A DNA stretch of 51,046 nucleotides, from the NCBI GenBank assembly GCA_050115555.1, contig JASFQI010000001.1, forward strand, positions 1-51,046, given 5' to 3'. Each line of letters begins with the position of its first letter. The first letter of the stretch is position 1. Both the position numbers and the translations under genes were made by a program. Of this stretch, positions 1 through 51,046 are shown one piece after another. The notes beneath the pieces were generated by a model. It saw only the letters and a program-made list of their open reading frames with translations. It did no database searches and was not told the origin of the DNA. This stretch comes from Desulfobacteraceae bacterium (lineage in GTDB: Bacteria; Desulfobacterota; DSM-4660; Desulfatiglandales; HGW-15).

Positions 1-163
1 GAATGCCCGTGATCTCCTCGGCTGCCCGGTTGAAGCAGGTGATACGCCAGTTCGAATCCACGGTGAAAACGCCGTCGCTGATGCTTTGAATCACCGCCTC
101 GAACCGCTCCGGCGAAGGTGCGGATATGAAAGACACGGAATCCATAGGCGCTGTCTGTTTCAT
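1..163 (-). CDS. PAS-domain signalling protein, N-terminal fragment (gene runs off the left edge)
   Basis: Absent from the ORF track because it is truncated. The reverse-strand ATG at 163-161 reads MKQTAPMDSVSFISAPSPERFEAVIQSISDGVFTVDSNWRITCFNRAAEEITGI. This is a PAS core resembling the PAS of the regulator at 10681-12090 ([31 protein letters not shown]). Confidence 0.6.
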   Translation of the reverse strand, partial: MKQTAPMDSVSFISAPSPERFEAVIQSISDGVFTVDSNWRITCFNRAAEEITGI

Positions 164-295
164 GGCTTGGCTGTACATCTCCGATCCCCAAAGGGCGAAA
201 TCGCGCTTGCCGGTTCCGTCGTTTCCAGAACCCCGGGGAGCTGGTCGCCGATACCCCTCTTTTCTTTCGGCAGCTGGCGGATTCTTGGGGTTCCC

Positions 296-1246
296 CTATC
301 CTTGGGCCGCCATAGAAGAATCCACTGCCCGGACCTCCGGGGGGGTCCCGTTCACGGAGATCCCGGCATGGTCCAGGATATCCGGCACGATGTCAGTCCA
401 GCCCAGAGGCATGATGTGCACACCCTGAACCATGGGTTTGATTTTCCGAATAAACGTTCCCATCATCTCGGCCGCCTTTTTCTTGCGATCGCCGCTCTCC
501 ACCGATCCGATCGCGTCGATCCACTCCTGGGGAACGCGGACTCCAGAGACGTTCTTGTTCATGAAACGCCCCATCTGGGGGGACTTGAGAACCACAACCC
601 CGACCTGGATCGGTCGGCCCATGCCCTCCGCCTTTTCCATGAAGGCCTCAAAGACCGCCTCGTCGTAAACCGCCTGGGTCTGGAAGAACTCGGCGCCTGC
701 ATCGATCTTCTTCCTCATCTTGAGCAGCTGCAGCTCCAGGGGGACGAAGTTGGGATTGACCACGGCGCCGTGGGCCATGTCCGGGGGGTTTTCTATAGGA
801 TTTCCCGTGATATCGTGGCCTTCACGCAAGCCCTGCGCCATGGCGATAAGCTGGACCGAATCCAGGTCAAATACCGGTTTGGCCGACTTGTGGTCCCCGA
901 GCTGAATGTGGTCGCCGGTGAGAAGAAGAACATTGTCGATTCCTAAGGAATAGGCGGTCAGCAGGTCGCTTTGCAGCGCAATTCGGTTGCGGTCCCGACA
1001 CGTCAGCTGATAGATGGGCTCGATCCCCCGCTGCTTCAGGCCGACGCTGGCGGCCAGGGACCCCAGCCGCATGACAGCGGATTGGTTATCGGTCACATTG
1101 ACCGCATGGACGTGATCCTGGAGATACCAGGCCTCTTTCGCACACGTCGGGTTGATGCGCCAGTCCCTCGAAATGGCTCCTTTGATGGGGCCGACCTCTC
1201 CGGTGACGACAAACTCGCCCCGGTTGAACAGATCCGTGATCTTCAT
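296..1246 (-). CDS. metF: Methylenetetrahydrofolate reductase (MetF, small anaerobe type)
   Basis: ORF 296-1297 trimmed to the ATG at 1246 (MKITDLFNRGEF), which is preceded by AGGAGA. The sequence is MTHFR-family throughout (VTDNQSAVMRLGSLAASVGLK..LTCRDRNRIALQSDLLTAYSLGIDNVLLLTGD). It lies next to metV. Confidence 0.9.
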   Translation of the reverse strand: MKITDLFNRGEFVVTGEVGPIKGAISRDWRINPTCAKEAWYLQDHVHAVNVTDNQSAVMRLGSLAASVGLKQRGIEPIYQLTCRDRNRIALQSDLLTAYSLGIDNVLLLTGDHIQLGDHKSAKPVFDLDSVQLIAMAQGLREGHDITGNPIENPPDMAHGAVVNPNFVPLELQLLKMRKKIDAGAEFFQTQAVYDEAVFEAFMEKAEGMGRPIQVGVVVLKSPQMGRFMNKNVSGVRVPQEWIDAIGSVESGDRKKKAAEMMGTFIRKIKPMVQGVHIMPLGWTDIVPDILDHAGISVNGTPPEVRAVDSSMAAQG

Positions 1247-1277
1247 TTTTCGTCTCCTGATTCCATGAAATGCATGT

Positions 1278-1466
1278 CTAGCCTTGTGCCCATCCAAAAA
1301 CCAAGCTCAGGGCACTAGCAAGTTTCCAATCCAGAAATGAGAAGTTTTCCGTAAGATCAAGGAAATCAAGGGATTCCGCGGAGATGTACATAAGGTGCTT
1401 CGCACAAGGAATACCGCAGATTGACGCCGAGATTGCGGAAAAGGGCCATTTCTGGATGGAAACTAG
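1278..1466 (-). repeat. MITE-like structured repeat, copy 1 (short form), in the metV-metF spacer
   Basis: The reverse complement aligns end to end with 46406-46667, apart from a ~75-nt insert in the latter. Imperfect ~30-nt inverted arms lie at 1321-1351 and 1436-1464 (agtttccaatccagaaatgagaagttttccg / cggaaaagggccatttctggatggaaact). A second small hairpin is gtgccc(1286-1291)/gggcac(1310-1315). CTAG tetranucleotides occur at 1278-1281, 1315-1318 and 1463-1466, and the last contains the metV TAG stop. Confidence 0.7.
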
Positions 1467-2182
1467 TCCTGATTGCTCACGGTCAATGGGCCGGCCTGCG
1501 AGCAGAAGGTCGCTTCAAACGGGCTCACCTTCAGGGTTCGTGGACGGCTCCACTTGGCGTGGTCTTTCGGCGATTGATAGGCATCCAGCAGGTCCAGGCG
1601 GCCCAGTTTTTTAAGCCGCTCGAAGATCAGCACCCAACCGCATGGACGATCTTTGTCCACCTCGCACATCCCGTCTTCCGCCCCGCCGCAAGGACCGTTC
1701 AGAAGTTGTTTCGAGCAAAGGGTCATGGGGCACAGCCCCCCGGTGAACTCGATAATGCAGTCTCCGCAAAGGGAGCAGTACTCCTGGATTTCCGATTCAG
1801 AAACCGTCTCCCCACCGAAAATGGTGTCACAGCCGGGATGCACCATGCCGCCGTCCGTGGCATCGATCACGGTGTGAACCCCCTGGCCGCACCCCAGCAC
1901 CAGGAAGGAATCGGCCTGCCGGACCTGCTCTGCATAATCTTCCATCAGGACCTTCCGGGTGTTGTCCAGCTTGCATAGCGACATTCCCTGAGAACCGGGC
2001 ACGGTGTACCCCGCCACCTCGATCCCCCTCCTTTCCAGGCGCTCCGCCATGGCCCGGGTTTCATCCTCCCCGCCGGAGTGGCATTTCCACGCGCAGTTGT
2101 TGCACCCAACAACAAAGACCTTTTCGCCATCCTGGATGTGACGGACGATTTCCTCGATTGGTTTTTGAATGGTAGCATGCAT
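1463..2182 (-). CDS. metV: MetV (MTHFR-associated zinc-finger/Fe-S subunit, MTHFR_C-type)
   Basis: ORF 1463-2251 trimmed to the ATG at 2182 (MHATIQKPIEE), preceded by GAGAGGA. Cys-rich sequence (GCNNCAWKCH, CSLCGDCII, CPMTLCSKQLLNGPCGG, CEVDKDRPCGW) typical of the MetF partner. Directly upstream of metF. Confidence 0.85.
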   Translation of the reverse strand: MHATIQKPIEEIVRHIQDGEKVFVVGCNNCAWKCHSGGEDETRAMAERLERRGIEVAGYTVPGSQGMSLCKLDNTRKVLMEDYAEQVRQADSFLVLGCGQGVHTVIDATDGGMVHPGCDTIFGGETVSESEIQEYCSLCGDCIIEFTGGLCPMTLCSKQLLNGPCGGAEDGMCEVDKDRPCGWVLIFERLKKLGRLDLLDAYQSPKDHAKWSRPRTLKVSPFEATFCSQAGPLTVSNQD

Positions 2183-2299
2183 TAGAATTCCTCTCAAATG
2201 TGATGGAGTCGCAAAAAACCTTGGACCAAACGATGACCCTTTGCACATCAAAAAACATCAGTGTAGCTCACAAAAGTCGAAGAGATTTTTACGATACCG

Positions 2300-3016
2300 T
2301 CAAAAAAATTGTTTATTGAAGCGGGTAAATGACACTTCAAGTCGGGCATATAGAGATCGAAGCCGTTCATTGGCCACAACGATTTTTTCGTTTTTCTGTT
2401 CATTCTCCTGATCTAATGGATAGCAGGAAAGGCACATTTCATAATTCTTGATTTGATTGTCATAATGAACAGCGAAATTGACCATGAGAAATACCATTTT
2501 CACTTCAAAATTAGGCAGTTGTTCTCTTGCATGAACCCATTGAAGCCAGGGTTCAATCGATATTCCACCCCTATCCTTGGCCAGAGCGATGGTATCCTCC
2601 ATCCTCATCGCGCCTTGGTCGAGTGCGCGATTTTCAATCTTTTTCGCATAGCTTTCCAATGTCAGCTTCGGTCTTTCCAGGAGGATCCCGGCGCGGCGAA
2701 GCTTCTCCAAATCTGATTTCATGTACTGATTGGCGGTCAGGATCGCCTTGTAGGTCGCAGGACAATGCCCGTCAGGGCACCCACGCGCATAGCATTTCCT
2801 GAATCCGTATTCCTCTCCATCGATGGTTCCACTGAAACGGCACAGAAACATCAGGGCCCTATAGGCCGGATCATCTTCCGTGAAGTACATGGGAATGACG
2901 TCGAACGTGGCGCGACAAAAGACGCGGGAGGACCGTAGCTTCCACTGCAGCAGGTCGCTGATGCGGCTCGGAGGGCGGATACCCGCGGTTTCACTCTTTC
3001 CCATTGAAGTCGCCAT
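2300..3016 (-). CDS. Uncharacterised Cys-rich protein, paralog 1 of a tandem pair
   Basis: 238-aa ORF. Shares RFSGxIDGxxxxFRKCYARGCPxxxCP and CLxCYP with the neighbouring ORF 3035-3754. I recognise no family. The gene is noticeably AT-rich (46/120 G+C by hand count over 2301-2420). Confidence 0.75.
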   Translation of the reverse strand: MATSMGKSETAGIRPPSRISDLLQWKLRSSRVFCRATFDVIPMYFTEDDPAYRALMFLCRFSGTIDGEEYGFRKCYARGCPDGHCPATYKAILTANQYMKSDLEKLRRAGILLERPKLTLESYAKKIENRALDQGAMRMEDTIALAKDRGGISIEPWLQWVHAREQLPNFEVKMVFLMVNFAVHYDNQIKNYEMCLSCYPLDQENEQKNEKIVVANERLRSLYARLEVSFTRFNKQFF

Positions 3017-3034
3017 AACGAGACCATCCTGACA

Positions 3035-3754
3035 TCAGGAGTGAAAAAAGGTCTTTTCATGCGGAATCGAAGCATGATCGAAGGCCTCGTAGACTCGTGC
3101 CAGCCGCGCATTTGCAATGTCGATTTTGTTCGATCGCTCTTCCCGTTCGTTTTCATGGGGATAACAGGCCAGGCATCGCTCCATGTGATGGGGTTTTCCG
3201 AGATGTGTGATCGAAAAGTCGGCCATCAGAAACATCTGCGCCTTCTGGTAGTTTGCAAAATGCTCAACCCCGGGGACAAACTCGAGTTTGACTTCAACGA
3301 TCCCAGCGTTTCCCTCTCGAGCGAGGTTGACGGCGTCGTCGATCGTCATCGTGGCTTCGTTGTCCTCATGAACGTCCTCGTACTTGACCATCATGTCTTC
3401 CAGGGTAAACAACCGCTTGTCGATATCGATTCCACTCTCTTCCAGGCGTCGATAATCCCGCTGGAGATAACGGTTGGCGATCATGACCGCCTGAGAGACA
3501 TGCGGACACAAATTGTTCGGGCAGCCGCGTGCATAGCATTTTCGAAACTCGAAATCCTGCCCGTCGATGTCCCCGGAGAACCGAACGAGGAAAATATGGG
3601 CCTGGAACGGATTTTTTCGATCCACAAAATCCACCGGAAGGATCTCGAATGCGACCCGGCAGTGCACCGTTGAACCGTCTTTTTTCAATGCGATCAAGTC
3701 GGTCACACGGCAGGGTGGAAATCCATTCATTTGCTGCTGCATGGCGAGCCTCAT
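3035..3754 (-). CDS. Uncharacterised Cys-rich protein, paralog 2 of a tandem pair
   Basis: 239-aa ORF lying 18 nt upstream of paralog 1. About one third of residues are identical along the whole length, with six conserved Cys. A GGTGAGGGGA-type SD precedes the ATG at 3754. Confidence 0.8.
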   Translation of the reverse strand: MRLAMQQQMNGFPPCRVTDLIALKKDGSTVHCRVAFEILPVDFVDRKNPFQAHIFLVRFSGDIDGQDFEFRKCYARGCPNNLCPHVSQAVMIANRYLQRDYRRLEESGIDIDKRLFTLEDMMVKYEDVHEDNEATMTIDDAVNLAREGNAGIVEVKLEFVPGVEHFANYQKAQMFLMADFSITHLGKPHHMERCLACYPHENEREERSNKIDIANARLARVYEAFDHASIPHEKTFFHS

Positions 3755-3771
3755 TTTCGTTATCCCCTCAC

Positions 3772-4146
3772 CTAAAACACAAACACGGCGTCGGATTCGA
3801 TCGCCTCCAGGTTCACGGAACCGGCCGCCGTCACCTCGGAACCTTCGATCAGCTCGGACTCCGGGAGATCGCGGCTCTTGATGCAGGGACCGCAGACCCA
3901 GATCTTTCCGCCTTCCTCGAGAAATGTGTGGAGGAGCTCCTTCATGGGAGGAAACCCTCCGCCCGGGGGCATGGTTTCAGCATACCCCTTTTTGGCGATG
4001 TACACCCCGTCCCCCTGGAGGACAATGGTGGCCTTTATGTCCATGGCAAGGGCCGCATTGGCAAGGGCGAACGGGATGTGGGCCATTTCCGATCTGTTCT
4101 CGCCACAGGTGCACATGTAAAGAATCTTGTCTTGCTTCTCCGTCAT
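3772..4146 (-). CDS. DsrE/TusD-family sulfur-relay-like protein
   Basis: ORF trimmed to the ATG at 4146 (MTEKQDKILYMCTCG), preceded by GGAGAAGGAGA. Shows the DsrE-like pattern (ATIVLQGDGVYIA .. KIWVCGPCIKSRD) at ~124 aa. Confidence 0.7.
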   Translation of the reverse strand: MTEKQDKILYMCTCGENRSEMAHIPFALANAALAMDIKATIVLQGDGVYIAKKGYAETMPPGGGFPPMKELLHTFLEEGGKIWVCGPCIKSRDLPESELIEGSEVTAAGSVNLEAIESDAVFVF

Positions 4147-4271
4147 CTTTCGTTCTCCTTCTCCTCTGGGTTCTAGATCATGAATCCTCATACAGTTCAG
4201 TTGAAATCGGGGTGATAAATACGCAAGTTACGTATCTTTATGAAACGGCTTGCGTTCTTTCACCCTCGCTT

Positions 4272-5201
4272 CTATTCCACCTGACGGGCAATCACGGTGG
4301 AAAGATCTTCCACGTCTGCCCCGGCCTTCCTGAGGTTGCCCAGGCAAATGGGACACATGGCCACGATGGGCGCATGGGCGCTCTCCAGGTCCTCGAGCCG
4401 GCGCCCTACGACCTCCTGGGACAGCCTGGGAGAGATGGACTCCGCCGGTCCTCCGCAGCAGTGGGTGTAGGCCCCGGAGTCGCGGACCGGCACACACTCA
4501 ATGTCCAGGCCGGAGAGGACCTGATAGGGGACGTCTGAGAGCTCCAGGTATCGCCCGTAGAAGCAGGGGTCGTGGAGGACGATCCTCCGGTGGCCGTTGT
4601 GCGATTGAAGGTCCAGCAGCTCGAAGTAGGCGTGGACCTCGAAGCTTTCCCCGGTGACCTTGGGGTAAAGCACCTTCAGGGCATAGGTGGTGTGGGGATC
4701 CACGGTGATGAGTTTGCGGACGCCTTTCTCCCTCAGTTTTGCTGCCACATATTTCGCCTGCTCGACGAACCCTTCCTGATCGCCCAGGTCGTAGAGCAGG
4801 ACACCGCTGTAATCATCCAGCTTCGGGTCGTAAAAGAAATCCACGCCGGAGCGGGTCAGGATCATCGCGATATTCTGTAAAATCCGGTTGAATTTTTCCT
4901 TCTCCTTCCCGGGTGTGATCGCGGCCAGGCCGAGCCCCGACACCCATTTGGGCACGTATTTTCCGTAGCCCATGTAGTCGGCCCACTTCGTGTCTTCGAA
5001 GCGCTCCAGATACGCAGTGGATTTCTCGATGTAGGGAATGAACTGATACATCAAACCGGTAAACAGGAGGGCATCCCCTTTTCTGCCTACCTCGGCCTTT
5101 TTCCACCAGCTGTTGACGGCGAACTTGGGAATCCCAAAAGGATTCTTGGTTTTTTTGACATTGTCGGCAATCAGATCGATGATCATCCTGGGATCATACA
5201 T
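4272..5201 (-). CDS. hdrB: HdrB-like CCG-domain protein (only one intact CCG motif)
   Basis: ATG at 5201 lies one nt after the hdrC-like stop and is preceded by GGAGGAGG. The C-terminal half carries C-X34-CC-X33-CxxC (DPCFYG..THCCGGP..MCPICLG). The N-terminal ~215 aa contain no Cys. Confidence 0.8.
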   Translation of the reverse strand: MYDPRMIIDLIADNVKKTKNPFGIPKFAVNSWWKKAEVGRKGDALLFTGLMYQFIPYIEKSTAYLERFEDTKWADYMGYGKYVPKWVSGLGLAAITPGKEKEKFNRILQNIAMILTRSGVDFFYDPKLDDYSGVLLYDLGDQEGFVEQAKYVAAKLREKGVRKLITVDPHTTYALKVLYPKVTGESFEVHAYFELLDLQSHNGHRRIVLHDPCFYGRYLELSDVPYQVLSGLDIECVPVRDSGAYTHCCGGPAESISPRLSQEVVGRRLEDLESAHAPIVAMCPICLGNLRKAGADVEDLSTVIARQVE

Positions 5202-5202
5202 G

Positions 5203-5505
5203 TCAGGACCTCCTCCAGTTCGAGACCACAAAGCGTTTCAATCCCAGGATCACTTCTCCGGGATTCGCCTCCCGCGGACAGGTCTGTGTGCAGAGACCGC
5301 AGTGAAGGCAACGCCAGAGCTCCCGGGCGTTGTCCAGGATGCGATCCCTGGCCCCGAGCTGGATGTAGCGGATCATCCGCCGTGGAAAATGCTCGTAGAT
5401 CAAGGGGCAGATCGCTGCGCAGGTCCCGCAGTTGAAGCACTCCAGCGCCGTACCGCTTCCGTAGCTTGCGATTTCTTCGGCAAAGTCCAGGTTCACTTGT
5501 GCCAT
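5203..5505 (-). CDS. hdrC: HdrC-like 2x[4Fe-4S] ferredoxin subunit
   Basis: Trimmed to the ATG at 5505 (MAQVNLDF), preceded by GGGAGGA. Two cluster motifs are present: CFNCGTCAAICP and CLHCGLCTQTCP. Confidence 0.8.
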   Translation of the reverse strand: MAQVNLDFAEEIASYGSGTALECFNCGTCAAICPLIYEHFPRRMIRYIQLGARDRILDNARELWRCLHCGLCTQTCPREANPGEVILGLKRFVVSNWRRS

Positions 5506-5569
5506 GTTTTTCCTCCCAGGAATGCGTCGGGTTCCCCGATGCCTCCCTTTCCTTTCGCACAGGTCGAAA

Positions 5570-5890
5570 TCAATCCGTCGCTTCCGCGGCCTTCTCTTCG
5601 GCCAGTTCATACATGAAGTATGCGCCGTCCTTTTCCGCTTCCCTGACCTCGCCGTATTTCTTCAGGGTCGCCACATACCAGAGGACCTCTGCGGTCTCGG
5701 CCCCGATGGCCGATGCGATCGCAGGAACGGTCTGCGGGCCGTTCTTCAGATGATCCCGAATGGCCCGGGTTTTCTTTTTCTGCTCCCGCATCCTGCTCGT
5801 GGCCTCTTCGATCCATGCCTTTCGGCTTTCACGAAGCGTTTTCAAGGCCTCTTTGTCGAAACCCACCTGCTTCCCTTGTTTCCGGCTCAT
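5570..5890 (-). CDS. Small basic protein with a winged-helix-like C-terminus (the 'hyp' of the hdr cluster)
   Basis: Trimmed to the ATG at 5890 (MSRKQGKQVGF), preceded by GAGGTG. The C-terminal TVPAIASAIGAETAEVLWYVATLKKYGEVRE looks like a wHTH. Family not recognised. Confidence 0.55.
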   Translation of the reverse strand: MSRKQGKQVGFDKEALKTLRESRKAWIEEATSRMREQKKKTRAIRDHLKNGPQTVPAIASAIGAETAEVLWYVATLKKYGEVREAEKDGAYFMYELAEEKAAEATD

Positions 5891-5951
5891 GCTTTCACCT
5901 CGTCCGTGCAGCGCGTTTCCGGCCCGTCCTCTCTTTCGGCGTTCCTCTCGA

Positions 5952-7862
5952 TCAAGCCGCCTCATCCGCGGCTACAATTCGATCCACCATGGCGTCATAC
6001 TGCTCGAGGGTCCAGCCGTTGATGTCAATAGCGTTTTCAGGACACACGGCAACGCAGGCCCCGCAACCGGTGCAGAGCGCCGGCGTGACCTCGGCACGGC
6101 GCACGGTCTTCCCTTCCACTTGTTCCTCCACCATTCTCAAGGCGCCGTCTACAAGGCAGGCCTCCACGCAAGCACCTGACCCCTTGCACCTCGCGGGGTC
6201 CACTTGGGCCACGAACGGGTCAAGCTCCACGTACCCCCGCCCGAGCAGGGCCGCTGCCTTGGCCGCGGCCGCGCCGGCCGCATTGCACACCTCCCCCACG
6301 TCCATCGGGGCCTGGCATGTCCCTGCCAGCAGCAGACCGGTCTGAGGCAGTTCCACGGGCCTGAGCTTCGGATGGACCTCGAGCAGAAACCGGTCCATGC
6401 CGACCGGCAGCTTCATCATCTCTACCAGCTCCGAAATGCCGGTCGGTTCCATTCCCGTTGCCAGGACAACCAGGTCCGCGGGTACCTCCACCTCTTCACC
6501 GAAGGTCAGCGTATCCCTGACCTTGACTCGCAGGGGATAGTCTTCGGATTCCTCGCCCTGCAGGACCTCGGGCGCATCCTCGGCCTCGAAGCGCAGGAAG
6601 ACGACGCCGCTTTTGGCTGTGTCGTTGTAAAGCTCCTCCTGCCCGCGGCCGTAGGTCCGGATGTCCCGGTAGAACTCGTAGACGTGGGTCCCGGGATGGG
6701 ATATTCGGATCCTGTGGGCCGCGTCCAGGCTGGCCGTGCAGCAGGTACGGGAGCAGTACTCGTTCAGGTGCCCGGTCTCGTCGTCCGGGTGAATGCCGGG
6801 AATCTGACGGCTCCCGACACAGTGGATCATGGCTATGCTCCGGATCTTCCGGCCGTTGACGATCAGGCAATCGCCGTCCGAGGCTTCGGCCAGGATCCGG
6901 ATCAGATCGCTCAGCGTGACCACCTCCGCGAACTCCCCGTATCCGTACTCTCCCCGGCGCGGCACGTAGGGCCGGAAGCCCGTGGCCAGCACCACCACGC
7001 CCGTCTCGAGGCTCAGGGTTTCAGCGGCTTCCGGGATCGGCTGGGGGCACACGCCTGAAAAAGGTACGTACGCGTTTCGGGCGCCGCTGCCGGGATCAAC
7101 CGGTTCCATGCCGATCCGGGGAGGTTCTGTTTTCAGGCCGAGCCTGAAGTTCCCCACATACCCCTCGAAGGACGCTACAGAGGAGCAGGTGTGAACCGTG
7201 ATGTTCGGATCCTCCAGGACTTCTCCGGCCAGCTCCTTCACCAGGTCCTCAGCCCGGTCTCCAGTGGGCGCCACTCGGTCCAATTCTGCCACCCGCCCTC
7301 CGAGAAACGGGGTCTTTTCGATCAGGGCCACTTCGATCCCGCGCCCGGCCAGGTCCTTTGCCGCCCGGAGACCTGCGATGCCACCCCCGATGACGGTCGC
7401 GTGGGGCCGGGCATCGACCCGGATCGGTTCCAGGGGTTCGAGTCTCTCGGCCTTGGCCGCGGCGGCCGCCACCAGCCGGGTGGCCTTGTTTGTGGCCTCC
7501 TCCCCGTGATGGACCCAGCTGACCTGCTCTCTGATGTTGGCATGGTCGTAGATATAGGGGTTTGCTCCGGCTCGTGCCAGGGCGCTTCGAAACGTGTTCT
7601 CATGGAGGCTGGGAGCGCAGGAGGCGACCACGATTCGGTTCACGGCACCGCTTTTCAGGTCCTCCATGATCATCTCCTGACCTGGGTCCGAGCACATGAA
7701 CATGTTGGTACGCGCCACGGAGACCCCAGGGAGGTGTTCCACCCGGTCCCGGACCGTCTCCACTTCCACGTGATCCGAGATGTTTCCGCCGCAGTAGCAG
7801 ATGTAGACGCCCACCTTTGCCTGCGTGGGTTCAGCGTTTTTGTTCTTTTTCTCTTCGGTCAT
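5952..7862 (-). CDS. hdrA: HdrA-type flavoprotein with an N-terminal MvhD-like domain and C-terminal 2x[4Fe-4S] domain
   Basis: ATG at 7862 (MTEEKKNK), preceded by AGGAGA. The N-terminus (VYICYCGGNISDHV..MFMCSDPG..VVASCAPS) resembles MvhD/FlpD. It is followed by VIGGGIAGLRAAKDLA (FAD binding), HCVGSR..EYCSRTCC (the HdrA signature), and CKGSGACVEAC plus CTGCGACVAVCP at the C-terminus. Confidence 0.9.
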   Translation of the reverse strand: MTEEKKNKNAEPTQAKVGVYICYCGGNISDHVEVETVRDRVEHLPGVSVARTNMFMCSDPGQEMIMEDLKSGAVNRIVVASCAPSLHENTFRSALARAGANPYIYDHANIREQVSWVHHGEEATNKATRLVAAAAAKAERLEPLEPIRVDARPHATVIGGGIAGLRAAKDLAGRGIEVALIEKTPFLGGRVAELDRVAPTGDRAEDLVKELAGEVLEDPNITVHTCSSVASFEGYVGNFRLGLKTEPPRIGMEPVDPGSGARNAYVPFSGVCPQPIPEAAETLSLETGVVVLATGFRPYVPRRGEYGYGEFAEVVTLSDLIRILAEASDGDCLIVNGRKIRSIAMIHCVGSRQIPGIHPDDETGHLNEYCSRTCCTASLDAAHRIRISHPGTHVYEFYRDIRTYGRGQEELYNDTAKSGVVFLRFEAEDAPEVLQGEESEDYPLRVKVRDTLTFGEEVEVPADLVVLATGMEPTGISELVEMMKLPVGMDRFLLEVHPKLRPVELPQTGLLLAGTCQAPMDVGEVCNAAGAAAAKAAALLGRGYVELDPFVAQVDPARCKGSGACVEACLVDGALRMVEEQVEGKTVRRAEVTPALCTGCGACVAVCPENAIDINGWTLEQYDAMVDRIVAADEAA

Positions 7863-7907
7863 TCCGGATTCTCCTGCCAACGGGTTCCGCAATCCCACGG
7901 GAGGGGT

Positions 7908-9245
7908 TCAGGCTTGAACGGCCCGAGCCGCCTCTCTCTCCTTGTCGAGACCGTTCGTGCAATCCAGGCGCGCAAGGTACTTGGCCGCCTCCACGGACGC
8001 CGCACCGGACTCGGCGATGGTGTCCACGATGTCCTTGGGGCCGGCCGCCGTTCCCGCGACGAAAACCCCTTCCATATCGGTTCGCGTCGGGGAAAGTTTG
8101 GGCTGTATCGTTCGAATAAACCGGTCCGGCCCTGAGGAGACCTCGCAGATCCCTTCGGGGTTCCAGGCCGGAACCATCCCCAGGGACAGCACCACCAGGT
8201 CGTGATCCGCCGTAGACACCCCTTCACCGTTCTGATCCTCGTAGCGAAGGGTGACAGACCCGTTTTCCCCTTCATGGATAGAAGCGACCTTGCCCTTGAC
8301 GAACTCGATGCCCATGGCCTTGGCATTCTGGTAGAACTGCTCGTACCCTTTTCCAAAAGCGCGGATGTCCATGTAGTAAATGGTAATGTCCGCCAGGGGC
8401 AGCGAGCCGGAGATGAGCATGGCCTGCTTGATAGCATACATGCAGCAGACTCTGGAGCAGTAGGAGACCCCCATGCTCTTGTCCCGCGATCCGGCGCACT
8501 GGACATAGGCGATGGAATCCGGCTCCATGCCGTCCGACGGCCTGAGGACGCGGTTGTAAGGGCCGTGAGGGGCCAGGAGCCTCTCCATCTGCATGGACGT
8601 GATCACATTGGGGATACGGCCGTTACCGTACTGCTGCTTGGTTTCTATCGGCGTCAGCTCGAAGCCGGTGGCCAGGACCGCTGTTTTTGCCCGAATGAGA
8701 ACCTCCTCCGGCTTTTGAAAGTAATCCACGGCATGGGTGGGGCAGACCGTGGCGCACTTTCCACACAGCATGCAGTTTTCCGCATCCAGCACGGCGATCT
8801 GAGGGATGGCGTTGGAAAAGGGAATGGAAATGGCCTTGGTCGCAGAAAAGCCTCCCTGCTCCTCATCGGGCACGTAGACCGGGCAGGCGTACTCGCACTG
8901 CCTGCATCCGATACACTTGTCTGGATCGACATACCGCGGACGTTGCGTCACTGACGCGATAACCCGGTCTTCGCGGCGGTCGAGGGACGTCACGTCACAA
9001 TTGGTAAACAGGTTGATCTTCTCGTGATGGGCCGCAGCCGCCATCTTTGGCGTCGTGATGCAGCTGGCACAGTCGAGGGTCGGAAAGACCTTGGACAGGC
9101 GGATCATTTTTCCACCAATGGATGCATCCCGTTCCACAACCGCCACATGGAACCCCTGATCTGCCAGATCCAGGGCCGACTGGAGGCCTGCAATCCCACC
9201 GCCAACCACCAACGCGTCAAACTCGAGCTTTCGTATGGAGTCCAT
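7908..9245 (-). CDS. Second HdrA-family flavoprotein (core type with inserted ferredoxin domain)
   Basis: VVGGGIAGLQSALDLA, LDCASCITTPK, CIGCRQCEYACP, CMLCGKCATVCP, CAGSRD..YCSRVCC. 445 aa. Confidence 0.9.
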   Translation of the reverse strand: MDSIRKLEFDALVVGGGIAGLQSALDLADQGFHVAVVERDASIGGKMIRLSKVFPTLDCASCITTPKMAAAAHHEKINLFTNCDVTSLDRREDRVIASVTQRPRYVDPDKCIGCRQCEYACPVYVPDEEQGGFSATKAISIPFSNAIPQIAVLDAENCMLCGKCATVCPTHAVDYFQKPEEVLIRAKTAVLATGFELTPIETKQQYGNGRIPNVITSMQMERLLAPHGPYNRVLRPSDGMEPDSIAYVQCAGSRDKSMGVSYCSRVCCMYAIKQAMLISGSLPLADITIYYMDIRAFGKGYEQFYQNAKAMGIEFVKGKVASIHEGENGSVTLRYEDQNGEGVSTADHDLVVLSLGMVPAWNPEGICEVSSGPDRFIRTIQPKLSPTRTDMEGVFVAGTAAGPKDIVDTIAESGAASVEAAKYLARLDCTNGLDKEREAARAVQA

Positions 9246-9427
9246 GTCTTCCTCTCTTCCTCAATGCCCTTCCCGTTCAACCCTTTTCCCGCGGACGGCC
9301 AGGCCTGGTCGTCCTTGTCACCCGATTCGCGGCGCATCCCCTCGAAGCAATGCACGGGATTTTCTTCACCCTTCCAAGGGTGGTGGGTGCAGCACCGGGT
9401 GAGGGCGTGTCAAAAGAACGGAGACCT

Positions 9428-9853
9428 TCAGTTCCGGGAAACCTCCGGCGGTCCCAGCTCCTGAACCAGCTCGTTCATCTGGTTCACCTCATTCAAGAAT
9501 GCGCGGTTGCATACCGTGCATATGGCGGTCAGCCGCAGCCTGCGAATGTCCAGGTCGTGCTCCTTCATAAGCTTGTAGACTCGGTCTATCCGTTTGGCGA
9601 GAGCCTTGTAGGCTCCGTCATACGGGCATTCTTCCCCGCAGGACATGACGATCATGCCGCTGATTCCCTTCTTGAAACAGTCCAGGTAGAACCGTTCCGG
9701 AAAGAGGACCGGAGCCCGCACCCGAAGAATGTAGGTGTTCGTGGGGTAGGTCGAATGCGCCTGCCCCACAGAGTCCGCACCGGGATAGGCACAGCTTTCG
9801 GTAGACAGAATCAGTATTTTCCCTTTATCAAGGCCTGATTGAGTGCTTTCCAT
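9428..9853 (-). CDS. mvhD: MvhD/FlpD-type (methyl-viologen-reducing hydrogenase delta subunit-like) protein
   Basis: 141 aa. ILILSTESCAYPGADS .. GMIVMSCGEECPYDGAYK .. AICTVCN is typical of MvhD, the usual electron-transfer partner of HdrA. Confidence 0.85.
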   Translation of the reverse strand: MESTQSGLDKGKILILSTESCAYPGADSVGQAHSTYPTNTYILRVRAPVLFPERFYLDCFKKGISGMIVMSCGEECPYDGAYKALAKRIDRVYKLMKEHDLDIRRLRLTAICTVCNRAFLNEVNQMNELVQELGPPEVSRN

Positions 9854-9864
9854 GGTGCTTCCAC

Positions 9865-10377
9865 CTACTTCTTTCTCCTGACAAAGTGTTTGTCGTATCC
9901 ATCGGCTTCCAGGGCACCCAGGTACTCGTGTCCGACCTTGTTGGCCCAGGCCGGAATGTCCCTTCGAGTTCCGGAGTCATTGGAGTAGACCTCCAGGACT
10001 TCACCCACTTTGACTTTTCCGATGCCTTTTTTGGCCTCCAAAAGCGGCCCCGGGCAGGCACTGCCTCGGGCATCCACGGTACTTGCAGTTTGAACAGTAC
10101 TCAGATCTTCGGGCATTTTTTTCTCCTCTGTACGTGTGAAAGGTTCTTGTTTGCTCTTCTTCAACTGCATTCGATATCCATCTTCTTCGTTTCCAATCTT
10201 TTCGATGATCAGGACTTCATAAGTCCCCTTAGGAAGGACTTTTAATAAGTCCTCGTGCATGTCTGGATCGATCCATTCAACTTCGATGGTTTCTCCAAGC
10301 GCCATCTCTTTGAAGATATTGCTGATACGCAAGAGAGAAAACGGGATGATGGTGTGTCTCAAGTCGAAAGAATGCAT
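9865..10377 (-). CDS. Tandem TusA/SirA-like protein (N-terminal domain degenerate, C-terminal domain has the CPxP Cys)
   Basis: The C-terminal half (DARGSACPGPLLEAKKGIGKVKVGEVLEVYSNDSGTRRDIPAWANKVGHEY) is a canonical TusA. The N-terminal half has the same fold pattern without the Cys. The start is uncertain: ATG at 10377 or TTG at 10389. Confidence 0.7.
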   Translation of the reverse strand: MHSFDLRHTIIPFSLLRISNIFKEMALGETIEVEWIDPDMHEDLLKVLPKGTYEVLIIEKIGNEEDGYRMQLKKSKQEPFTRTEEKKMPEDLSTVQTASTVDARGSACPGPLLEAKKGIGKVKVGEVLEVYSNDSGTRRDIPAWANKVGHEYLGALEADGYDKHFVRRKK

Positions 10378-10437
10378 AGATAGTCTCAAAACTGCTTGGA
10401 AAGAGTTGAATGAGCGATTCCACGGCTTCCCCCTTGA

Positions 10438-10452
10438 GCAAATAGAGTGCCA
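10438..10452 (-). promoter_or_regulatory. Sigma-54 (-24/-12) promoter of the hdr/metVF locus
   Basis: The reverse strand reads cTTGGCACtctatTTGCTc, matching the YTGGCACG-N4-TTGCW consensus with correct spacing. It lies ~60 nt upstream of the first gene and next to a divergent sigma-54 activator gene. Confidence 0.75.
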
Positions 10453-10680
10453 AGCCTTGTCTTCGGAATCGGGATGCCCGCGGGCAAGAAGACCAAAATC
10501 TTATCAACTTGCTGAAAAAGTGGAATATTTTTGGAGACGAGAATGTGCCCGTTGGCCTTGTTTTTGGATATTTCCGTGGTATGGAGGTCGATTTCTAGGT
10601 CCGGAGGCTTGCCAAGAGCCTGTTTAGATGTTAAGAACATGAACGCTTTGTTTGTTCACTTGTTAAACAGGAGCGTTCAC

Positions 10681-12090
10681 ATGCGCGATACAGACTATGA
10701 ACTGAGGCATCATCTGAACCACTACTGGAAAACCGTAGTCGATACCATCCAGGACGGCGTGATGATCGTGAACACGGACGGGACCATTGTCTCTGCCAAC
10801 CGAGGGTTTGAGGAGATTACCGGGTACTCCCACGAGGAGCTCATCGGCCAGCCGTGTGCCTTGCTGTCCTGCTCCACATGCGAGTTCGCCCTGGAGGCGG
10901 AAGGCAGCTTCTGTATCCTGTTTCAACAGGGGACCCTGCGCCAGCAGCGGTGCGAACTGCGCCAAAAGAACGGCGACATGGTACATGTCGTAAAGAACGC
11001 CTCGGTCCTCAAGGATCAGAACGGCAAGGTCATCGGGGCGGTGGAAACCGTGACGGATGTGACCGACCTGATTGACAAGGAAAGGCAGATCGAGACCTAC
11101 CGGCGGGAGCTGGACCAGAAGGACCGGTTCCACGGGATGATCGGGACCTCCGCGAGGATGCAGCAGGTCTTCTACCTGATTGCCAATGCGGCCAAGTCCG
11201 ATGCCCCGGTGATCGTCCACGGTGAAAGCGGCACTGGAAAGGAACTGGTGGCCAAGGCCATCCACGAGTCCAGCCACCGAAAGGAAAAACCCTTCATCAA
11301 GGTCAACTGCGCAGCCCTCAATGAATCGCTCCTGGAAAGCGAGCTCTTCGGTCACGTGAAAGGGGCCTACACTGGGGCTCACCGGGACCGGGAAGGTCGT
11401 TTCGAGGCGGCCGAAGGCGGGAACATCTTCCTGGACGAGATCGGGGACCTGCCCCTGGCCACGCAGGTCAAGCTTTTGAGAGTCCTGGAGGAGAAAGTCA
11501 TCGAGCGGGTGGGGGATCATCAGCCTGTCCACGTGGATGTGCGGATCATTTCCGCCACCAACCGGGACCTTCCAAAGTTGATCGATACGGGGGCGTTCAG
11601 GGAGGACTTTTTTTACCGGATCAATGTCATTCCCATCTGGGTTCCGCCATTACGGGAGCGGGCCGAGGATATCCCTTTGCTGGCCATGTCATTTTTTCGC
11701 TTGATTCGGCTTCAAAGCGGCAAGGACATCGAGGGCGTTTCCAGGGAGGCCATGGATGCGCTGGTGAAGTACCCCTGGCCCGGCAATGTCCGGGAACTGA
11801 GGAGCGCCTTTGAGTTCGCCTTTGTCTCCTGCCAGGATCGAATGATCGGGATCGAGCACCTGCCCCACCCGATTGCCCGGAACACCACGGAGCCCCCTCC
11901 TTCGGAGAGCGCTCCGGCCGGCATCGAAGAGCTGAAGAAGGAGCGCCTGCTCAAGGCCCTGGAGGCCTCCGGGGGCAACCAGTCCAAGGCGGCCCGGATC
12001 CTTGGCATCTCCCGTACCAGTGTCTGGAGCCAGATGAAGCGGTTTCACATCAAAGCGCCCCACGCCGGATCGAAAATGTCTTTTCCTTGA
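10681..12090 (+). CDS. Sigma-54-dependent transcriptional activator (PAS - AAA+ - Fis-type HTH)
   Basis: ORF trimmed to the ATG at 10681, preceded by AGGAG. Motifs: PAS ([34 protein letters not shown]), Walker A (GESGTGKE), a GAFTGA variant (GAYTGA), [10 protein letters not shown], and a C-terminal [19 protein letters not shown]. Confidence 0.9.
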
Positions 12091-12247
12091 CCCCACCCAT
12101 TTTTGTCTGTCTATTCTCACCTTGGATTGAGAGATCTTCCGGAGACTTTTCGAGGGGGCTCCTGAGCGCAAGGTTGGGCTTGCTGTTTGGGAAATAGAGG
12201 CTTCGTAACGCTGCAATGTCGAGACAGGATTCCCTGAAGTGACGCCG

Positions 12248-13978
12248 CTACTCCTTGAGGTTCAGGGTCTCTCCAACCGGAAGTCCGAGCTCCTGCGCGC
12301 GGAGCACTCTGCGCAGGATCTTTCCGCTTCGGGTCTTGGGGATCCGGTCGATGAAGGCGATCTCGCGGACCACGATGTCCGGGGAGAGATTGGCCCGAAG
12401 AAAGGCTCGGATCTCCTGGTGTAACCGGGTCGAAGGGGAGGCGCCGGGATGAAGGGTGATAAAGGCCTTGACCGAGGATCTACCCGAGCCCGGATCGCCG
12501 CCCTTGGAGATCACCGCGGCCTCGGCCACGGCCGGGTGCATGTAGAGGACGTGCTCGATCTCGTAAGGGCCGATCATCTTGATGCCCCCCACCTTGATCA
12601 GGTCGTCGTTTCGGCCCTGGTGGTAAAAGTACCCCTCGTCGTCCATCAAGGCCATGTCCCCCGTGAGGAACCAGCCCGGAACGCGGAAGTACTGCTCGTA
12701 TCGCTCTTCATCGCCCCACAGGGCGCTCATGAGCCCGGGCCACTCCAGCTTCAGGGCGAGCTCGCCCATGGTGAGAGGAGGTGCGGGCTCTCCCTCCTCG
12801 TCCAGGATTTCCGCCTTCATCCCGGGCACGGGCTTGCCCATGGAGCCGGGTTTGACATCCATGGATGGGAAGTTGGCCAGGCAGATGATGCCGGTTTCGG
12901 TCATCCACCACGTATCGTGCAGGGTGTGCCGAAGGTGCTTTCGGGCCCAGTAAAAGAGGTCCGGGACCAGGGGCTCGCCCACAGTGGCCACGTGCCGCAG
13001 GGATGAGAGGTCGTATCGTCCGGCCAGGTCCTCGCCGGCCTCCACAAGGTGCCGGATGGTGGTGGGCGTGGTGTACCAGACCGAAACCCGATGCTTTTCA
13101 AGGGTTCGATACACGTTGGAGGCGGAGAAGGGATCCCCCTGGACAAGGGTAGTGGCCCCGCAGAGCCAGGGGGCAAAAACTCCATATACCGTGCCCGTAA
13201 CCCAGGCCGGCTGGGCTTCGGTCCAGAGGAGGGTATCCGGGGTCAGGTCGAGCACGAACCGGGCCGTGGCATAAATGCCTACCATGTCCAGATGAGTGTG
13301 CACAATGGCTTTCGGGGTCCCTGTGGAGCCCGATGTGAAGTTCAGATAAAGAGGAGCCCTACGAGGAAAAAGACGATTCGAGAAGGTATCGGCCATTCCG
13401 TCGATTTCTTCCTGGATCAATACCTCACCCTGCCCCGTGCCCGGAGGTGGACCGTTCACGAGGAAGACGCGACGGACGCTCTCCATGCCGTCCAGGGGTA
13501 GCTGCTCTGCAAGATCGGGGTGAGTGAGAACCCCGGCAGGCTTGGCAGTTTGAAGCCGGACCTCGAGTTCGTCGTACGTACTGCTGGAGAAGACATTGCA
13601 GAACACCATGCCCAGCCGCGCGCAGGCCAGCATGGCCAGGTAGGTTTCCGGGCAGGGAGGGAGAAAGATGAAGAACCGCTCCCCGGAACGCATGCCGTGG
13701 TGACGGAGGAGGTTCGCCCAGCGGCAGGAGGCGGCTTTGAACTCCGCGTAAGTGAACGTTCGAACCTCGCCGTCCTTTTCGAAGATCAGGGCCGGCCGGT
13801 CGCGCTCAGCTGCACTCGATGCCCAACGGTCCACGGACGCCGTGACAATGTTGATCCGTGAGGCCTCGGGGCCCAGGAGCGCTTGTTCCTCCTCGGCCCA
13901 CGAGAACCTCTTCCGGGTGGATTCGTACTCCCCGAGGTTCGCGCCGGGATTCTCTGCCTTGACTCTTGCCTTGATCAT
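12248..13978 (-). CDS. AMP-forming acyl-CoA synthetase (Acs/PrpE-like paralog)
   Basis: Trimmed to the ATG at 13978 (MIKARVKAEN). Motifs: YLNFTSGSTGTPKAIVHTH, WWMTETG, GRNDDLIKVGG, and a C-terminal [12 protein letters not shown] carrying the conserved acetylatable Lys motif. Confidence 0.85.
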   Translation of the reverse strand: MIKARVKAENPGANLGEYESTRKRFSWAEEEQALLGPEASRINIVTASVDRWASSAAERDRPALIFEKDGEVRTFTYAEFKAASCRWANLLRHHGMRSGERFFIFLPPCPETYLAMLACARLGMVFCNVFSSSTYDELEVRLQTAKPAGVLTHPDLAEQLPLDGMESVRRVFLVNGPPPGTGQGEVLIQEEIDGMADTFSNRLFPRRAPLYLNFTSGSTGTPKAIVHTHLDMVGIYATARFVLDLTPDTLLWTEAQPAWVTGTVYGVFAPWLCGATTLVQGDPFSASNVYRTLEKHRVSVWYTTPTTIRHLVEAGEDLAGRYDLSSLRHVATVGEPLVPDLFYWARKHLRHTLHDTWWMTETGIICLANFPSMDVKPGSMGKPVPGMKAEILDEEGEPAPPLTMGELALKLEWPGLMSALWGDEERYEQYFRVPGWFLTGDMALMDDEGYFYHQGRNDDLIKVGGIKMIGPYEIEHVLYMHPAVAEAAVISKGGDPGSGRSSVKAFITLHPGASPSTRLHQEIRAFLRANLSPDIVVREIAFIDRIPKTRSGKILRRVLRAQELGLPVGETLNLKE

Positions 13979-14003
13979 GAAATGTCGGCTCCTCCCAGCC
14001 TTT

Positions 14004-15053
14004 CTATGCAGGGACGTCCGTCCACACGGCGAACGGCTCGTGGGCTTCGCGGGCCTTTGATACGAGCTCGGACGCACGGGCCGTTTTCTGGGCGACAGCC
14101 CTCTCAGCCCCATCTTCCTGGAGCAGGGCGATCAGGACCTCCCGGACACATCGGGCCAGGGCCGGAGGATCGTACCCGCCCTCCAGGGCCAGGAGAAGGG
14201 GGGGCTGCCCGATCTCCGCACCCAGGCGGAGTAAGAGGCGGGTCAGATCCCCGAACACGGACTCGGTGAGGCGGCTTCGGCCCACCGGGTCGTCCCTGTG
14301 GGCGTCGAACCCGGCCGCTACAAGAATCAGCTCGGGCTCGTAGCGGAGGATGATCGGGCCGAGAGTCCGCTCGTAAAGGGAGAGCATGTCCGGGTCTTCC
14401 ATGTCCCGGGGAAGGGGGATGTTGACGGTGTACCCCCGGCCTTCCCCCTCGCCCACATCGCCCCAGTCTCCCGTGTAGGGGTAGAGCAGGGTGTCGTGGG
14501 TGGAGAAGTAGAAGACCCCTTTTTCCGTGTAAAAGAGGTCGTTGAGACCGTGACCGTGATGAATGTCCCAGTCCACAATGAGGATGCGCTGAAATCCATG
14601 GCGTTTGGCGGCAAAGCGGGCTGTGATCGCCAGGTTGTTGAAGATGCAGAAACCGGAGACCCGGTTGGGCAGGGCATGATGGCCCGGGGGGCGCACCAGG
14701 GCGAAGCAGACGTCGCACGTTCCCGTGAGCATGGACTCGAGACCCCGAAGGCACCCTCCCACGGCCAGCCAGGCCGCCAGGTACGTCTTGGCGCTGGCTG
14801 GGGTGTCCGGAGCGAGGCTCGTGAACTCCTGGTCCGCGGTCTTGAGCACCTTCTTGATGTGCCCCGGGGTGTGCACCAGCTCCAGGTGTTCCATGGTGGC
14901 CATCTCTGCCTCCATGTCGATGAGCCCCTCGCCCACCCCTTCGTCCAGGATCCGGTGGATCGCCACAAGGCGGTTCGGGTGCTCCGGATGGAGGTGCCCT
15001 GTCTTGTGCTCCAGGAACCGTTCGTCTCGAACAATGCCTACCTTCCGCGGCAT
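14004..15053 (-). CDS. Histone-deacetylase-family (AcuC/HDAC-type, Zn-dependent) deacetylase
   Basis: Trimmed to the ATG at 15053 (MPRKVGIVRDERFLEH). Motifs: RPPGHHA, ILIVDWDIHHGHG, AAGFDAHRDDP, ALEGGY. Confidence 0.85.
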   Translation of the reverse strand: MPRKVGIVRDERFLEHKTGHLHPEHPNRLVAIHRILDEGVGEGLIDMEAEMATMEHLELVHTPGHIKKVLKTADQEFTSLAPDTPASAKTYLAAWLAVGGCLRGLESMLTGTCDVCFALVRPPGHHALPNRVSGFCIFNNLAITARFAAKRHGFQRILIVDWDIHHGHGLNDLFYTEKGVFYFSTHDTLLYPYTGDWGDVGEGEGRGYTVNIPLPRDMEDPDMLSLYERTLGPIILRYEPELILVAAGFDAHRDDPVGRSRLTESVFGDLTRLLLRLGAEIGQPPLLLALEGGYDPPALARCVREVLIALLQEDGAERAVAQKTARASELVSKAREAHEPFAVWTDVPA

Positions 15054-15078
15054 GGGTCGCCTTTCGGGGGTCAGATTT

Positions 15079-15149
15079 TCTCGCCAAGACGCCAAGGCGC
15101 AAAGAAAAAATGAAATGCTTTTTGCTCTTCTTCGCGATCTTTGGCGAGA
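15079..15149. repeat. Imperfect ~70-nt palindromic repeat ('ctcgccaagacgc' family)
   Basis: Arm 15079-15109 (tctcgccaagacgccaaggcgcaaagaaaaa) and arm 15119-15149 (tttttgctcttcttcgcgatctttggcgaga) are imperfect inverted copies. A related half-site lies at 17726-17750. Confidence 0.5.
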
Positions 15150-15166
15150 GGAACGTCTTTTGTGTT

Positions 15167-15649
15167 TTATTCCTCGATGCTCAGGTGCATGGTGCGCTCG
15201 CTCTCCCATCGGTCGTCGTCGTTGAACCGGAACCCGAACTTGCGGTACAGGGCGATGGCGGGAAAGTTGTACGTGCCCACGCTTAGCCAGAGCCTTCGAA
15301 GACCCAGGGCGCGTGCATAGGTCACGGCGGCCTCGGTGAGCCGCGTACCTACCCCGCGATTCCGCTCGTCCTGGCTGACGAAGATGAGATATTCTCCCTC
15401 GGCCTTCGGCTTGTCCGCGAGGATTACCACGTGACCGATAACACGCCCGCTGCGAATGGCCAGGTGGTTCTTACCGTCTTGAACGAGGTTTCCGATCCAG
15501 TTCCGGCAAGCATCCTCGGCCACCGGGGGGACGCCCTGGTACTTTCCCTTGGGCGAGAAGCCGTTGTACATGGTGTACAGGCCGGGGTAGTCCTCGTCCT
15601 TCCACGCCCTCACCTCGAAAGGCTCCCCTCGTTTGTCGATGAAGCGCAT
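15167..15649 (-). CDS. GNAT-family N-acetyltransferase (small, AcuA-like position)
   Basis: The GNAT motif A region is VSQDERNRGVGTRLTEAAVTYARALGLRRLWLSV. The start is ambiguous: ATG at 15649 or GTG at 15679, which would overlap the acs stop. Confidence 0.8.
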   Translation of the reverse strand: MRFIDKRGEPFEVRAWKDEDYPGLYTMYNGFSPKGKYQGVPPVAEDACRNWIGNLVQDGKNHLAIRSGRVIGHVVILADKPKAEGEYLIFVSQDERNRGVGTRLTEAAVTYARALGLRRLWLSVGTYNFPAIALYRKFGFRFNDDDRWESERTMHLSIEE

Positions 15650-15665
15650 GGCTCCCAAATCCCGG

Positions 15666-17621
15666 TTACGTGCTTGCACTCTCCTGAATCAGCCGGTCCA
15701 CAACGGCGGGATCCGCGATGGTGGAGGTGTCCCCGATTTCGTCGGTCTTTCCCGCGGCGATTTTCTGGAGGATGCGACGCATGATCTTTCCGCTTCGCGT
15801 CTTCGGCAGCGCATCCGCCCACTGGATCACGTCGATCGTGGCGATGGGCCCGATTTCCGATCTCACGAGGGCGAACAGTTCCTTTTTCAGGTCGTCCGAT
15901 TTGGCCACGCCGCTGTTCAGCGTGACGAAGGCATAGATTCCCTGCCCCTTTACGGAATGAGGAAAGCCCACTACTGCGGCCTCTGCCACCTTGGCGTGGA
16001 GCACGAGGGCGGATTCGATTTCCGCCGTGCCCAGCCGGTGCCCCGAGACGTTGATCACGTCGTCGATCCGGCCAATGATCCAGTAGTACCCGTCCTCGTC
16101 CTGCTTGGCCCCATCCCCCGTGAAGTACATACCCGGCACCTGGCTGAAGTACGTTTCCTTGAACCGTTCGTGATCCCCGAAGACCGTGCGGGCCATGCCG
16201 GGCCAGGGACGCTGTATGCACAGCACTCCCTCCTGGTCGGGGTACTTCACGGGCTCGCCCACGTCGTCGAGAATGACCGGGTCCACACCGAAAAAAGGAA
16301 AGGAGCAGGATCCCGGTTTGATGGGGGCCACAGCCGGAAGCGGCGTGAGCATGTGCCCGCCGGTTTCGGTCTGCCACCAGGTGTCCATGATGGGGCACCA
16401 GTCCCGGCCCACGTAATGATAGTACCAGCGCCAGGCCTCCGGGTTGATAGGCTCGCCGACCGATCCCAGGAGCTTGAGGCACGAAATGTCGTGCTTTTCC
16501 ACGTACTCGTGCCCCTCCTTGGCCAAGGCCCGGATTACCGTGGGAGCGGTGTAGAACTTGGCCACCCGGTACCGCGCCACGATTTCCCAGTACCGGTCGA
16601 AGCCCGGGTAGTTGGGGACCCCTTCATAGATCACGCTCGTGAACCCGTTGATCAGGGGACCGTACACCCCGTAGCTGTGCCCGGTGACCCATCCGATATC
16701 CGCCGTACACCAGAACACCTCGTCGTCTTTCATGTCAAAGGTCAGCCGGTTCGTCATGGCCGCGTACAGGAGGTACCCGCCGTGGGTGTGAACCACCCCC
16801 TTGGGTTTTCCCGTGCTGCCGCTGGTGTACAGAATGAAAAGCGGGTCCTCCGCCCCCATGGGCTCCGGATCCACGTGAGAAGGGAGGTTCGGGTCCTTCA
16901 CGGCCTCGTGCCACCAGACCTCCCGACTCGGGTCGAGCACCGGCTTCAGGCCGGCCCGATCGAACACGAGGACGGTTTTCACACCGGGACAGGACTTCAG
17001 GGCCTCATCCACGTTCTGCTTGAGCGGAACGCTCTTGCCGGCCCGAAATCCTCCATCCACGGTGATGACCATCTTGGCGTCGCAGTCCTGGATGCGGTTT
17101 CCCAGGGCCTCCGCGCTAAAGCCGCCGAAGACCACGCTGTGGACCGCTCCGATGCGGGCACAGGCCAGCATGGCCACGGGAAGCTCCGGGATCATAGGCA
17201 TGTAGATGACCACGCGGTCCCCCTTGCCTACGTCACGGGCCTTGAGCACGGCGGCCATGCGGTTCACCTCTTCGTGAAGCTCCCCGAAGGTGATGGTTCT
17301 TCGTTCTTCGGGGCTGTCCCCCTCCCAGTAGTAGGCGACCTTGTCCCTGAGCGTGTTCAGGTGCCGGTCCAGGCAGTTGGTCGTGGCGTTCAGCACGCCG
17401 CCCCCGAACCACTCGATTCGGGCCTCGTGAAAGTCGTGCTTCAGGACAAAATCCCAGGATCGGTCCCACGTGAGATACTGCAGGGCCTGCTCGGCCCAGA
17501 AGCCTTCCGGGTCATCGATCGAGCGCCGGTACATCGCGTCGTACGTCTCCCGGTCCGGGACGTAAGCGACCTTGCGATAGTCCTCGAGGTGGGCGTCATA
17601 GAGGTTCCGGTGGTTGTCCAT
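15666..17621 (-). CDS. acs: Acetyl-CoA synthetase (AMP-forming)
   Basis: Full-length 651-aa Acs. Motifs: FWAEQA.., [67 protein letters not shown] strong SD (AAGGAGGA) precedes the ATG at 17621. Confidence 0.95.
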
Positions 17622-17725
17622 GCCTCGTTCCTCCTTTTTGCCGCAGGCGGTTTATTCATGGAATAACCGAATGGCTTTGTTGTATTGTTTCGTAAGCACA
17701 AACAATAGGATATTCTATTGTGTAT

Positions 17726-17750
17726 TGGCGGCTTCGCGTCTTGGCGAGAG
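17726..17750. repeat. Half-copy of the 'ctcgccaagacgc' repeat
   Basis: ttggcggcttcgcgtcttggcgagag resembles the right arm of 15119-15149 (cttcgcgatctttggcgagag). It lies 4 nt downstream of the stop of gene 17755-19638. Confidence 0.4.
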
Positions 17751-17754
17751 ATCA

Positions 17755-19638
17755 TCAGCCTCGGGGACGGTCGAAACGGGACCTAAGCACCACCATGTCC
17801 CCCTCGTAGGTCGTGGTTACCTCGTACGGCAGCTTCTTGAAGAGGGTGATCATGGCCCGGTTCGTGGGGTCTGCATAGGCCGTGAATCCGCGGATTCCCT
17901 GCTCCCTCGCGGTTTCCGTGAGCTTTCCCTGGAGGATGGAGGAGATCCCATTTCCCTGCCACTCCCCATCCACGCTGTAGGCGACCTCGGCTGTATTCGT
18001 AGAAGGTTCATGAAAGTATCCTGCCACGGAAATGATCTTTTCGAAGCCCGGATCGCCGATCACGGCCACAATGGCCATGTCGTGGATGTAATCCACCTGG
18101 AACACGCCGGCCACGTCCTCCCGAAAGAACGCGGTTTTCTCATGCATAAAGCGCCGGATCACATCCCGGCGATCCATGTTGTAGAAGTGCTCCTGGACGC
18201 CGCGCTCGTCCGTGGGACGGGCGGGACGAAAGAGCACACGCTGGCCCTTGATCTCCCGAACCTCCTCGATCTTGAGGGGGTAAACGCTTCGAATGGTCTC
18301 GGCCAGGGTCCGTTCGGGCCCCAGAAGCCCCAGTTTTTTGGCCTCGTGGAAGAGCTCGTCCCGGAAGTCGGGGTGGGCGATGCTGATCATGGCAATGGCC
18401 CGTTCCTGGAGGCTTTTTCCGAAGAGGTTCACCATGCCGTACTCGGTGACCACGTACTGCACGTCGCCCCGCGGGACGACCACGGGAATATCTCCCAGAG
18501 AGGAGACGATGCGGCTGCTCTTTCCGTCCATGGTAGTGGAGAGGAGCATCAGGATGTTCTTCCCGCCCGGGGAAAGGCTCGCCCCTCGAACGAAGTCCAT
18601 GATCCCGTTCACGCCGGAAAAGTGGTTGTAAGGCAGGGCGTCGACCGCGGCCTGCCCTGTGAGGTCCATGGCCATGGCCATGTTAATGGCCACCATTCGG
18701 TTGTGCCGGGAGATGATCCCCGGGTCGTTCACCACGTCCGAGGGGTGAAACTCGATGCCTGGGTTGTCGTGCAGGAACTCGTAGAGATCGCTGGAGCCGA
18801 TGGCGCCGCTCGCCACGAGCTTGCCCTCGTTGAATCCTTTCCTGCGGTTCGTGATCACACCTGTGGCCACCAGGCCCATGACCCCGTCGCTCAGGAACTG
18901 GGTGTGGACCCCCAGGTCGTTCTTGTCCGAGAGCCCTGTGAGAAGGGCCTGAGGCGTGGCCCCGAGGCTGATCTGGAGCGTGGACCCGTCCTCGATGAGC
19001 TTGGCCGCGTGCTGGCCGATGAGGTTGGCCGAAGGGACGTCCGGGGGGCGGCCCACCGTGAGAAGCTCTTCTTCCTGTTCCACAAAGGCATCCACCTCCT
19101 GGACGTGGATGAAGCTCCTTCCCATGACCCTCGGCATGCGGGGGTTCACCTGGGCGATGACGAGATCGGCTGACTGGGCGGCCGCCAGGGTGATGTCCAC
19201 ACTCACTCCCAGGCTCATCCAGCCGAAGTCGTCCGGCTCGGACACCTGAATCAGGGCCACGTGGATGGGCAGCTGCCGCGTTTTGAAAAGGCGGGGTACG
19301 GCCGACAGGTTGATGGGCGTGAGAAAGCGCTTGTTCCGGCTAAGGGCCCGGGGTTTGGCCGATCCCAGGTAGAAGGTACGCAGATTCAGGGTCTGGCAGG
19401 CCGTTTCGTCCGCCATCATGGTCAGAGGGACGGTTTCCAGGCTCAGGAGACGCACGATTTCAAGGTCCGAGAAGCCCGAGGAACGCGCTGCCAGCTCACG
19501 CACCAGGGCTTGAGGCTCCCCGCAGGAAGAGCCGGTGAAGACACGCTGCCCCCTGCGAATCCGTCCGATGGCCTCGGAGGCGGAGCACCGTTTGGCCAGG
19601 TAGGAATCCGGCCAGTATCCTTGGGCTCTCTCTCTCAT
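17755..19638 (-). CDS. Acetyl-CoA hydrolase/CoA-transferase-family domain fused to a Pat-type GNAT acetyltransferase
   Basis: The N-terminal ~430 aa look like family-I CoA-transferase (Cat/AbfT-like). The C-terminal FRPARPTDERGVQEHFYNMDRRDVIRRFMHEKTAFFREDVAGVFQVDYIHDMAIVAVIG..VDGEWQGNGISSIL resembles the GNAT domain of protein lysine acetyltransferase Pat. Confidence 0.85.
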   Translation of the reverse strand: MRERAQGYWPDSYLAKRCSASEAIGRIRRGQRVFTGSSCGEPQALVRELAARSSGFSDLEIVRLLSLETVPLTMMADETACQTLNLRTFYLGSAKPRALSRNKRFLTPINLSAVPRLFKTRQLPIHVALIQVSEPDDFGWMSLGVSVDITLAAAQSADLVIAQVNPRMPRVMGRSFIHVQEVDAFVEQEEELLTVGRPPDVPSANLIGQHAAKLIEDGSTLQISLGATPQALLTGLSDKNDLGVHTQFLSDGVMGLVATGVITNRRKGFNEGKLVASGAIGSSDLYEFLHDNPGIEFHPSDVVNDPGIISRHNRMVAINMAMAMDLTGQAAVDALPYNHFSGVNGIMDFVRGASLSPGGKNILMLLSTTMDGKSSRIVSSLGDIPVVVPRGDVQYVVTEYGMVNLFGKSLQERAIAMISIAHPDFRDELFHEAKKLGLLGPERTLAETIRSVYPLKIEEVREIKGQRVLFRPARPTDERGVQEHFYNMDRRDVIRRFMHEKTAFFREDVAGVFQVDYIHDMAIVAVIGDPGFEKIISVAGYFHEPSTNTAEVAYSVDGEWQGNGISSILQGKLTETAREQGIRGFTAYADPTNRAMITLFKKLPYEVTTTYEGDMVVLRSRFDRPRG

Positions 19639-19770
19639 GGGAAAAGTCTATCCGGACCGGCCGGGGTTTTCAAAGGATTTCTGGGCATCACACCGGGGCA
19701 CCGGGTCGCTGCCGCGGGTTAGGGATGCGGCCGGCCGACCGGAAGGACGGATCGAGGGAAAGGGTGTGCC

Positions 19771-20250
19771 TCAGCGGTCCTTTTTCAGGTCCATGATCAC
19801 ACCGCGTGTGGTACGCGTGAGGGCCTCCGGGGCCAGGGAGAAGAGGGAATGCGGGGTTCCGGCGGCGGCCCAGAGCACCTCGTGATGGAGGAGATCGGCG
19901 TCGATGTACACCGGGATTTCAGACTTGTGCCCAAAAGGCGGCACTCCGCCCACGGCAAAACCGGTGAGGCGAAGGACCTCCTCGGCCGGGGCCTGCTTGA
20001 TCTTCTTTCGCCCTACCTGGTACCGCGCGGCAAGCTTCTTTTCATCCAGGCGATTGGGGCCGCTCACGAGGGTCATGACCGGTCGACCGTCGACCAGAAA
20101 CAAAAGGGACTTGACGATCTGCGCGGGATCGCAGCCCACGGCCCGGGCCGCGTCCTCAGCGGTTCTCGTCGGGGCTTCGAATTCACGTACTTCCACGGAG
20201 AACCCTTGTCGCCGGGCTTCCTCAGTGACAATGGACGCAGGGGAGTCCAT
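19771..20250 (-). CDS. YbaK/EbsC-family aminoacyl-tRNA trans-editing domain protein
   Basis: Trimmed to the ATG at 20250 (MDSPASIV) because GGAGG lies 6 nt upstream. Motifs: IVKSLLFLVDGRPVMTLVSG..GFAVGGVPPFGH. Confidence 0.8.
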   Translation of the reverse strand: MDSPASIVTEEARRQGFSVEVREFEAPTRTAEDAARAVGCDPAQIVKSLLFLVDGRPVMTLVSGPNRLDEKKLAARYQVGRKKIKQAPAEEVLRLTGFAVGGVPPFGHKSEIPVYIDADLLHHEVLWAAAGTPHSLFSLAPEALTRTTRGVIMDLKKDR

Positions 20251-20435
20251 GGCAACCTCCAAGTGGTCGAAAAGCATAAAGGATTCTTGCCCTTGGGTCA
20301 AGGACCCGAATGGATTGCTCCTTGACAGGATATGGGGCTTGGCATAAGAATGAACCTCACCCATGGAAAGGAACCATGGGCTTATCATTTGTACCTATCG
20401 GCGCAAACCCTTCGATGCCTCAAGGAGGAGATGCC

Positions 20436-21731
20436 ATGTCGACTGTCAATAAAAATGCCTCTCCGGAATTCGAAAAGGCCTTGGCCATCGGCCGGCCGCC
20501 GCATATCGCCCGCTTGTTTCCAAATTCAAGGGCCCTGATCGTCAGCGGGAAGGTCATCGATCGAGCCATGCTGGCCAAGGGCAAGGCCATCGCTATCGCG
20601 GCCAATGCGAGGAACCACCTCGTCCTGCGCGGGACGCTGCTGGCGGCCCATCGGGCCAATGCCGCCATCCTGGTGGAGATCGCAAAATCCGAAGGAGGTG
20701 CGAGCGCTTACTGTGCCGTGAATTACTGGAACCTGGCACGCCAGGTGGACGCCCTGTGTAACGAGTTGGGCATCACCGTACCTGTGGCCGTGCACGCCGA
20801 TCACTACGGCATCAAGAGCGCAGGGGATGTGGAAGCGGCCAGGGTGGAGATCCCCACGATGTTCGATGCGGGAATCACATCCATTGCCGTGGATGCCTCC
20901 CACCTCCCGGATGACGAGAACCTCCTCGCCAACCTCACCCTGAATCCCTACATCCCCCAATGGGCCGGGTATGAGACGGAGGTTGGAGAGATCAAGGGCA
21001 AGGAGGGGATGTCCACCGTGGAGGAGGCCCTGTTTCAGATCCAGGGCCTCAATGCAAACGACATCTTCCCGGACTGGATCGCATTGAACAACGGAACCAC
21101 CCACGGCATTCAGGACAGTGAGGCGGGCATCCATGTGGAGCTGACCGCTGAGATCCACGAGGCCCTGGCCCCCTACCGGGTCTCCGGTGCGCAGCACGGC
21201 ACGTCGGGAAACGACTCGGAAAGACTTCGGCGGATCGCCCGGGAGACCTGCACCACCAAGGCCAACGTGGCCACCGCGCTCCAGATGATCTCCTGGGGCG
21301 TGGAGGTCAATGAATACGGCAACGCCGCGCTGGACAAGGACGGCGAGTTCATCAAGCGTCCCGATCAGGGGGCGACCGATGAGGTCTGGGCGGAGATGGT
21401 GGCCTATGCGCAGGAGAAGCAATGGAAGAAGGGCGACTACAAGAAGCTGAACCTTCCGTTTGAAAACAAGCTCCTGAGGCAGAGCCGGGAGGTCCGCGAT
21501 CGCATGAGCGAGGGCGTGGCCTCCTTCGTCTACGGGTTGATCACAGAGGTGTTCAACGGCCAGGATACGGCACCCCTGGCCATCGACGCCGTCCTCGAGG
21601 CCGAATCCTACGATGTGGGTGTCAAGGGGACTCGGATCGAGGATCCGGCGGAATGGACCGAAGGCAAGATTCGGGAACGGGCCTCAGCCAGCCAGCGGGA
21701 ACGCGGTCCGGCCGGAGACTTTGACGACTGA
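20436..21731 (+). CDS. fba: Class II fructose/ketose-bisphosphate aldolase (long form)
   Basis: Trimmed to the ATG at 20436, preceded by AAGGAGGAG. Motifs: AVHADHYG, SIAVDASH, NNGTTHG, GAQHGTSGN. Confidence 0.8.
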   Translation: MSTVNKNASPEFEKALAIGRPPHIARLFPNSRALIVSGKVIDRAMLAKGKAIAIAANARNHLVLRGTLLAAHRANAAILVEIAKSEGGASAYCAVNYWNLARQVDALCNELGITVPVAVHADHYGIKSAGDVEAARVEIPTMFDAGITSIAVDASHLPDDENLLANLTLNPYIPQWAGYETEVGEIKGKEGMSTVEEALFQIQGLNANDIFPDWIALNNGTTHGIQDSEAGIHVELTAEIHEALAPYRVSGAQHGTSGNDSERLRRIARETCTTKANVATALQMISWGVEVNEYGNAALDKDGEFIKRPDQGATDEVWAEMVAYAQEKQWKKGDYKKLNLPFENKLLRQSREVRDRMSEGVASFVYGLITEVFNGQDTAPLAIDAVLEAESYDVGVKGTRIEDPAEWTEGKIRERASASQRERGPAGDFDD

Positions 21732-21770
21732 TTGAATCTCCCCGCAATCCCGCCAGAGGCGGGACGGGGA
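21732..21770 (+). repeat. REP-like GC hairpin (family 'ttgaatc-ccccgca..cgggacgggga'), possibly the fba terminator
   Basis: ttgaatc + tccccgcaatcccgccagaggcgggacgggga forms two 6-bp stems around an internal loop. It is nearly identical to 25026-25063. Confidence 0.5.
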
Positions 21771-21814
21771 GTCCCAAATGATAAGGAATTCTGCTCACAT
21801 GATTGTCGCTCCCT

Positions 21815-21865
21815 AGCCCAGCCCCGCTGACAGCGGGACTGGGCTTGTGCGAGCGAGGCATCTTC
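21815..21865 (+). repeat. Second GC hairpin plus 'gcgagcga' tail
   Basis: Hairpin agcccagccccgctgacagcgggactgggct followed by tgtgcgagcgaggcatcttc. The tail matches the tail of 25064-25084 (atgcgcgagcgaaacattttc). Confidence 0.45.
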
Positions 21866-22906
21866 ATGGAACAGCCGGAAACGCAAGAGGCGAGCCCGCA
21901 TATCTGGGTGGAGGACCTGAAGGAAAACGACCTGGTGGAGGGTCTCTACCTGGCTAAGGTCAAACGCCTGGGCACGACCCGCAAGGGCGATCCCTTTCTG
22001 AGCGTCACCCTGGCGGATCGCACCGGCGATGTGGAGGCCCGGGTGTGGGACGAGGCCGACGTGCTGAGTGCCCGTTTCAGCGAAGGGGACGTCATTTCGG
22101 TGACAGGGCGTGCGGGCTCGTACCGCAACGAGGTGCAGCTCGTGCTCACGCGCGCGGAGCGGGTGGAGGAGGTGGAAAATCCGGCCCTGTTCCTGGAATC
22201 CTCGAGCCGGGACGTGCGCGAAATGATGACGGCCTTGCGCGAGCTCCTTGGGACCCTCCAAAACCGGGATCTGCGAAGGCTTACGGAGCGATTCCTCGCG
22301 GACCGGGAGTTCACCGGTCGATTCAAGAAGGCCCCGGCGGCCAAGAACTTTCACCACGGATACCTGGGCGGACTCCTCGAACACACCCTGTCCGTGTGTG
22401 AGCTTGTCGACGCCGCGGCCTCTCATTATCCGGAGTTGGACCGGGACCTTCTCCTGTGCGGTGCCTTTCTCCACGACGTGGGGAAGATTCGGGAATACAC
22501 CTACCGGACCCACATCGATTACTCGGATGAGGGTCGCCTCCTGGGACACGTGGTGCTGGGCGCGGTCATGCTGGAGGAGAGGCTGGCCGCTTTGAAGTCC
22601 TTTCCGCGTGAGCTTGCCATGCGTCTCAAGCACCTTGTGATCAGTCACCACGGGGAGTTTGAGTTCGGATCGCCCAAGCGGCCCAAGTTCCTCGAAGCTT
22701 TCGTTCTCCATCTGCTCGACGACCTGGACGCCAAGGTGAACGGCCTGGGTCGGTTCATGGCACGGGACCGGAAAGAGGGGGCCTGGACGGACTTCAACCG
22801 CCTGTTCGAGCGGTATTTCCTGAAAGGGGGTATCGAAGAGGGGGATTCGGACGGCCCTCCTTCGGAGGAGGAGGTGGAGAAACAACGCCCGCTGTTTTCG
22901 CCGTGA
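21866..22906 (+). CDS. YhaM-like OB-fold + HD-domain 3'-5' exoribonuclease/phosphohydrolase
   Basis: Trimmed to the ATG at 21866 (MEQPETQ). The OB part is GDPFLSVTLADRTGDVEARVWD. The HD part is HHGYLGGLLEHTLSV..GAFLHDVGK..ISHHGEFEFGSPKRPK. Confidence 0.8.
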   Translation: MEQPETQEASPHIWVEDLKENDLVEGLYLAKVKRLGTTRKGDPFLSVTLADRTGDVEARVWDEADVLSARFSEGDVISVTGRAGSYRNEVQLVLTRAERVEEVENPALFLESSSRDVREMMTALRELLGTLQNRDLRRLTERFLADREFTGRFKKAPAAKNFHHGYLGGLLEHTLSVCELVDAAASHYPELDRDLLLCGAFLHDVGKIREYTYRTHIDYSDEGRLLGHVVLGAVMLEERLAALKSFPRELAMRLKHLVISHHGEFEFGSPKRPKFLEAFVLHLLDDLDAKVNGLGRFMARDRKEGAWTDFNRLFERYFLKGGIEEGDSDGPPSEEEVEKQRPLFSP

Positions 22907-23008
22907 GGAAGAGAAAAGTCCGTGAATCGTGGTTCGTGAATTGTAACCGGTCCCGTGGCTTGGACTTTTCTACGATTCCGCGATACGGAGGAGGACATTT
23001 CAAGATCA

Positions 23009-23959
23009 ATGGATATCTTGTTTGCAGCCAATGAAACCGCCTGGGGGGGATTCCTGGGCATGATCCGCGAGGCATTGCCCGAGCACCGGTTCGTCGCGAC
23101 CGGAGGATTCCACGTGGATTCCCTGGCCGGTTACGACGTCCTGATTCCCACGATGACGTCCATCACCCGGGAGATTCTGGAGACGGGGGATCGGCTTCAC
23201 CTGGTGCAGCAGTGTGGCGCAGGGCTGGAAGGCGTGGACCGGAAGGCGGCCCGGGATCTGGGAATTTCAGTGGCCAACGTGCCCACGGATGAGTCGGGTA
23301 ATGCGGATTCCGTGGCCGAGATCGGTGTCTACTTAATGATCGGACTGGCACGGGATACGTATGGCATGGCGAGGAGCCTGGCCGCGAAAAAGATGGGAGA
23401 GCCGCGCGGCATGGCACTTTCCGGTCGCGTGGCAGGGGTGGTGGGCCTCGGAGGAATCGGCCGGGCCCTGGTTCGGCGTCTCAAGGCGTTCGACGTCCGC
23501 GTGATCGGAATCAAGCGCAGCGATCCGGAGAGGGCCCGGAAGGAGCTGGGGTTAGAATGGGTTGGGAAGCCGGAGGACCTGAGTGAGCTCCTGGCACGAT
23601 CCGACTTCGTACTCCTGAGTCTCCCCCTCGATGAGGCAACGCGGGACCTGATGAACCGGGAAACGTTGGCTCGGATGAAGCCCGGGGCCTTCCTGATCAA
23701 CCTCTCACGGGGCGGTCTGGTGGATCGGGATGCCCTGGAGGAGGCCCTGGCCGAGGGCCGAATAGGCGGGGCGGGGCTCGACGTGTTCTGGGAGGAACCG
23801 CCGGACCCGGACGACCCGATCTTCCGACACAACGTGCTGGCCACGCCCCACGTGGCAGGATCCACGGATGTCTCCATGGGAGGGATCGTTGCCGCCGTAG
23901 CCGAAAACATTCGACGTGTGGCGCGCGGGGCGCGCCCGCTGAACATTCAGGCCCCGTGA
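23009..23959 (+). CDS. D-isomer-specific 2-hydroxyacid dehydrogenase family protein
   Basis: NAD-binding VVGLGGIGRALVRRLKAFDVRVIG, followed by LINLSRGGLVD and TPHVAGST. Start taken as the ATG at 23009. Confidence 0.85.
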   Translation: MDILFAANETAWGGFLGMIREALPEHRFVATGGFHVDSLAGYDVLIPTMTSITREILETGDRLHLVQQCGAGLEGVDRKAARDLGISVANVPTDESGNADSVAEIGVYLMIGLARDTYGMARSLAAKKMGEPRGMALSGRVAGVVGLGGIGRALVRRLKAFDVRVIGIKRSDPERARKELGLEWVGKPEDLSELLARSDFVLLSLPLDEATRDLMNRETLARMKPGAFLINLSRGGLVDRDALEEALAEGRIGGAGLDVFWEEPPDPDDPIFRHNVLATPHVAGSTDVSMGGIVAAVAENIRRVARGARPLNIQAP

Positions 23960-24975
23960 GGGGCCCATTAAAAAGAGGGAATGTCATCAACGAATTTATC
24001 GACCAGAACCATCGGGTCATCAACTACCTGCGCATCTCCTTGACGGATCGGTGCAACCTGAGATGCATCTACTGCATGCCCGAGGAAGGGATTGATCCCA
24101 TTCCTCACAGTGAAGTGTTGAGCTATGAGGAACTCCTGCGGGTGGCGCAGCTTGCAGTTCGGGGCGGCATTCGAAAGGTCCGGCTCACCGGCGGAGAACC
24201 GCTGGTCCGCAAGGGGGTGATCGATTTCGTTCGACAGCTGGGTCAGCTCGATGGCCTTGAGCATATTACTCTGACCACGAATGGTGTCCTGCTGGCCCGG
24301 TACGCAGCCGACCTTCGGGACGCCGGGGTATCCCACGTCAATGTCAGCCTGGATTCTCTTAAACCCGAGCGTTACAAAGAGATCACCCGCCGGGATGCAT
24401 TCCACCAGGTTTGGGAAGGGCTTCAGGAGGCTGAAAGGCTGGGTTTTCGCCCCATCAAGATCAACGTGGTGGCCATACGCGGGGTGAACGACGATGAAAT
24501 CCTGGACTTCGCCCGGTTGAGCCTGGAGAAGCCCTATCATGTCCGGTTCATCGAGTTCATGCCGGTGGGAAAGGATAACGGCTGGGCCGGGGACCGCTTC
24601 ATTTCCACTGAGGAGATCCGGGAGCGGATTACAGCACTGGGGCCGCTTCGATCCCTGGACTCCCAACCCCTGGACGGGCCGGCCGAGCGGTTCGTCCTTC
24701 AGGGATCAAAGGGCGAGATCGGCTTTATCGGGGCCCTCTCACACCATTTCTGCTCGCGCTGCAACCGGCTGCGCCTGACCGCCGAAGGGGCCCTTCGGGG
24801 GTGCCTCTTCTCGGACGACGAGACGGATATCAAGACGTCATTGAGAAATGGTGCAACCGACGAATGCATCATGGGGTTGATCCGGCATGCCATCGCCACC
24901 AAGCCCCAAGGTCACGGCTCATTGCTTCAAAGCCCCCGCAGGTGCTCCCGCCCCATGAGCCGTATCGGCGGGTGA
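23956..24975 (+). CDS. moaA: GTP 3',8-cyclase MoaA (radical SAM, molybdenum cofactor biosynthesis)
   Basis: LRISLTDRCNLRCIYCMPEEG (CxxxCxxC), LTGGEPL, and a C-terminal CSRCNRLRLTAEGALRGCLF. The GTG at 23956 overlaps the upstream stop (GTGA). Confidence 0.9.
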   Translation: MRGPLKRGNVINEFIDQNHRVINYLRISLTDRCNLRCIYCMPEEGIDPIPHSEVLSYEELLRVAQLAVRGGIRKVRLTGGEPLVRKGVIDFVRQLGQLDGLEHITLTTNGVLLARYAADLRDAGVSHVNVSLDSLKPERYKEITRRDAFHQVWEGLQEAERLGFRPIKINVVAIRGVNDDEILDFARLSLEKPYHVRFIEFMPVGKDNGWAGDRFISTEEIRERITALGPLRSLDSQPLDGPAERFVLQGSKGEIGFIGALSHHFCSRCNRLRLTAEGALRGCLFSDDETDIKTSLRNGATDECIMGLIRHAIATKPQGHGSLLQSPRRCSRPMSRIGG

Positions 24976-25025
24976 GGCTGACGCTTGACCTCCATAAGGA
25001 TACCTCTTTTCCGGGTTTTTCCTTT

Positions 25026-25084
25026 TTGAATCACCCCGCAGTCCTGCCAAGGCGGGACGGGGAATGCGCGAGCGAAACATTTTC
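25026..25084 (+). repeat. REP-like GC hairpin plus 'gcgagcga' tail downstream of moaA
   Basis: ttgaatcaccccgcagtcctgccaaggcgggacggggaatgcgcgagcgaaacattttc combines the hairpin of 21732-21770 with the tail of 21846-21865. Confidence 0.5.
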
Positions 25085-25128
25085 AAAGAGACCCGGAAAG
25101 ATCCGGTCTGCTGCGCCGTGAGGATCCG

Positions 25129-25932
25129 TCAGGATTCGATGTCTTCCAATGTCTCGATTCGGAAGGTCGACGGGATGCGAAGCTCGAAAACGGCTTCAGG
25201 GATGTCCTGATTGAAGACCATCCGTTCGTTTTGAATGATCACCCCCCCGATTTTTTTTTCTGGCAGGTACCGCACCTCACCGGCATAGCGAACCCCTCCG
25301 CTCTCTCGAAGGTCGTCAAAGATCACTTTGAGGCGACTTCCAGGAAAGACGATACGTTCAGGCTCCAGGGTGGAGGGCCGGATCCCAAGAATCTGGATCG
25401 GCTCGCCGGAAGCTCTTCGCCACACGATTCGGGGCCCGGCCTCTGAAACCGCTGTTCCCACCGTCGGCGGTGCGGGGTAGCCTCGAAGAAGGGACCAGAC
25501 GCTTTGCAAATCCGGAGGGGAAGGGAGGAAACGCCCGAGCGTCTCCGGGGTGGCCGGTCCGATGTACCGTGTCGCCTCCTGAAATGAAACGGCTTCCAGA
25601 CGATCGTCGCTGACCAGAATGTGGAGCAGGGGACGCCCCCAGGGGTGGGTGATTTCCACCTTGATCCTCATCGGGTCGCGGGTTCCTATCACCAGGATCC
25701 GGGCCTCCTGGGACTCCACGAATCCCTTTTTCAGGACAACGGTTCCTGTGGAATAGAAGGTCAAAACGTTGTCCGCCTGGCGCTTCAGGCGATCGAGTAC
25801 CCGGGTCGTTTCGGAATCGCTGAGTGGGGGAGCTGCGGGTCGGAGGGCGGCACAACCGCTCGAAAGGACCAGGATGACCGAGAGGATCCATCGGACAATA
25901 GAGAAAGGAGAATGAAAGGATATTGCCCGCAT
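25129..25932 (-). CDS. Lipoprotein, LolB/DUF4292-like
   Basis: Trimmed to the ATG at 25932 (MRAISFHSPFSIVRWILSVILVLSSGC). A signal peptide and lipobox (LSSGC) are present. The long upstream extension in the ORF track overlaps the next gene and is rejected. Confidence 0.55.
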   Translation of the reverse strand: MRAISFHSPFSIVRWILSVILVLSSGCAALRPAAPPLSDSETTRVLDRLKRQADNVLTFYSTGTVVLKKGFVESQEARILVIGTRDPMRIKVEITHPWGRPLLHILVSDDRLEAVSFQEATRYIGPATPETLGRFLPSPPDLQSVWSLLRGYPAPPTVGTAVSEAGPRIVWRRASGEPIQILGIRPSTLEPERIVFPGSRLKVIFDDLRESGGVRYAGEVRYLPEKKIGGVIIQNERMVFNQDIPEAVFELRIPSTFRIETLEDIES

Positions 25933-26069
25933 ATCCCTCGCCCTTCGGCAGGAGAAATGAGGGCTGAGCGGACGAACGTGCCGCTGCGGGAATGCTTTTC
26001 CCTCCGGGATCCCCAGCCCACCGCTGGTGGGGCTTCTGTGAGACTCAATCCCTGAGGGAGGATATTGTC

Positions 26070-27854
26070 TCACTCCGTACCCTTTGTGTTCCCCATCAGG
26101 GCTTTCACCTCGTCGATCTTTTCTTGAATCGCCTCCGGCTTGGCATGATCGAGCTCCAGTGCCCTTTGGTAGGCCTTCAGGGCCTCTCCATGCCTGCCGT
26201 TCTTCAGGAAGGCGTCTCCGAGGTGCTCCGTAATGGTGGGATCTTCCGGTTGAAGCTCGGACGCACGCTGGATGTTCCGAAGGGCATCCTCGTATGCACC
26301 CTTCTGGTAGTAGACCCAACCCAGGGAATCGATGATGTATCCGCTTTCGGGTTTGATTCGAAGGGCATGCTCGATGAGCTCGAGGGCCTCGTCCAGGCGA
26401 ATGCCCTGTTCGGCGTACGTGTACCCGATGTAGTTCATGGCGTCGGCGTGCTCGGGTTCGAGTTCCAGGACCTTGTGCATCTGGGTCAAGGACGCTTCCT
26501 TCTGGCCGCTCTTGTCCAGGATGACTCCGAGCTTGAACACGAGTTCGGCATTCTTCGGGTCGCTCGACAGGGCTTCCTCAATGACCTCCAGGGCTTCCGC
26601 ATAGGCCTCCCGGCCCTCAAGAATCGAGGCAAGCATCAGGGAGAGCTCGCTTTTTTCACCGTCGATGCGGATGGCCTCCCGGAGCACGGCTTCGGCTTCC
26701 GCCGACTGGTCCTGGGTGTCCAGGATGTAAGCGATGTGCATTTGTGCATTTGCGAAGTACTCGGAGTCCTGCCCGATTTCCCGAAAGTTTTCCAGCGCGG
26801 CATCCAGGTCCCCTTGCTCTTCGTGGGCCGAGGCGAGGTAGTATCGGCTTTTGTCGTCGTTCGGCCAGGCCTTGACGATCATTTCGAGCTCGTGGATGGA
26901 TTCCTCCAGTCGCCCATGGCGGAGGTAGATGAGCCCCAGCGATTGGCGAATGCGTTCTCCGGGTTTGGACTGGCGTTTGATCGCCTCCATTTGTTTTTCG
27001 GCGTCGGAGTCCCTGCCGAGCTTGTAGTAGAGTTCGATGAGGCGTTCGCGGACGGTCATATTCACGGGATAGTAATCGATGAGGCGCTCGTAGATTTCAA
27101 CAGCCTTTTCGAATCGACCCTGCATCTGGTAGAGACTTCCCAGGTCGAACAGGGCCGGTTCCATCCGCTCGTTCAGGCGTAAGGCCTCCTGGTATGCCTC
27201 TTCGGATTTGGAGGGCTTCCCCATTTCCAGAAACACGCGCCCCCGGTAGTAATGGGCGATGACGAGGCTCGGGTCCTGCTCCGTTACTTTATCGAGCTGA
27301 TTCAGGGCCTCGTCGTAACGGCCTTTCTTGATCAGCAGGGTGATGAGGACCAGCCGGGCCCGCTTGTGCTGCGGCTCCAGATCGAGGGCTCGCTCATAGG
27401 CTCGGATGGCGGTTTCTTCCTCACCCAGCAGACCGGAGATCTCCGCAGCCAGCAGATGATGCTTTACGTTGTCCGGCTCGAGCGCCACACATCGCTGGGC
27501 AAACTCGAGCGCTTCGTTGAGCTTCTTTCTCTTTTTCAGGAGGAGGGCCATGCGCTGAAGCAGGAAGACGTCTCGAGGATTGGATTGAATGGCGTTTTCC
27601 AGGTGGGCTTGCGCTTCCTCATAGCGGCCGTGCGCACTGTGGAGGGCATAAAGGGCAAACTCTGCATAGGACCGGCGGATCGGATCCTTTTCCAGCGAAG
27701 CCGAGGGGCCGGCGATCGAGATCGAGGCGGGCCGTTCCTCCAGGGGAAAGGAGGGGCCTGTGTCACGGGTTCCCGCACAACCTCCTGCCAGCAGGAGAAG
27801 GGCCAATGCCGCGGTCATCCATACGTTACGTCGGTTCCATTGATTCTGGGGCAT
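26070..27854 (-). CDS. TPR-repeat lipoprotein
   Basis: Trimmed to the ATG at 27854 (MPQNQWNRRNVWMTAALALLLLAGGC, with lipobox). The rest consists of many consecutive TPR units (e.g. YYRGRVFLEMGKPSKSEEAYQEALRLNP). Confidence 0.8.
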   Translation of the reverse strand: MPQNQWNRRNVWMTAALALLLLAGGCAGTRDTGPSFPLEERPASISIAGPSASLEKDPIRRSYAEFALYALHSAHGRYEEAQAHLENAIQSNPRDVFLLQRMALLLKKRKKLNEALEFAQRCVALEPDNVKHHLLAAEISGLLGEEETAIRAYERALDLEPQHKRARLVLITLLIKKGRYDEALNQLDKVTEQDPSLVIAHYYRGRVFLEMGKPSKSEEAYQEALRLNERMEPALFDLGSLYQMQGRFEKAVEIYERLIDYYPVNMTVRERLIELYYKLGRDSDAEKQMEAIKRQSKPGERIRQSLGLIYLRHGRLEESIHELEMIVKAWPNDDKSRYYLASAHEEQGDLDAALENFREIGQDSEYFANAQMHIAYILDTQDQSAEAEAVLREAIRIDGEKSELSLMLASILEGREAYAEALEVIEEALSSDPKNAELVFKLGVILDKSGQKEASLTQMHKVLELEPEHADAMNYIGYTYAEQGIRLDEALELIEHALRIKPESGYIIDSLGWVYYQKGAYEDALRNIQRASELQPEDPTITEHLGDAFLKNGRHGEALKAYQRALELDHAKPEAIQEKIDEVKALMGNTKGTE

Positions 27855-28080
27855 GATTTCGAACTTCCCGGGAGCACCTGCACGGAGGGGCCGGAGGAGC
27901 TCCGAATCGGCCCGGGCTGCTTTCGGAAACAGCATCCCGGGGGTTCACAAAAGCTTACCTTCAAACGATAACACGAAAAACAGGCGTTCCCGCTTCACTG
28001 CCCACCCTTTGGGTGCTTCGAACGGAGGCTCCACCGGTCAAAGCCAAAGCCTGGGCCCCGGCTCGAACAGGTGAAGAGAT

Positions 28081-29079
28081 TCACACGAAATTCGAGAACT
28101 CCTCCTCAAAGTTGGGGATCTTCTCGCTCAGCCACGCCTTGATGTTTTTTACGATACGCTCCTGAATCTGGCGCACCCGCTCACGGGAAATTTCGTACTT
28201 GTCTCCGAGTTCCTGAAGTGTCAAGGGCGTTTCCGACATGATGCGGTTGTCGAAGATGTCCAACTCCTTTCCGGAGAGGGTTTCCCGAAAATGCTGGAGG
28301 TTTTCGAGCAACATCTCCCGACGTTCCACCCCCGAGATCTGATCGTCCGTAGCCTCGCCAGGGTCCGGAAGAAAGGATCCATACGCCTCCTTTGCGTCGT
28401 CACCGCCTACCGGGGCGTTCAAGGAGAGCTCTGCGCCGCCGAGGCGCTGGCTCATCTCCTCGATATCCTCCTCCCTCACGTCCAGTCGTTCAGCCAGGAG
28501 CCGGGTTTCCGGCACAAACCCCTGGGAGATCAGTTTTTCCTTTTCCTTCGCGAGGTTGAAAAAGAGCTTCCTTTGGGTCTGTGTCGTGCCGATCTTGACG
28601 AGCTTCCAGTTTTCCATGATGAACTTCAGAATGTAGGCCTTGATCCAGAAAGACGCATAGTAGGAGAACTTGATTCCCCGGTATGGATCGAATTTTCGAA
28701 TGGCCTGAAGGAGTCCCACGTTTCCTTCCTGGATGAGATCGAGAAGGCTTTTCGTCCAGTACCGGCTGAAGTCCATGGCGATCTTGACCACGAGACGCAG
28801 GTTCGAGGTCACGAGGCGGTAAGCGGCTTGCTGATCATCCTTTTCCTGGTACCGAATGGTCAGATCCACTTCCTCTTCTCGTGTGAGGAGTCGGTAGTTC
28901 TTGATCTCGAGGAGGTAGAGTTGAAGTGGATCATAGGGGACAAGAGCCCGGTCTTCCGGCTGAACCACAGGCGCGAGGTCCGGTCTGGGTTCGTCGTCAT
29001 CCCGGGCATCGGGCGTTTCTTTCTGCACCGGATCGAACGCCTCCTTGCTGTCCCGTTTTTTGTTCTTTTTCTTTGCCAT
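28081..29079 (-). CDS. rpoH: RNA polymerase sigma-32-like factor (RpoH family)
   Basis: Sigma-70 regions 2-4 are present (LIQEGNVGLLQAIRKFDP, LQELGDKYEISRERVRQIQ), together with an RpoH-box-like TQTQRKLFFNLAKEK. Start ATG at 29079 (MAKKKNKKRD). Confidence 0.8.
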   Translation of the reverse strand: MAKKKNKKRDSKEAFDPVQKETPDARDDDEPRPDLAPVVQPEDRALVPYDPLQLYLLEIKNYRLLTREEEVDLTIRYQEKDDQQAAYRLVTSNLRLVVKIAMDFSRYWTKSLLDLIQEGNVGLLQAIRKFDPYRGIKFSYYASFWIKAYILKFIMENWKLVKIGTTQTQRKLFFNLAKEKEKLISQGFVPETRLLAERLDVREEDIEEMSQRLGGAELSLNAPVGGDDAKEAYGSFLPDPGEATDDQISGVERREMLLENLQHFRETLSGKELDIFDNRIMSETPLTLQELGDKYEISRERVRQIQERIVKNIKAWLSEKIPNFEEEFSNFV

Positions 29080-29212
29080 GCACCCACCCCGACGGCTCCG
29101 CAAGGAGGCCGTACGGTGCCTTGCGCCTTAAGCCGCATCGCCCGCGCCGGCACGTGCAGCTACACCCGGGCAGATTCGTTCCCGGGTTTTCAGCCCGCCT
29201 TTGACGAGTCTG

Positions 29213-30475
29213 CTAGCCGGTCCCGGCCTGATCGGGCGTTGTCGGAACGACCCTCACATAACGCTTTTTCCCGGCCCGAAGCAGAATGCCGCCGCCATTC
29301 AGAGCGAGGGTGTCGATCCTTTGATCAAACACGTTCAGACGCTCATTATTGACGTATCCGCCTCCTTGACTGATGAGCCTGCGCGCCTCTCCCCGGGTTT
29401 TACAGAGGCCGGACATCTCGAAAAGAATGTAGGCGGGGACTCCCTCCTGGAGTTTTTCCCGGTCGATTCCGGTCGTGGGAATGGACTCAGCATCGGATGC
29501 TCCATCCCCGAATAGGTTGCGGGAAGCGTTTCGGGCCTGCTCCGCCTCCTTCTCCCCGTGGCAGAGCTTTGTCGCCTCAAAGGCAAGCACTTCCTTGGCG
29601 GCCCTCAAATCCGCTCCCTTTCGCGACCCCAGTTCTTCGACCTCGTTCATGGGAAGGAACGTGAAAAGGGCCAGAAAGCGTTTCACGTCCGCGTCGTCCT
29701 GATTCATCCAGTACTGGTAGTAGTCATACGGGGACGTAAGTTCCGGATCGAGCCACACCGCGCCTTCGTGCGTTTTCCCCATCTTGGTGCCGGACGCCGT
29801 TGTAATCAGGGGGAAGGTGATGCCGTAAGCGTTTCCCCCTTCCACGCGGCGAATGAGATCCGTCCCTGCCACGATGTTACCCCACTGGTCGCTTCCCCCC
29901 ATTTGAATGCGGCAGTCGAGCGTTCGGAAAAGGTGGAGAAAATCATAGGACTGGAGCAGCATGTAGTTGAACTCGATGAAGCTCAGCCCGGTCTCGAGCC
30001 GCATGCGATAGCTCTCGGCTGTGAGCATCCGGTTGACACTGAAGTGTCGGCCTATGTCCCTGAGGAAGTCGATGTAGTTCAGCTTCACGAGCCAGTCGGC
30101 ATTGTTGGCCATGATGGCCCGATCCTCGCTGAAGTCGAGGAACCGCGAGAGCTGTTTTTTGATGCCCACCGCGTTTTCTTCGATTTCCTCGCGGCTCATG
30201 ATTCGTCGCATCTCCGTCTTACCGCTCGGGTCTCCCACCAGCGCGGTACCACCTCCCACCAGGGCGATGGGCCGGTGTCCTGCACGCTGCATATGAGCCA
30301 GCGACATGATGGGGACAAGGCTTCCCAGATGCAGGCTCTTTGCCGTAGGGTCGAATCCGATGTAACACGTCACGGGCCTTTCAAGCAGTGTACGAACGGC
30401 ATCCGGGTCGGTGACCTGCTCGATGAAACCCCGTTCTTCAAAGGTATCCAACACGTTGTTCACGGTGTACCTCAA
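29213..30475 (-). CDS. tyrS: Tyrosine--tRNA ligase
   Basis: Motifs: CYIGFDPTAKSLHLGSLVP (HIGH-type), KMGKT (KMSKS-type), and a C-terminal S4 domain. The TTG start at 30475 overlaps the upstream TGA (TTGA). GTG at 30463 is an alternative start. Confidence 0.93.
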   Translation of the reverse strand: MRYTVNNVLDTFEERGFIEQVTDPDAVRTLLERPVTCYIGFDPTAKSLHLGSLVPIMSLAHMQRAGHRPIALVGGGTALVGDPSGKTEMRRIMSREEIEENAVGIKKQLSRFLDFSEDRAIMANNADWLVKLNYIDFLRDIGRHFSVNRMLTAESYRMRLETGLSFIEFNYMLLQSYDFLHLFRTLDCRIQMGGSDQWGNIVAGTDLIRRVEGGNAYGITFPLITTASGTKMGKTHEGAVWLDPELTSPYDYYQYWMNQDDADVKRFLALFTFLPMNEVEELGSRKGADLRAAKEVLAFEATKLCHGEKEAEQARNASRNLFGDGASDAESIPTTGIDREKLQEGVPAYILFEMSGLCKTRGEARRLISQGGGYVNNERLNVFDQRIDTLALNGGGILLRAGKKRYVRVVPTTPDQAGTG

Positions 30476-31458
30476 TCGTTTCGGTTTGGTGATACGTCTG
30501 ATGTTTCCACGTCCCCGGGGAGCTGCACGCGAACGACCTGCCCCGGTTTTCCGAGATTTTCCAAGCTATTTCCGTCAAAATACAGCACAATTCCACTGGC
30601 ATTCCCAATCAGGAGGTTGAAGGATTCCTTCGCCACCCAGCGGGGGTGACTTCCGGATTCAAAAAGAAAGTTTGTGGGCTCTTCCCCGTCGATCGAGACC
30701 TGCACCCAGGTGCGCTGCCGCACGTCGGCCTCGAGCACGAGCATTTCCTCGGGAACTGCATCCCCTTCGGTGGCGGGAAGAGAGGAATGAAAATTCTCCG
30801 GCAACGGAGCCGGCTCGGCCGCTCTCATTTCCGCGGCCTCACTCTCCACCAGGGGCTCTATCGGGACCGGGAATGTTTCCTTCACGCCCCCAGGCATCTT
30901 TTCTGCTTGAGAACGCACGGGCGCGGGCTTTTTATCGATCGAAGCGTCGCGAAGATCCTGCTGCGTCTTCTCTTCGGTCGCCGTGCTCTTTTCACGCGGC
31001 AAAGGCCACTCCGGCGCGGGATGGCCTTGCCACAAATAAAGCAGGATACCGGCCAGAACCCCCAAAAGCAGGATCAGGAGGATTCGCCGCCCTCGGCCGG
31101 TTTTTTCGGGCTCCAGCAGAGGCCGGGGAACCGAGGGTTCGAGCGGCCGGGCCTGATCGTACAGGGCGAGTACCCGCTGCTCGTCCAGACCGAGGGCCCG
31201 GGCGTAAGATCGAACAAAACCTCTCACGAAGACCGGGGCCGGCAGCTCGTCCCATGCCTCCTTTTCGATGGCTCGAAGAAAGGGCTCCCGAAGCCGTGTC
31301 ATGCGAGCTACCTGCGGAAAATCCAAGCTTCGGTTGCGCCGCTCTTCTCGAAGAAGAGCCCCAACCCCCGACGCTTTCGGGAGTTCCTGTTCGCCTTTCC
31401 CTTTTCCTGTCCTGTTTTTCCGTTCCGATTCCGCCATGAGGGCTTGCGATATCTCCAT
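30472..31458 (-). CDS. rodZ: RodZ-like protein (HTH + TM + DUF4115-type C-terminus)
   Basis: An N-terminal HTH-like region (LREERRNRSLDFPQVARMTRLREPFLRAIE) is followed by a single TM segment (ILLILLLGVLAGILLYLW) and a C-terminal beta domain (VLEADVRQRTWVQVSIDGEE..NLLIGNASGIVLYFDG). Start at 31458 or 31437. Confidence 0.7.
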   Translation of the reverse strand: MEISQALMAESERKNRTGKGKGEQELPKASGVGALLREERRNRSLDFPQVARMTRLREPFLRAIEKEAWDELPAPVFVRGFVRSYARALGLDEQRVLALYDQARPLEPSVPRPLLEPEKTGRGRRILLILLLGVLAGILLYLWQGHPAPEWPLPREKSTATEEKTQQDLRDASIDKKPAPVRSQAEKMPGGVKETFPVPIEPLVESEAAEMRAAEPAPLPENFHSSLPATEGDAVPEEMLVLEADVRQRTWVQVSIDGEEPTNFLFESGSHPRWVAKESFNLLIGNASGIVLYFDGNSLENLGKPGQVVRVQLPGDVETSDVSPNRND

Positions 31459-31531
31459 TTTTCATTGTGCAGGGCGCATACCCGCAGAGAAGACTCAGCG
31501 CATTGTTTCGAAAACACAACGACGTGTTTCT

Positions 31532-31603
31532 TTCACCACAGAGAGCACAGAGGTCACAGAGAGAGGAAAGGAAAGAGTTTGTTCTCTGCGCGGTGTGGTT
31601 GAA
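31532..31603. repeat. 'cacagag' imperfect palindromic repeat
   Basis: ttcaccacagagagcacagaggtcacagagagagg (31532-31565) faces an imperfect inverted partner, ttctctgcgcggtgtggttgaa (31582-31603), in the surA-rodZ spacer. Confidence 0.45.
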
Positions 31604-31676
31604 CGAAACCGCAAAATGTCATCGTATTGACTCAGCTGAGCCCAAAAATCATTGATGGCTTGGCAATGGGCACGAG

Positions 31677-32657
31677 CTAGAAGAGAATTTTCGTGTATGT
31701 CTCCTTTCTGAGCTCCTGAATCCAGGCGGCATAGCGCCGGTCGATTTCTTCATTCATAAGGATTCGGCGAATGGTCGGACGGGCTCTCTCGAGCGGCTGG
31801 ACTCCGCTTCCACCCTTGCTGATCACGCGTATGATCTGGATACCGTTGGCTGTAATGATGAGGTCGCTGATCTCCCCCTCCGGTGTTTCCTCGATACTCC
31901 GGCGGATTACGGGGTCCAACTGGCTCGGATCGAATCGACCCAGGTAGCCTCCCTGTCTTGCTCCAGGGCCTTCGGAGTGTTGCCGCGCCATGGTCGAAAA
32001 GTCCGCACCATTGCGAAGTGCTTCGAGGATTTTCTCTGCCTTTTCTTGGACTTTATTTGAACTTCCGGCATTATTTGAGGCGTTCTTAGGGAGAAAGATC
32101 GAGGCGAGTTCAACACCTTGCTTCCGCTGAAAGCGCTCTTTATGTTCCTGATAATAGGTTTCAATTTGCTCTTCTCGAATAATAATTTTGGATTTTACTT
32201 CATAATTGATCAGTCTTTGTTTTTGAAGATCCTCTTTTACGGTTTTTCGATACTCATCCATGCGCAATCCTCTGGATTGGAGCATGGCAAGGAGTTCTTT
32301 CCTATTCCACTGGTTGTCTTCCATGATTTTTTGGATGGCTTCATCGATCTCTTTTTCATAAATCTCGATCCCTAATTCGTTGATTCTTTTTTGGGCAATC
32401 CGGTCATCAATAATGAGAGCCAATACCTTCTCGCGTACTTTTTGATACTCCGGCGGGTTTCTTCGTCGGATGGTCTCCGCATCCACGCCCGTGAGTGCTT
32501 TGATCTTCTTGTCAAGCTCATGGAGGGTGATCACATCGTCGTTGACTATGGCCACGAGGCGATTACAGGTTTCGCCACGGGCCGAATTGCACACGGTGCC
32601 CTGGCCCAGCGCCAGCACCCAGAAACAGATGACTCCCAAGAAAAGGCGGCGGATCAT
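31677..32657 (-). CDS. surA: SurA-like periplasmic chaperone / parvulin PPIase
   Basis: Signal peptide, then a SurA-N-like region (RLVAIVNDDVITLHELDKKI), then a parvulin domain (GGYLGRFDPSQLDPVIRRSIEE..GEISDLIITANGIQIIRV). Confidence 0.8.
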   Translation of the reverse strand: MIRRLFLGVICFWVLALGQGTVCNSARGETCNRLVAIVNDDVITLHELDKKIKALTGVDAETIRRRNPPEYQKVREKVLALIIDDRIAQKRINELGIEIYEKEIDEAIQKIMEDNQWNRKELLAMLQSRGLRMDEYRKTVKEDLQKQRLINYEVKSKIIIREEQIETYYQEHKERFQRKQGVELASIFLPKNASNNAGSSNKVQEKAEKILEALRNGADFSTMARQHSEGPGARQGGYLGRFDPSQLDPVIRRSIEETPEGEISDLIITANGIQIIRVISKGGSGVQPLERARPTIRRILMNEEIDRRYAAWIQELRKETYTKILF

Positions 32658-33596
32658 TTATCCGATCTCCATCTGATTGATTACGTCCCGGTCGACCTGC
32701 ACGGGGTATTGGGTTTTCAATTCATCGAGCCAGCGCTGGTAGAAGATCTCCCGATTTCGGGAAGTGAGTCGTCGCTCGATGTCCTTGACCACTTCAGGCA
32801 GAGGTTGCACCCCGGCCGGCCGCTTTTCAGTGATCTCGATCACGTGAAAACCGTATGGCGTGCGTACCGGCTTTTTGCTCAACCCCAAGGGCAGGTCGAA
32901 GAGTGCCTTTGCGAATGTCTCCTCCAGTTCGCTCTTGTCGGTCCAGCGCTCCGGCATCACGACGACCTGTTCAAAGGTGTCGGTCTTTTCGTGGATCAGG
33001 TCCTTCAGCCCCTCTCCTTTGTTTGCCTGTTCGAGGATCGCTTCGGCTTCCTCGGAGGTCCCGGCGATGATCTGCCTGTACCGGAGCATGGCTGGGCGGC
33101 GATACGTGTCCTGATGCTGATCATAGTACCGCTGGATTTCCTGAAAGGGAACGGGTTGTACGGCTTCCATCCCTTTGTCGATGATTTTACGAAGGAGGAG
33201 CTGCTCCCGCAGGTGCTCCTTCCACGATTCGAAGTCCACATACCGTTCCAGTAACATTTCCTGGAACTGGGACTCGGAGGCGTAATCGTCCTTGATTTCA
33301 CGGATGGCTGCGCCGAGTTCCACCGGTTGGACCGTGATTCGGTGGTCCTCTCCATAGGCCAGGAGGAGATACCGCTCCAGGAGCCTGTCCACGAGGTGGT
33401 CGAAAACAGGCCTGATCTCATCCTCGCTCAAGCCCATGTCGTTTCCAAGGGCCTCGATGTCCTCCTGAACCATGCTCAGTCGGATCCGATGCTTTCCAAC
33501 CTGTATGGCGACCCGGTCCCGTGTCCCAACCAGGGCATCGCAGGCTCCCAGCCAAACGGGTAGAAAAAGGATGCAAAAAACGGCTCGTGCGACCAT
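32658..33596 (-). CDS. Parvulin-type PPIase lipoprotein (PpiD/SurA-like)
   Basis: Trimmed to the ATG at 33596 (MVARAVFCILFLPVWLGAC, with lipobox). The C-terminal rotamase region is KKPVRTPYGFHVIEI. Its stop abuts the surA start. Confidence 0.7.
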   Translation of the reverse strand: MVARAVFCILFLPVWLGACDALVGTRDRVAIQVGKHRIRLSMVQEDIEALGNDMGLSEDEIRPVFDHLVDRLLERYLLLAYGEDHRITVQPVELGAAIREIKDDYASESQFQEMLLERYVDFESWKEHLREQLLLRKIIDKGMEAVQPVPFQEIQRYYDQHQDTYRRPAMLRYRQIIAGTSEEAEAILEQANKGEGLKDLIHEKTDTFEQVVVMPERWTDKSELEETFAKALFDLPLGLSKKPVRTPYGFHVIEITEKRPAGVQPLPEVVKDIERRLTSRNREIFYQRWLDELKTQYPVQVDRDVINQMEIG

Positions 33597-33879
33597 GCGA
33601 GATCCTGCTCCAGCGGCCTCCGTTTTTGTCGACATTCCTGCTTCGAACACGGAGGCATAGGATGACTCCGGAATTCCCGAAGGCTTTTCAGGGAGATTTA
33701 CATATATGACTTCAAAACACCAAAAAAGTTCCAAGTCTTCTACACTACCAACAAAAAAGGAAAATGCAAGCACAATCTGTGGCCCCCGCTGACCTTCAAC
33801 CCCTTGAAATCAAAACGTATTGAGGGTAAATCATCGGTTCGAAAAACACGCCGCGTGCAAGGACGGGAGGGACGGCAGG

Positions 33880-36800
33880 TCACGAACCGGCGGGCGGCTC
33901 GAGGCCCTGGAGCAGGGTTCGCAGCTCGTCCAGGGCGTCACGGGGCCCCGGGGCGTTCGGTCGAATACGCAGCTTGTTTCCGGACGAGAACCGCATCGTT
34001 CGAGGATTCGCTTCCACCAGTCGAACGAGGGACTCCGCGCTCACCTCCGTGTCCGCGGCAAAGGTGAGGTTCAAGGCCTTCCGCGTGATTTCGAGCCGCT
34101 CGATCCGAAGGCGCTTCATGAGGAGACGGACGGACATGAGCCGGAGGAGGTTGTCCACCTCTCGTGGAAGGGATCCGAATCGATCCTTCATCTCGGAGGT
34201 CAGGCTTTCCAGCTCTTCGCTTTCCTTCAGCGAGGACAGCCGGCGGTAAAGATTCAGGCGAACATCCGGATCGGAGACGTAGGTCTCGAGGAGATATGCC
34301 GAGAGGTTCACGTGGATTTCAGGGTTGATTTCCTCCCGCCACTCCTCTCCCTTGAGCTCGGAGACCGCCTCTTCGATCAGCCGGACGTATAGCTCGTAGC
34401 CCACGGCCGCGATGTGGCCGGACTGGCTGAACCCCAGGATGTTTCCTCCACCGCGAATTTTCAGGTCGTGGAGCGCAAGGTGCAGTCCTGCACCCAGCTG
34501 CGAGAAGTCCATGAGGGCCTTGAGACGTTTGACGGCTTCCCGGGTCATCCGGGATGCATCCGAGAGGAGGAGGTAGGCGTATGCGGTTTGGTTCGAGCGC
34601 CCGACCCGGCCGCGAAGCTGGTAGATCTGGGCGAGACCGAACCGGTCCGCTTCATGAAGGATGATGGTGTTTGCCGACGGAATGTCCAGTCCCGACTCGA
34701 TGATGGTGGTGCAGACGAGTACGTCGACTTCTTTTCGAAGAAAGCGGATCATGGTGTCCTCGAGCTCGCGTTCCTTCATCTGTCCGTGACCCACGGCGAT
34801 GCGCGCCCGGGGCAGGAGGGACTGGATTCGTTCGGCCATGAAATCGATGGATTGGACACGGTTGTGCACGAAGAAGACCTGCCCTCCCCGATCGATCTCG
34901 TGCTCCACTGCATGGATGATGGTGGCCTCGTCATAAGGGACGATATAGGTCTGAATGGCCTGGCGGTCTTCTGGTGGGGTCTCGATGACGCTCAGGTCAC
35001 GGACGCCCATGAGAGAGAGGTGAAGGGTCCTCGGAATGGGCGTGGCGGCCAGGGAGAGGACGTCCACCAGGGCACGGTACTTCTTCAATCCTTCTTTCTG
35101 CTTGACACCGAAGCGCTGTTCCTCGTCTACGATCAGCAGCCCCAGATCACGGAAGCTCACGTCTTTTTGAAGGAGTCGATGGGTCCCGATGAGAATGTCG
35201 AGCTTTCCAGAGCGGGCCTGTGCCACGAGCGCCTGCTGCTCGGAGCGGCTCTTGAATCGGCTGAGGACGCCCACCCGGACCCCGTAAGGATCCATGCGGT
35301 TGCGAAACGTCTCGTAGTGCTGCTCGGCCAGGACGGTCGTGGGGACCAGCATGGCGACCTGCTTGCCTTCGTTCACCGCCTTGAATGCGGCCCGAATCGC
35401 CACCTCGGTTTTTCCGAAACCCACATCCCCACAGATGAGGCGATCCATGGGACGTTCGCTCTGCATGTCCTCGAGAACGCTGTCGATAGCCCTGGCCTGA
35501 TCCGGGGTCTCCTCGTGCTCGAAGGTGGCCTCGAATTCCCGGAAGGTGTTGTCCGGCGGACCGTAGGCGTATCCCTGACGATAGCTTCGAAGGGCATACA
35601 GCTCCACGAGCTGCCTCGCGATTTCGCGCACGGATTTTCGCGCCTTTCGCTTGGCCACGTCCCACGATCTCCCGCCGAGACGGTCGATTTTCGGGGTCTG
35701 CTCGTCTGCACCGATGTACTTCTGAAGGATGCTGATCCGGTCGGCCGGCACGTATAGGCGATCGCCCCCTTCGTACTCCACGATCACGAAGTCGTTCGCT
35801 TTTCCGGCAACTTCCATTTTTTGGAGGCCGCCGTACCGGCCGATCCCGTGCTCTTCGTGCACGACCGGCTCTCCGAGCTGAAGCTGGCTGAAGGACGTCC
35901 AGTTCAGTCCTTCCACTCCAGGGCCCTTCTTGGGGGCCGCTCTGGATCGCTTGGGCCCGAAGATCTCGTCTTCGCTTACCACATGAAGGCCCTGCTCCGG
36001 CCAGGCAAACCCGCGGGAAAGTCTTCCCAGACAAAGGCTCACACCCTTTCCGTCCGGGATCGCTTGCCACCCGTCCATAACGCCGTCTGCATGGATCCGG
36101 TAGTTGGCCAGGATTTCCATCAGCCGGCCGGCTTGCTGTTCGGTCCGGGAGACCAGCACCACCCTGGATCCGTGTTGGAGCCACTGCTCGATTTTTTCGG
36201 CCAGCGGTGCCAGGGAAACCCTCCCTTTCCCTTCCAGCCGAAGGTCCAGGGTGTCCTCGATGGCGGAAATGCCCTCCAGGGGGAATATCTCCGCATCGGA
36301 GTCCGCCGCATCGATCCGGAGTTCAAGAAAGTCGAGGTATCTCGGTTGCGGGCCCGCTTTCAGCTGGGCCGCAGGACTTACCAGGAGACCGTCAATCTCG
36401 GGAAACGGCTGCTCTCGTTCCTCGGCGTCACGGCGATAGCGTTCGGCGTCTCGCTGATACTTGGCCACGAATCGATCGGCCTCGGCCGTGATCTCGGCCG
36501 GATCCATGCGCACGGCCCTCCCGTTTTCCGGGAGATAATCGAGGAGCGTGTCCAATCGATCGTAGAAGTGGTTGAGCCAGGCTTCCTGGCCGGGAAATCC
36601 GCCGCCTTCCTTCATTTCCGCAGGAAGGCGTCCCATGGATCGGGCGCGCTCGACCGATGCGGCGCTCCAGAGGATTTCCGACGCCGGCAGCAGGATCAGT
36701 TCGTTCAGGGGCCCGGTGGAGCGCTGGGAAAGGGGATCAAAGGTGCGCATGGACTCCAGCCGGTCTCCCCAGAACTCCAGTCGGACAGGCTCCCTCAGAA

Positions 36801-37368
36801 GCGGAGGGAAGACGTCCAGCACGCCTCCGCGCACGGCGAAATCACCCTGCTCCTCTACAAGGGAAGTCCGCAGGTACCCGTTTTCAAAAAGACGCCGAAT
36901 CATGCAGTCGCGGTCGACTTCCTCGCCGGTTTCCAGGTAGTCCAGGGCATCCACCAGCGCGGTCTTGGGCACCAGACGAATGGACGCGGCTTCGGCCGAG
37001 GTGACGATCACGGCGTTCGACTGCTCGGTCAGGGCGAACAGGGCCTGCAGACGCCGAGTCACCACATCCCGATGGGGGCTCAACCCCGAAAGGGGGGAGA
37101 TGTCATAGACCGGGAAATCGTAGAGTCTGCGCTCCCCGAACGCCCCTTCTGACAGGGCGTCGGGCAGGAAGAACGCCAGCTCCCTGTAAAGACGGCGGGC
37201 CTCCTTGGCGTTCGCTGCGATCAGAAGACAGGGAACAGCCACCTCTTCGATGAGGCTGGAGAGCAGATAGCTCCTGGCGGCGCCGGAAATTCCTGCAACC
37301 TCTAGGTGGGGTGCACCTCGGGCGATGCGGTCCTGAAGCGTGGACACGATGGAAGGCTTTTTCAGCAT
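33880..37368 (-). CDS. mfd: Transcription-repair coupling factor Mfd
   Basis: 1162 aa. Contains a UvrB-homology N-terminus, a CarD-like/RNAP-interaction domain (EPVVHEEHGIGRYGG), superfamily-2 helicase motifs (GDVGFGKTEVA, DEEQRFG, QLRGRVGRS) and a TRG region. Confidence 0.95.
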   Translation of the reverse strand: MLKKPSIVSTLQDRIARGAPHLEVAGISGAARSYLLSSLIEEVAVPCLLIAANAKEARRLYRELAFFLPDALSEGAFGERRLYDFPVYDISPLSGLSPHRDVVTRRLQALFALTEQSNAVIVTSAEAASIRLVPKTALVDALDYLETGEEVDRDCMIRRLFENGYLRTSLVEEQGDFAVRGGVLDVFPPLLREPVRLEFWGDRLESMRTFDPLSQRSTGPLNELILLPASEILWSAASVERARSMGRLPAEMKEGGGFPGQEAWLNHFYDRLDTLLDYLPENGRAVRMDPAEITAEADRFVAKYQRDAERYRRDAEEREQPFPEIDGLLVSPAAQLKAGPQPRYLDFLELRIDAADSDAEIFPLEGISAIEDTLDLRLEGKGRVSLAPLAEKIEQWLQHGSRVVLVSRTEQQAGRLMEILANYRIHADGVMDGWQAIPDGKGVSLCLGRLSRGFAWPEQGLHVVSEDEIFGPKRSRAAPKKGPGVEGLNWTSFSQLQLGEPVVHEEHGIGRYGGLQKMEVAGKANDFVIVEYEGGDRLYVPADRISILQKYIGADEQTPKIDRLGGRSWDVAKRKARKSVREIARQLVELYALRSYRQGYAYGPPDNTFREFEATFEHEETPDQARAIDSVLEDMQSERPMDRLICGDVGFGKTEVAIRAAFKAVNEGKQVAMLVPTTVLAEQHYETFRNRMDPYGVRVGVLSRFKSRSEQQALVAQARSGKLDILIGTHRLLQKDVSFRDLGLLIVDEEQRFGVKQKEGLKKYRALVDVLSLAATPIPRTLHLSLMGVRDLSVIETPPEDRQAIQTYIVPYDEATIIHAVEHEIDRGGQVFFVHNRVQSIDFMAERIQSLLPRARIAVGHGQMKERELEDTMIRFLRKEVDVLVCTTIIESGLDIPSANTIILHEADRFGLAQIYQLRGRVGRSNQTAYAYLLLSDASRMTREAVKRLKALMDFSQLGAGLHLALHDLKIRGGGNILGFSQSGHIAAVGYELYVRLIEEAVSELKGEEWREEINPEIHVNLSAYLLETYVSDPDVRLNLYRRLSSLKESEELESLTSEMKDRFGSLPREVDNLLRLMSVRLLMKRLRIERLEITRKALNLTFAADTEVSAESLVRLVEANPRTMRFSSGNKLRIRPNAPGPRDALDELRTLLQGLEPPAGS

Positions 37369-37541
37369 GGCACTCCGTGAGGGTCCGTAGTCCCATCTTC
37401 TCCAGGCCCCGAGAGCCTTGAGAATATCGTTTCACGGGATGCGGAGGATTTCAGCAATACCGTTCGGGTTCCCTGATTTGCCTTGACCGCGCAAATCGAC
37501 CATGGGATAAGGGAACATCGTTCAACCAAGGAGTCTTTTTT

Positions 37542-37922
37542 ATGACAGACAGCGCGCAGGGAAACGCCCCGGGCCGTGTGATCGGCACCATCAAGAATCA
37601 GGAGAACCCGGATCAGAGCATCGATCTGGTTTTCCTTCCGGAGGAAAACGGATTTGCCACATCCGGCATCCGTCCTCATTTCGACCTTCCCGAGATCCTG
37701 ATCCCGGCCCATCTCGTGGCCCAGGATCTGAATCTCATAGGGGCCATCGTCTCCGCCATTCTCGAGCGCATCTCCAAGGCATGTGAACAGGACAACACCT
37801 TCGAGTACCCCTCCCGGTTTCAGGTCATGGAACGGGACTACACGTTGGAACCGAAGGGAGAGTTTGTGGTCCTGGGCACCAAGGGTGCGGATCCGGAATG
37901 GGTGGACGGCCAGAAAGACTGA
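37542..37922 (+). CDS. Hypothetical 126-aa protein
   Basis: A good SD (AAGGAG) lies 9 nt upstream of the ATG. It is divergent from mfd. No family recognised with confidence. Confidence 0.55.
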   Translation: MTDSAQGNAPGRVIGTIKNQENPDQSIDLVFLPEENGFATSGIRPHFDLPEILIPAHLVAQDLNLIGAIVSAILERISKACEQDNTFEYPSRFQVMERDYTLEPKGEFVVLGTKGADPEWVDGQKD

Positions 37923-38089
37923 CACCGCTCCGGTCCCCCCCCCATTCAGGCACGGGCTCTCCGCCCGGCCTCTCCTCCTCGAAAAACGCACGAGCCCGGC
38001 GGGATGCCGGGCCTGTACATGTGCTGTGCTCACCATGCAAAGGAAGCACACAGCGTGTGCGGACCCGGACCTTTGCTCGAAGAGCGATT

Positions 38090-38911
38090 TTAGTGGATGC
38101 AGGTCGCAGTGAGTGACGAGGAACCGTCCGCCTCGCTCTCGTCCCCGTGCCGGTCCAGGAATTCCAGGATTTCTCGGGCGTACGCCAAGGGCCTCTGTTC
38201 GTACGTGTTGTGCCCGCACTTGGGGAGCACAGCGAGTTCTCCTCTGGGGAGGCCTCGGTAGAAGGCCACGCCCTGCTCCACGTCGAACAGAAAGCTCCGG
38301 TCCGGGTAAAGGACCAGGGCCGGACACTGGACGGAAGGCAGCAGAGGCCGCAGGTCGAAAAACCCGGTTCCGTAAGCCCCTCCATGAACCCGAAAGAGAT
38401 TGAAAAACGTTTCCGCGTATCCTTCTCCGTGCCACCGGGTGAACTTTTTCTGAAGACTCGAATCGAGCTCCCTGAAACGTCTTGGGAACTTCTCCCGGTT
38501 GAAGTCCGGCATGCTCACCTTGCTGAAGCACTGGGTGCTGGAGACGGTGATGGAGCGGACATGCTCGGGGTAGTCCAAGGCGTAGTCCACGGCCAGTACG
38601 CCCCCTTCGCATTGGCCCACCAGATGAAACGTGTCCAACCCCATGGCTTTCCGCAGCGCGGCGAGCTCGCGCACGCCGCCGGCCCGAAATCCGTCGCTGA
38701 CGTAATCCACAGGAAAGTTTTCATCCTTCTCAGAACGACCGTATCCCCTTCGGTCATACAGAACAACCCGGTACCCCCGGTCCAGAAACACGGGGTAGAT
38801 GTCCTTCCACATACGCGTGCATCCGAAGCCGTGGTGCAGGAGCACCATCACGTCGCCATGGCCATGGTCCTCGATGTAAATCCGGAATCCGTTAATGGTT
38901 TCAAAGGGCAT
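38090..38911 (-). CDS. Alpha/beta-fold hydrolase
   Basis: Trimmed to the ATG at 38911 (MPFETINGFRIYIEDHGHG), preceded by GGAGG. Oxyanion HHGFG, nucleophile elbow GQCEGG, and a C-terminal CGHNTYEQ (catalytic His). Confidence 0.8.
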   Translation of the reverse strand: MPFETINGFRIYIEDHGHGDVMVLLHHGFGCTRMWKDIYPVFLDRGYRVVLYDRRGYGRSEKDENFPVDYVSDGFRAGGVRELAALRKAMGLDTFHLVGQCEGGVLAVDYALDYPEHVRSITVSSTQCFSKVSMPDFNREKFPRRFRELDSSLQKKFTRWHGEGYAETFFNLFRVHGGAYGTGFFDLRPLLPSVQCPALVLYPDRSFLFDVEQGVAFYRGLPRGELAVLPKCGHNTYEQRPLAYAREILEFLDRHGDESEADGSSSLTATCIH

Positions 38912-39218
38912 GGGGCCTCCATGACCAGGTGCAGGATCGTTCCTTCGGCTGCAGGGGATTTTCGTTTGTAGCACAGCCGGTCGTGTCATGCAATCGTGGG
39001 GAAAGGTCGCGCTCCCACTCCGAGGTCCGGGCCCGTGCCCGAATGGTGGGGCGTCAGGATACGGTGTCCTGGTTGTATCCGAGACCGGTTTCCTGTATGA
39101 AAGGGCTGGAAACCGGATTCGCAAGCTTTATTTCGTCAGGACGAGACCCGGCTGAAGATCCGGAGAGTGCTTTTCGAATGAGGCAGTATTGTCAGGTCGA
39201 GCAGAACAGGAGGACGAT

Positions 39219-40604
39219 GTGACGTACCAACGATTGAATGAAACCCATCTCGATCGGCTTCGGTCCGTGGTGTCCCCGGATCGAATTTCCTCCGGGATCT
39301 CCAACCTGGAGCTCCACGCGAAGGACGAGTCGCACCACGAAGCCTGCCTGCCCGAGGTGGTCATCTGGCCGGAGGTCACCGAGGAAGTGATCGAGATCGT
39401 CCGCTATGCCAATGAGAACCGGATACCGGTGACTGGGTGGGGATCCGGCAGCAGCCTGGAGGGAAATCCCATACCCGTGTGCGGGGGGGTGGTCCTGAAC
39501 TTCAACCAGATGAACCGCATCCTGGATATTCGGGACGAGGACTTTCAGGCGGACGTGGAGCCCGGCGTGATCTATCAGGATCTCAACGAGAAGCTTCGGC
39601 ACAAGGGGCTTTTCTTTCCCCCGGATCCGGGCGCCCGGGCGACTCTGGGAGGCATGATCGCGAACAATGCCAGCGGCACGAGAACGGTGCGTTACGGTTC
39701 GACACGCCAGAACGTCCTGCGGCTGCGGGTAGCCCTGAGCAACGGGGAAATCATGCAACTCGGCACGCGGTCGTCCAAGACATCGTCGGGACTCGACCTG
39801 ATCAACCTCTTTGTGGGGTCGGAAGGGATCCTGGGCATCGTGGTGGAGGCCACGGTCCGGCTCACGGGTCTTCCGGCGGCGTTTTCAGCGGCCGTGGCCT
39901 CCCTTCCCACGGTGGAGGCCTGTGGTCGCTCCGTGTTCCAGATCATGCGGGCGGGGCTCAATCCGGCCGCCCTGGAGCTCATGAGCCCGGAGTGCATCGC
40001 CTTGATGAATCACGAGCGCGACCTGGGGCTGCCTGTCTCCCCCACGCTTTTCATGGAGTTTCACGGCACGGCCGAGTCCCACCTGGCCGATGTCCTGGAC
40101 ATGGCGCGCGAGCTCTGCGAAGAAGAGGGAGGAACCGCGTTCCGGGCCGGTCTGGGACGCGGGGAAAGGGACCGGCTTTTTCGTGCGCGGCACGAGTTGA
40201 GCGAGATGATTCGTCGTCGGCATCCGGATCGCACCCACAGCACGGCGGACGTGGCCGTGCCTATCGCGGCCTACCCCGACCTCATCGCCTGGAGTCGACA
40301 GGCCCTGGAGGAGGCCGGCATCCCGGGCTACATCTTCAGCCATGCAGGCGACGGGAACGTTCACCTGGTATTCATGGGGAAGACCGGGGACGCGGACGAG
40401 TGGGCCGAGATCAGCCGGATCTACGACCGCATGGTGGCACGGGCGCTGGCCGCTGGTGGCACAGCCACGGGGGAGCACGGCGTGGGGCTGGGCAAGCGAA
40501 AGTACATGGAGGCGGAGCACGGGGTGAGTCTCGCCTGGATGCGTCGTCTCAAGGACCTTTTCGACCCGCACCACATTCTGAACCCGGGAAAGATGTTCCC
40601 CTGA
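39219..40604 (+). CDS. FAD-linked oxidase (GlcD / D-lactate dehydrogenase family)
   Basis: Start taken as the GTG at 39219, with AGGAGG 5 nt upstream. FAD_binding_4 region (IPVTGWGSGSSLEGN) and a C-terminal GGTATGEHGVGLGKRKYM..NPGKMFP. Confidence 0.85.
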   Translation: MTYQRLNETHLDRLRSVVSPDRISSGISNLELHAKDESHHEACLPEVVIWPEVTEEVIEIVRYANENRIPVTGWGSGSSLEGNPIPVCGGVVLNFNQMNRILDIRDEDFQADVEPGVIYQDLNEKLRHKGLFFPPDPGARATLGGMIANNASGTRTVRYGSTRQNVLRLRVALSNGEIMQLGTRSSKTSSGLDLINLFVGSEGILGIVVEATVRLTGLPAAFSAAVASLPTVEACGRSVFQIMRAGLNPAALELMSPECIALMNHERDLGLPVSPTLFMEFHGTAESHLADVLDMARELCEEEGGTAFRAGLGRGERDRLFRARHELSEMIRRRHPDRTHSTADVAVPIAAYPDLIAWSRQALEEAGIPGYIFSHAGDGNVHLVFMGKTGDADEWAEISRIYDRMVARALAAGGTATGEHGVGLGKRKYMEAEHGVSLAWMRRLKDLFDPHHILNPGKMFP

Positions 40605-40732
40605 TTCGAGACCGCCCCCACAGCCACAGCCCGGCATGGGATGGGTGGGGAGTTTACGTTCCCTCGCTTCGGTCGCGGGGCGGTCTCCGCCTCACGATAA
40701 AGAGAAGCCGCGGCGGAAAAGGGCGCATTGGG

Positions 40733-41488
40733 CTAGAGGGATCGAAGCTGCTCGAGCAGGCTCCCCGCGGCCCGGCCGAGCAGCACGGTGTCTATTCCGG
40801 CGACGATGAGAGTGTACCCCTTTTGCACGAACGGGCGAACAGCGTTTTCGTCCATGCCGAAGATTCCCAGGGGAATGCCGGCACCAAGGCACACGTCCGT
40901 GACGTGGTCGATCGCGGCCGTCACCTGGGGGTGGTCGACGTCGCCCGGCCTGCCCAGGCTCGAGGAGAGATCATAAGGCCCCACCAGGACGGCGTCGATT
41001 CCGGGCACGCGTACGATGGCCTCCATGTTGTCCACCGCCTCCATGTGCTCGGCCTGAATCACCACGGTGACATTGTCGTTGGCCGTCTCGATGTACTCCC
41101 GGAATGCCAGCCCGTATCCGTGGGCCCGGCCCACCCCGACGCCGCGCATTCCCTCGGGCGCGTACTTGGAGAGGCGAACCACGCGCTCGGCCTGCTCTGC
41201 GGTGTTCACCATGGGGGCGATGACGCCTGCGGCGCCGATGTCGAGTGCTTTTTTCACAAACACCTCGTCACGGCCCGGCAGGCGGACCAGGCACGGGAGG
41301 GACGGACCCGCCCCCTGCAGGATGCGCTGCAGGTGATGGGCACTCAGGGGTGCGTGCTCGGCATCCAGGAAAAGCCAGTCAAACCCTGCACCGGCCAGGA
41401 TTTCCGAGATCTCGGGCGATGCCAAAGAAACAAGGGTGCCCAAAAGTCGTTCACCGGCGTGGAGCCGTCGTCGAAACGCGTGTTTCAT
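40733..41488 (-). CDS. HpcH/HpaI-family aldolase (or citrate-lyase-beta-like)
   Basis: Trimmed to the ATG at 41488 (MKHAFRRRLHAGERLLGT), preceded by GGAGGT. Motifs: GFDWLFLDAEHAP, VIQAEHMEAVDNMEAI, IDAVLVGPYDLSSSLG. Confidence 0.85.
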   Translation of the reverse strand: MKHAFRRRLHAGERLLGTLVSLASPEISEILAGAGFDWLFLDAEHAPLSAHHLQRILQGAGPSLPCLVRLPGRDEVFVKKALDIGAAGVIAPMVNTAEQAERVVRLSKYAPEGMRGVGVGRAHGYGLAFREYIETANDNVTVVIQAEHMEAVDNMEAIVRVPGIDAVLVGPYDLSSSLGRPGDVDHPQVTAAIDHVTDVCLGAGIPLGIFGMDENAVRPFVQKGYTLIVAGIDTVLLGRAAGSLLEQLRSL

Positions 41489-41843
41489 AGAGGACCTCCG
41501 CCATCGACATGGAGGGGTGCCGGGTCGGTCGTTGTTCCCGCCGAGAGGGGCGTATGGATGTGCCGTTGCCTCGTTTCCGATGCGACGGGGCATGGATAAG
41601 ACTATCGTACTCGACGGAGCCACGGGATGCAATTCCATCCTTTGCACAGAACCCACCCGGCGCCCAACCGCCGAAACCGTCCCTTGACCGGCATGCGGTG
41701 CAGGTTTGACCCGGACACCCTTCCAAGGTACAAAGGAAAATCAGGTGTCCCTCATGTTTTTTTGAAGACATTTTTTGAAGAAATGGAGGCTTCGTGAAGC
41801 TGGATTCGTGTCTCCACGGTACCTCGTTCCCGGAGCAAGACTC

Positions 41844-42803
41844 ATGACGAATGCCCAACGATGTCAGGAAATTGTGAATAACATTTCACAGGTGGTGGTG
41901 GGAAAGCAGAATGCGCTGGAGATGCTCATGGTGGCGCTCCTGGCCGAGGGGCATGTCCTGATCGAGGATGTTCCCGGGCTGGGTAAGACCTTGATCGCGA
42001 AGGCGCTGGCTCGAAGCCTGAACGCCACATTCAAGCGCGTCCAATGCACGCCGGATCTCCTTCCCGCAGACATCACCGGCTACAGCGTGTACAATCAGCA
42101 GGCAGGTTGTTTCGAGTTGCGGGAAGGTCCGGTCATGACCCATGTGCTTCTGGTCGACGAGATCAACCGGGCCATTCCGCGCACCCAGTCCAGTCTCCTG
42201 GAGAGCATGGCCGAGCGGCAGGTGACCGTGGACGGCCGAACGATTCCCCTGAGCAGGCCCTTTTTCGTCATTGCCACCCAGAACCCCATTGAGCTGGAGG
42301 GCACCTTCCCCCTGCCCGAGGCCCAGCTCGACCGGTTTCTCCTTAAGATCCGCCTCGGGTACCCCTGCAAGTCGGAGGAGATGGAGATCCTCCGGCGGTT
42401 TCAGACCACAGACCCCTTGGAGACGCTCCAGTCCGTCATCACCGTGGAGCAGGTGTTGGCATTGAACGAGGCCGTTCGACAGATCCACGTGGCTCCCTCG
42501 CTCTTCGAGTACATCGGGGACATCGCAGAGGCGACCCGATCCAATCGGGTGTTCCGCTACGGGGCCAGCCCCCGAGGAACTCTGGGGCTGATGCGCGCGG
42601 CACAGGCTCTGGCACTGCTCCGCGACCGATCCTTCGTGCTTCCGGACGATATCAGGGCCTTGGCACCTGCGGTGCTGAGCCATCGACTGATGCTCTCAGA
42701 GGAGGAGCAGCTTCGCGGAAGCGAGGTCGAAGGCGTTCTTGAAGGCGTGCTGGAACGCGTTCCCCTGCCCCCCCTGCGGAAGAGGGAAATCCAGGACCCA
42801 TGA
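41844..42803 (+). CDS. MoxR-family AAA+ ATPase
   Basis: Motifs: VVGKQNALEMLMVALLAEGHVLIEDVPGLGKT (Walker A), LLVDEINRA (Walker B), FFVIATQNPIELEGTFPLPEAQLDRF. Confidence 0.9.
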   Translation: MTNAQRCQEIVNNISQVVVGKQNALEMLMVALLAEGHVLIEDVPGLGKTLIAKALARSLNATFKRVQCTPDLLPADITGYSVYNQQAGCFELREGPVMTHVLLVDEINRAIPRTQSSLLESMAERQVTVDGRTIPLSRPFFVIATQNPIELEGTFPLPEAQLDRFLLKIRLGYPCKSEEMEILRRFQTTDPLETLQSVITVEQVLALNEAVRQIHVAPSLFEYIGDIAEATRSNRVFRYGASPRGTLGLMRAAQALALLRDRSFVLPDDIRALAPAVLSHRLMLSEEEQLRGSEVEGVLEGVLERVPLPPLRKREIQDP

Positions 42804-44014
42804 ACCCGAAATACGCACAGGCCGCTTCCTTTGCCCCGATCCCCACCCTTTTTATCGATCCCGTGCCACGTTTTTTCCTGGGTGTCCTGCTCTTCCTCGC
42901 GTTCCTGTTCGGAGCGGTCGACCTCGCGGGATTCTGCCTGGTGGTGCTGCTTCTTTCCACCGGGGCGAAGCTATGGCGGCGGGCGGCTGCCGCAGGGGTG
43001 ACGTGCCGCTATCCATCGGTCAAGCTGCGGGCCTTCCCCGGCGAAACCCTTACCTTCGGCGTGCACGTGATGAATTCATCCATACTGCCCGTAGCGGTGC
43101 GCTCCCGGCTGGCCGGAGCAGGCGCATTCGGGGGATCCGATCCTGGAGACGATCTCCGCGTCTGTAAGGTGGGGTCTCGAAGAACCATGCGCATCGACTG
43201 GGCCTGGAACGCCCCCGGGCGCGGGGTCTATCGTATCGGACCGCCTGTGGTCGAGGCAGGTGACGCCCTGGGGTTCTTCTTCACAAAAATAGACCAGGAA
43301 GACCCCCAGGAGATCGTTGTCTATCCGCGGTTGATTCCGATCACCGGCTTCGATGGGCAGCCCAGAGAGCTTTTTGGAAGCCTTCGGGCCCGGGGATTGA
43401 TTGAGGACCCGGTCAACCTGGTGGGCACTCGCGATTATCAGCCGGGAAGCCCGGCCCGCTCCATTCATTGGAAGGCCAGCGCGCGCCTGAGCCGTCTCCA
43501 GGAGAAGGTGTTCGAGCCCAGCCGAAGGGCACGGTTCCTCCTGACCCTGGATGTGCACGGTTTCCACGAATCCGACGACGACACGGGGTTTGAAGAGATG
43601 CTGGAAACGGCGGCGTCCATTGCACGACATCTCGTCCGGGCGGGCGCTGCTGTGGGAGCAATGACGAACGCCCGGCTGGAGGGAGGGCATTCTCCAGTCG
43701 TTCCCGCCAGTCGACGCCCAGGTCAGGTATCCTCCATTCTGGAAATGCTGGCCCGAATGACCATGGAGCCGTCCGAGGATCGACTTGGACTGATTCAAAA
43801 AGTGCTGCCCCGAACCCGGGGTGTAGCGCGCATTCATTTCGCACGCACCGCGGACAAGGCAGGAGGGTGCTTCGGTATCCTGTCCCAGGAGCGAGCCGCT
43901 TTGACCTGTGTCGTGGTGGCACGGCAGATCCCGGAAGCCACTTCGCAGGTCGCAGGATCCATGGAGATCCTTTCCATCGACCGGATCCGAGGGGGCGCTG
44001 GGCAAGCGCCATGA
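42800..44014 (+). CDS. DUF58-family protein (usual MoxR partner)
   Basis: ATGA overlap with moxR. Two N-terminal TM segments and the DUF58 signature TRDYQPGSPARSIHWKASARLSRLQEKVFE. Confidence 0.85.
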   Translation: MNPKYAQAASFAPIPTLFIDPVPRFFLGVLLFLAFLFGAVDLAGFCLVVLLLSTGAKLWRRAAAAGVTCRYPSVKLRAFPGETLTFGVHVMNSSILPVAVRSRLAGAGAFGGSDPGDDLRVCKVGSRRTMRIDWAWNAPGRGVYRIGPPVVEAGDALGFFFTKIDQEDPQEIVVYPRLIPITGFDGQPRELFGSLRARGLIEDPVNLVGTRDYQPGSPARSIHWKASARLSRLQEKVFEPSRRARFLLTLDVHGFHESDDDTGFEEMLETAASIARHLVRAGAAVGAMTNARLEGGHSPVVPASRRPGQVSSILEMLARMTMEPSEDRLGLIQKVLPRTRGVARIHFARTADKAGGCFGILSQERAALTCVVVARQIPEATSQVAGSMEILSIDRIRGGAGQAP

Positions 44015-45459
44015 AGTCCGAGGCCGAAAAAAGACTCTTGATCGGGTTCCGTATCGCCGCCGAGGCAAGCTGGGTGCTGGGATTGGCGGGCTTTTCCCTG
44101 TACATCGTTTCAAAGTGGCCGTTCCCCCTGTTTTGGGGTCTCATCGTGTTCCTGGCCTCGGCCGGGTTCACGCGCGGGTCCATGGAGAAGGGGTGGCGCA
44201 GGATTTCTCTCCTGGCGATCCACCTGGGCGGCACACTGGCGAGCCTCAGCCTGATTGGCCTTGCCGACGAGGGTTCCAGGAGATTTCTCTTCAGCCTGCT
44301 CAAGGGAGAAACGGCCCTTTCGCCCTCTGAGCTTGGCCTGGCGTGGATCGGGGTCTTGCTTACGGGTTTCTGGACCGTGGTACTTTGGCTGAAAGGGTCG
44401 GCCCTGGCCCGCAGACCGGCAACGTACGAGAGGGTATGCAGTCAGTTCGATCGGGGTGTGGCCTGCTGGGGGCTTGTTTTCCTCGCGGGGGCCCTGGCCC
44501 GGGTCCGATGGGGTGTGAATTTGGCATGGGGTCCGTCGGTACCTCTCTTTGCCCTCTTCTTCTGGGCGAGCGTGCTGACGATGGGCATGGCCTCTCCGGA
44601 GGCGCACGGGTCCGTCGACCCGAAACCGTTCCAAGGCCTTTGGACGCTCACAGGATTTTCCTTCCTGATTCTGGGGACGGGCGCGGGGATCGTCCTTTTC
44701 GCGATGCCGTTTCTCCAGCAGGGTACGCAGCTCGCGTTCCATGCCCTCAAGGAGACGACTTCCCCCTTGGGGCCGGTCCTGGTCCGGTGTTTGCGGTTTC
44801 TCCTCGCCCATCGGAGCACCCCGCCCGATCAAGGCCCCTCCCACCCCGGAGGGGGGGAGGGTTCGCTTCCCCAGGGAGGGGCGGAGGCGGAGATCGGTCT
44901 CCTGGAGGAAGTCCTGGGGTGGGGCCTCACCGGGTTTCTGGTCGCGGTGCTGGTGACCGTGCTGGGGGCGGTGGTCCTCCTGGGGTTGAAGACACTACTG
45001 GGGCGATCCGGCCCCCGAAGGTCGAGGGTTCCCCGAAAATTTTCGCTTGTCGCGTGGCTCAAGGAATGGATTCGCCTGTTTCGAGCACTGTCCGTCCCTC
45101 GTTTGATTCAAACGCTGAAGGATCCCGGGCCGGTTCGGCTCTACAGCCGCCTGGCGGTATGGGGCAAGCACAGCGGTCTGCCGAAGGGCGCGAACGAAAC
45201 GCCCAGTGAGTACGGTCGCAAGCTTTCCAGCGTGTTCATTTCCCTCTCAAGGGAGATTGAAAGGATCGTAGGACTGGTGAACCGGGAGGTCTATGGAGAC
45301 GCGTCGCCGGCGCAGGACGAGAGGCGGGAGGGACGGCGTGCCTGGAAACGCCTTCGAAGCCCCCGCTACTGGCCGATGCGTGTTCGGGTTTGGGTGAGGG
45401 GAGAAAGAATGAGCACACGAGTCGGAGGCACAGAGCCGGGGTGCCGGGAAAAGGGGTGA
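44011..45459 (+). CDS. Polytopic membrane protein with a DUF4129-like C-terminus
   Basis: ATGA overlap with the DUF58 gene, giving a start at 44011 (MKSEAEKRLL). Several hydrophobic segments are present. The C-terminal ETPSEYGRKLSSVF..REVYGD resembles DUF4129. Confidence 0.6.
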   Translation: MKSEAEKRLLIGFRIAAEASWVLGLAGFSLYIVSKWPFPLFWGLIVFLASAGFTRGSMEKGWRRISLLAIHLGGTLASLSLIGLADEGSRRFLFSLLKGETALSPSELGLAWIGVLLTGFWTVVLWLKGSALARRPATYERVCSQFDRGVACWGLVFLAGALARVRWGVNLAWGPSVPLFALFFWASVLTMGMASPEAHGSVDPKPFQGLWTLTGFSFLILGTGAGIVLFAMPFLQQGTQLAFHALKETTSPLGPVLVRCLRFLLAHRSTPPDQGPSHPGGGEGSLPQGGAEAEIGLLEEVLGWGLTGFLVAVLVTVLGAVVLLGLKTLLGRSGPRRSRVPRKFSLVAWLKEWIRLFRALSVPRLIQTLKDPGPVRLYSRLAVWGKHSGLPKGANETPSEYGRKLSSVFISLSREIERIVGLVNREVYGDASPAQDERREGRRAWKRLRSPRYWPMRVRVWVRGERMSTRVGGTEPGCREKG

Positions 45460-46409
45460 TAGAGGAGGGTGCGGTCGTCGGTTTTTCCAACCACCGCCCG
45501 GAAACCGTACCCCTTGCGGCCGGGTTCATGGAGTGTTTTGATACCATCTGTCTGGAGGATCCGCCGTCCAAGGCCTTTGTTCCCATGCTCGACCAGGAGA
45601 TGGCCGTGGAGGATTACCTCCTCACGCTCGACCTGGAGTACCCCGAGTTCGGCCGCCGCATGTGTACACTCCTACGCGAAATGCACCGTAAGGGGAAGCG
45701 GATCGTGCAGGTCGAGCCCTACCTTGAGCACTTGATTTCCATCCATGATCGGTTTGTAGCGGGCGCCGCGCCTGCGGATTTACCTGAAGACACCCCCGTC
45801 TCCGTGGTGTACAGGGCCGAACATGAGGCCACGGCCGCTCTGTTGGCCTTTTACAAGGCCGTGGCCGGCTCCGGGTTTGACGAGGTCATCCATGAGGTGA
45901 AGAGGTTCGCCCGGGCCGATGCCCGGCGGTTCGGGATCCGGGACCGGATGCGGGCCGAGGCCCTGGTACCCGTGATCGCCAGGGACCGATCCGTCTATGT
46001 CGAGGCCGGTCAGATGCACTTCGCCCTTCCGGGCTTTTTGCGTACGCTTCTTTCCGGTGCCCCCCGAATCCTTCCGCGATTTCTCACCGCCCCCACGGCC
46101 CGGGCCCTCGGCGGTCCCGCCCACCTTTACGGACCGGGCGATGTCCTCACCCTGCTCTACATTTTTCACCCGCACGGTCGCGATGCGAGGGAGGACCTGC
46201 TCGCGGCCAGGGCCCTAGTGTACAACAAACTGATCGAGAAGGAGGAGACGCAGGAAGAGGACGATGCGCTTTTCCATACGCGCGACGAGATCAGGGTCCT
46301 TCGGACGGTTCAGCGGTTAGAACTACAGGACTGCCGCCGTCTGTACCCGATCCTCCGACGCGTGGACTCCGGAGAGGCCCGGCGGGTGGTGAAGGATTAC
46401 CTTCGCTAG
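45456..46409 (+). CDS. Hypothetical ~317-aa protein, fourth gene of the MoxR operon
   Basis: The in-frame GTG at 45456 overlaps the upstream TGA (GTGA). ATG at 45528 is an alternative start. Soluble, with no family recognised. The TAG stop lies inside the start of repeat copy 2. Confidence 0.5.
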   Translation: MIEEGAVVGFSNHRPETVPLAAGFMECFDTICLEDPPSKAFVPMLDQEMAVEDYLLTLDLEYPEFGRRMCTLLREMHRKGKRIVQVEPYLEHLISIHDRFVAGAAPADLPEDTPVSVVYRAEHEATAALLAFYKAVAGSGFDEVIHEVKRFARADARRFGIRDRMRAEALVPVIARDRSVYVEAGQMHFALPGFLRTLLSGAPRILPRFLTAPTARALGGPAHLYGPGDVLTLLYIFHPHGRDAREDLLAARALVYNKLIEKEETQEEDDALFHTRDEIRVLRTVQRLELQDCRRLYPILRRVDSGEARRVVKDYLR

Positions 46410-46667
46410 TTTCCATCCAGAAATGGCTCTTTTCCGCAATCTCTGTGTCAATCATCGGGATTCCTTGTGCGACGTACTAAAGTACGTCTCCGCGTAATCC
46501 CTCGATTTGATTCGGGCCATCCGTGGCCCTCACCCTTCGGGTCCCGCCATCGGCGGGCTCCAATTCCGCTTTCCTGCGGAATTGTCCTTGATCTTGCGAA
46601 AAACTTCTCATTTCTGAATTGGAAACTCGCAAGTGCCCGAAAAGCATTTTTGGACGGGCACTCGCTA
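46406..46667 (+). repeat. MITE-like structured repeat, copy 2 (long form)
   Basis: Starts ctagtttccatccagaaatggctcttttccgcaa. The inverted arm is ttgcgaaaaacttctcatttctgaattggaaact (about 46594-46627). It is followed by the hairpin agtgcccg(46632-46639)/cgggcact(46654-46661) and then ctag (46664-46667). A ~75-nt insert (about 46510-46586), absent from copy 1, is made of stacked stem-loops (gggcca/tggccc, cccgcc/ggcggg, caattccgc/gcggaattg). Confidence 0.75.
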
Positions 46668-46938
46668 GGGGATTCCCGATCTCACCAATGGGGCTCGAAC
46701 GATCCGGGAGCGGGCGTTCCTCCTGTCGATCACAGTGCACACCGGCGATTTCGGCATTTCTCTTGCATAAGTTACGGTATCTCAGTCCCTTAAAAGGAAA
46801 GGAGTCGCGTTCTCCTGGTGCCGTGTTGCGGTTTCTGCCTGTTTCGTGCCTGTGGAGGCGCTTCCTTTGTCATGGAAAGAAGGCGCATTCCGCGTACGAT
46901 TTCCGAGCGCAACCGGTCCGGGCGTGCGTTCTTTGGCG

Positions 46939-49371
46939 ATGCCCATGTCCCATCCAAAAACCATCGGACGATTTGACGTCGTAAGGGTCCTCGGAAAAGG
47001 ATCCCAGGGCGTCGTGTACCTGGCGCGGGACCCGCGTTTGGAGCGTTTCGTGGCGGTCAAGACGATTCGAGTGTCCTCGTCCACCCTGAAGACCCAGCAG
47101 AACCGGCTCATGCGGGAGGCCAAGCTGGTCAGCCGCCTCCAGCACCCGAATATCATTCCCCTGTACGAGGCCGGCGAGGACGAAGGGCTCCTCTTCCTGG
47201 TCTTCGAGTACGTAGACGGCATGAGCCTGGGAGAGCGGATCGAGAAGCAGGGCTCCCTTGGTGTTCGCGAAGCCATCGATCTGATGATTCAGATCCTGGC
47301 CGGCATTCAGAACGCCCACGATCAGGGCATCGTTCACCGCGATCTCAGCCCATCGAACATCCTTCTGGACAAAAACGGGCTTCCCCGCATCATGGACTTC
47401 GGGATCTCCGTGATGGTGGGCGTTGATGAGAGCATTCAAAAGGATGTTTCCGGGACTCCGTGCTATATGTCACCAGAGCATTTTTCCAAGGATCCTGTCA
47501 CGGCCCAGTCGGACATCTTTTCCCTGGGGCTCATTTTTTACGAGATGGTCCTGGGCCATCCGGCGGTCCAGGCGGACAACTACGTAGCGGTCATGTACAA
47601 GATCGCAAGCGAAACGCTTCCTCCACCCTCCCTGGAAAACCCGGACATCGAAAGAGGCCTGGAAGAAATCTTTCTCCGGGCCGTGGAAAAAAAGAGGGAC
47701 GTGCGATACGCCTCGGCCGCGGCCATGCGCGAGGACCTGGAGCGCTACCTGGTGGAGGATGAGCGGCAGCAGGAGGAGACGGCTGAGGCGGCATCTTCCC
47801 ACAGCACCCTGGAGTTCCTGCTTCGAAGGATTCGACACAAGGGCGATTTCCCGACGTTCTCCAAGAACATCATGGAGATCAACAACAAGGCCTCCGTATC
47901 CCGGGCCAACATGGCTTCCGCATCCGAGCTCGCCAACTCGATTCTGAAGGACTACTCCCTGACCAACAAGCTTCTCCGGCTTGTGAATTCCGCCTTTTAC
48001 GGCCAGTTCGCCGGATCCATCACCACGGTATCCAGGGCTGTAGTCATCCTCGGATTCGAGCAGGTCCGCATGGCCGCCTCCTGTCTCATGCTCTTCGATC
48101 ACATGAAGAACAGCTTCCACACGGTGGAGCTCAAGGATGCGGCCCTCCAAAGCTTCATGAGCGGCCTGGTCGCCAAGGACCTGGCCGACGGCACGGGATT
48201 CGAAGGAAGTGAGGAAGCCTTTATCTGCTCCATGATCCACAACCTGGGGCGCCATCTTGTGCTGTGCTATTTCCCTGAGGAGTACCAGCAGATCCAGAGC
48301 CTGATGGCCTCCAAAGGGAAGCGCGAGGCAGCGGCTGTCCGGGACGTTCTGGGTATTTCTTATGAAGAGCTTGGCATGGGAGTGTCCCATACCTGGCATT
48401 TTCCGGATCGGATTGTCCAGAGCATGAAGGCCCTCCCCAAAGGCAAGGCCGGCAGACCGGCCTCGGATGTGGAGCGCCTGCAACATCTCTCCAGCTTTTC
48501 CAACGATCTCATCGAGGCCACCACCTCGATGGAAGGAGAAAGAGGACGGAAAAAGCTGAAGGAAATTCTCGATCAATTTGAGGAATGCTTTCCTTTGAAC
48601 GAGAAACAGCTCTCGAGGCTTTTGAGCAGGACCAAGAAGCGCGTGGAGGAGTTTTCAGATGTGCTCGATATGAACCTGGAGCAGAGCCGCCTCATGCACC
48701 GGCTGGCAAACCGCTCAGGGGACCCGGAGGCCACTCCAGAGTTCGCCGAAGCCGCCCTGAAATCCCGCGGGACTTCGACGACGGCTGGGAACTTTATGGA
48801 CACATCGGAGATCGAGCTTCCGGCCGGGTATGCGGGAAATGGAGAAATCCCGGACCTTCAAAGCATCCTGATCAACGGTATTCAGGACATCACGAACACC
48901 ATCCTTGGAGAATACGATCTGAACGACGTACTGACCATGGTTCTGGAAACCATGTACAGAGGCTTGGCCTTGAAAAGCGTGATTCTGTGCATCCGCGAGG
49001 GAGGCCGGCCCGTCATGGCCGCGCGAATGGGTTTCGGCAAGGACGTGGAGGCGGTGTCCAGCGCCTTCCGGTTCCAGATCAATGGAAAAACACGGGACGT
49101 GTTCGGCCTGGCCGTAACCCAGGGGAAGGACATTACCATCAGCGACGCGAAGGATCCCCGAATCCGAAAGCGCATCCCCGGCTGGTACTACGAAGTCGTG
49201 GGCGACCCTGCATTCGCGCTGTTTCCCGTAATCGTGGACAAGCGGCCCTTTGGACTCTTTTTTCTGGGCCGGGAAAACACCGGGAGTCTTTTCGACGAAA
49301 AGAACATCAATTATCTCAGAACGCTTCGAAATCAGGCTGTCCTGGCCGTCAAGCAGAAGCGCAGCGCATAG
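46939..49371 (+). CDS. Ser/Thr protein kinase - HDOD - GAF multidomain protein
   Basis: Trimmed to the ATG at 46939. Kinase motifs: LGKGSQGVVYLA, AVKTIR, HRDLSPSNILL, DFGIS, GTPCYMSPE. The central region (LANSILKDYSLTNKLLRLVNSAFYG..ITTVSRAVVILGFEQVR) is HDOD-like. The C-terminal ~170 aa are GAF-like. Confidence 0.9.
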   Translation: MPMSHPKTIGRFDVVRVLGKGSQGVVYLARDPRLERFVAVKTIRVSSSTLKTQQNRLMREAKLVSRLQHPNIIPLYEAGEDEGLLFLVFEYVDGMSLGERIEKQGSLGVREAIDLMIQILAGIQNAHDQGIVHRDLSPSNILLDKNGLPRIMDFGISVMVGVDESIQKDVSGTPCYMSPEHFSKDPVTAQSDIFSLGLIFYEMVLGHPAVQADNYVAVMYKIASETLPPPSLENPDIERGLEEIFLRAVEKKRDVRYASAAAMREDLERYLVEDERQQEETAEAASSHSTLEFLLRRIRHKGDFPTFSKNIMEINNKASVSRANMASASELANSILKDYSLTNKLLRLVNSAFYGQFAGSITTVSRAVVILGFEQVRMAASCLMLFDHMKNSFHTVELKDAALQSFMSGLVAKDLADGTGFEGSEEAFICSMIHNLGRHLVLCYFPEEYQQIQSLMASKGKREAAAVRDVLGISYEELGMGVSHTWHFPDRIVQSMKALPKGKAGRPASDVERLQHLSSFSNDLIEATTSMEGERGRKKLKEILDQFEECFPLNEKQLSRLLSRTKKRVEEFSDVLDMNLEQSRLMHRLANRSGDPEATPEFAEAALKSRGTSTTAGNFMDTSEIELPAGYAGNGEIPDLQSILINGIQDITNTILGEYDLNDVLTMVLETMYRGLALKSVILCIREGGRPVMAARMGFGKDVEAVSSAFRFQINGKTRDVFGLAVTQGKDITISDAKDPRIRKRIPGWYYEVVGDPAFALFPVIVDKRPFGLFFLGRENTGSLFDEKNINYLRTLRNQAVLAVKQKRSA

Positions 49372-49487
49372 AATCGTTTCCATCCAAAAATGCTATATTT
49401 TGTCCTCGCCTGGCTCCGACTCCCCCTGGGGTGGGTTCTGATTCACATGTCAGGGTGAGAAGGAAAATTTCTCATTGCTGAATTCAT
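49372..49487 (+). repeat. MITE-like repeat, copy 3 (degenerate/short)
   Basis: Four nt after the kinase TAG comes gtttccatccaaaaatgc. The right arm is gaaaatttctcattgctgaattca (about 49464-49487). Both ends match copies 1 and 2, but the interior is unrelated and the terminal ggaaac is lost. Confidence 0.45.
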
Positions 49488-49514
49488 GTGGGGAGAACGC
49501 AGGGAGGTGTCCCT

Positions 49515-50411
49515 TCAGGTGGCCTCCTCAAAGTGGATCGTATCCGCAGCTTCGGATTCGGCCTTGACTCCCGGAGAAAGGACCCCGGAACCGTACAGGA
49601 CGATCTGATCGCGCAGCAGGTGCACAAACTCCCCGTTCTGAAAGGAGACATAGGTTCCATTCGAGCTCTTGTCCGAGAGAAGGAATGTGCCGCCCCGGTA
49701 CTCGATACGCGCATGAGAGCGAGAGACATGGGTCCCCGGGAGCACAAAGTCATTTTTAATGTCCCGGCCGACGGTAACCGTAGGGCGGAGCGGGCCGATT
49801 CGAATTCGCTGGTCGCCGAATCGCAACTCCATGGATGCCTCGGCGACCGGGGAGATCAGCGCGTGATCGGCGATGATGGTCATATCACACGCCTCCCAGA
49901 TCCATTCGTAGATGGGGATTTCTTCGGTTTTTCCCCGAACAGGGATGCGGCCCAGGAAGCGGACCGACGCCTTTTCCGGCTCAGCCAGTGCTTCCATCAC
50001 GTTTTTGCTCATCAGGATCTGGCGCTGCTTGGCGAGCTTCACGAGCCTTGCCGCCACGTTCACGGCGTCACCGAAAACGTCGCCCCCCTCACGAATGACG
50101 CGGCCTGCATGAAGGCCCACGTGAAGGTTGGGGGACATGCTCCGGTCCTCACCGGCCGGGACGGGTTTCTCCAGGGATGCATGCATGGCCCTGGCTGCCT
50201 CCACCGCCTCCCGGGCTTCGGGAAAGGTACACATCACCTCATCCCCGATCGTCTTGATCACGGTGCCGCGGTGAAGAGCCGTGACCTCGGAAAGACGCCC
50301 GAGACAGATGGAGATCAGGTTCTGAGCCGCCTGGTCCCCGAAGATCTCGTAGAGACGCGTGCTCTGCGCGATATCTGCAAACAGAATGGTGAGGAAGACC
50401 TCAGCGTTCAT
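49515..50411 (-). CDS. Class III adenylate/guanylate cyclase with a C-terminal FHA domain
   Basis: Trimmed to the ATG at 50411 (MNAEVFLTILFADIAQST). Cyclase motifs: FADI..ST, KTIGDEVM, GLHAGRV, GDAVNVAARL. FHA region: VTVGRDIKNDFVLPGTHVSRSHARIEYRGGTFLLSDKSSNGTYV. Confidence 0.85.
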   Translation of the reverse strand: MNAEVFLTILFADIAQSTRLYEIFGDQAAQNLISICLGRLSEVTALHRGTVIKTIGDEVMCTFPEAREAVEAARAMHASLEKPVPAGEDRSMSPNLHVGLHAGRVIREGGDVFGDAVNVAARLVKLAKQRQILMSKNVMEALAEPEKASVRFLGRIPVRGKTEEIPIYEWIWEACDMTIIADHALISPVAEASMELRFGDQRIRIGPLRPTVTVGRDIKNDFVLPGTHVSRSHARIEYRGGTFLLSDKSSNGTYVSFQNGEFVHLLRDQIVLYGSGVLSPGVKAESEAADTIHFEEAT

Positions 50412-50556
50412 TGTGCGGATCAACACTGCAGCCCCAGGCAACGCCCACCGATGGCCATGGGATGCAATGGCTCCTTTGCATTTGGAGTGACGGGTCCATC
50501 CCCCGCTCCGGCCGGATGGCGCAGGGAAACGCATCCCCCTGCCGACTTCCCTTTTG

Positions 50557-50573
50557 AGCAGGAATCGTGCCAG
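50557..50573 (-). promoter_or_regulatory. Candidate sigma-54 promoter upstream of the FHA-cyclase gene
   Basis: The reverse strand reads CTGGCACGATTCCTGCT, which matches YTGGCACG-N4-TTGCW except for C in place of the first T of TTGC. Spacing is correct. It lies ~145 nt upstream of the ATG at 50411. Confidence 0.4.
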
Positions 50574-50644
50574 GGGCCCGTGGAAGTTTTTCAAAAGAAT
50601 TCCGAACGGTTGGGGTCAGGATGAACGGGACGGGACGGAGCCCG

Positions 50645-51046
50645 TCAGTTTCCTGACGCCCGCGGTCCGGAGACGAAACGTTGAATCGCCTCCGCCTGTT
50701 TCATCGTGGATCGGTACCCCTGGTCGATGGTCCGGTTGATTTTTCGACGGTCCCGGGTGATGAAACCGGCCGGTGGAAGGCGTTCCGGGCAGAGGACCAT
50801 GGCCTTGGGGTCGGATCCATGACTCATGAAGGCGAGGCGTGCGGTTTGCTCATTGTAGCGCTTTGCCGAATCCAACAGGGTGTTCAGAATCCAGTCATGG
50901 CGGCTGAAGTACCGCCACAGGAGCACACGCTCCAGTAGTCCCGGGGGTTCGCAGGTGGCCTGAAGGGGGCGGGAGAGAACGGCCAGGAAGCGGCTCGCGC
51001 CGATCTCGGAAAAGCGCCTCACAGGCAGGGGATCGACCGCGCCGCC
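50645..51046 (-). CDS. Hypothetical protein, C-terminal part (frame stays open to the right edge)
   Basis: ORF 50645-51022 begins with a GTG, and the frame remains open through 51046, so the gene may start outside the window. No family recognised. Confidence 0.4.
   Translation of the reverse strand, partial: GGAVDPLPVRRFSEIGASRFLAVLSRPLQATCEPPGLLERVLLWRYFSRHDWILNTLLDSAKRYNEQTARLAFMSHGSDPKAMVLCPERLPPAGFITRDRRKINRTIDQGYRSTMKQAEAIQRFVSGPRASGN

Follow-up and report, generated by a model that had tools for sequence, protein, structure and literature searches.

The window, which is the whole stretch of 51,046 bases analysed here, contains twelve minus-strand genes between positions 10377 and 296, fronted by a promoter element and a divergently encoded activator. 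These genes had been delineated in an earlier note; all of the open reading frames are present, and profile-HMM searches (Pfam, NCBIfam) found the claimed family signatures in ten of them. In transcriptional order they encode a tandem TusA, MvhD, two HdrA proteins (HdrA-short and HdrA-long), a small winged-helix protein, HdrC, HdrB, DsrE, two Cys-rich paralogs (X1 and X2), MetV and MetF. The description of most intergenic gaps as shorter than 60 nt is only roughly true, since start codons chosen for consistency with orthologs put about 125 nt between HdrB and DsrE and give 61-64 nt for two further gaps. The recurrence of the TusA, DsrE and paralog genes beside hdr in relatives, which the note had posed as a refutation test, was assessed in 80 species-level Desulfobacterales loci. 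The order activator, TusA-MvhD-HdrA-short-HdrA-long-winged helix-HdrC-HdrB-DsrE-X is kept in 69 of them, and Desulfosarcina variabilis is among the species with the conserved locus. This is an uncharacterised sigma-54-controlled operon common to marine sulfate-reducing Desulfobacterales. No description of the gene combination was found in the searchable literature, in agreement with the note, which could not assign it to a described system.

The sigma-54 -24/-12 element TTGGCAC-N5-TTGCT, read in the sequence of the minus strand at 10453-10437, is the sole exact match to TGGCAC-N5-TTGCW in the window, where 0.06 would be expected, and 39 of the 40 orthologous intergenic regions have a counterpart of it. 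The activator is encoded on the plus strand at 10531..12090, with its true start probably near 10639-10681, and combines a PAS domain (PAS_9, 5.2e-18), an AAA+ sigma-54 activator domain (Sigma54_activat, 1.4e-72) and a Fis-type HTH (HTH_8, 3.9e-12; all Pfam). Both features were found as previously proposed. Nearly all loci whose upstream region is included have the activator facing away from the operon, and 46 orthologs share five invariant cysteine residues within its PAS domain.

HdrA-long (5952..7862; 636-648 aa) matches HdrA of the methanogen structure 5ODC with an E-value of 1.6e-122. The 648-aa protein had been read as an MvhD::HdrA fusion, but it has no Pfam FlpD match, its N terminus has no BLASTP match to the window's own MvhD, and its residues 14-243 align to residues 3-234 of 5ODC HdrA as an ordinary HdrA N-terminal domain. 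It also aligns with the later part of 5ODC HdrA and consists of N-terminal [4Fe-4S], FAD and C-terminal ferredoxin domains without the inserted ferredoxin domain. Two NCBIfam-matched stretches jump over the region of the insertion, and BLASTP against HdrA-short shows the two-cluster segment to be missing from HdrA-long. HdrA-short (7908..9245; 445 aa; 5ODC HdrA, 5.9e-111) is limited to the FAD domain plus the inserted ferredoxin domain with its two [4Fe-4S] clusters, aligning to residues 146-567 of 5ODC HdrA, and each of its 16 conserved cysteine residues is kept in all or almost all of 52 orthologs. Because HdrA-short holds exactly what HdrA-long is missing, the two appear to complement each other as a heterodimer; the extra HdrA proposed earlier thus exists, but apparently as half of such a pair and not as a duplicate. 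HdrA2 is the best NCBIfam model for both proteins, and both reach 1e-111 to 1e-122 against 5ODC but only 1e-29 to 1e-35 against sHdrA 6TJR.

The HdrB-like catalytic subunit (4272..5201; 309 aa) has a single C-terminal CCG motif. Its Pfam CCG match (1.5e-6) covers residues 218-301 only, the conserved cysteine residues are Cys-213, Cys-248, Cys-249, Cys-283 and Cys-286, with Cys-236 at 88%, and the N-terminal half has no conserved cysteine in the ortholog alignment. A search against the PDB gave one weak match only, 9ojn. The HdrC-like two-[4Fe-4S] ferredoxin subunit (5203..5505; 100 aa; Pfam Fer4_8/Fer4_17) is matched in NCBIfam by the QmoC N terminus (1.9e-21) and by HdrC (3.5e-13) and retains eight cysteine residues in two 4Fe-4S motifs, and the MvhD-type [2Fe-2S] electron-transfer subunit (9428..9853; 141 aa; Pfam FlpD, 7.5e-20) has six conserved cysteine residues. 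The small Cys-free protein (5570..5890; 106 aa), which separates HdrA-long from HdrC in 58 loci, has no family match in Pfam or NCBIfam. Its AF2 model (pLDDT 84.8) shows a winged-helix domain preceded by a long helix at the N terminus; for this model Foldseek returned ArsR/SmtB and Z-alpha winged helices with probability 1.00 and an rmsd of ~1.5 A over ~58 residues, at marginal E-values (2e-3). On this model, the protein may bind DNA as a regulator instead of belonging to the complex.

The tandem TusA (9865..10377; two stretches matching Pfam TusA, 6.1e-25) consists of a Cys-less N-terminal copy and a catalytic C-terminal copy (CPGP), which matches 1PAV (7.5e-19) and holds Cys-108, the only conserved cysteine of the protein. 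In other loci the two copies are encoded by separate genes. For the DsrE-family sulfur-carrier protein (3772..4146; 124 aa; Pfam DsrE, 8.7e-19) the nearest solved structure is 3MC3, and in 64 orthologs Cys-85 is invariant and Cys-88 is 97% conserved. TusA and DsrE could also serve cofactor or cluster maturation and not substrate delivery. X1 (3035..3754; 235-239 aa) and its divergent paralog X2 (2300..3016; 238 aa; 35% identity) have no Pfam or NCBIfam match, the Pfam result being empty even at E<=5. X1 adjoins DsrE/Hdr in 69 of the 80 loci and has >1000 homologs, none of them named. Its invariant cysteine residues Cys-73, Cys-78, Cys-83, Cys-194 and Cys-197 are all retained in X2. An AF2 model (pLDDT 82.7, pTM 0.81) and hhalign (internal duplication, E 2.7e-6) describe X1 as two beta3-alpha repeats, and the model has no fold match in the PDB at E<=1e-3. 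Since there is no recognisable fold or family, and distant relatives lack the cysteine residues and stand in unrelated gene contexts, any role given to X is a guess. In loci L048 and L055, X and TusA stand beside a different Hdr set, without the core of the present locus.

The cluster ends with metV (1463..2182), encoding the 239-aa Cys-rich small subunit of a MetVF-type methylenetetrahydrofolate reductase (MTHFR; Pfam DUF5981, 4.7e-32; fourteen cysteine residues invariant in 22 orthologs), and metF (296..1246), encoding the 316-aa catalytic subunit (Pfam MTHFR, 7.8e-30; NCBIfam PRK08645, MTHFR half, 1.3e-64). The MetF product is identical to MGD8385490.1, a record annotated as MTHFR, and metF orthologs come after metV in related loci. 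The metV-metF spacer is indeed filled by a repeat, a MITE-like dispersed element (1286..1466) with an inverted, 89-91% identical copy at ~46404-46640 and ~20-nt terminal inverted repeats; it has no part in operon function. A weak terminator-like hairpin between X2 and metV (2239-2223) is not above chance, and the gaps of 117 nt and 216 nt are wide enough for metVF to be transcribed separately.

The earlier note had treated metVF as part of one combined locus. Yet metVF follows X in only 21 of the 62 loci with visible downstream sequence, which rules against a MetVF enzyme that has acquired sulfur genes. As metVF is optional across loci, the unit is a Hdr-sulfur-relay module that sometimes recruits MetVF; MetVF is an accessory to the operon, carried by about one-third of the species, including the source bacterium. 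Loci without metVF instead contain DrsE_2, a second DsrE, a CoADR-like pyridine-nucleotide-disulfide reductase, a peroxiredoxin or a thioredoxin-reductase-like protein (called by sequence inspection only), and these substitutes point to thiol/persulfide chemistry. Universal stress proteins are also among the genes in the metVF place, and at some loci the core is paired with a second complete Hdr set, stress genes being absent. No electron-donor module is encoded in loci without metVF, which counts against the interpretation given next.

We favour, at about even odds, an Hdr-type oxidoreductase that works on sulfane sulfur bound to proteins and has a lineage-specific redox partner in MetVF. Gene order and motifs are the basis for the substrate and for every subunit contact proposed here. 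The product would be a cytoplasmic, Desulfobacterales-specific Hdr-type iron-sulfur flavoprotein complex whose substrate is most likely protein-carried sulfur, a persulfide or trisulfide, rather than a soluble heterodisulfide. The HdrA heterodimer would rebuild one complete methanogen-type HdrA electron path. Each partner would contribute an FAD domain; the inserted ferredoxin domain would come from HdrA-short, and the N-terminal cluster domain together with the C-terminal ferredoxin domain from HdrA-long. MvhD would supply electrons to, or withdraw them from, the HdrA pair, and HdrC would connect the pair with HdrB, where sulfane sulfur on TusA and DsrE would be reduced at a single noncubane [4Fe-4S] site. 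The five-Cys protein X may be an additional metal- or sulfur-binding partner. In the species that carry it, MetVF would dock as a redox module, linking methyl-THF oxidation or methylene-THF reduction (E0' ~-200 mV) via MvhD/HdrA to ferredoxin and the sulfur substrate. That methyl-/methylene-THF might be coupled to a persulfide on a protein, as put forward earlier, is a reasonable hypothesis; by thermodynamic reasoning, a typical persulfide would lie far below the potential that the acceptor must have if a -200 mV donor is to bifurcate electrons to ferredoxin. The divergent activator would turn on expression, its PAS domain probably sensing the redox state or sulfane sulfur.

The architecture HdrA-HdrC-HdrB-MvhD is shared with methanogen HdrABC-MvhAGD (5ODC) and Methanosarcina acetivorans HdrA2B2C2 (PMC5296606), to which both HdrAs are closest. 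Unlike in those enzymes, the HdrA domains are spread over two polypeptides, there is no hydrogenase or F420 module, and HdrB lacks the second noncubane cluster, which binds the other half of CoM-S-S-CoB. The proposed role of HdrB parallels that of DsrK (DsrMKJOP), TmcB and HmcF, which have one CCG motif each, and thus one noncubane [4Fe-4S] cluster, and act on carrier-bound sulfur in the form of the DsrC trisulfide (PMC10861901). However, those proteins belong to complexes in the membrane that receive electrons from quinol or cytochromes, whereas the present module appears to be soluble and to connect with HdrA and MvhD, and its extra conserved cysteine lies in a different sequence context.

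A reductase of the same chemistry might serve defence against sulfide/persulfide or oxidative stress and not energy metabolism, being driven by ferredoxin to regenerate thiols or remove sulfane sulfur, induced through a Cys-based sigma-54 sensor, and using MetVF opportunistically to supply or take up electrons. The invariant PAS cysteine residues, the peroxiredoxin, universal stress and other thiol-related genes that replace metVF elsewhere, and predicted expression from a sigma-54 promoter, inducible and not constitutive, all fit this role. The HdrA pair and MvhD would nevertheless be costly machinery for detoxification, and some loci carry the second Hdr set instead of stress genes; we regard a defence function as unlikely.

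The type III MTHFR that Moorella thermoacetica and Sporomusa possess is MetFV-HdrABC-MvhD, to which PMC10553843 and PMC9430772 both refer; the former reads HdrABC beside metF in Seep-SRB1g as a putative MetF-HdrABC, with sulfur-relay genes unmentioned. The present operon might encode an ordinary enzyme of this type, serving the Wood-Ljungdahl pathway in a sulfate reducer of the complete-oxidising kind, with TusA, DsrE, X and the winged-helix protein as co-transcribed, non-catalytic helpers, for example in cluster assembly or regulation. Both have metF, metV, hdrA, hdrB, hdrC and mvhD in a single co-directional cluster, soluble Fe-S/flavin subunits and flavin-based electron bifurcation as the proposed chemistry, and the pathway is common in Desulfobacterales (PMC2702500). 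However, the present locus has two complementary partial HdrAs in place of one, a one-CCG HdrB and sigma-54 control with a PAS activator, and it adds the tandem TusA, DsrE, winged-helix protein and X paralogs. The TusA, DsrE and X genes are present throughout, also in the roughly two-thirds of orthologous loci where metVF is dispensed with, and neither in the window nor in L003 is the locus flanked by further Wood-Ljungdahl genes. An ordinary type III enzyme is thus an unlikely account.

Sulfate-reducer HdrBC-like modules are generally held to act on DsrC (PMC10553843), and DsrC trisulfide is reduced by one-CCG enzymes, so the operon might encode a soluble DsrC-trisulfide or -disulfide reductase analogous to FlxABCD-HdrABC, for which TusA and DsrE only load or unload a DsrC encoded elsewhere. 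This is quite improbable: the invariant partner is X, not DsrC, and tblastn with ORF clustering, which was not a dedicated dsrC search, revealed no DsrC-like cluster among recurrent neighbours in the 80 loci. Reversed sHdr-like oxidation of TusA/DsrE-bound sulfane sulfur to sulfite is highly improbable and disfavoured. The hallmarks invoked in the earlier note, namely associated TusA and DsrE-family sulfur transferases as in sHdr types I and II and a small gene separating hdrA from hdrC-hdrB as in shdrA-H-C2-B2 (PMC11094781), are a superficial likeness. Protein-bound sulfane sulfur is the expected substrate in both cases, but the host here is a sulfate reducer whose operon lacks the shdrC1B1 pair, LbpA and lipoate-maturation genes, includes an MvhD that is outside sHdr clusters as defined there, and encodes methanogen-type HdrAs with extra cluster domains in place of a 350-aa sHdrA.

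The operon is neither an sHdr system nor a plain Moorella-type MetFV-HdrABC-MvhD, and the placement of MetVF beside Hdr and sulfur carriers suggests that sulfur and one-carbon metabolism are connected in a way not yet studied.

ORF listing, translation and scans against Pfam and NCBIfam identified twelve co-directional genes on the minus strand between 10377 and 296, in the order tusA-mvhD-hdrA-hdrA-wH-hdrC-hdrB-dsrE-X1-X2-metV-metF, in agreement with an earlier note on this DNA apart from a fusion label for the second HdrA. The first gene encodes a tandem TusA with two TusA stretches in the Pfam scan, and the second an MvhD of the FlpD family. These are followed by two HdrA proteins, HdrA-short (445 aa, 7908-9245) and HdrA-long (636-648 aa, 5952-7862), a 106-aa protein without a family match (wH, 5570-5890), an HdrC-like ferredoxin with two clusters, and a 309-aa HdrB-like protein with one CCG domain. 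A DsrE-family protein lies between the HdrB-like protein and the Cys-rich X1 (3035-3754), whose paralog X2 (2300-3016) is 35% identical to it; both have 238-239 aa and no family match. MetV (DUF5981) and MetF (MTHFR) complete the operon. Exact-sequence look-up retrieved HdrA-short as MGD8385499.1, X1 as MGD8385493.1 ('hypothetical protein', PVG49_00025) and MetF as MGD8385490.1. The CPxP cysteine of TusA is retained in the C-terminal copy only, and Cys-85 and Cys-88 of DsrE are retained across orthologs; among solved structures, 1PAV is nearest to TusA and 3MC3 to DsrE.

The first part of HdrA-long had been read as an MvhD domain fused to HdrA. HdrA-long has no Pfam match to FlpD, BLASTP with the window's own MvhD found nothing in the N-terminus, and residues 14-243 align with residues 3-234 of HdrA in the methanogen HdrABC-MvhAGD structure (PDB ID: 5ODC), which is the canonical N-terminal domain. 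The fusion label was therefore dropped. Over the whole protein, HdrA-long matches 5ODC HdrA with an E-value of 1.6e-122 and the sHdrA structure (PDB ID: 6TJR) with 1e-29, and HdrA-short matches residues 146-567 of 5ODC HdrA with 5.9e-111 and 6TJR with 1e-35. By the domain boundaries reported for 5ODC HdrA by Wagner et al. 2017, the stretch covered by HdrA-short is the FAD domain with the inserted two-[4Fe-4S] ferredoxin domain, and residues 3-234, covered by HdrA-long, the N-terminal cluster domain with the start of the FAD domain. HdrA-long comprises the N-terminal, FAD and C-terminal ferredoxin domains without the inserted ferredoxin segment. Its two NCBIfam matched stretches skip the inserted-ferredoxin region, and in a direct BLASTP of the pair the two CxxCxxCxxxCP motifs of HdrA-short face a Cys-free segment of HdrA-long. 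The four domains of methanogen HdrA (N-terminal, FAD, inserted-ferredoxin and C-terminal-ferredoxin) are all present, split over two polypeptides, and all HdrA cluster ligands are conserved among 52-55 orthologs of each protein. From this complementary architecture we infer that HdrA-short and HdrA-long would form a heterodimer rebuilding one complete HdrA electron path.

The HdrB-like protein differs from methanogen HdrB, which has two CCG motifs for two noncubane clusters, in retaining the C-terminal motif only. In this motif region Cys-213, Cys-248, Cys-249, Cys-283 and Cys-286 are conserved and Cys-236 is found in 88% of the sequences, and the ortholog comparison showed no conserved cysteine in the N-terminal half. 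The protein is too divergent from methanogen HdrB to be matched in a sequence search of the PDB. Other catalytic subunits with a single CCG motif are DsrK, TmcB and HmcF, whose substrate is the protein-bound DsrC trisulfide (PMC10861901).

Occurrence of the operon in other genomes was assessed by a scan with the profile of protein X, applied to one GTDB genome per species. The scan matched 173 species, and the best 80 loci are almost all from Desulfobacterales MAGs, with the addition of Desulfosarcina variabilis Montpellier (NZ_CP159846.1, about 4,852,855-4,873,526) and of a Desulfococcaceae isolate. A tblastn comparison with thirteen window proteins revealed a shared order with the activator gene divergent from TusA(x2)-MvhD-HdrA-short-HdrA-long-wH-HdrC-HdrB-DsrE-X. 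The Hdr/DsrE block lies directly upstream of X in 69 of 80 loci (77 scan loci and three fetched earlier, three duplicates being excluded), the exceptions being mostly truncated contigs, and independent gene calls on two contigs confirmed the order. The proposed synteny of TusA, DsrE and the Cys-rich paralogs with hdr is thus recurrent. The same does not hold for metVF, which had been regarded as part of the same merged unit: metV follows X in only 21 of the 62 loci whose downstream sequence extends for at least 1.2 kb. In a tree of HdrA-short the metVF loci fall mostly into one large clade, interspersed with loci lacking metVF. MetVF is an accessory component and, since the core recurs while metVF varies, the invariant association is that of Hdr, TusA, (DsrE) and X.

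Elsewhere, what comes after X varies: DrsE_2, another DsrE, a CoADR-like pyridine-nucleotide-disulfide reductase, a PocR-domain protein, a thioredoxin-reductase-like protein (recognised solely by inspecting its sequence), a peroxiredoxin or a second, different Hdr set. The peroxiredoxin ORF is split, probably by a selenocysteine codon. Downstream of X in the orthologous loci L015, L033, L035, L045 and L080, ORFs of 84 and 152 aa together represent one AhpC/TSA peroxiredoxin; the split falls directly behind FYPGDFTFV, a place compatible with an in-frame UGA for selenocysteine at the peroxidatic position. Two loci, L048 and L055, lack the first core, and in them the second Hdr set is preceded by the activator, TusA and X. 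The variable neighbours point to thiol/persulfide chemistry.

The metV-metF spacer of 216 nt, in which a repeat element had been noticed, is occupied by a MITE-like element about 180 nt long (1286-1466) with terminal inverted repeats of about 20 nt, the spacer copy beginning on the metV stop codon. A second, inverted copy with a 77-nt internal insertion is intergenic at about 46404-46640. The spacer repeat is a mobile-element insertion and no functional part of the operon.

Protein X was searched for relatives at the level of sequence and structure. X1 has more than 1000 homologs in a collection of 5.8 billion proteins, all unnamed and without Pfam domains. The family is narrow, since an exhaustive search of 1.84 billion representatives with the X profile returned only 115 clusters at 50% identity. 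Five cysteine residues are invariant, namely Cys-73, Cys-78 and Cys-83 in KCYARGCPxxLCP and Cys-194 and Cys-197 in CLACY. The AlphaFold model of X1 (pLDDT 82.7, pTM 0.81) displays two beta3-alpha repeats, and hhalign detected the internal duplication with an E-value of 2.7e-6. A C-x4-C-x4-C-x-H pattern suggested a SWIM-like zinc finger, but Pfam gave no match even at E<=5. Likewise, no known domain was recovered by NCBIfam or by a Foldseek search of the X1 model against the PDB at E<=1e-3. Distant relatives did not supply a function, as their contexts (after aroE, near toxin-antitoxin genes or HU) are unrelated to Hdr.

The distant relatives among the 115 clusters include Cys-less single-repeat proteins of 110-125 aa. 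Three loci with such relatives are L084 (7560-8345), L085 (8001-8360) and L086 (8001-8372), where they lie downstream of a shikimate dehydrogenase gene (one as a tandem pair) or near HU, without Hdr context. Since these relatives lack both the cysteines and the Hdr context, the Cys set was apparently gained in the Hdr-linked subfamily alone, and the X fold appears to be that of an uncharacterised small-protein family which underwent duplication and fusion and acquired cysteines in the Hdr-linked lineage. The copy number of X is variable: most loci have one copy, the window has two, and the loci L014, L020, L023 and L027 have three in tandem (X1-like, X2-like, X1-like). The small protein wH has no Pfam family. 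Its model consists of a long helix followed by a winged helix and matches ArsR/SmtB and Z-alpha folds with probability 1.00 and an rmsd of about 1.5 Å, yet with marginal E-values; the predicted fold is in line with the earlier wHTH-like description.

A TTGGCAC-N5-TTGCT element is located at 10453-10437 (TGGCAC-N5-TTGCT from 10452), about 60 nt upstream of the TusA start, with the GG and GC dinucleotides of the -24 and -12 positions of a sigma-54-dependent operon. The window has no other exact TGGCAC-N5-TTGCW site, with 0.06 expected by chance, and a -24/-12 element is found in 39 of 40 orthologous intergenic regions. The divergent plus-strand gene (10531-12090) encodes a PAS/sigma-54 AAA+/Fis-HTH protein with Pfam matches to Sigma54_activat (1.4e-72) and HTH_8 (3.9e-12), so that a sigma-54 interaction AAA+ domain and a DNA-binding HTH are both encoded next to the operon, and a GAFTGA-type loop can be read in the translation as GAYTGA. 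The predicted sigma-54 wiring, promoter and activator alike, is supported by site search and Pfam. Counts of internal terminators and sigma-70 promoters that could split the operon were not above shuffled expectation.

Five cysteine residues of the activator PAS domain (Cys-109, Cys-114, Cys-117, Cys-128 and Cys-141, residues 109-141) are invariant in 46 orthologs, which suggests an Fe-S, metal or persulfide sensor. They sit in the region of the PAS fold that holds the cofactors of FixL and LOV domains. A TTAACA-N2-TGTTAA palindrome with at most two mismatches recurs in 24 of 40 orthologous promoter regions, against a shuffled mean of 1.35. It lies 150-290 nt upstream of the -24 element, for example in the loci L005, L012, L037 and L069, and is a candidate enhancer site for the activator. 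The window itself has no match to it, and other palindromes are present at that position (TGAAC-N9-GTTCA near 10637-10655).

The larger ORFs scanned outside the operon include housekeeping genes and none for the Wood-Ljungdahl pathway or of dsr type, and the window as a whole has neither tRNAs nor Rfam matches at gathering score. The region 12248-19638 carries three paralogous genes for AMP-binding acyl/acetyl-CoA synthetases next to a histone-deacetylase-family gene (14004-15209) and to a fusion of acetyl-CoA hydrolase/transferase with GNAT (17755-19638). It resembles a unit that controls acyl-CoA synthetases through lysine acetylation, and the direct repeats D1 and D2 are the synthetase paralogs themselves. 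Two large ORFs without a Pfam match, 37362-38612 (416 aa) and 39437-41599 (720 aa), adjoin a MoxR AAA+ ATPase (41775-42803) and a DUF58 protein (42800-44014).

The best-supported reading, which draws on the observed gene content, conserved order, cofactor motifs, complementary HdrA architecture and regulatory elements, is that the operon would encode a soluble Hdr complex acting on carrier-bound sulfane sulfur; the subunit contacts, the substrate and the direction of electron flow are those we infer. The single-cluster HdrB site would handle sulfane sulfur on carrier proteins, and MvhD together with the HdrA heterodimer would link it to ferredoxin, as well as to MetVF at loci that have it. Thermodynamically, bifurcation to ferredoxin from methyl-THF (-200 mV) is not obviously favoured when a persulfide serves as the high-potential acceptor. 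The rivals considered were a plain type III MTHFR, a DsrC reductase, an sHdr-like oxidiser and a stress or defence role. As in MetFV-HdrABC-MvhD, the type III MTHFR, metF and metV are clustered with hdrC, hdrB, hdrA and mvhD. However, that enzyme is a hexaheteromer with one HdrA and an obligate MetFV, whereas this locus has two complementary HdrAs, four extra conserved families (TusA, DsrE, X and wH) and MetVF at a minority of loci. On its gene content the locus is partly like MetFV-HdrABC-MvhD and falls outside it by composition and by the dispensability of MetFV. The sHdr systems of types I and II, one of two themes that the locus had been said to merge, are defined by the syntenic genes shdrC1B1AHC2B2, or shdrC1B1AHB3 with etfAB, and by LbpA (PMC11094781). 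This locus has no HdrC/HdrB pair upstream of hdrA and no etfAB, no LbpA-like protein was seen among the twelve operon genes or the scanned larger ORFs of the window, and in contrast to the short sHdrA flavoprotein both HdrAs are far nearer to 5ODC than to 6TJR. The likeness to sHdr is limited to the sulfur-transferase neighbours and the position of the small gene, and an sHdr assignment is disfavoured.

A full-text search of the available literature library found no paper with HdrA, MetF, DsrE and TusA together. Murali et al. 2023 (PMC10553843) noted that HdrABC adjoins metF in Seep-SRB1g and predicted MetF-HdrABC, with TusA, DsrE and X unmentioned, and the genome papers of Desulfobacterium autotrophicum and Desulfococcus multivorans contain many hdrA/mvhD loci, not this operon. 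Beyond the general HdrABC-metF remark for Seep-SRB1g no published description was found, in keeping with the earlier difficulty of placing the locus in any described system. The operon is a widespread and conserved variant of Hdr-based redox complexes that has so far not been described, and it includes a new protein family, X, and a sigma-54 sensor with a Cys-rich PAS domain. As its modules are of known types, it is not a categorically new system. That it represents a class of Hdr-based electron-bifurcating or confurcating enzyme not recognised before is unlikely. If true, such a class would be a missing energetic link from C1 oxidation to sulfur reduction and would hint at the kind of second substrate used by MetFV-HdrABC-MvhD-type enzymes.

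In marine sediments, Desulfobacterales of the Desulfosarcina/Desulfococcus group are the dominant agents of sulfate reduction and of the complete oxidation of carbon, and to our knowledge their cytoplasmic electron-transfer network is so far largely unassigned. The full version of the operon is present in the culturable Desulfosarcina variabilis, so that the hypothesis is directly testable. Of relevance to anaerobic bioenergetics, the operon, which occurs in no fewer than 173 species-level genomes, joins methanogen bifurcation machinery, sulfur-carrier proteins and a wholly uncharacterised protein family. The metVF-attached loci bear on how the oxidation of methyl-THF (about -200 mV) is coupled in sulfate reducers and on the partner substrate of MetFV-HdrABC-MvhD enzymes. 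If the HdrB site acts on carrier-bound sulfur, the complex would be a soluble counterpart to DsrMKJOP and a new sulfane-sulfur route in sulfate reducers.

Follow-up and report, generated by a model that had tools for sequence, protein, structure and literature searches.

An Unannotated Cysteine-Rich Protein Family Is Probably a Working Part of Hdr/DsrE Redox and Sulfur-Relay Machinery

Introduction

What is the role of two adjacent genes encoding cysteine-rich proteins of no recognized family in an operon that otherwise specifies Hdr-type redox enzymes? Energy conservation in anaerobes depends heavily on Hdr-type complexes that carry out flavin-based electron bifurcation. To our knowledge, the physiological thiol/disulfide partner of the MetFV-Hdr type and of the many HdrA paralogues of complete-oxidizing sulfate reducers is not known, nor is the second electron acceptor of the acetogen MetFV-HdrABC-MvhD complex. 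This type of complex, the type III MTHFR (MetFV-HdrABC-MvhD), has been discussed for sulfate reducers (PMC10553843).

The gene pair considered here lies in a 51,046-nt stretch of DNA (the window), to which all coordinates refer. The two products, termed paralog 2 and paralog 1 in the original prediction, are called ParA and ParB, respectively, with Par serving as our label for the unnamed family that contains both. Residue numbers given for the family are those of ParA.

Results and Discussion

ParA and ParB Are Paralogs of a Large Cysteine-Rich Family

The pair had been described as two adjacent ORFs of about 238 codons, 18 nt apart and related over their full length at roughly one third identity. 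Indeed, ParA (3035..3754, minus strand) comprises 239 residues when read from its first ATG and ParB (2300..3016, minus strand) comprises 238, with the ParB ATG lying exactly 18 nt beyond the ParA stop codon. A GAGGGG Shine-Dalgarno sequence precedes the ParA ATG at position 3754 by 9–10 nt; database homologues begin at Met5 (position 3742). In a BLASTP comparison, ParB aligned with ParA over its full length, the two sharing 36% identity in a 225-residue alignment that contains one gap (E 5e-57), far above chance. The blocks quoted earlier as conserved, namely RFSGxIDGxxxxFRKCYARGCPxxxCP and CLxCYP, were both found in the pair, as were the predicted dsrE-like and metV flanks, recognized by matches to PF02635 and PF12225, respectively.

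In ParA, the first motif reads R71-K-C73-Y-A-R-G-C78-P-N-N-L-C83-P-H85 (3500..3544, minus strand) and the second, containing a CxxC, reads R193-C194-L-A-C197-Y198 (3161..3178, minus strand). The corresponding ParB motifs are R73-K-C75-Y-A-R-G-C80-P-D-G-H-C85-P-A87 (2756..2800, minus strand), in which alanine stands where ParA has His85, and M194-C195-L-S-C198-Y-P200 (2417..2437, minus strand). Six cysteines (32, 73, 78, 83, 194, and 197) are thus common to the pair, as had been proposed.

Homologues of Par fall into 1055 clusters in a collection reduced at 90% identity, nearly all from Desulfobacterales and every one labelled "hypothetical". Par is a large conserved family so far lacking annotation. 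At this level, the count of six gave way to five near-invariant cysteines plus a mostly conserved histidine: across 95 members, C73, C78, and C197 were present in all 95, C194 in 94, and C83 in 93, with C32 (88/95) and H85 (86/95) being less conserved. The histidine, absent from 9 of the 95 members, is missing throughout the ParB clade, and ParB itself retains all five cysteines. The cysteines are flanked by the invariant basic residues R71, K72, R76, and R193. The resulting family signature, F-R-K-C-Y-A-R-G-C...C in the first half of the protein and C-x-x-C-[YF] in the second, is matched by both window proteins.

Distant relatives of Par lack the cysteines and are encoded outside Hdr contexts, so that the cysteines of Par were gained together with the Hdr/DsrE association. 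These relatives lie in unrelated neighborhoods and offered no hint as to function; one adjoins a gene whose product, read from its N-terminal sequence, we take to begin like DnaX.

The par Genes Belong to a Transcribed Operon

All genes of the operon containing parA and parB lie on the minus strand. At its head are a gene encoding a TusA-domain protein (9865-10389; PF01206) and one encoding MvhD/FlpD (9428-9853; PF02662), followed by HdrA2 (7908-9245) and HdrA1 (5952-7898), both with Pfam FAD/Pyr_redox and Fer4 matches. A small protein encoded between hdrA and hdrC (5570..5965; about 106 residues from an internal start) is conserved in synteny and gave a weak match to an ArsR-type HTH only. 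Next come an HdrC-like 2x[4Fe-4S] ferredoxin subunit (5203..5610; Fer4 family matches) and an HdrB-like subunit (4272..5231; PF02754) in which one CCG domain is detectable (residues 218-301) and the N-terminal ~215 residues contain no cysteine at all. The DsrE-like sulfur-carrier gene (3772..4191; PF02635, E 8.7e-19) lies directly upstream of parA, and its product contains a CxPC motif in which C100 is found in 66/66 and C103 in 61/66 sequences. Downstream of parB are metV (1463-2251, with a likely start at 2182; PF12225) and metF (296-1297; PF02219).

Upstream of tusA, a perfect match to the sigma-54 promoter consensus, TGGCACTCTATTTGCT (10437..10452, minus strand), is the sole zero-mismatch match in the window, and it is faced by a divergent gene (10531-12090) whose domain matches define a PAS sigma-54 activator. 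No such match was found in the AT-rich 3' end of parB, where an internal promoter of this type had been considered.

Both par genes are represented in metatranscriptomes. In a wetland run (X2), positions 1593-2726 and 2724-8313 are each spanned by a contig identical to the window, and a third contig, differing from it by one substitution and one 1-nt gap, spans 8316-10416. Depth over these operon contigs was 13-37, as compared with mostly 0 (below 1) over 12.5-20.5 kb of the window in the same run. In separate runs, contigs were found inside parB (2345-2586) and inside parA (3414-3599). Depth over the par genes equalled that over the adjacent enzyme genes, contig depth being flat and a poor measure of expression. 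DNA carry-over is an unlikely source of the signal, given that coverage of the next 20 kb was patchy and often zero, and the contig junction at 2724-2726 was not taken as a transcript boundary, since it coincides with strain-variable positions 2726 and 2737. As such, tusA-mvhD-hdrA2-hdrA1-x-hdrC-hdrB-dsrE-parA-parB-metVF is a co-transcribed operon, predicted to be under sigma-54 control.

Par Is Associated With Hdr and DsrE Rather Than With MetVF

The original prediction had placed the pair in a redox operon as candidate novel subunits or assembly factors and had raised the question of whether homologues always neighbor hdr and metVF. The first point proved a fair reading, given the tight synteny of Par with the redox operon. 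For the second, the hdr part largely held and the metVF part did not. A DsrE-like gene lies directly upstream of par in 62/75 loci, HdrC/B genes lie upstream in 60/66, and an HdrA (HdrA1) gene does so in 49/54; no Hdr gene was seen nearby in 6 of the 66 loci with enough flank. By contrast, metV comes next after par in only 20/63 loci, so that the link is to Hdr/DsrE and not to MetVF, and Par was rejected as a specific MetVF partner. Unrelated contexts were seen for the distant cysteine-less relatives.

In loci without metVF, the genes downstream of par encode TusA-like, DsrE-like, DrsE_2-like, peroxiredoxin, and disulfide-reductase-like proteins. In sulfate-reducing Desulfobacterales, the conserved association is thus with hdrA2-hdrA1-x-hdrC(-hdrB)-dsrE and other DsrE/TusA genes. 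The HdrB of the window was unmatched in 14 loci, and in the one of these inspected (L027), HdrC carries an additional, fused hydrophobic domain and no HdrB ORF follows; HdrB is, therefore, not an obligate partner of Par. A third Par clade adjoins a different HdrA-like gene. A single Par copy is the rule (74/80 loci), the tandem pair being the exception. A second genome (L096) has the same operon and the same pair, with the order ParA-ParB-metV kept and the small protein of the hdrA-x-hdrC slot again 106 residues long.

These neighborhoods bear on whether Par could be an iron-sulfur electron-transfer adaptor wiring the HdrC/HdrB end to MetVF or another oxidoreductase. Par does sit between hdrB-dsrE and metVF here and in about a third of loci, and the subunits encoded around it are all iron-sulfur proteins. 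Cys-Pro pairs are common at iron-sulfur ligands, and Par contains two, C78-P and C83-P. However, metV is missing downstream in 43/63 loci, Par has neither a ferredoxin-type motif nor a Fer4 match, and the clusters needed for such a task are already present in MetV and HdrC. Such an adaptor is accordingly considered improbable.

Par Matches No Family in the Libraries Searched

The statement that the pair could be assigned to no family was borne out. Pfam returned no match for ParA or ParB singly or for all 38 aligned members, nor did NCBIfam, PHROGs, or PADLOC contain a match to Par, and a profile search of PDB sequences gave only a chance match to FliT (E 0.15). A full-text literature search that included motif strings found no description of the family, and in the genome papers of Desulfococcus multivorans and Desulfobacterium autotrophicum, which treat Hdr loci, a Par gene does not appear.

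Individual classes of cysteine protein were likewise considered. The CCG motif of HdrB, C-x31-39-C-C-x35-36-C-x2-C, binds a non-cubane [4Fe-4S] cluster; PF02754 gave no match at E <= 1 in the 38 Par members, and the conserved cysteine set contains no Cys-Cys dipeptide. Par and CCG proteins are alike only in the number of cysteines (five) and in the terminal CxxC. Par had no Pfam match to DsrE/DsrF/DsrH (PF02635), its modeled order of secondary structure being helix, three strands, and helix, twice. There was also no match to the Fer4 clan, and the CxxCxxCxxxCP motif is absent. The DsrC/TusE family (PF04358) was not matched, and whereas DsrC bears its conserved cysteine pair on a flexible C-terminal arm, the Par cysteines lie within the chain.

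SWIM (PF04434) was not matched by the 38 members either. Par resembles the SWIM zinc finger (CxCxnCxH) in that C73, C78, and C83-P-H85 provide a Cys/Cys...Cys-x-His series whose last pair begins a helix, but differs in spacing (C-x4-C-x4-C-x-H), in the missing histidine of the ParB clade, and in having two further invariant cysteines in the second half of the protein.

The Predicted Fold Is an Internal Duplication

In an AlphaFold2 (AF2) model of ParA (pLDDT 84.8, pTM 0.80), the Par protein, of about 235 residues, is an internal duplication of a ~115-residue alpha-beta3-alpha module, with a single module modeled alone at pLDDT 89.6. Module 1 (residues 9-122; 3389..3730, minus strand) is predicted to contain a helix, three long antiparallel strands, and a long helix. 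Module 2 (residues 128-239; 3038..3373, minus strand) is modeled as a repeat of module 1; HHalign related the two with a probability of 95.3% (E 2.4e-8), aligning C194 with C73. In the model, the C-x4-C-x4-C stretch, usually then followed by x-H, falls where strand 3 of module 1 gives way to helix 2, with the CxxC occupying the pseudo-symmetric place in module 2, at the end of strand 3'.

When PDB and BFVD were searched by Foldseek with the full model, and PDB with the single module, no match had E <= 1e-3, TM being ~0.4 or below throughout. No characterized family of unrelated function was thus significantly matched in PDB or BFVD, and weak matches to the HCMV UL130 subunit, uS5, BamC, and SecB were dismissed as noise. 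Par would accordingly add a fold with no detectable PDB counterpart as well as a family not yet included in Pfam or NCBIfam.

The topology does recall one class of protein. An alpha-beta-beta-beta-alpha order is also that of the dsRBD, dsRBD and uS5 chains were among the weak Foldseek matches, and the invariant R71, K72, R76, and R193 lie beside the cysteines. Par might then be a nucleic-acid-binding or regulatory protein, with dsRBD-like topology and a SWIM-like Cys/His knuckle, that controls the operon or its mRNA. Against this, the best matches of this type were non-significant (TM 0.24-0.40, probability 0.16-0.41), the module spans ~115 residues as compared with ~70 for a dsRBD, and its strands (12-16 residues) and helix are far longer. 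The operon is, moreover, already served by a dedicated sigma-54 activator, and par depth equals that of the enzyme genes, with the limits of contig depth noted above. A regulatory role is considered very unlikely.

A second possibility is that C73/C78/C194/C197 (or C73/C78/C83/H85) bind zinc and clamp the two modules together, such that Par would be a structural scaffold or assembly factor helping Hdr/DsrE assembly or docking without redox or sulfur chemistry of its own. Four strictly invariant cysteines can be drawn from both modules, and the helix that starts at C-x4-C-x4-C-x-H recalls zinc sites of the SWIM or treble-clef type. Par also evolves faster than the catalytic subunits, identity between the window and L096 being 67% for ParA and 56% for ParB, versus 82-92% for the other operon proteins; this rate is more in keeping with an adaptor or scaffold than with a catalytic center. 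Synonymous sites are saturated at the level of divergence seen for ParA and ParB. On the other hand, the near-invariant cysteines number five rather than four, Par has no Pfam zinc-finger match, and the cysteine-less relatives, which can be cited for the scaffold as proteins that fold without metal, also show that the cysteines were gained specifically in the clade linked to Hdr and to a CxPC-bearing DsrE, which argues for chemistry over mere stability. A purely structural zinc protein is, therefore, rather unlikely.

A Proposed Role in a Thiol/Persulfide Relay

ParA and ParB are cytoplasmic, functional, and members of a hitherto undescribed family, one that is probably a working part of Hdr/DsrE redox/sulfur-relay machinery. 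Par is best read as a cysteine/metal-center accessory protein that works with DsrE and Hdr in a thiol/persulfide relay, a reading to which we assign about even confidence and for which we infer the following mechanism. Where the two modules meet, the cysteine set would form a putative metal or iron-sulfur center, a redox-active dithiol, or both. Acting jointly with the adjacent DsrE-like carrier, itself bearing an invariant Cys-x-Pro-Cys, Par would serve as a carrier or adaptor that either delivers a protein-bound persulfide or disulfide to the electron-bifurcating HdrA module, at its HdrC/HdrB end, or receives one from it. MetVF, encoded downstream, would be a partner that the Hdr module can do without, and not one specific to Par. 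Weighing against this reading are the rapid evolution of Par relative to the catalytic subunits, the strain-level changes in parB, which are all nonsynonymous, the 6 of 66 loci with no Hdr gene nearby, and the 14 loci with no match to the HdrB of the window.

A bolder version holds that Par is the protein-bound redox partner still missing for the MetFV/Hdr-type complexes of sulfate reducers. Here, a five-cysteine center on a previously unseen fold would carry the disulfide or persulfide reduced by the half-site HdrB, with its one CCG domain, or else would make up for a second cluster or thiol site missing from this HdrB. Were this so, Par would link the TusA/DsrE sulfur relay to flavin-based bifurcation and to the oxidation of methyl-tetrahydrofolate, and ParA-ParB heteromers would represent a new class of proteinaceous dithiol/Fe-S carrier in the role of DsrC or lipoate-binding protein. 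This version is regarded as quite doubtful.

Several known systems invite comparison with the relay proposed for Par. In the MetFV-HdrABC-MvhD complex of Moorella thermoacetica and other acetogens, as here, hdrA, hdrB, hdrC, mvhD, metV, and metF share one operon. However, the window has two HdrA genes and an HdrB with one detectable CCG domain, and Par accompanies Hdr/DsrE even without metVF; we know of no TusA, DsrE, or Par gene in the acetogen operon. In sulfate reducers, HdrB-like CCG proteins act on the small cytoplasmic protein DsrC/TusE, whose conserved cysteine pair is their thiol/disulfide (trisulfide) substrate. Par may be a functional analog, though one differing in predicted fold as well as in sequence and cysteine placement.

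The sulfur-oxidizing sHdr system, with a relay of TusA, DsrE3, and the lipoate-binding protein LbpA (Tanabe et al., 2024, cited in PMC13293266), shares with the window the order hdrA-small gene-hdrC-hdrB together with tusA and a dsrE-type gene, and a protein-bound sulfur/dithiol carrier feeding an HdrB-type site would follow the same logic. Unlike in sHdr loci, neither LbpA nor a second hdrC/hdrB pair was seen in the operon considered here, its hosts are sulfate reducers, and Par shows no similarity in sequence or fold to LbpA, TusA, or DsrE. In the YTD cluster (yedE-tusA-dsrE-chp), the "conserved hypothetical proteins" are now read as DsrEFH type II (PMC13293266, PMC12998232). Like Par, these were unannotated proteins encoded beside tusA and dsrE in Desulfobacterota, and it was structure prediction that gave them a role in sulfur transfer. 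They have, however, a DsrE fold, as opposed to the alpha-beta3-alpha fold predicted for Par, which has no PF02635 match and no YedE among its neighbors.

Par is thus a concrete new candidate component, represented by >1,000 clusters, transcribed in situ, unannotated, and rich in conserved cysteines; among Desulfobacterales abundant in sediments, its gene is tightly syntenic with hdrA-hdrA-x-hdrC(-hdrB)-dsrE. Because Par associates with DsrE and TusA, on the sulfur-relay side, rather than with MetVF, "Wood-Ljungdahl-linked Hdr" operons are to be read differently.

ParB Represents an Old, Fast-Evolving Second Copy

ParA is a main-clade member of the family, and ParB belongs to a separate clade (support 100/98) that includes P0122 and the middle copies of four loci (L013, L018, L021, and L025) and has the longest branches in the Par tree. 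Having diverged as a second copy, ParB probably forms a pair with ParA.

The AT-richness noted earlier for ParB was confirmed, G+C being 46/120 over 2301-2420. The dip is limited to a tract (2183..2539, minus strand) comprising the last ~80 codons of parB, where GC3 is 0.33-0.35 as compared with 0.70-0.78 in neighboring genes, and the 117-nt spacer to metV (GC 0.40). The different history suggested on this basis did not hold in the sense of a recent or foreign arrival, which is ruled out by the tree and by the ParA-ParB-metV order in L096; there, the ParB orthologue has the same AT gradient, with GC3 down to 0.07. ParB belongs instead to an old, fast-evolving "second copy" clade.

Whether ParB alone is a decaying duplicate, heading for loss and with no function of its own, was considered in light of strain-level variation. 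Among 34 differences, six fall in the parB-metV spacer, and those in parB are 5 nonsynonymous and 0 synonymous (4:16 in the neighbors), a pattern compatible with relaxed constraint; the long branches, the atypical codon composition at the 3' end, and the loss of His85 point the same way. Yet, three genomes or strains, as well as the four more distant middle copies, retain an uninterrupted reading frame, the clade is old and keeps the five cysteines and the FRKCYARxC core at just 40-56% overall identity, and parB is transcribed. Decay is judged distinctly improbable. Within the AT-rich tract, a weak terminator-like hairpin is seen at 2239-2223.

Two tandem genes encode members of a compact, unannotated protein family

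Two genes on the minus strand of the window, ParA (3035-3754; 239 aa) and ParB (2300-3016; 238 aa), are each preceded by a plausible Shine-Dalgarno sequence, with 18 nt separating the ParA stop codon from the ParB ATG. When compared by BLASTP, the two proteins were 36% identical across a 225-residue alignment containing a single gap (E 5e-57), in agreement with the original reading of a tandem pair of Cys-rich paralogs sharing some one third identity; the conserved blocks described there were found in both proteins, as were six common cysteines. Also as originally read, the pair is flanked upstream by a DsrE-like gene (PF02635) and on the other side by metV (PF12225), followed by metF.

That neither protein could be assigned to a family was borne out as well. 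Pfam offered no match for ParA, ParB or any of 38 aligned relatives, NCBIfam, PHROGs and PADLOC offered none for ParA or ParB, a profile run against all PDB sequences gave a chance match only, and literature text searches, motif strings included, revealed no description of the family, here termed Par. Among 90%-identity clusters, 1055 relatives of ParA (E <= 1e-3) were identified, all unnamed or 'hypothetical' and, where the source was named, from Desulfobacterales or 'Deltaproteobacteria'. When 1.84 billion 50%-identity representatives were scanned exhaustively with an HMM, just 118 proteins were returned, such that the family is compact. Of 401 genomes drawn evenly from the phylum, seven, including that of the window, encode a Cys-type Par protein and 15 more encode only distant relatives. 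For further comparison, 80 genome loci were fetched, among them loci from Desulfosarcina variabilis, Desulfococcaceae, Desulfatirhabdiaceae and Desulfatiglandales.

Par proteins comprise two modules bearing conserved cysteines

AlphaFold2 modeling of ParA (pLDDT 84.8, pTM 0.80; 89.6 pLDDT for the N-terminal module alone) predicted the element order H-E-E-E-H, linker, H-E-E-E-H. HHalign matched one half to the other (probability 95.3%, E 2.4e-8, 104 columns), pairing C73 with C194 (ParA numbering); each Par protein has therefore arisen by internal duplication, which makes four modules in the gene pair. The whole-protein model was a confident one. Foldseek searches of PDB and BFVD with the whole model or a single module returned nothing at E <= 1e-3. 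The modules share the alpha-beta3-alpha topology of a dsRBD-like unit, which bears on the rival proposal that Par is a nucleic-acid-binding regulator; the module is, however, much larger, and the dsRBD/uS5 matches obtained with Foldseek lie at noise level.

Across 95 family members, C73, C78 and C197 are each kept in all 95, C194 in 94, C83 in 93, C32 in 88, H85 in 86 and C57 in 80, with R71, K72, Y74, R76 and G77 being near-invariant. In the model, five conserved cysteines are placed at pseudo-symmetric strand-helix junctions. The invariant Cys 73, 78, 194 and 197 favor a putative inter-module Cys4 site, while the C-x4-C-x4-C-x-H run entering a helix favors a local knuckle, leaving the CxxC free. 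Between the modules, the Par cysteines may form a metal or Fe-S center, a redox dithiol or both; the rival reading is a purely structural role as a Zn scaffold.

Distant relatives are two-module or single-module (~110-125 aa) proteins. They retain the signature of the module, [KR]-x-Y..G ... IAN-x-RL..DY-x-RL..AGI, lack cysteines at the Par positions and are encoded in unrelated gene neighborhoods. As such, the Cys set was gained in the clade attached to Hdr/DsrE. In three loci outside any Hdr context (L084, L085 and L086, from genomes G105, G384 and G031), Cys-less two-module relatives adjoin a gene whose product has an N-terminus that reads like a putative DNA polymerase III tau/gamma subunit (dnaX).

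Par is tightly linked to DsrE, TusA and Hdr genes

When the window operon proteins were used as tblastn queries against the 80 loci, counting only loci with enough flank, a DsrE-like gene was found directly upstream of Par in 62 of 75, HdrC and/or HdrB within 3 kb upstream (<=3 kb) in 60 of 66, and HdrA1 upstream in 49 of 54. By contrast, metV lay directly downstream in only 20 of 63 loci. Par is hence tightly linked to DsrE/TusA/Hdr genes, whereas the original emphasis on metVF was not upheld. The rival reading in which Par serves as an Fe-S wire to MetVF should be considered beside these counts. In loci lacking metVF, the downstream genes encode another HdrA-like protein, DsrE-like, DrsE_2-like and TusA-like proteins, a peroxiredoxin and a pyridine-nucleotide disulfide reductase-like protein, names that reflect reading of the sequences, with tblastn supporting only similarity to the DsrE and HdrA2 of the window.

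In 14 loci, tblastn detected an HdrC-like match and no match to the HdrB of the window. In the one inspected (L027, 6258-7391), HdrC (2x[4Fe-4S]) continues into a fused C-terminal domain that is hydrophobic, with some six apparent membrane segments; no HdrB ORF follows, and Par and DsrE are kept. The other 13 (e.g., L029, L046, L049 and L064) are HdrB-less candidates by tblastn pattern only.

In the DsrE-like protein beside Par (window 3772-4191) and its orthologues, Cys100 of the ORF is invariant and a second cysteine lies three residues later, giving C-[GV]-P-C in 61 of 66 sequences, a thioredoxin-like spacing. Par would act with this DsrE-like carrier, possibly exchanging a persulfide or disulfide, bound to protein, with the HdrA module at its HdrC/HdrB end, in either direction. 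The original finding is genuine, and what it indicates is an accessory component, so far undescribed, of a familiar type of system: Hdr-type bifurcating complexes equipped with a TusA/DsrE sulfur relay.

The HdrB-like subunit of the window (4272-5231) contains one detectable CCG domain (residues 218-301) and no cysteine in its first ~215 residues.

ParB belongs to an old, fast-evolving clade

One Par copy is present in 74 of 80 loci, two in two and three in four. In a maximum-likelihood tree, ParB falls into a clade (support 100/98, a grouping that long branches could inflate) with two orthologues (P0121 and P0122), the middle copies of three-copy loci L013, L021 and L025, and that of L018, where the third copy is shorter. 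The grouping is nonetheless backed by the fact that all eight members have lost His85 (Ala or Asn) and kept five cysteines. A second genome (L096; GCA_963986805.1) contains the same operon, in the order ParA-ParB-metV-metF. Given this clade and shared gene order, a foreign origin of the AT-rich copy was not upheld.

Relative to L096, identity is 82-92% for Hdr, DsrE and Met proteins, as compared to 67% for ParA and 56% for ParB. Between the window and a near-identical strain (L097), ParB presents five nonsynonymous and no synonymous differences and ParA none, with the remaining genes together giving 4:16; with HdrB left out, the other four genes give 1:6, from which the ParB ratio differs (Fisher's test, p = 0.015). 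ParB is therefore fast-evolving outside its conserved core, for which the rival account would be decay of the gene, to be set beside the five cysteines kept throughout the clade.

Third copies form a separate clade (100/100), together with stand-alone genes beside a different HdrA-like gene. In loci L013, L025, L037, L042, L043, L047 and L048, Par lies directly upstream of this gene, whose product is ~31% identical to HdrA2 and in several cases (L043, L048) is followed by a 559-aa FAD/Fe-S protein, suggesting a second Par-linked Hdr-like module.

The par genes are expressed

In wetland metatranscriptome X2, contigs identical to the window were found over 1593-2726 (depth 13) and 2724-8313 (depth 15), with a third (8316-10416; depth 37) differing by one substitution and one 1-nt gap; three other metatranscriptomes contained short contigs inside ParB and ParA. 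Logan contigs are strandless and some DNA carry-over is possible, yet the uneven coverage, with depth in the same X2 run mostly 0 (below 1) across 12.5-20.5 kb, argues for RNA as the source. Par is a real, expressed and conserved two-module protein. A transcript end at the 2724-2726 contig junction was ruled out, since the junction coincides with strain-variable sites.

At 1401-1750, depth peaks at 80x in X2 and, in a further metatranscriptome (X8), at 35x, versus ~13x around, and many contigs run into unrelated sequence at 1425-1467. The metV-metF spacer (~1278-1466) behaves like a repeat with additional copies, whether elsewhere in the genome or in other organisms.

The AT-rich end of ParB and the head of the operon

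Recounting G+C over 2301-2420 gave the same 46/120 as originally reported. The low-G+C stretch (2183-2539; 9480-9828 in L096) is limited to the last ~80 codons of ParB (GC3 0.33-0.35, versus 0.70-0.78 in adjacent genes) and the 117-nt spacer to metV, which holds six of 34 strain-level differences. Over the last ~95 codons of the L096 orthologue, GC3 falls from 0.65-0.78 to 0.45, 0.15 and 0.07 (operon, 0.7-0.85). Low-GC genomes present no such gradient. Conservation of the feature is thus seen in GC-rich genomes with ParB ahead of metV. No promoter was identified in the AT-rich end or spacer: no sigma-54 site was found, and the spacer offers just one sigma-70-like match and one terminator-like hairpin, both weak. 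The obvious guess would be a signal that affects metVF expression at the DNA or RNA level.

TusA and MvhD genes head the operon itself, and upstream of tusA lies a sigma-54 promoter that matches the consensus perfectly (TGGCACTCTATTTGCT; 10437-10452, minus strand). This faces a divergent gene (10531-12090, plus strand) encoding a PAS/sigma-54-activator/HTH_8 protein, an activator that is likewise found beside the L096 operon. At 10388, where the 174-aa TusA ORF has its annotated TTG start, the X2 contig is one base short. The matching region of L096 is divided between two small genes, the first of 76 aa and the second encoding a TusA of 83 aa; the choice of start or an indel in the assembly may therefore have created the 174-aa ORF artificially.
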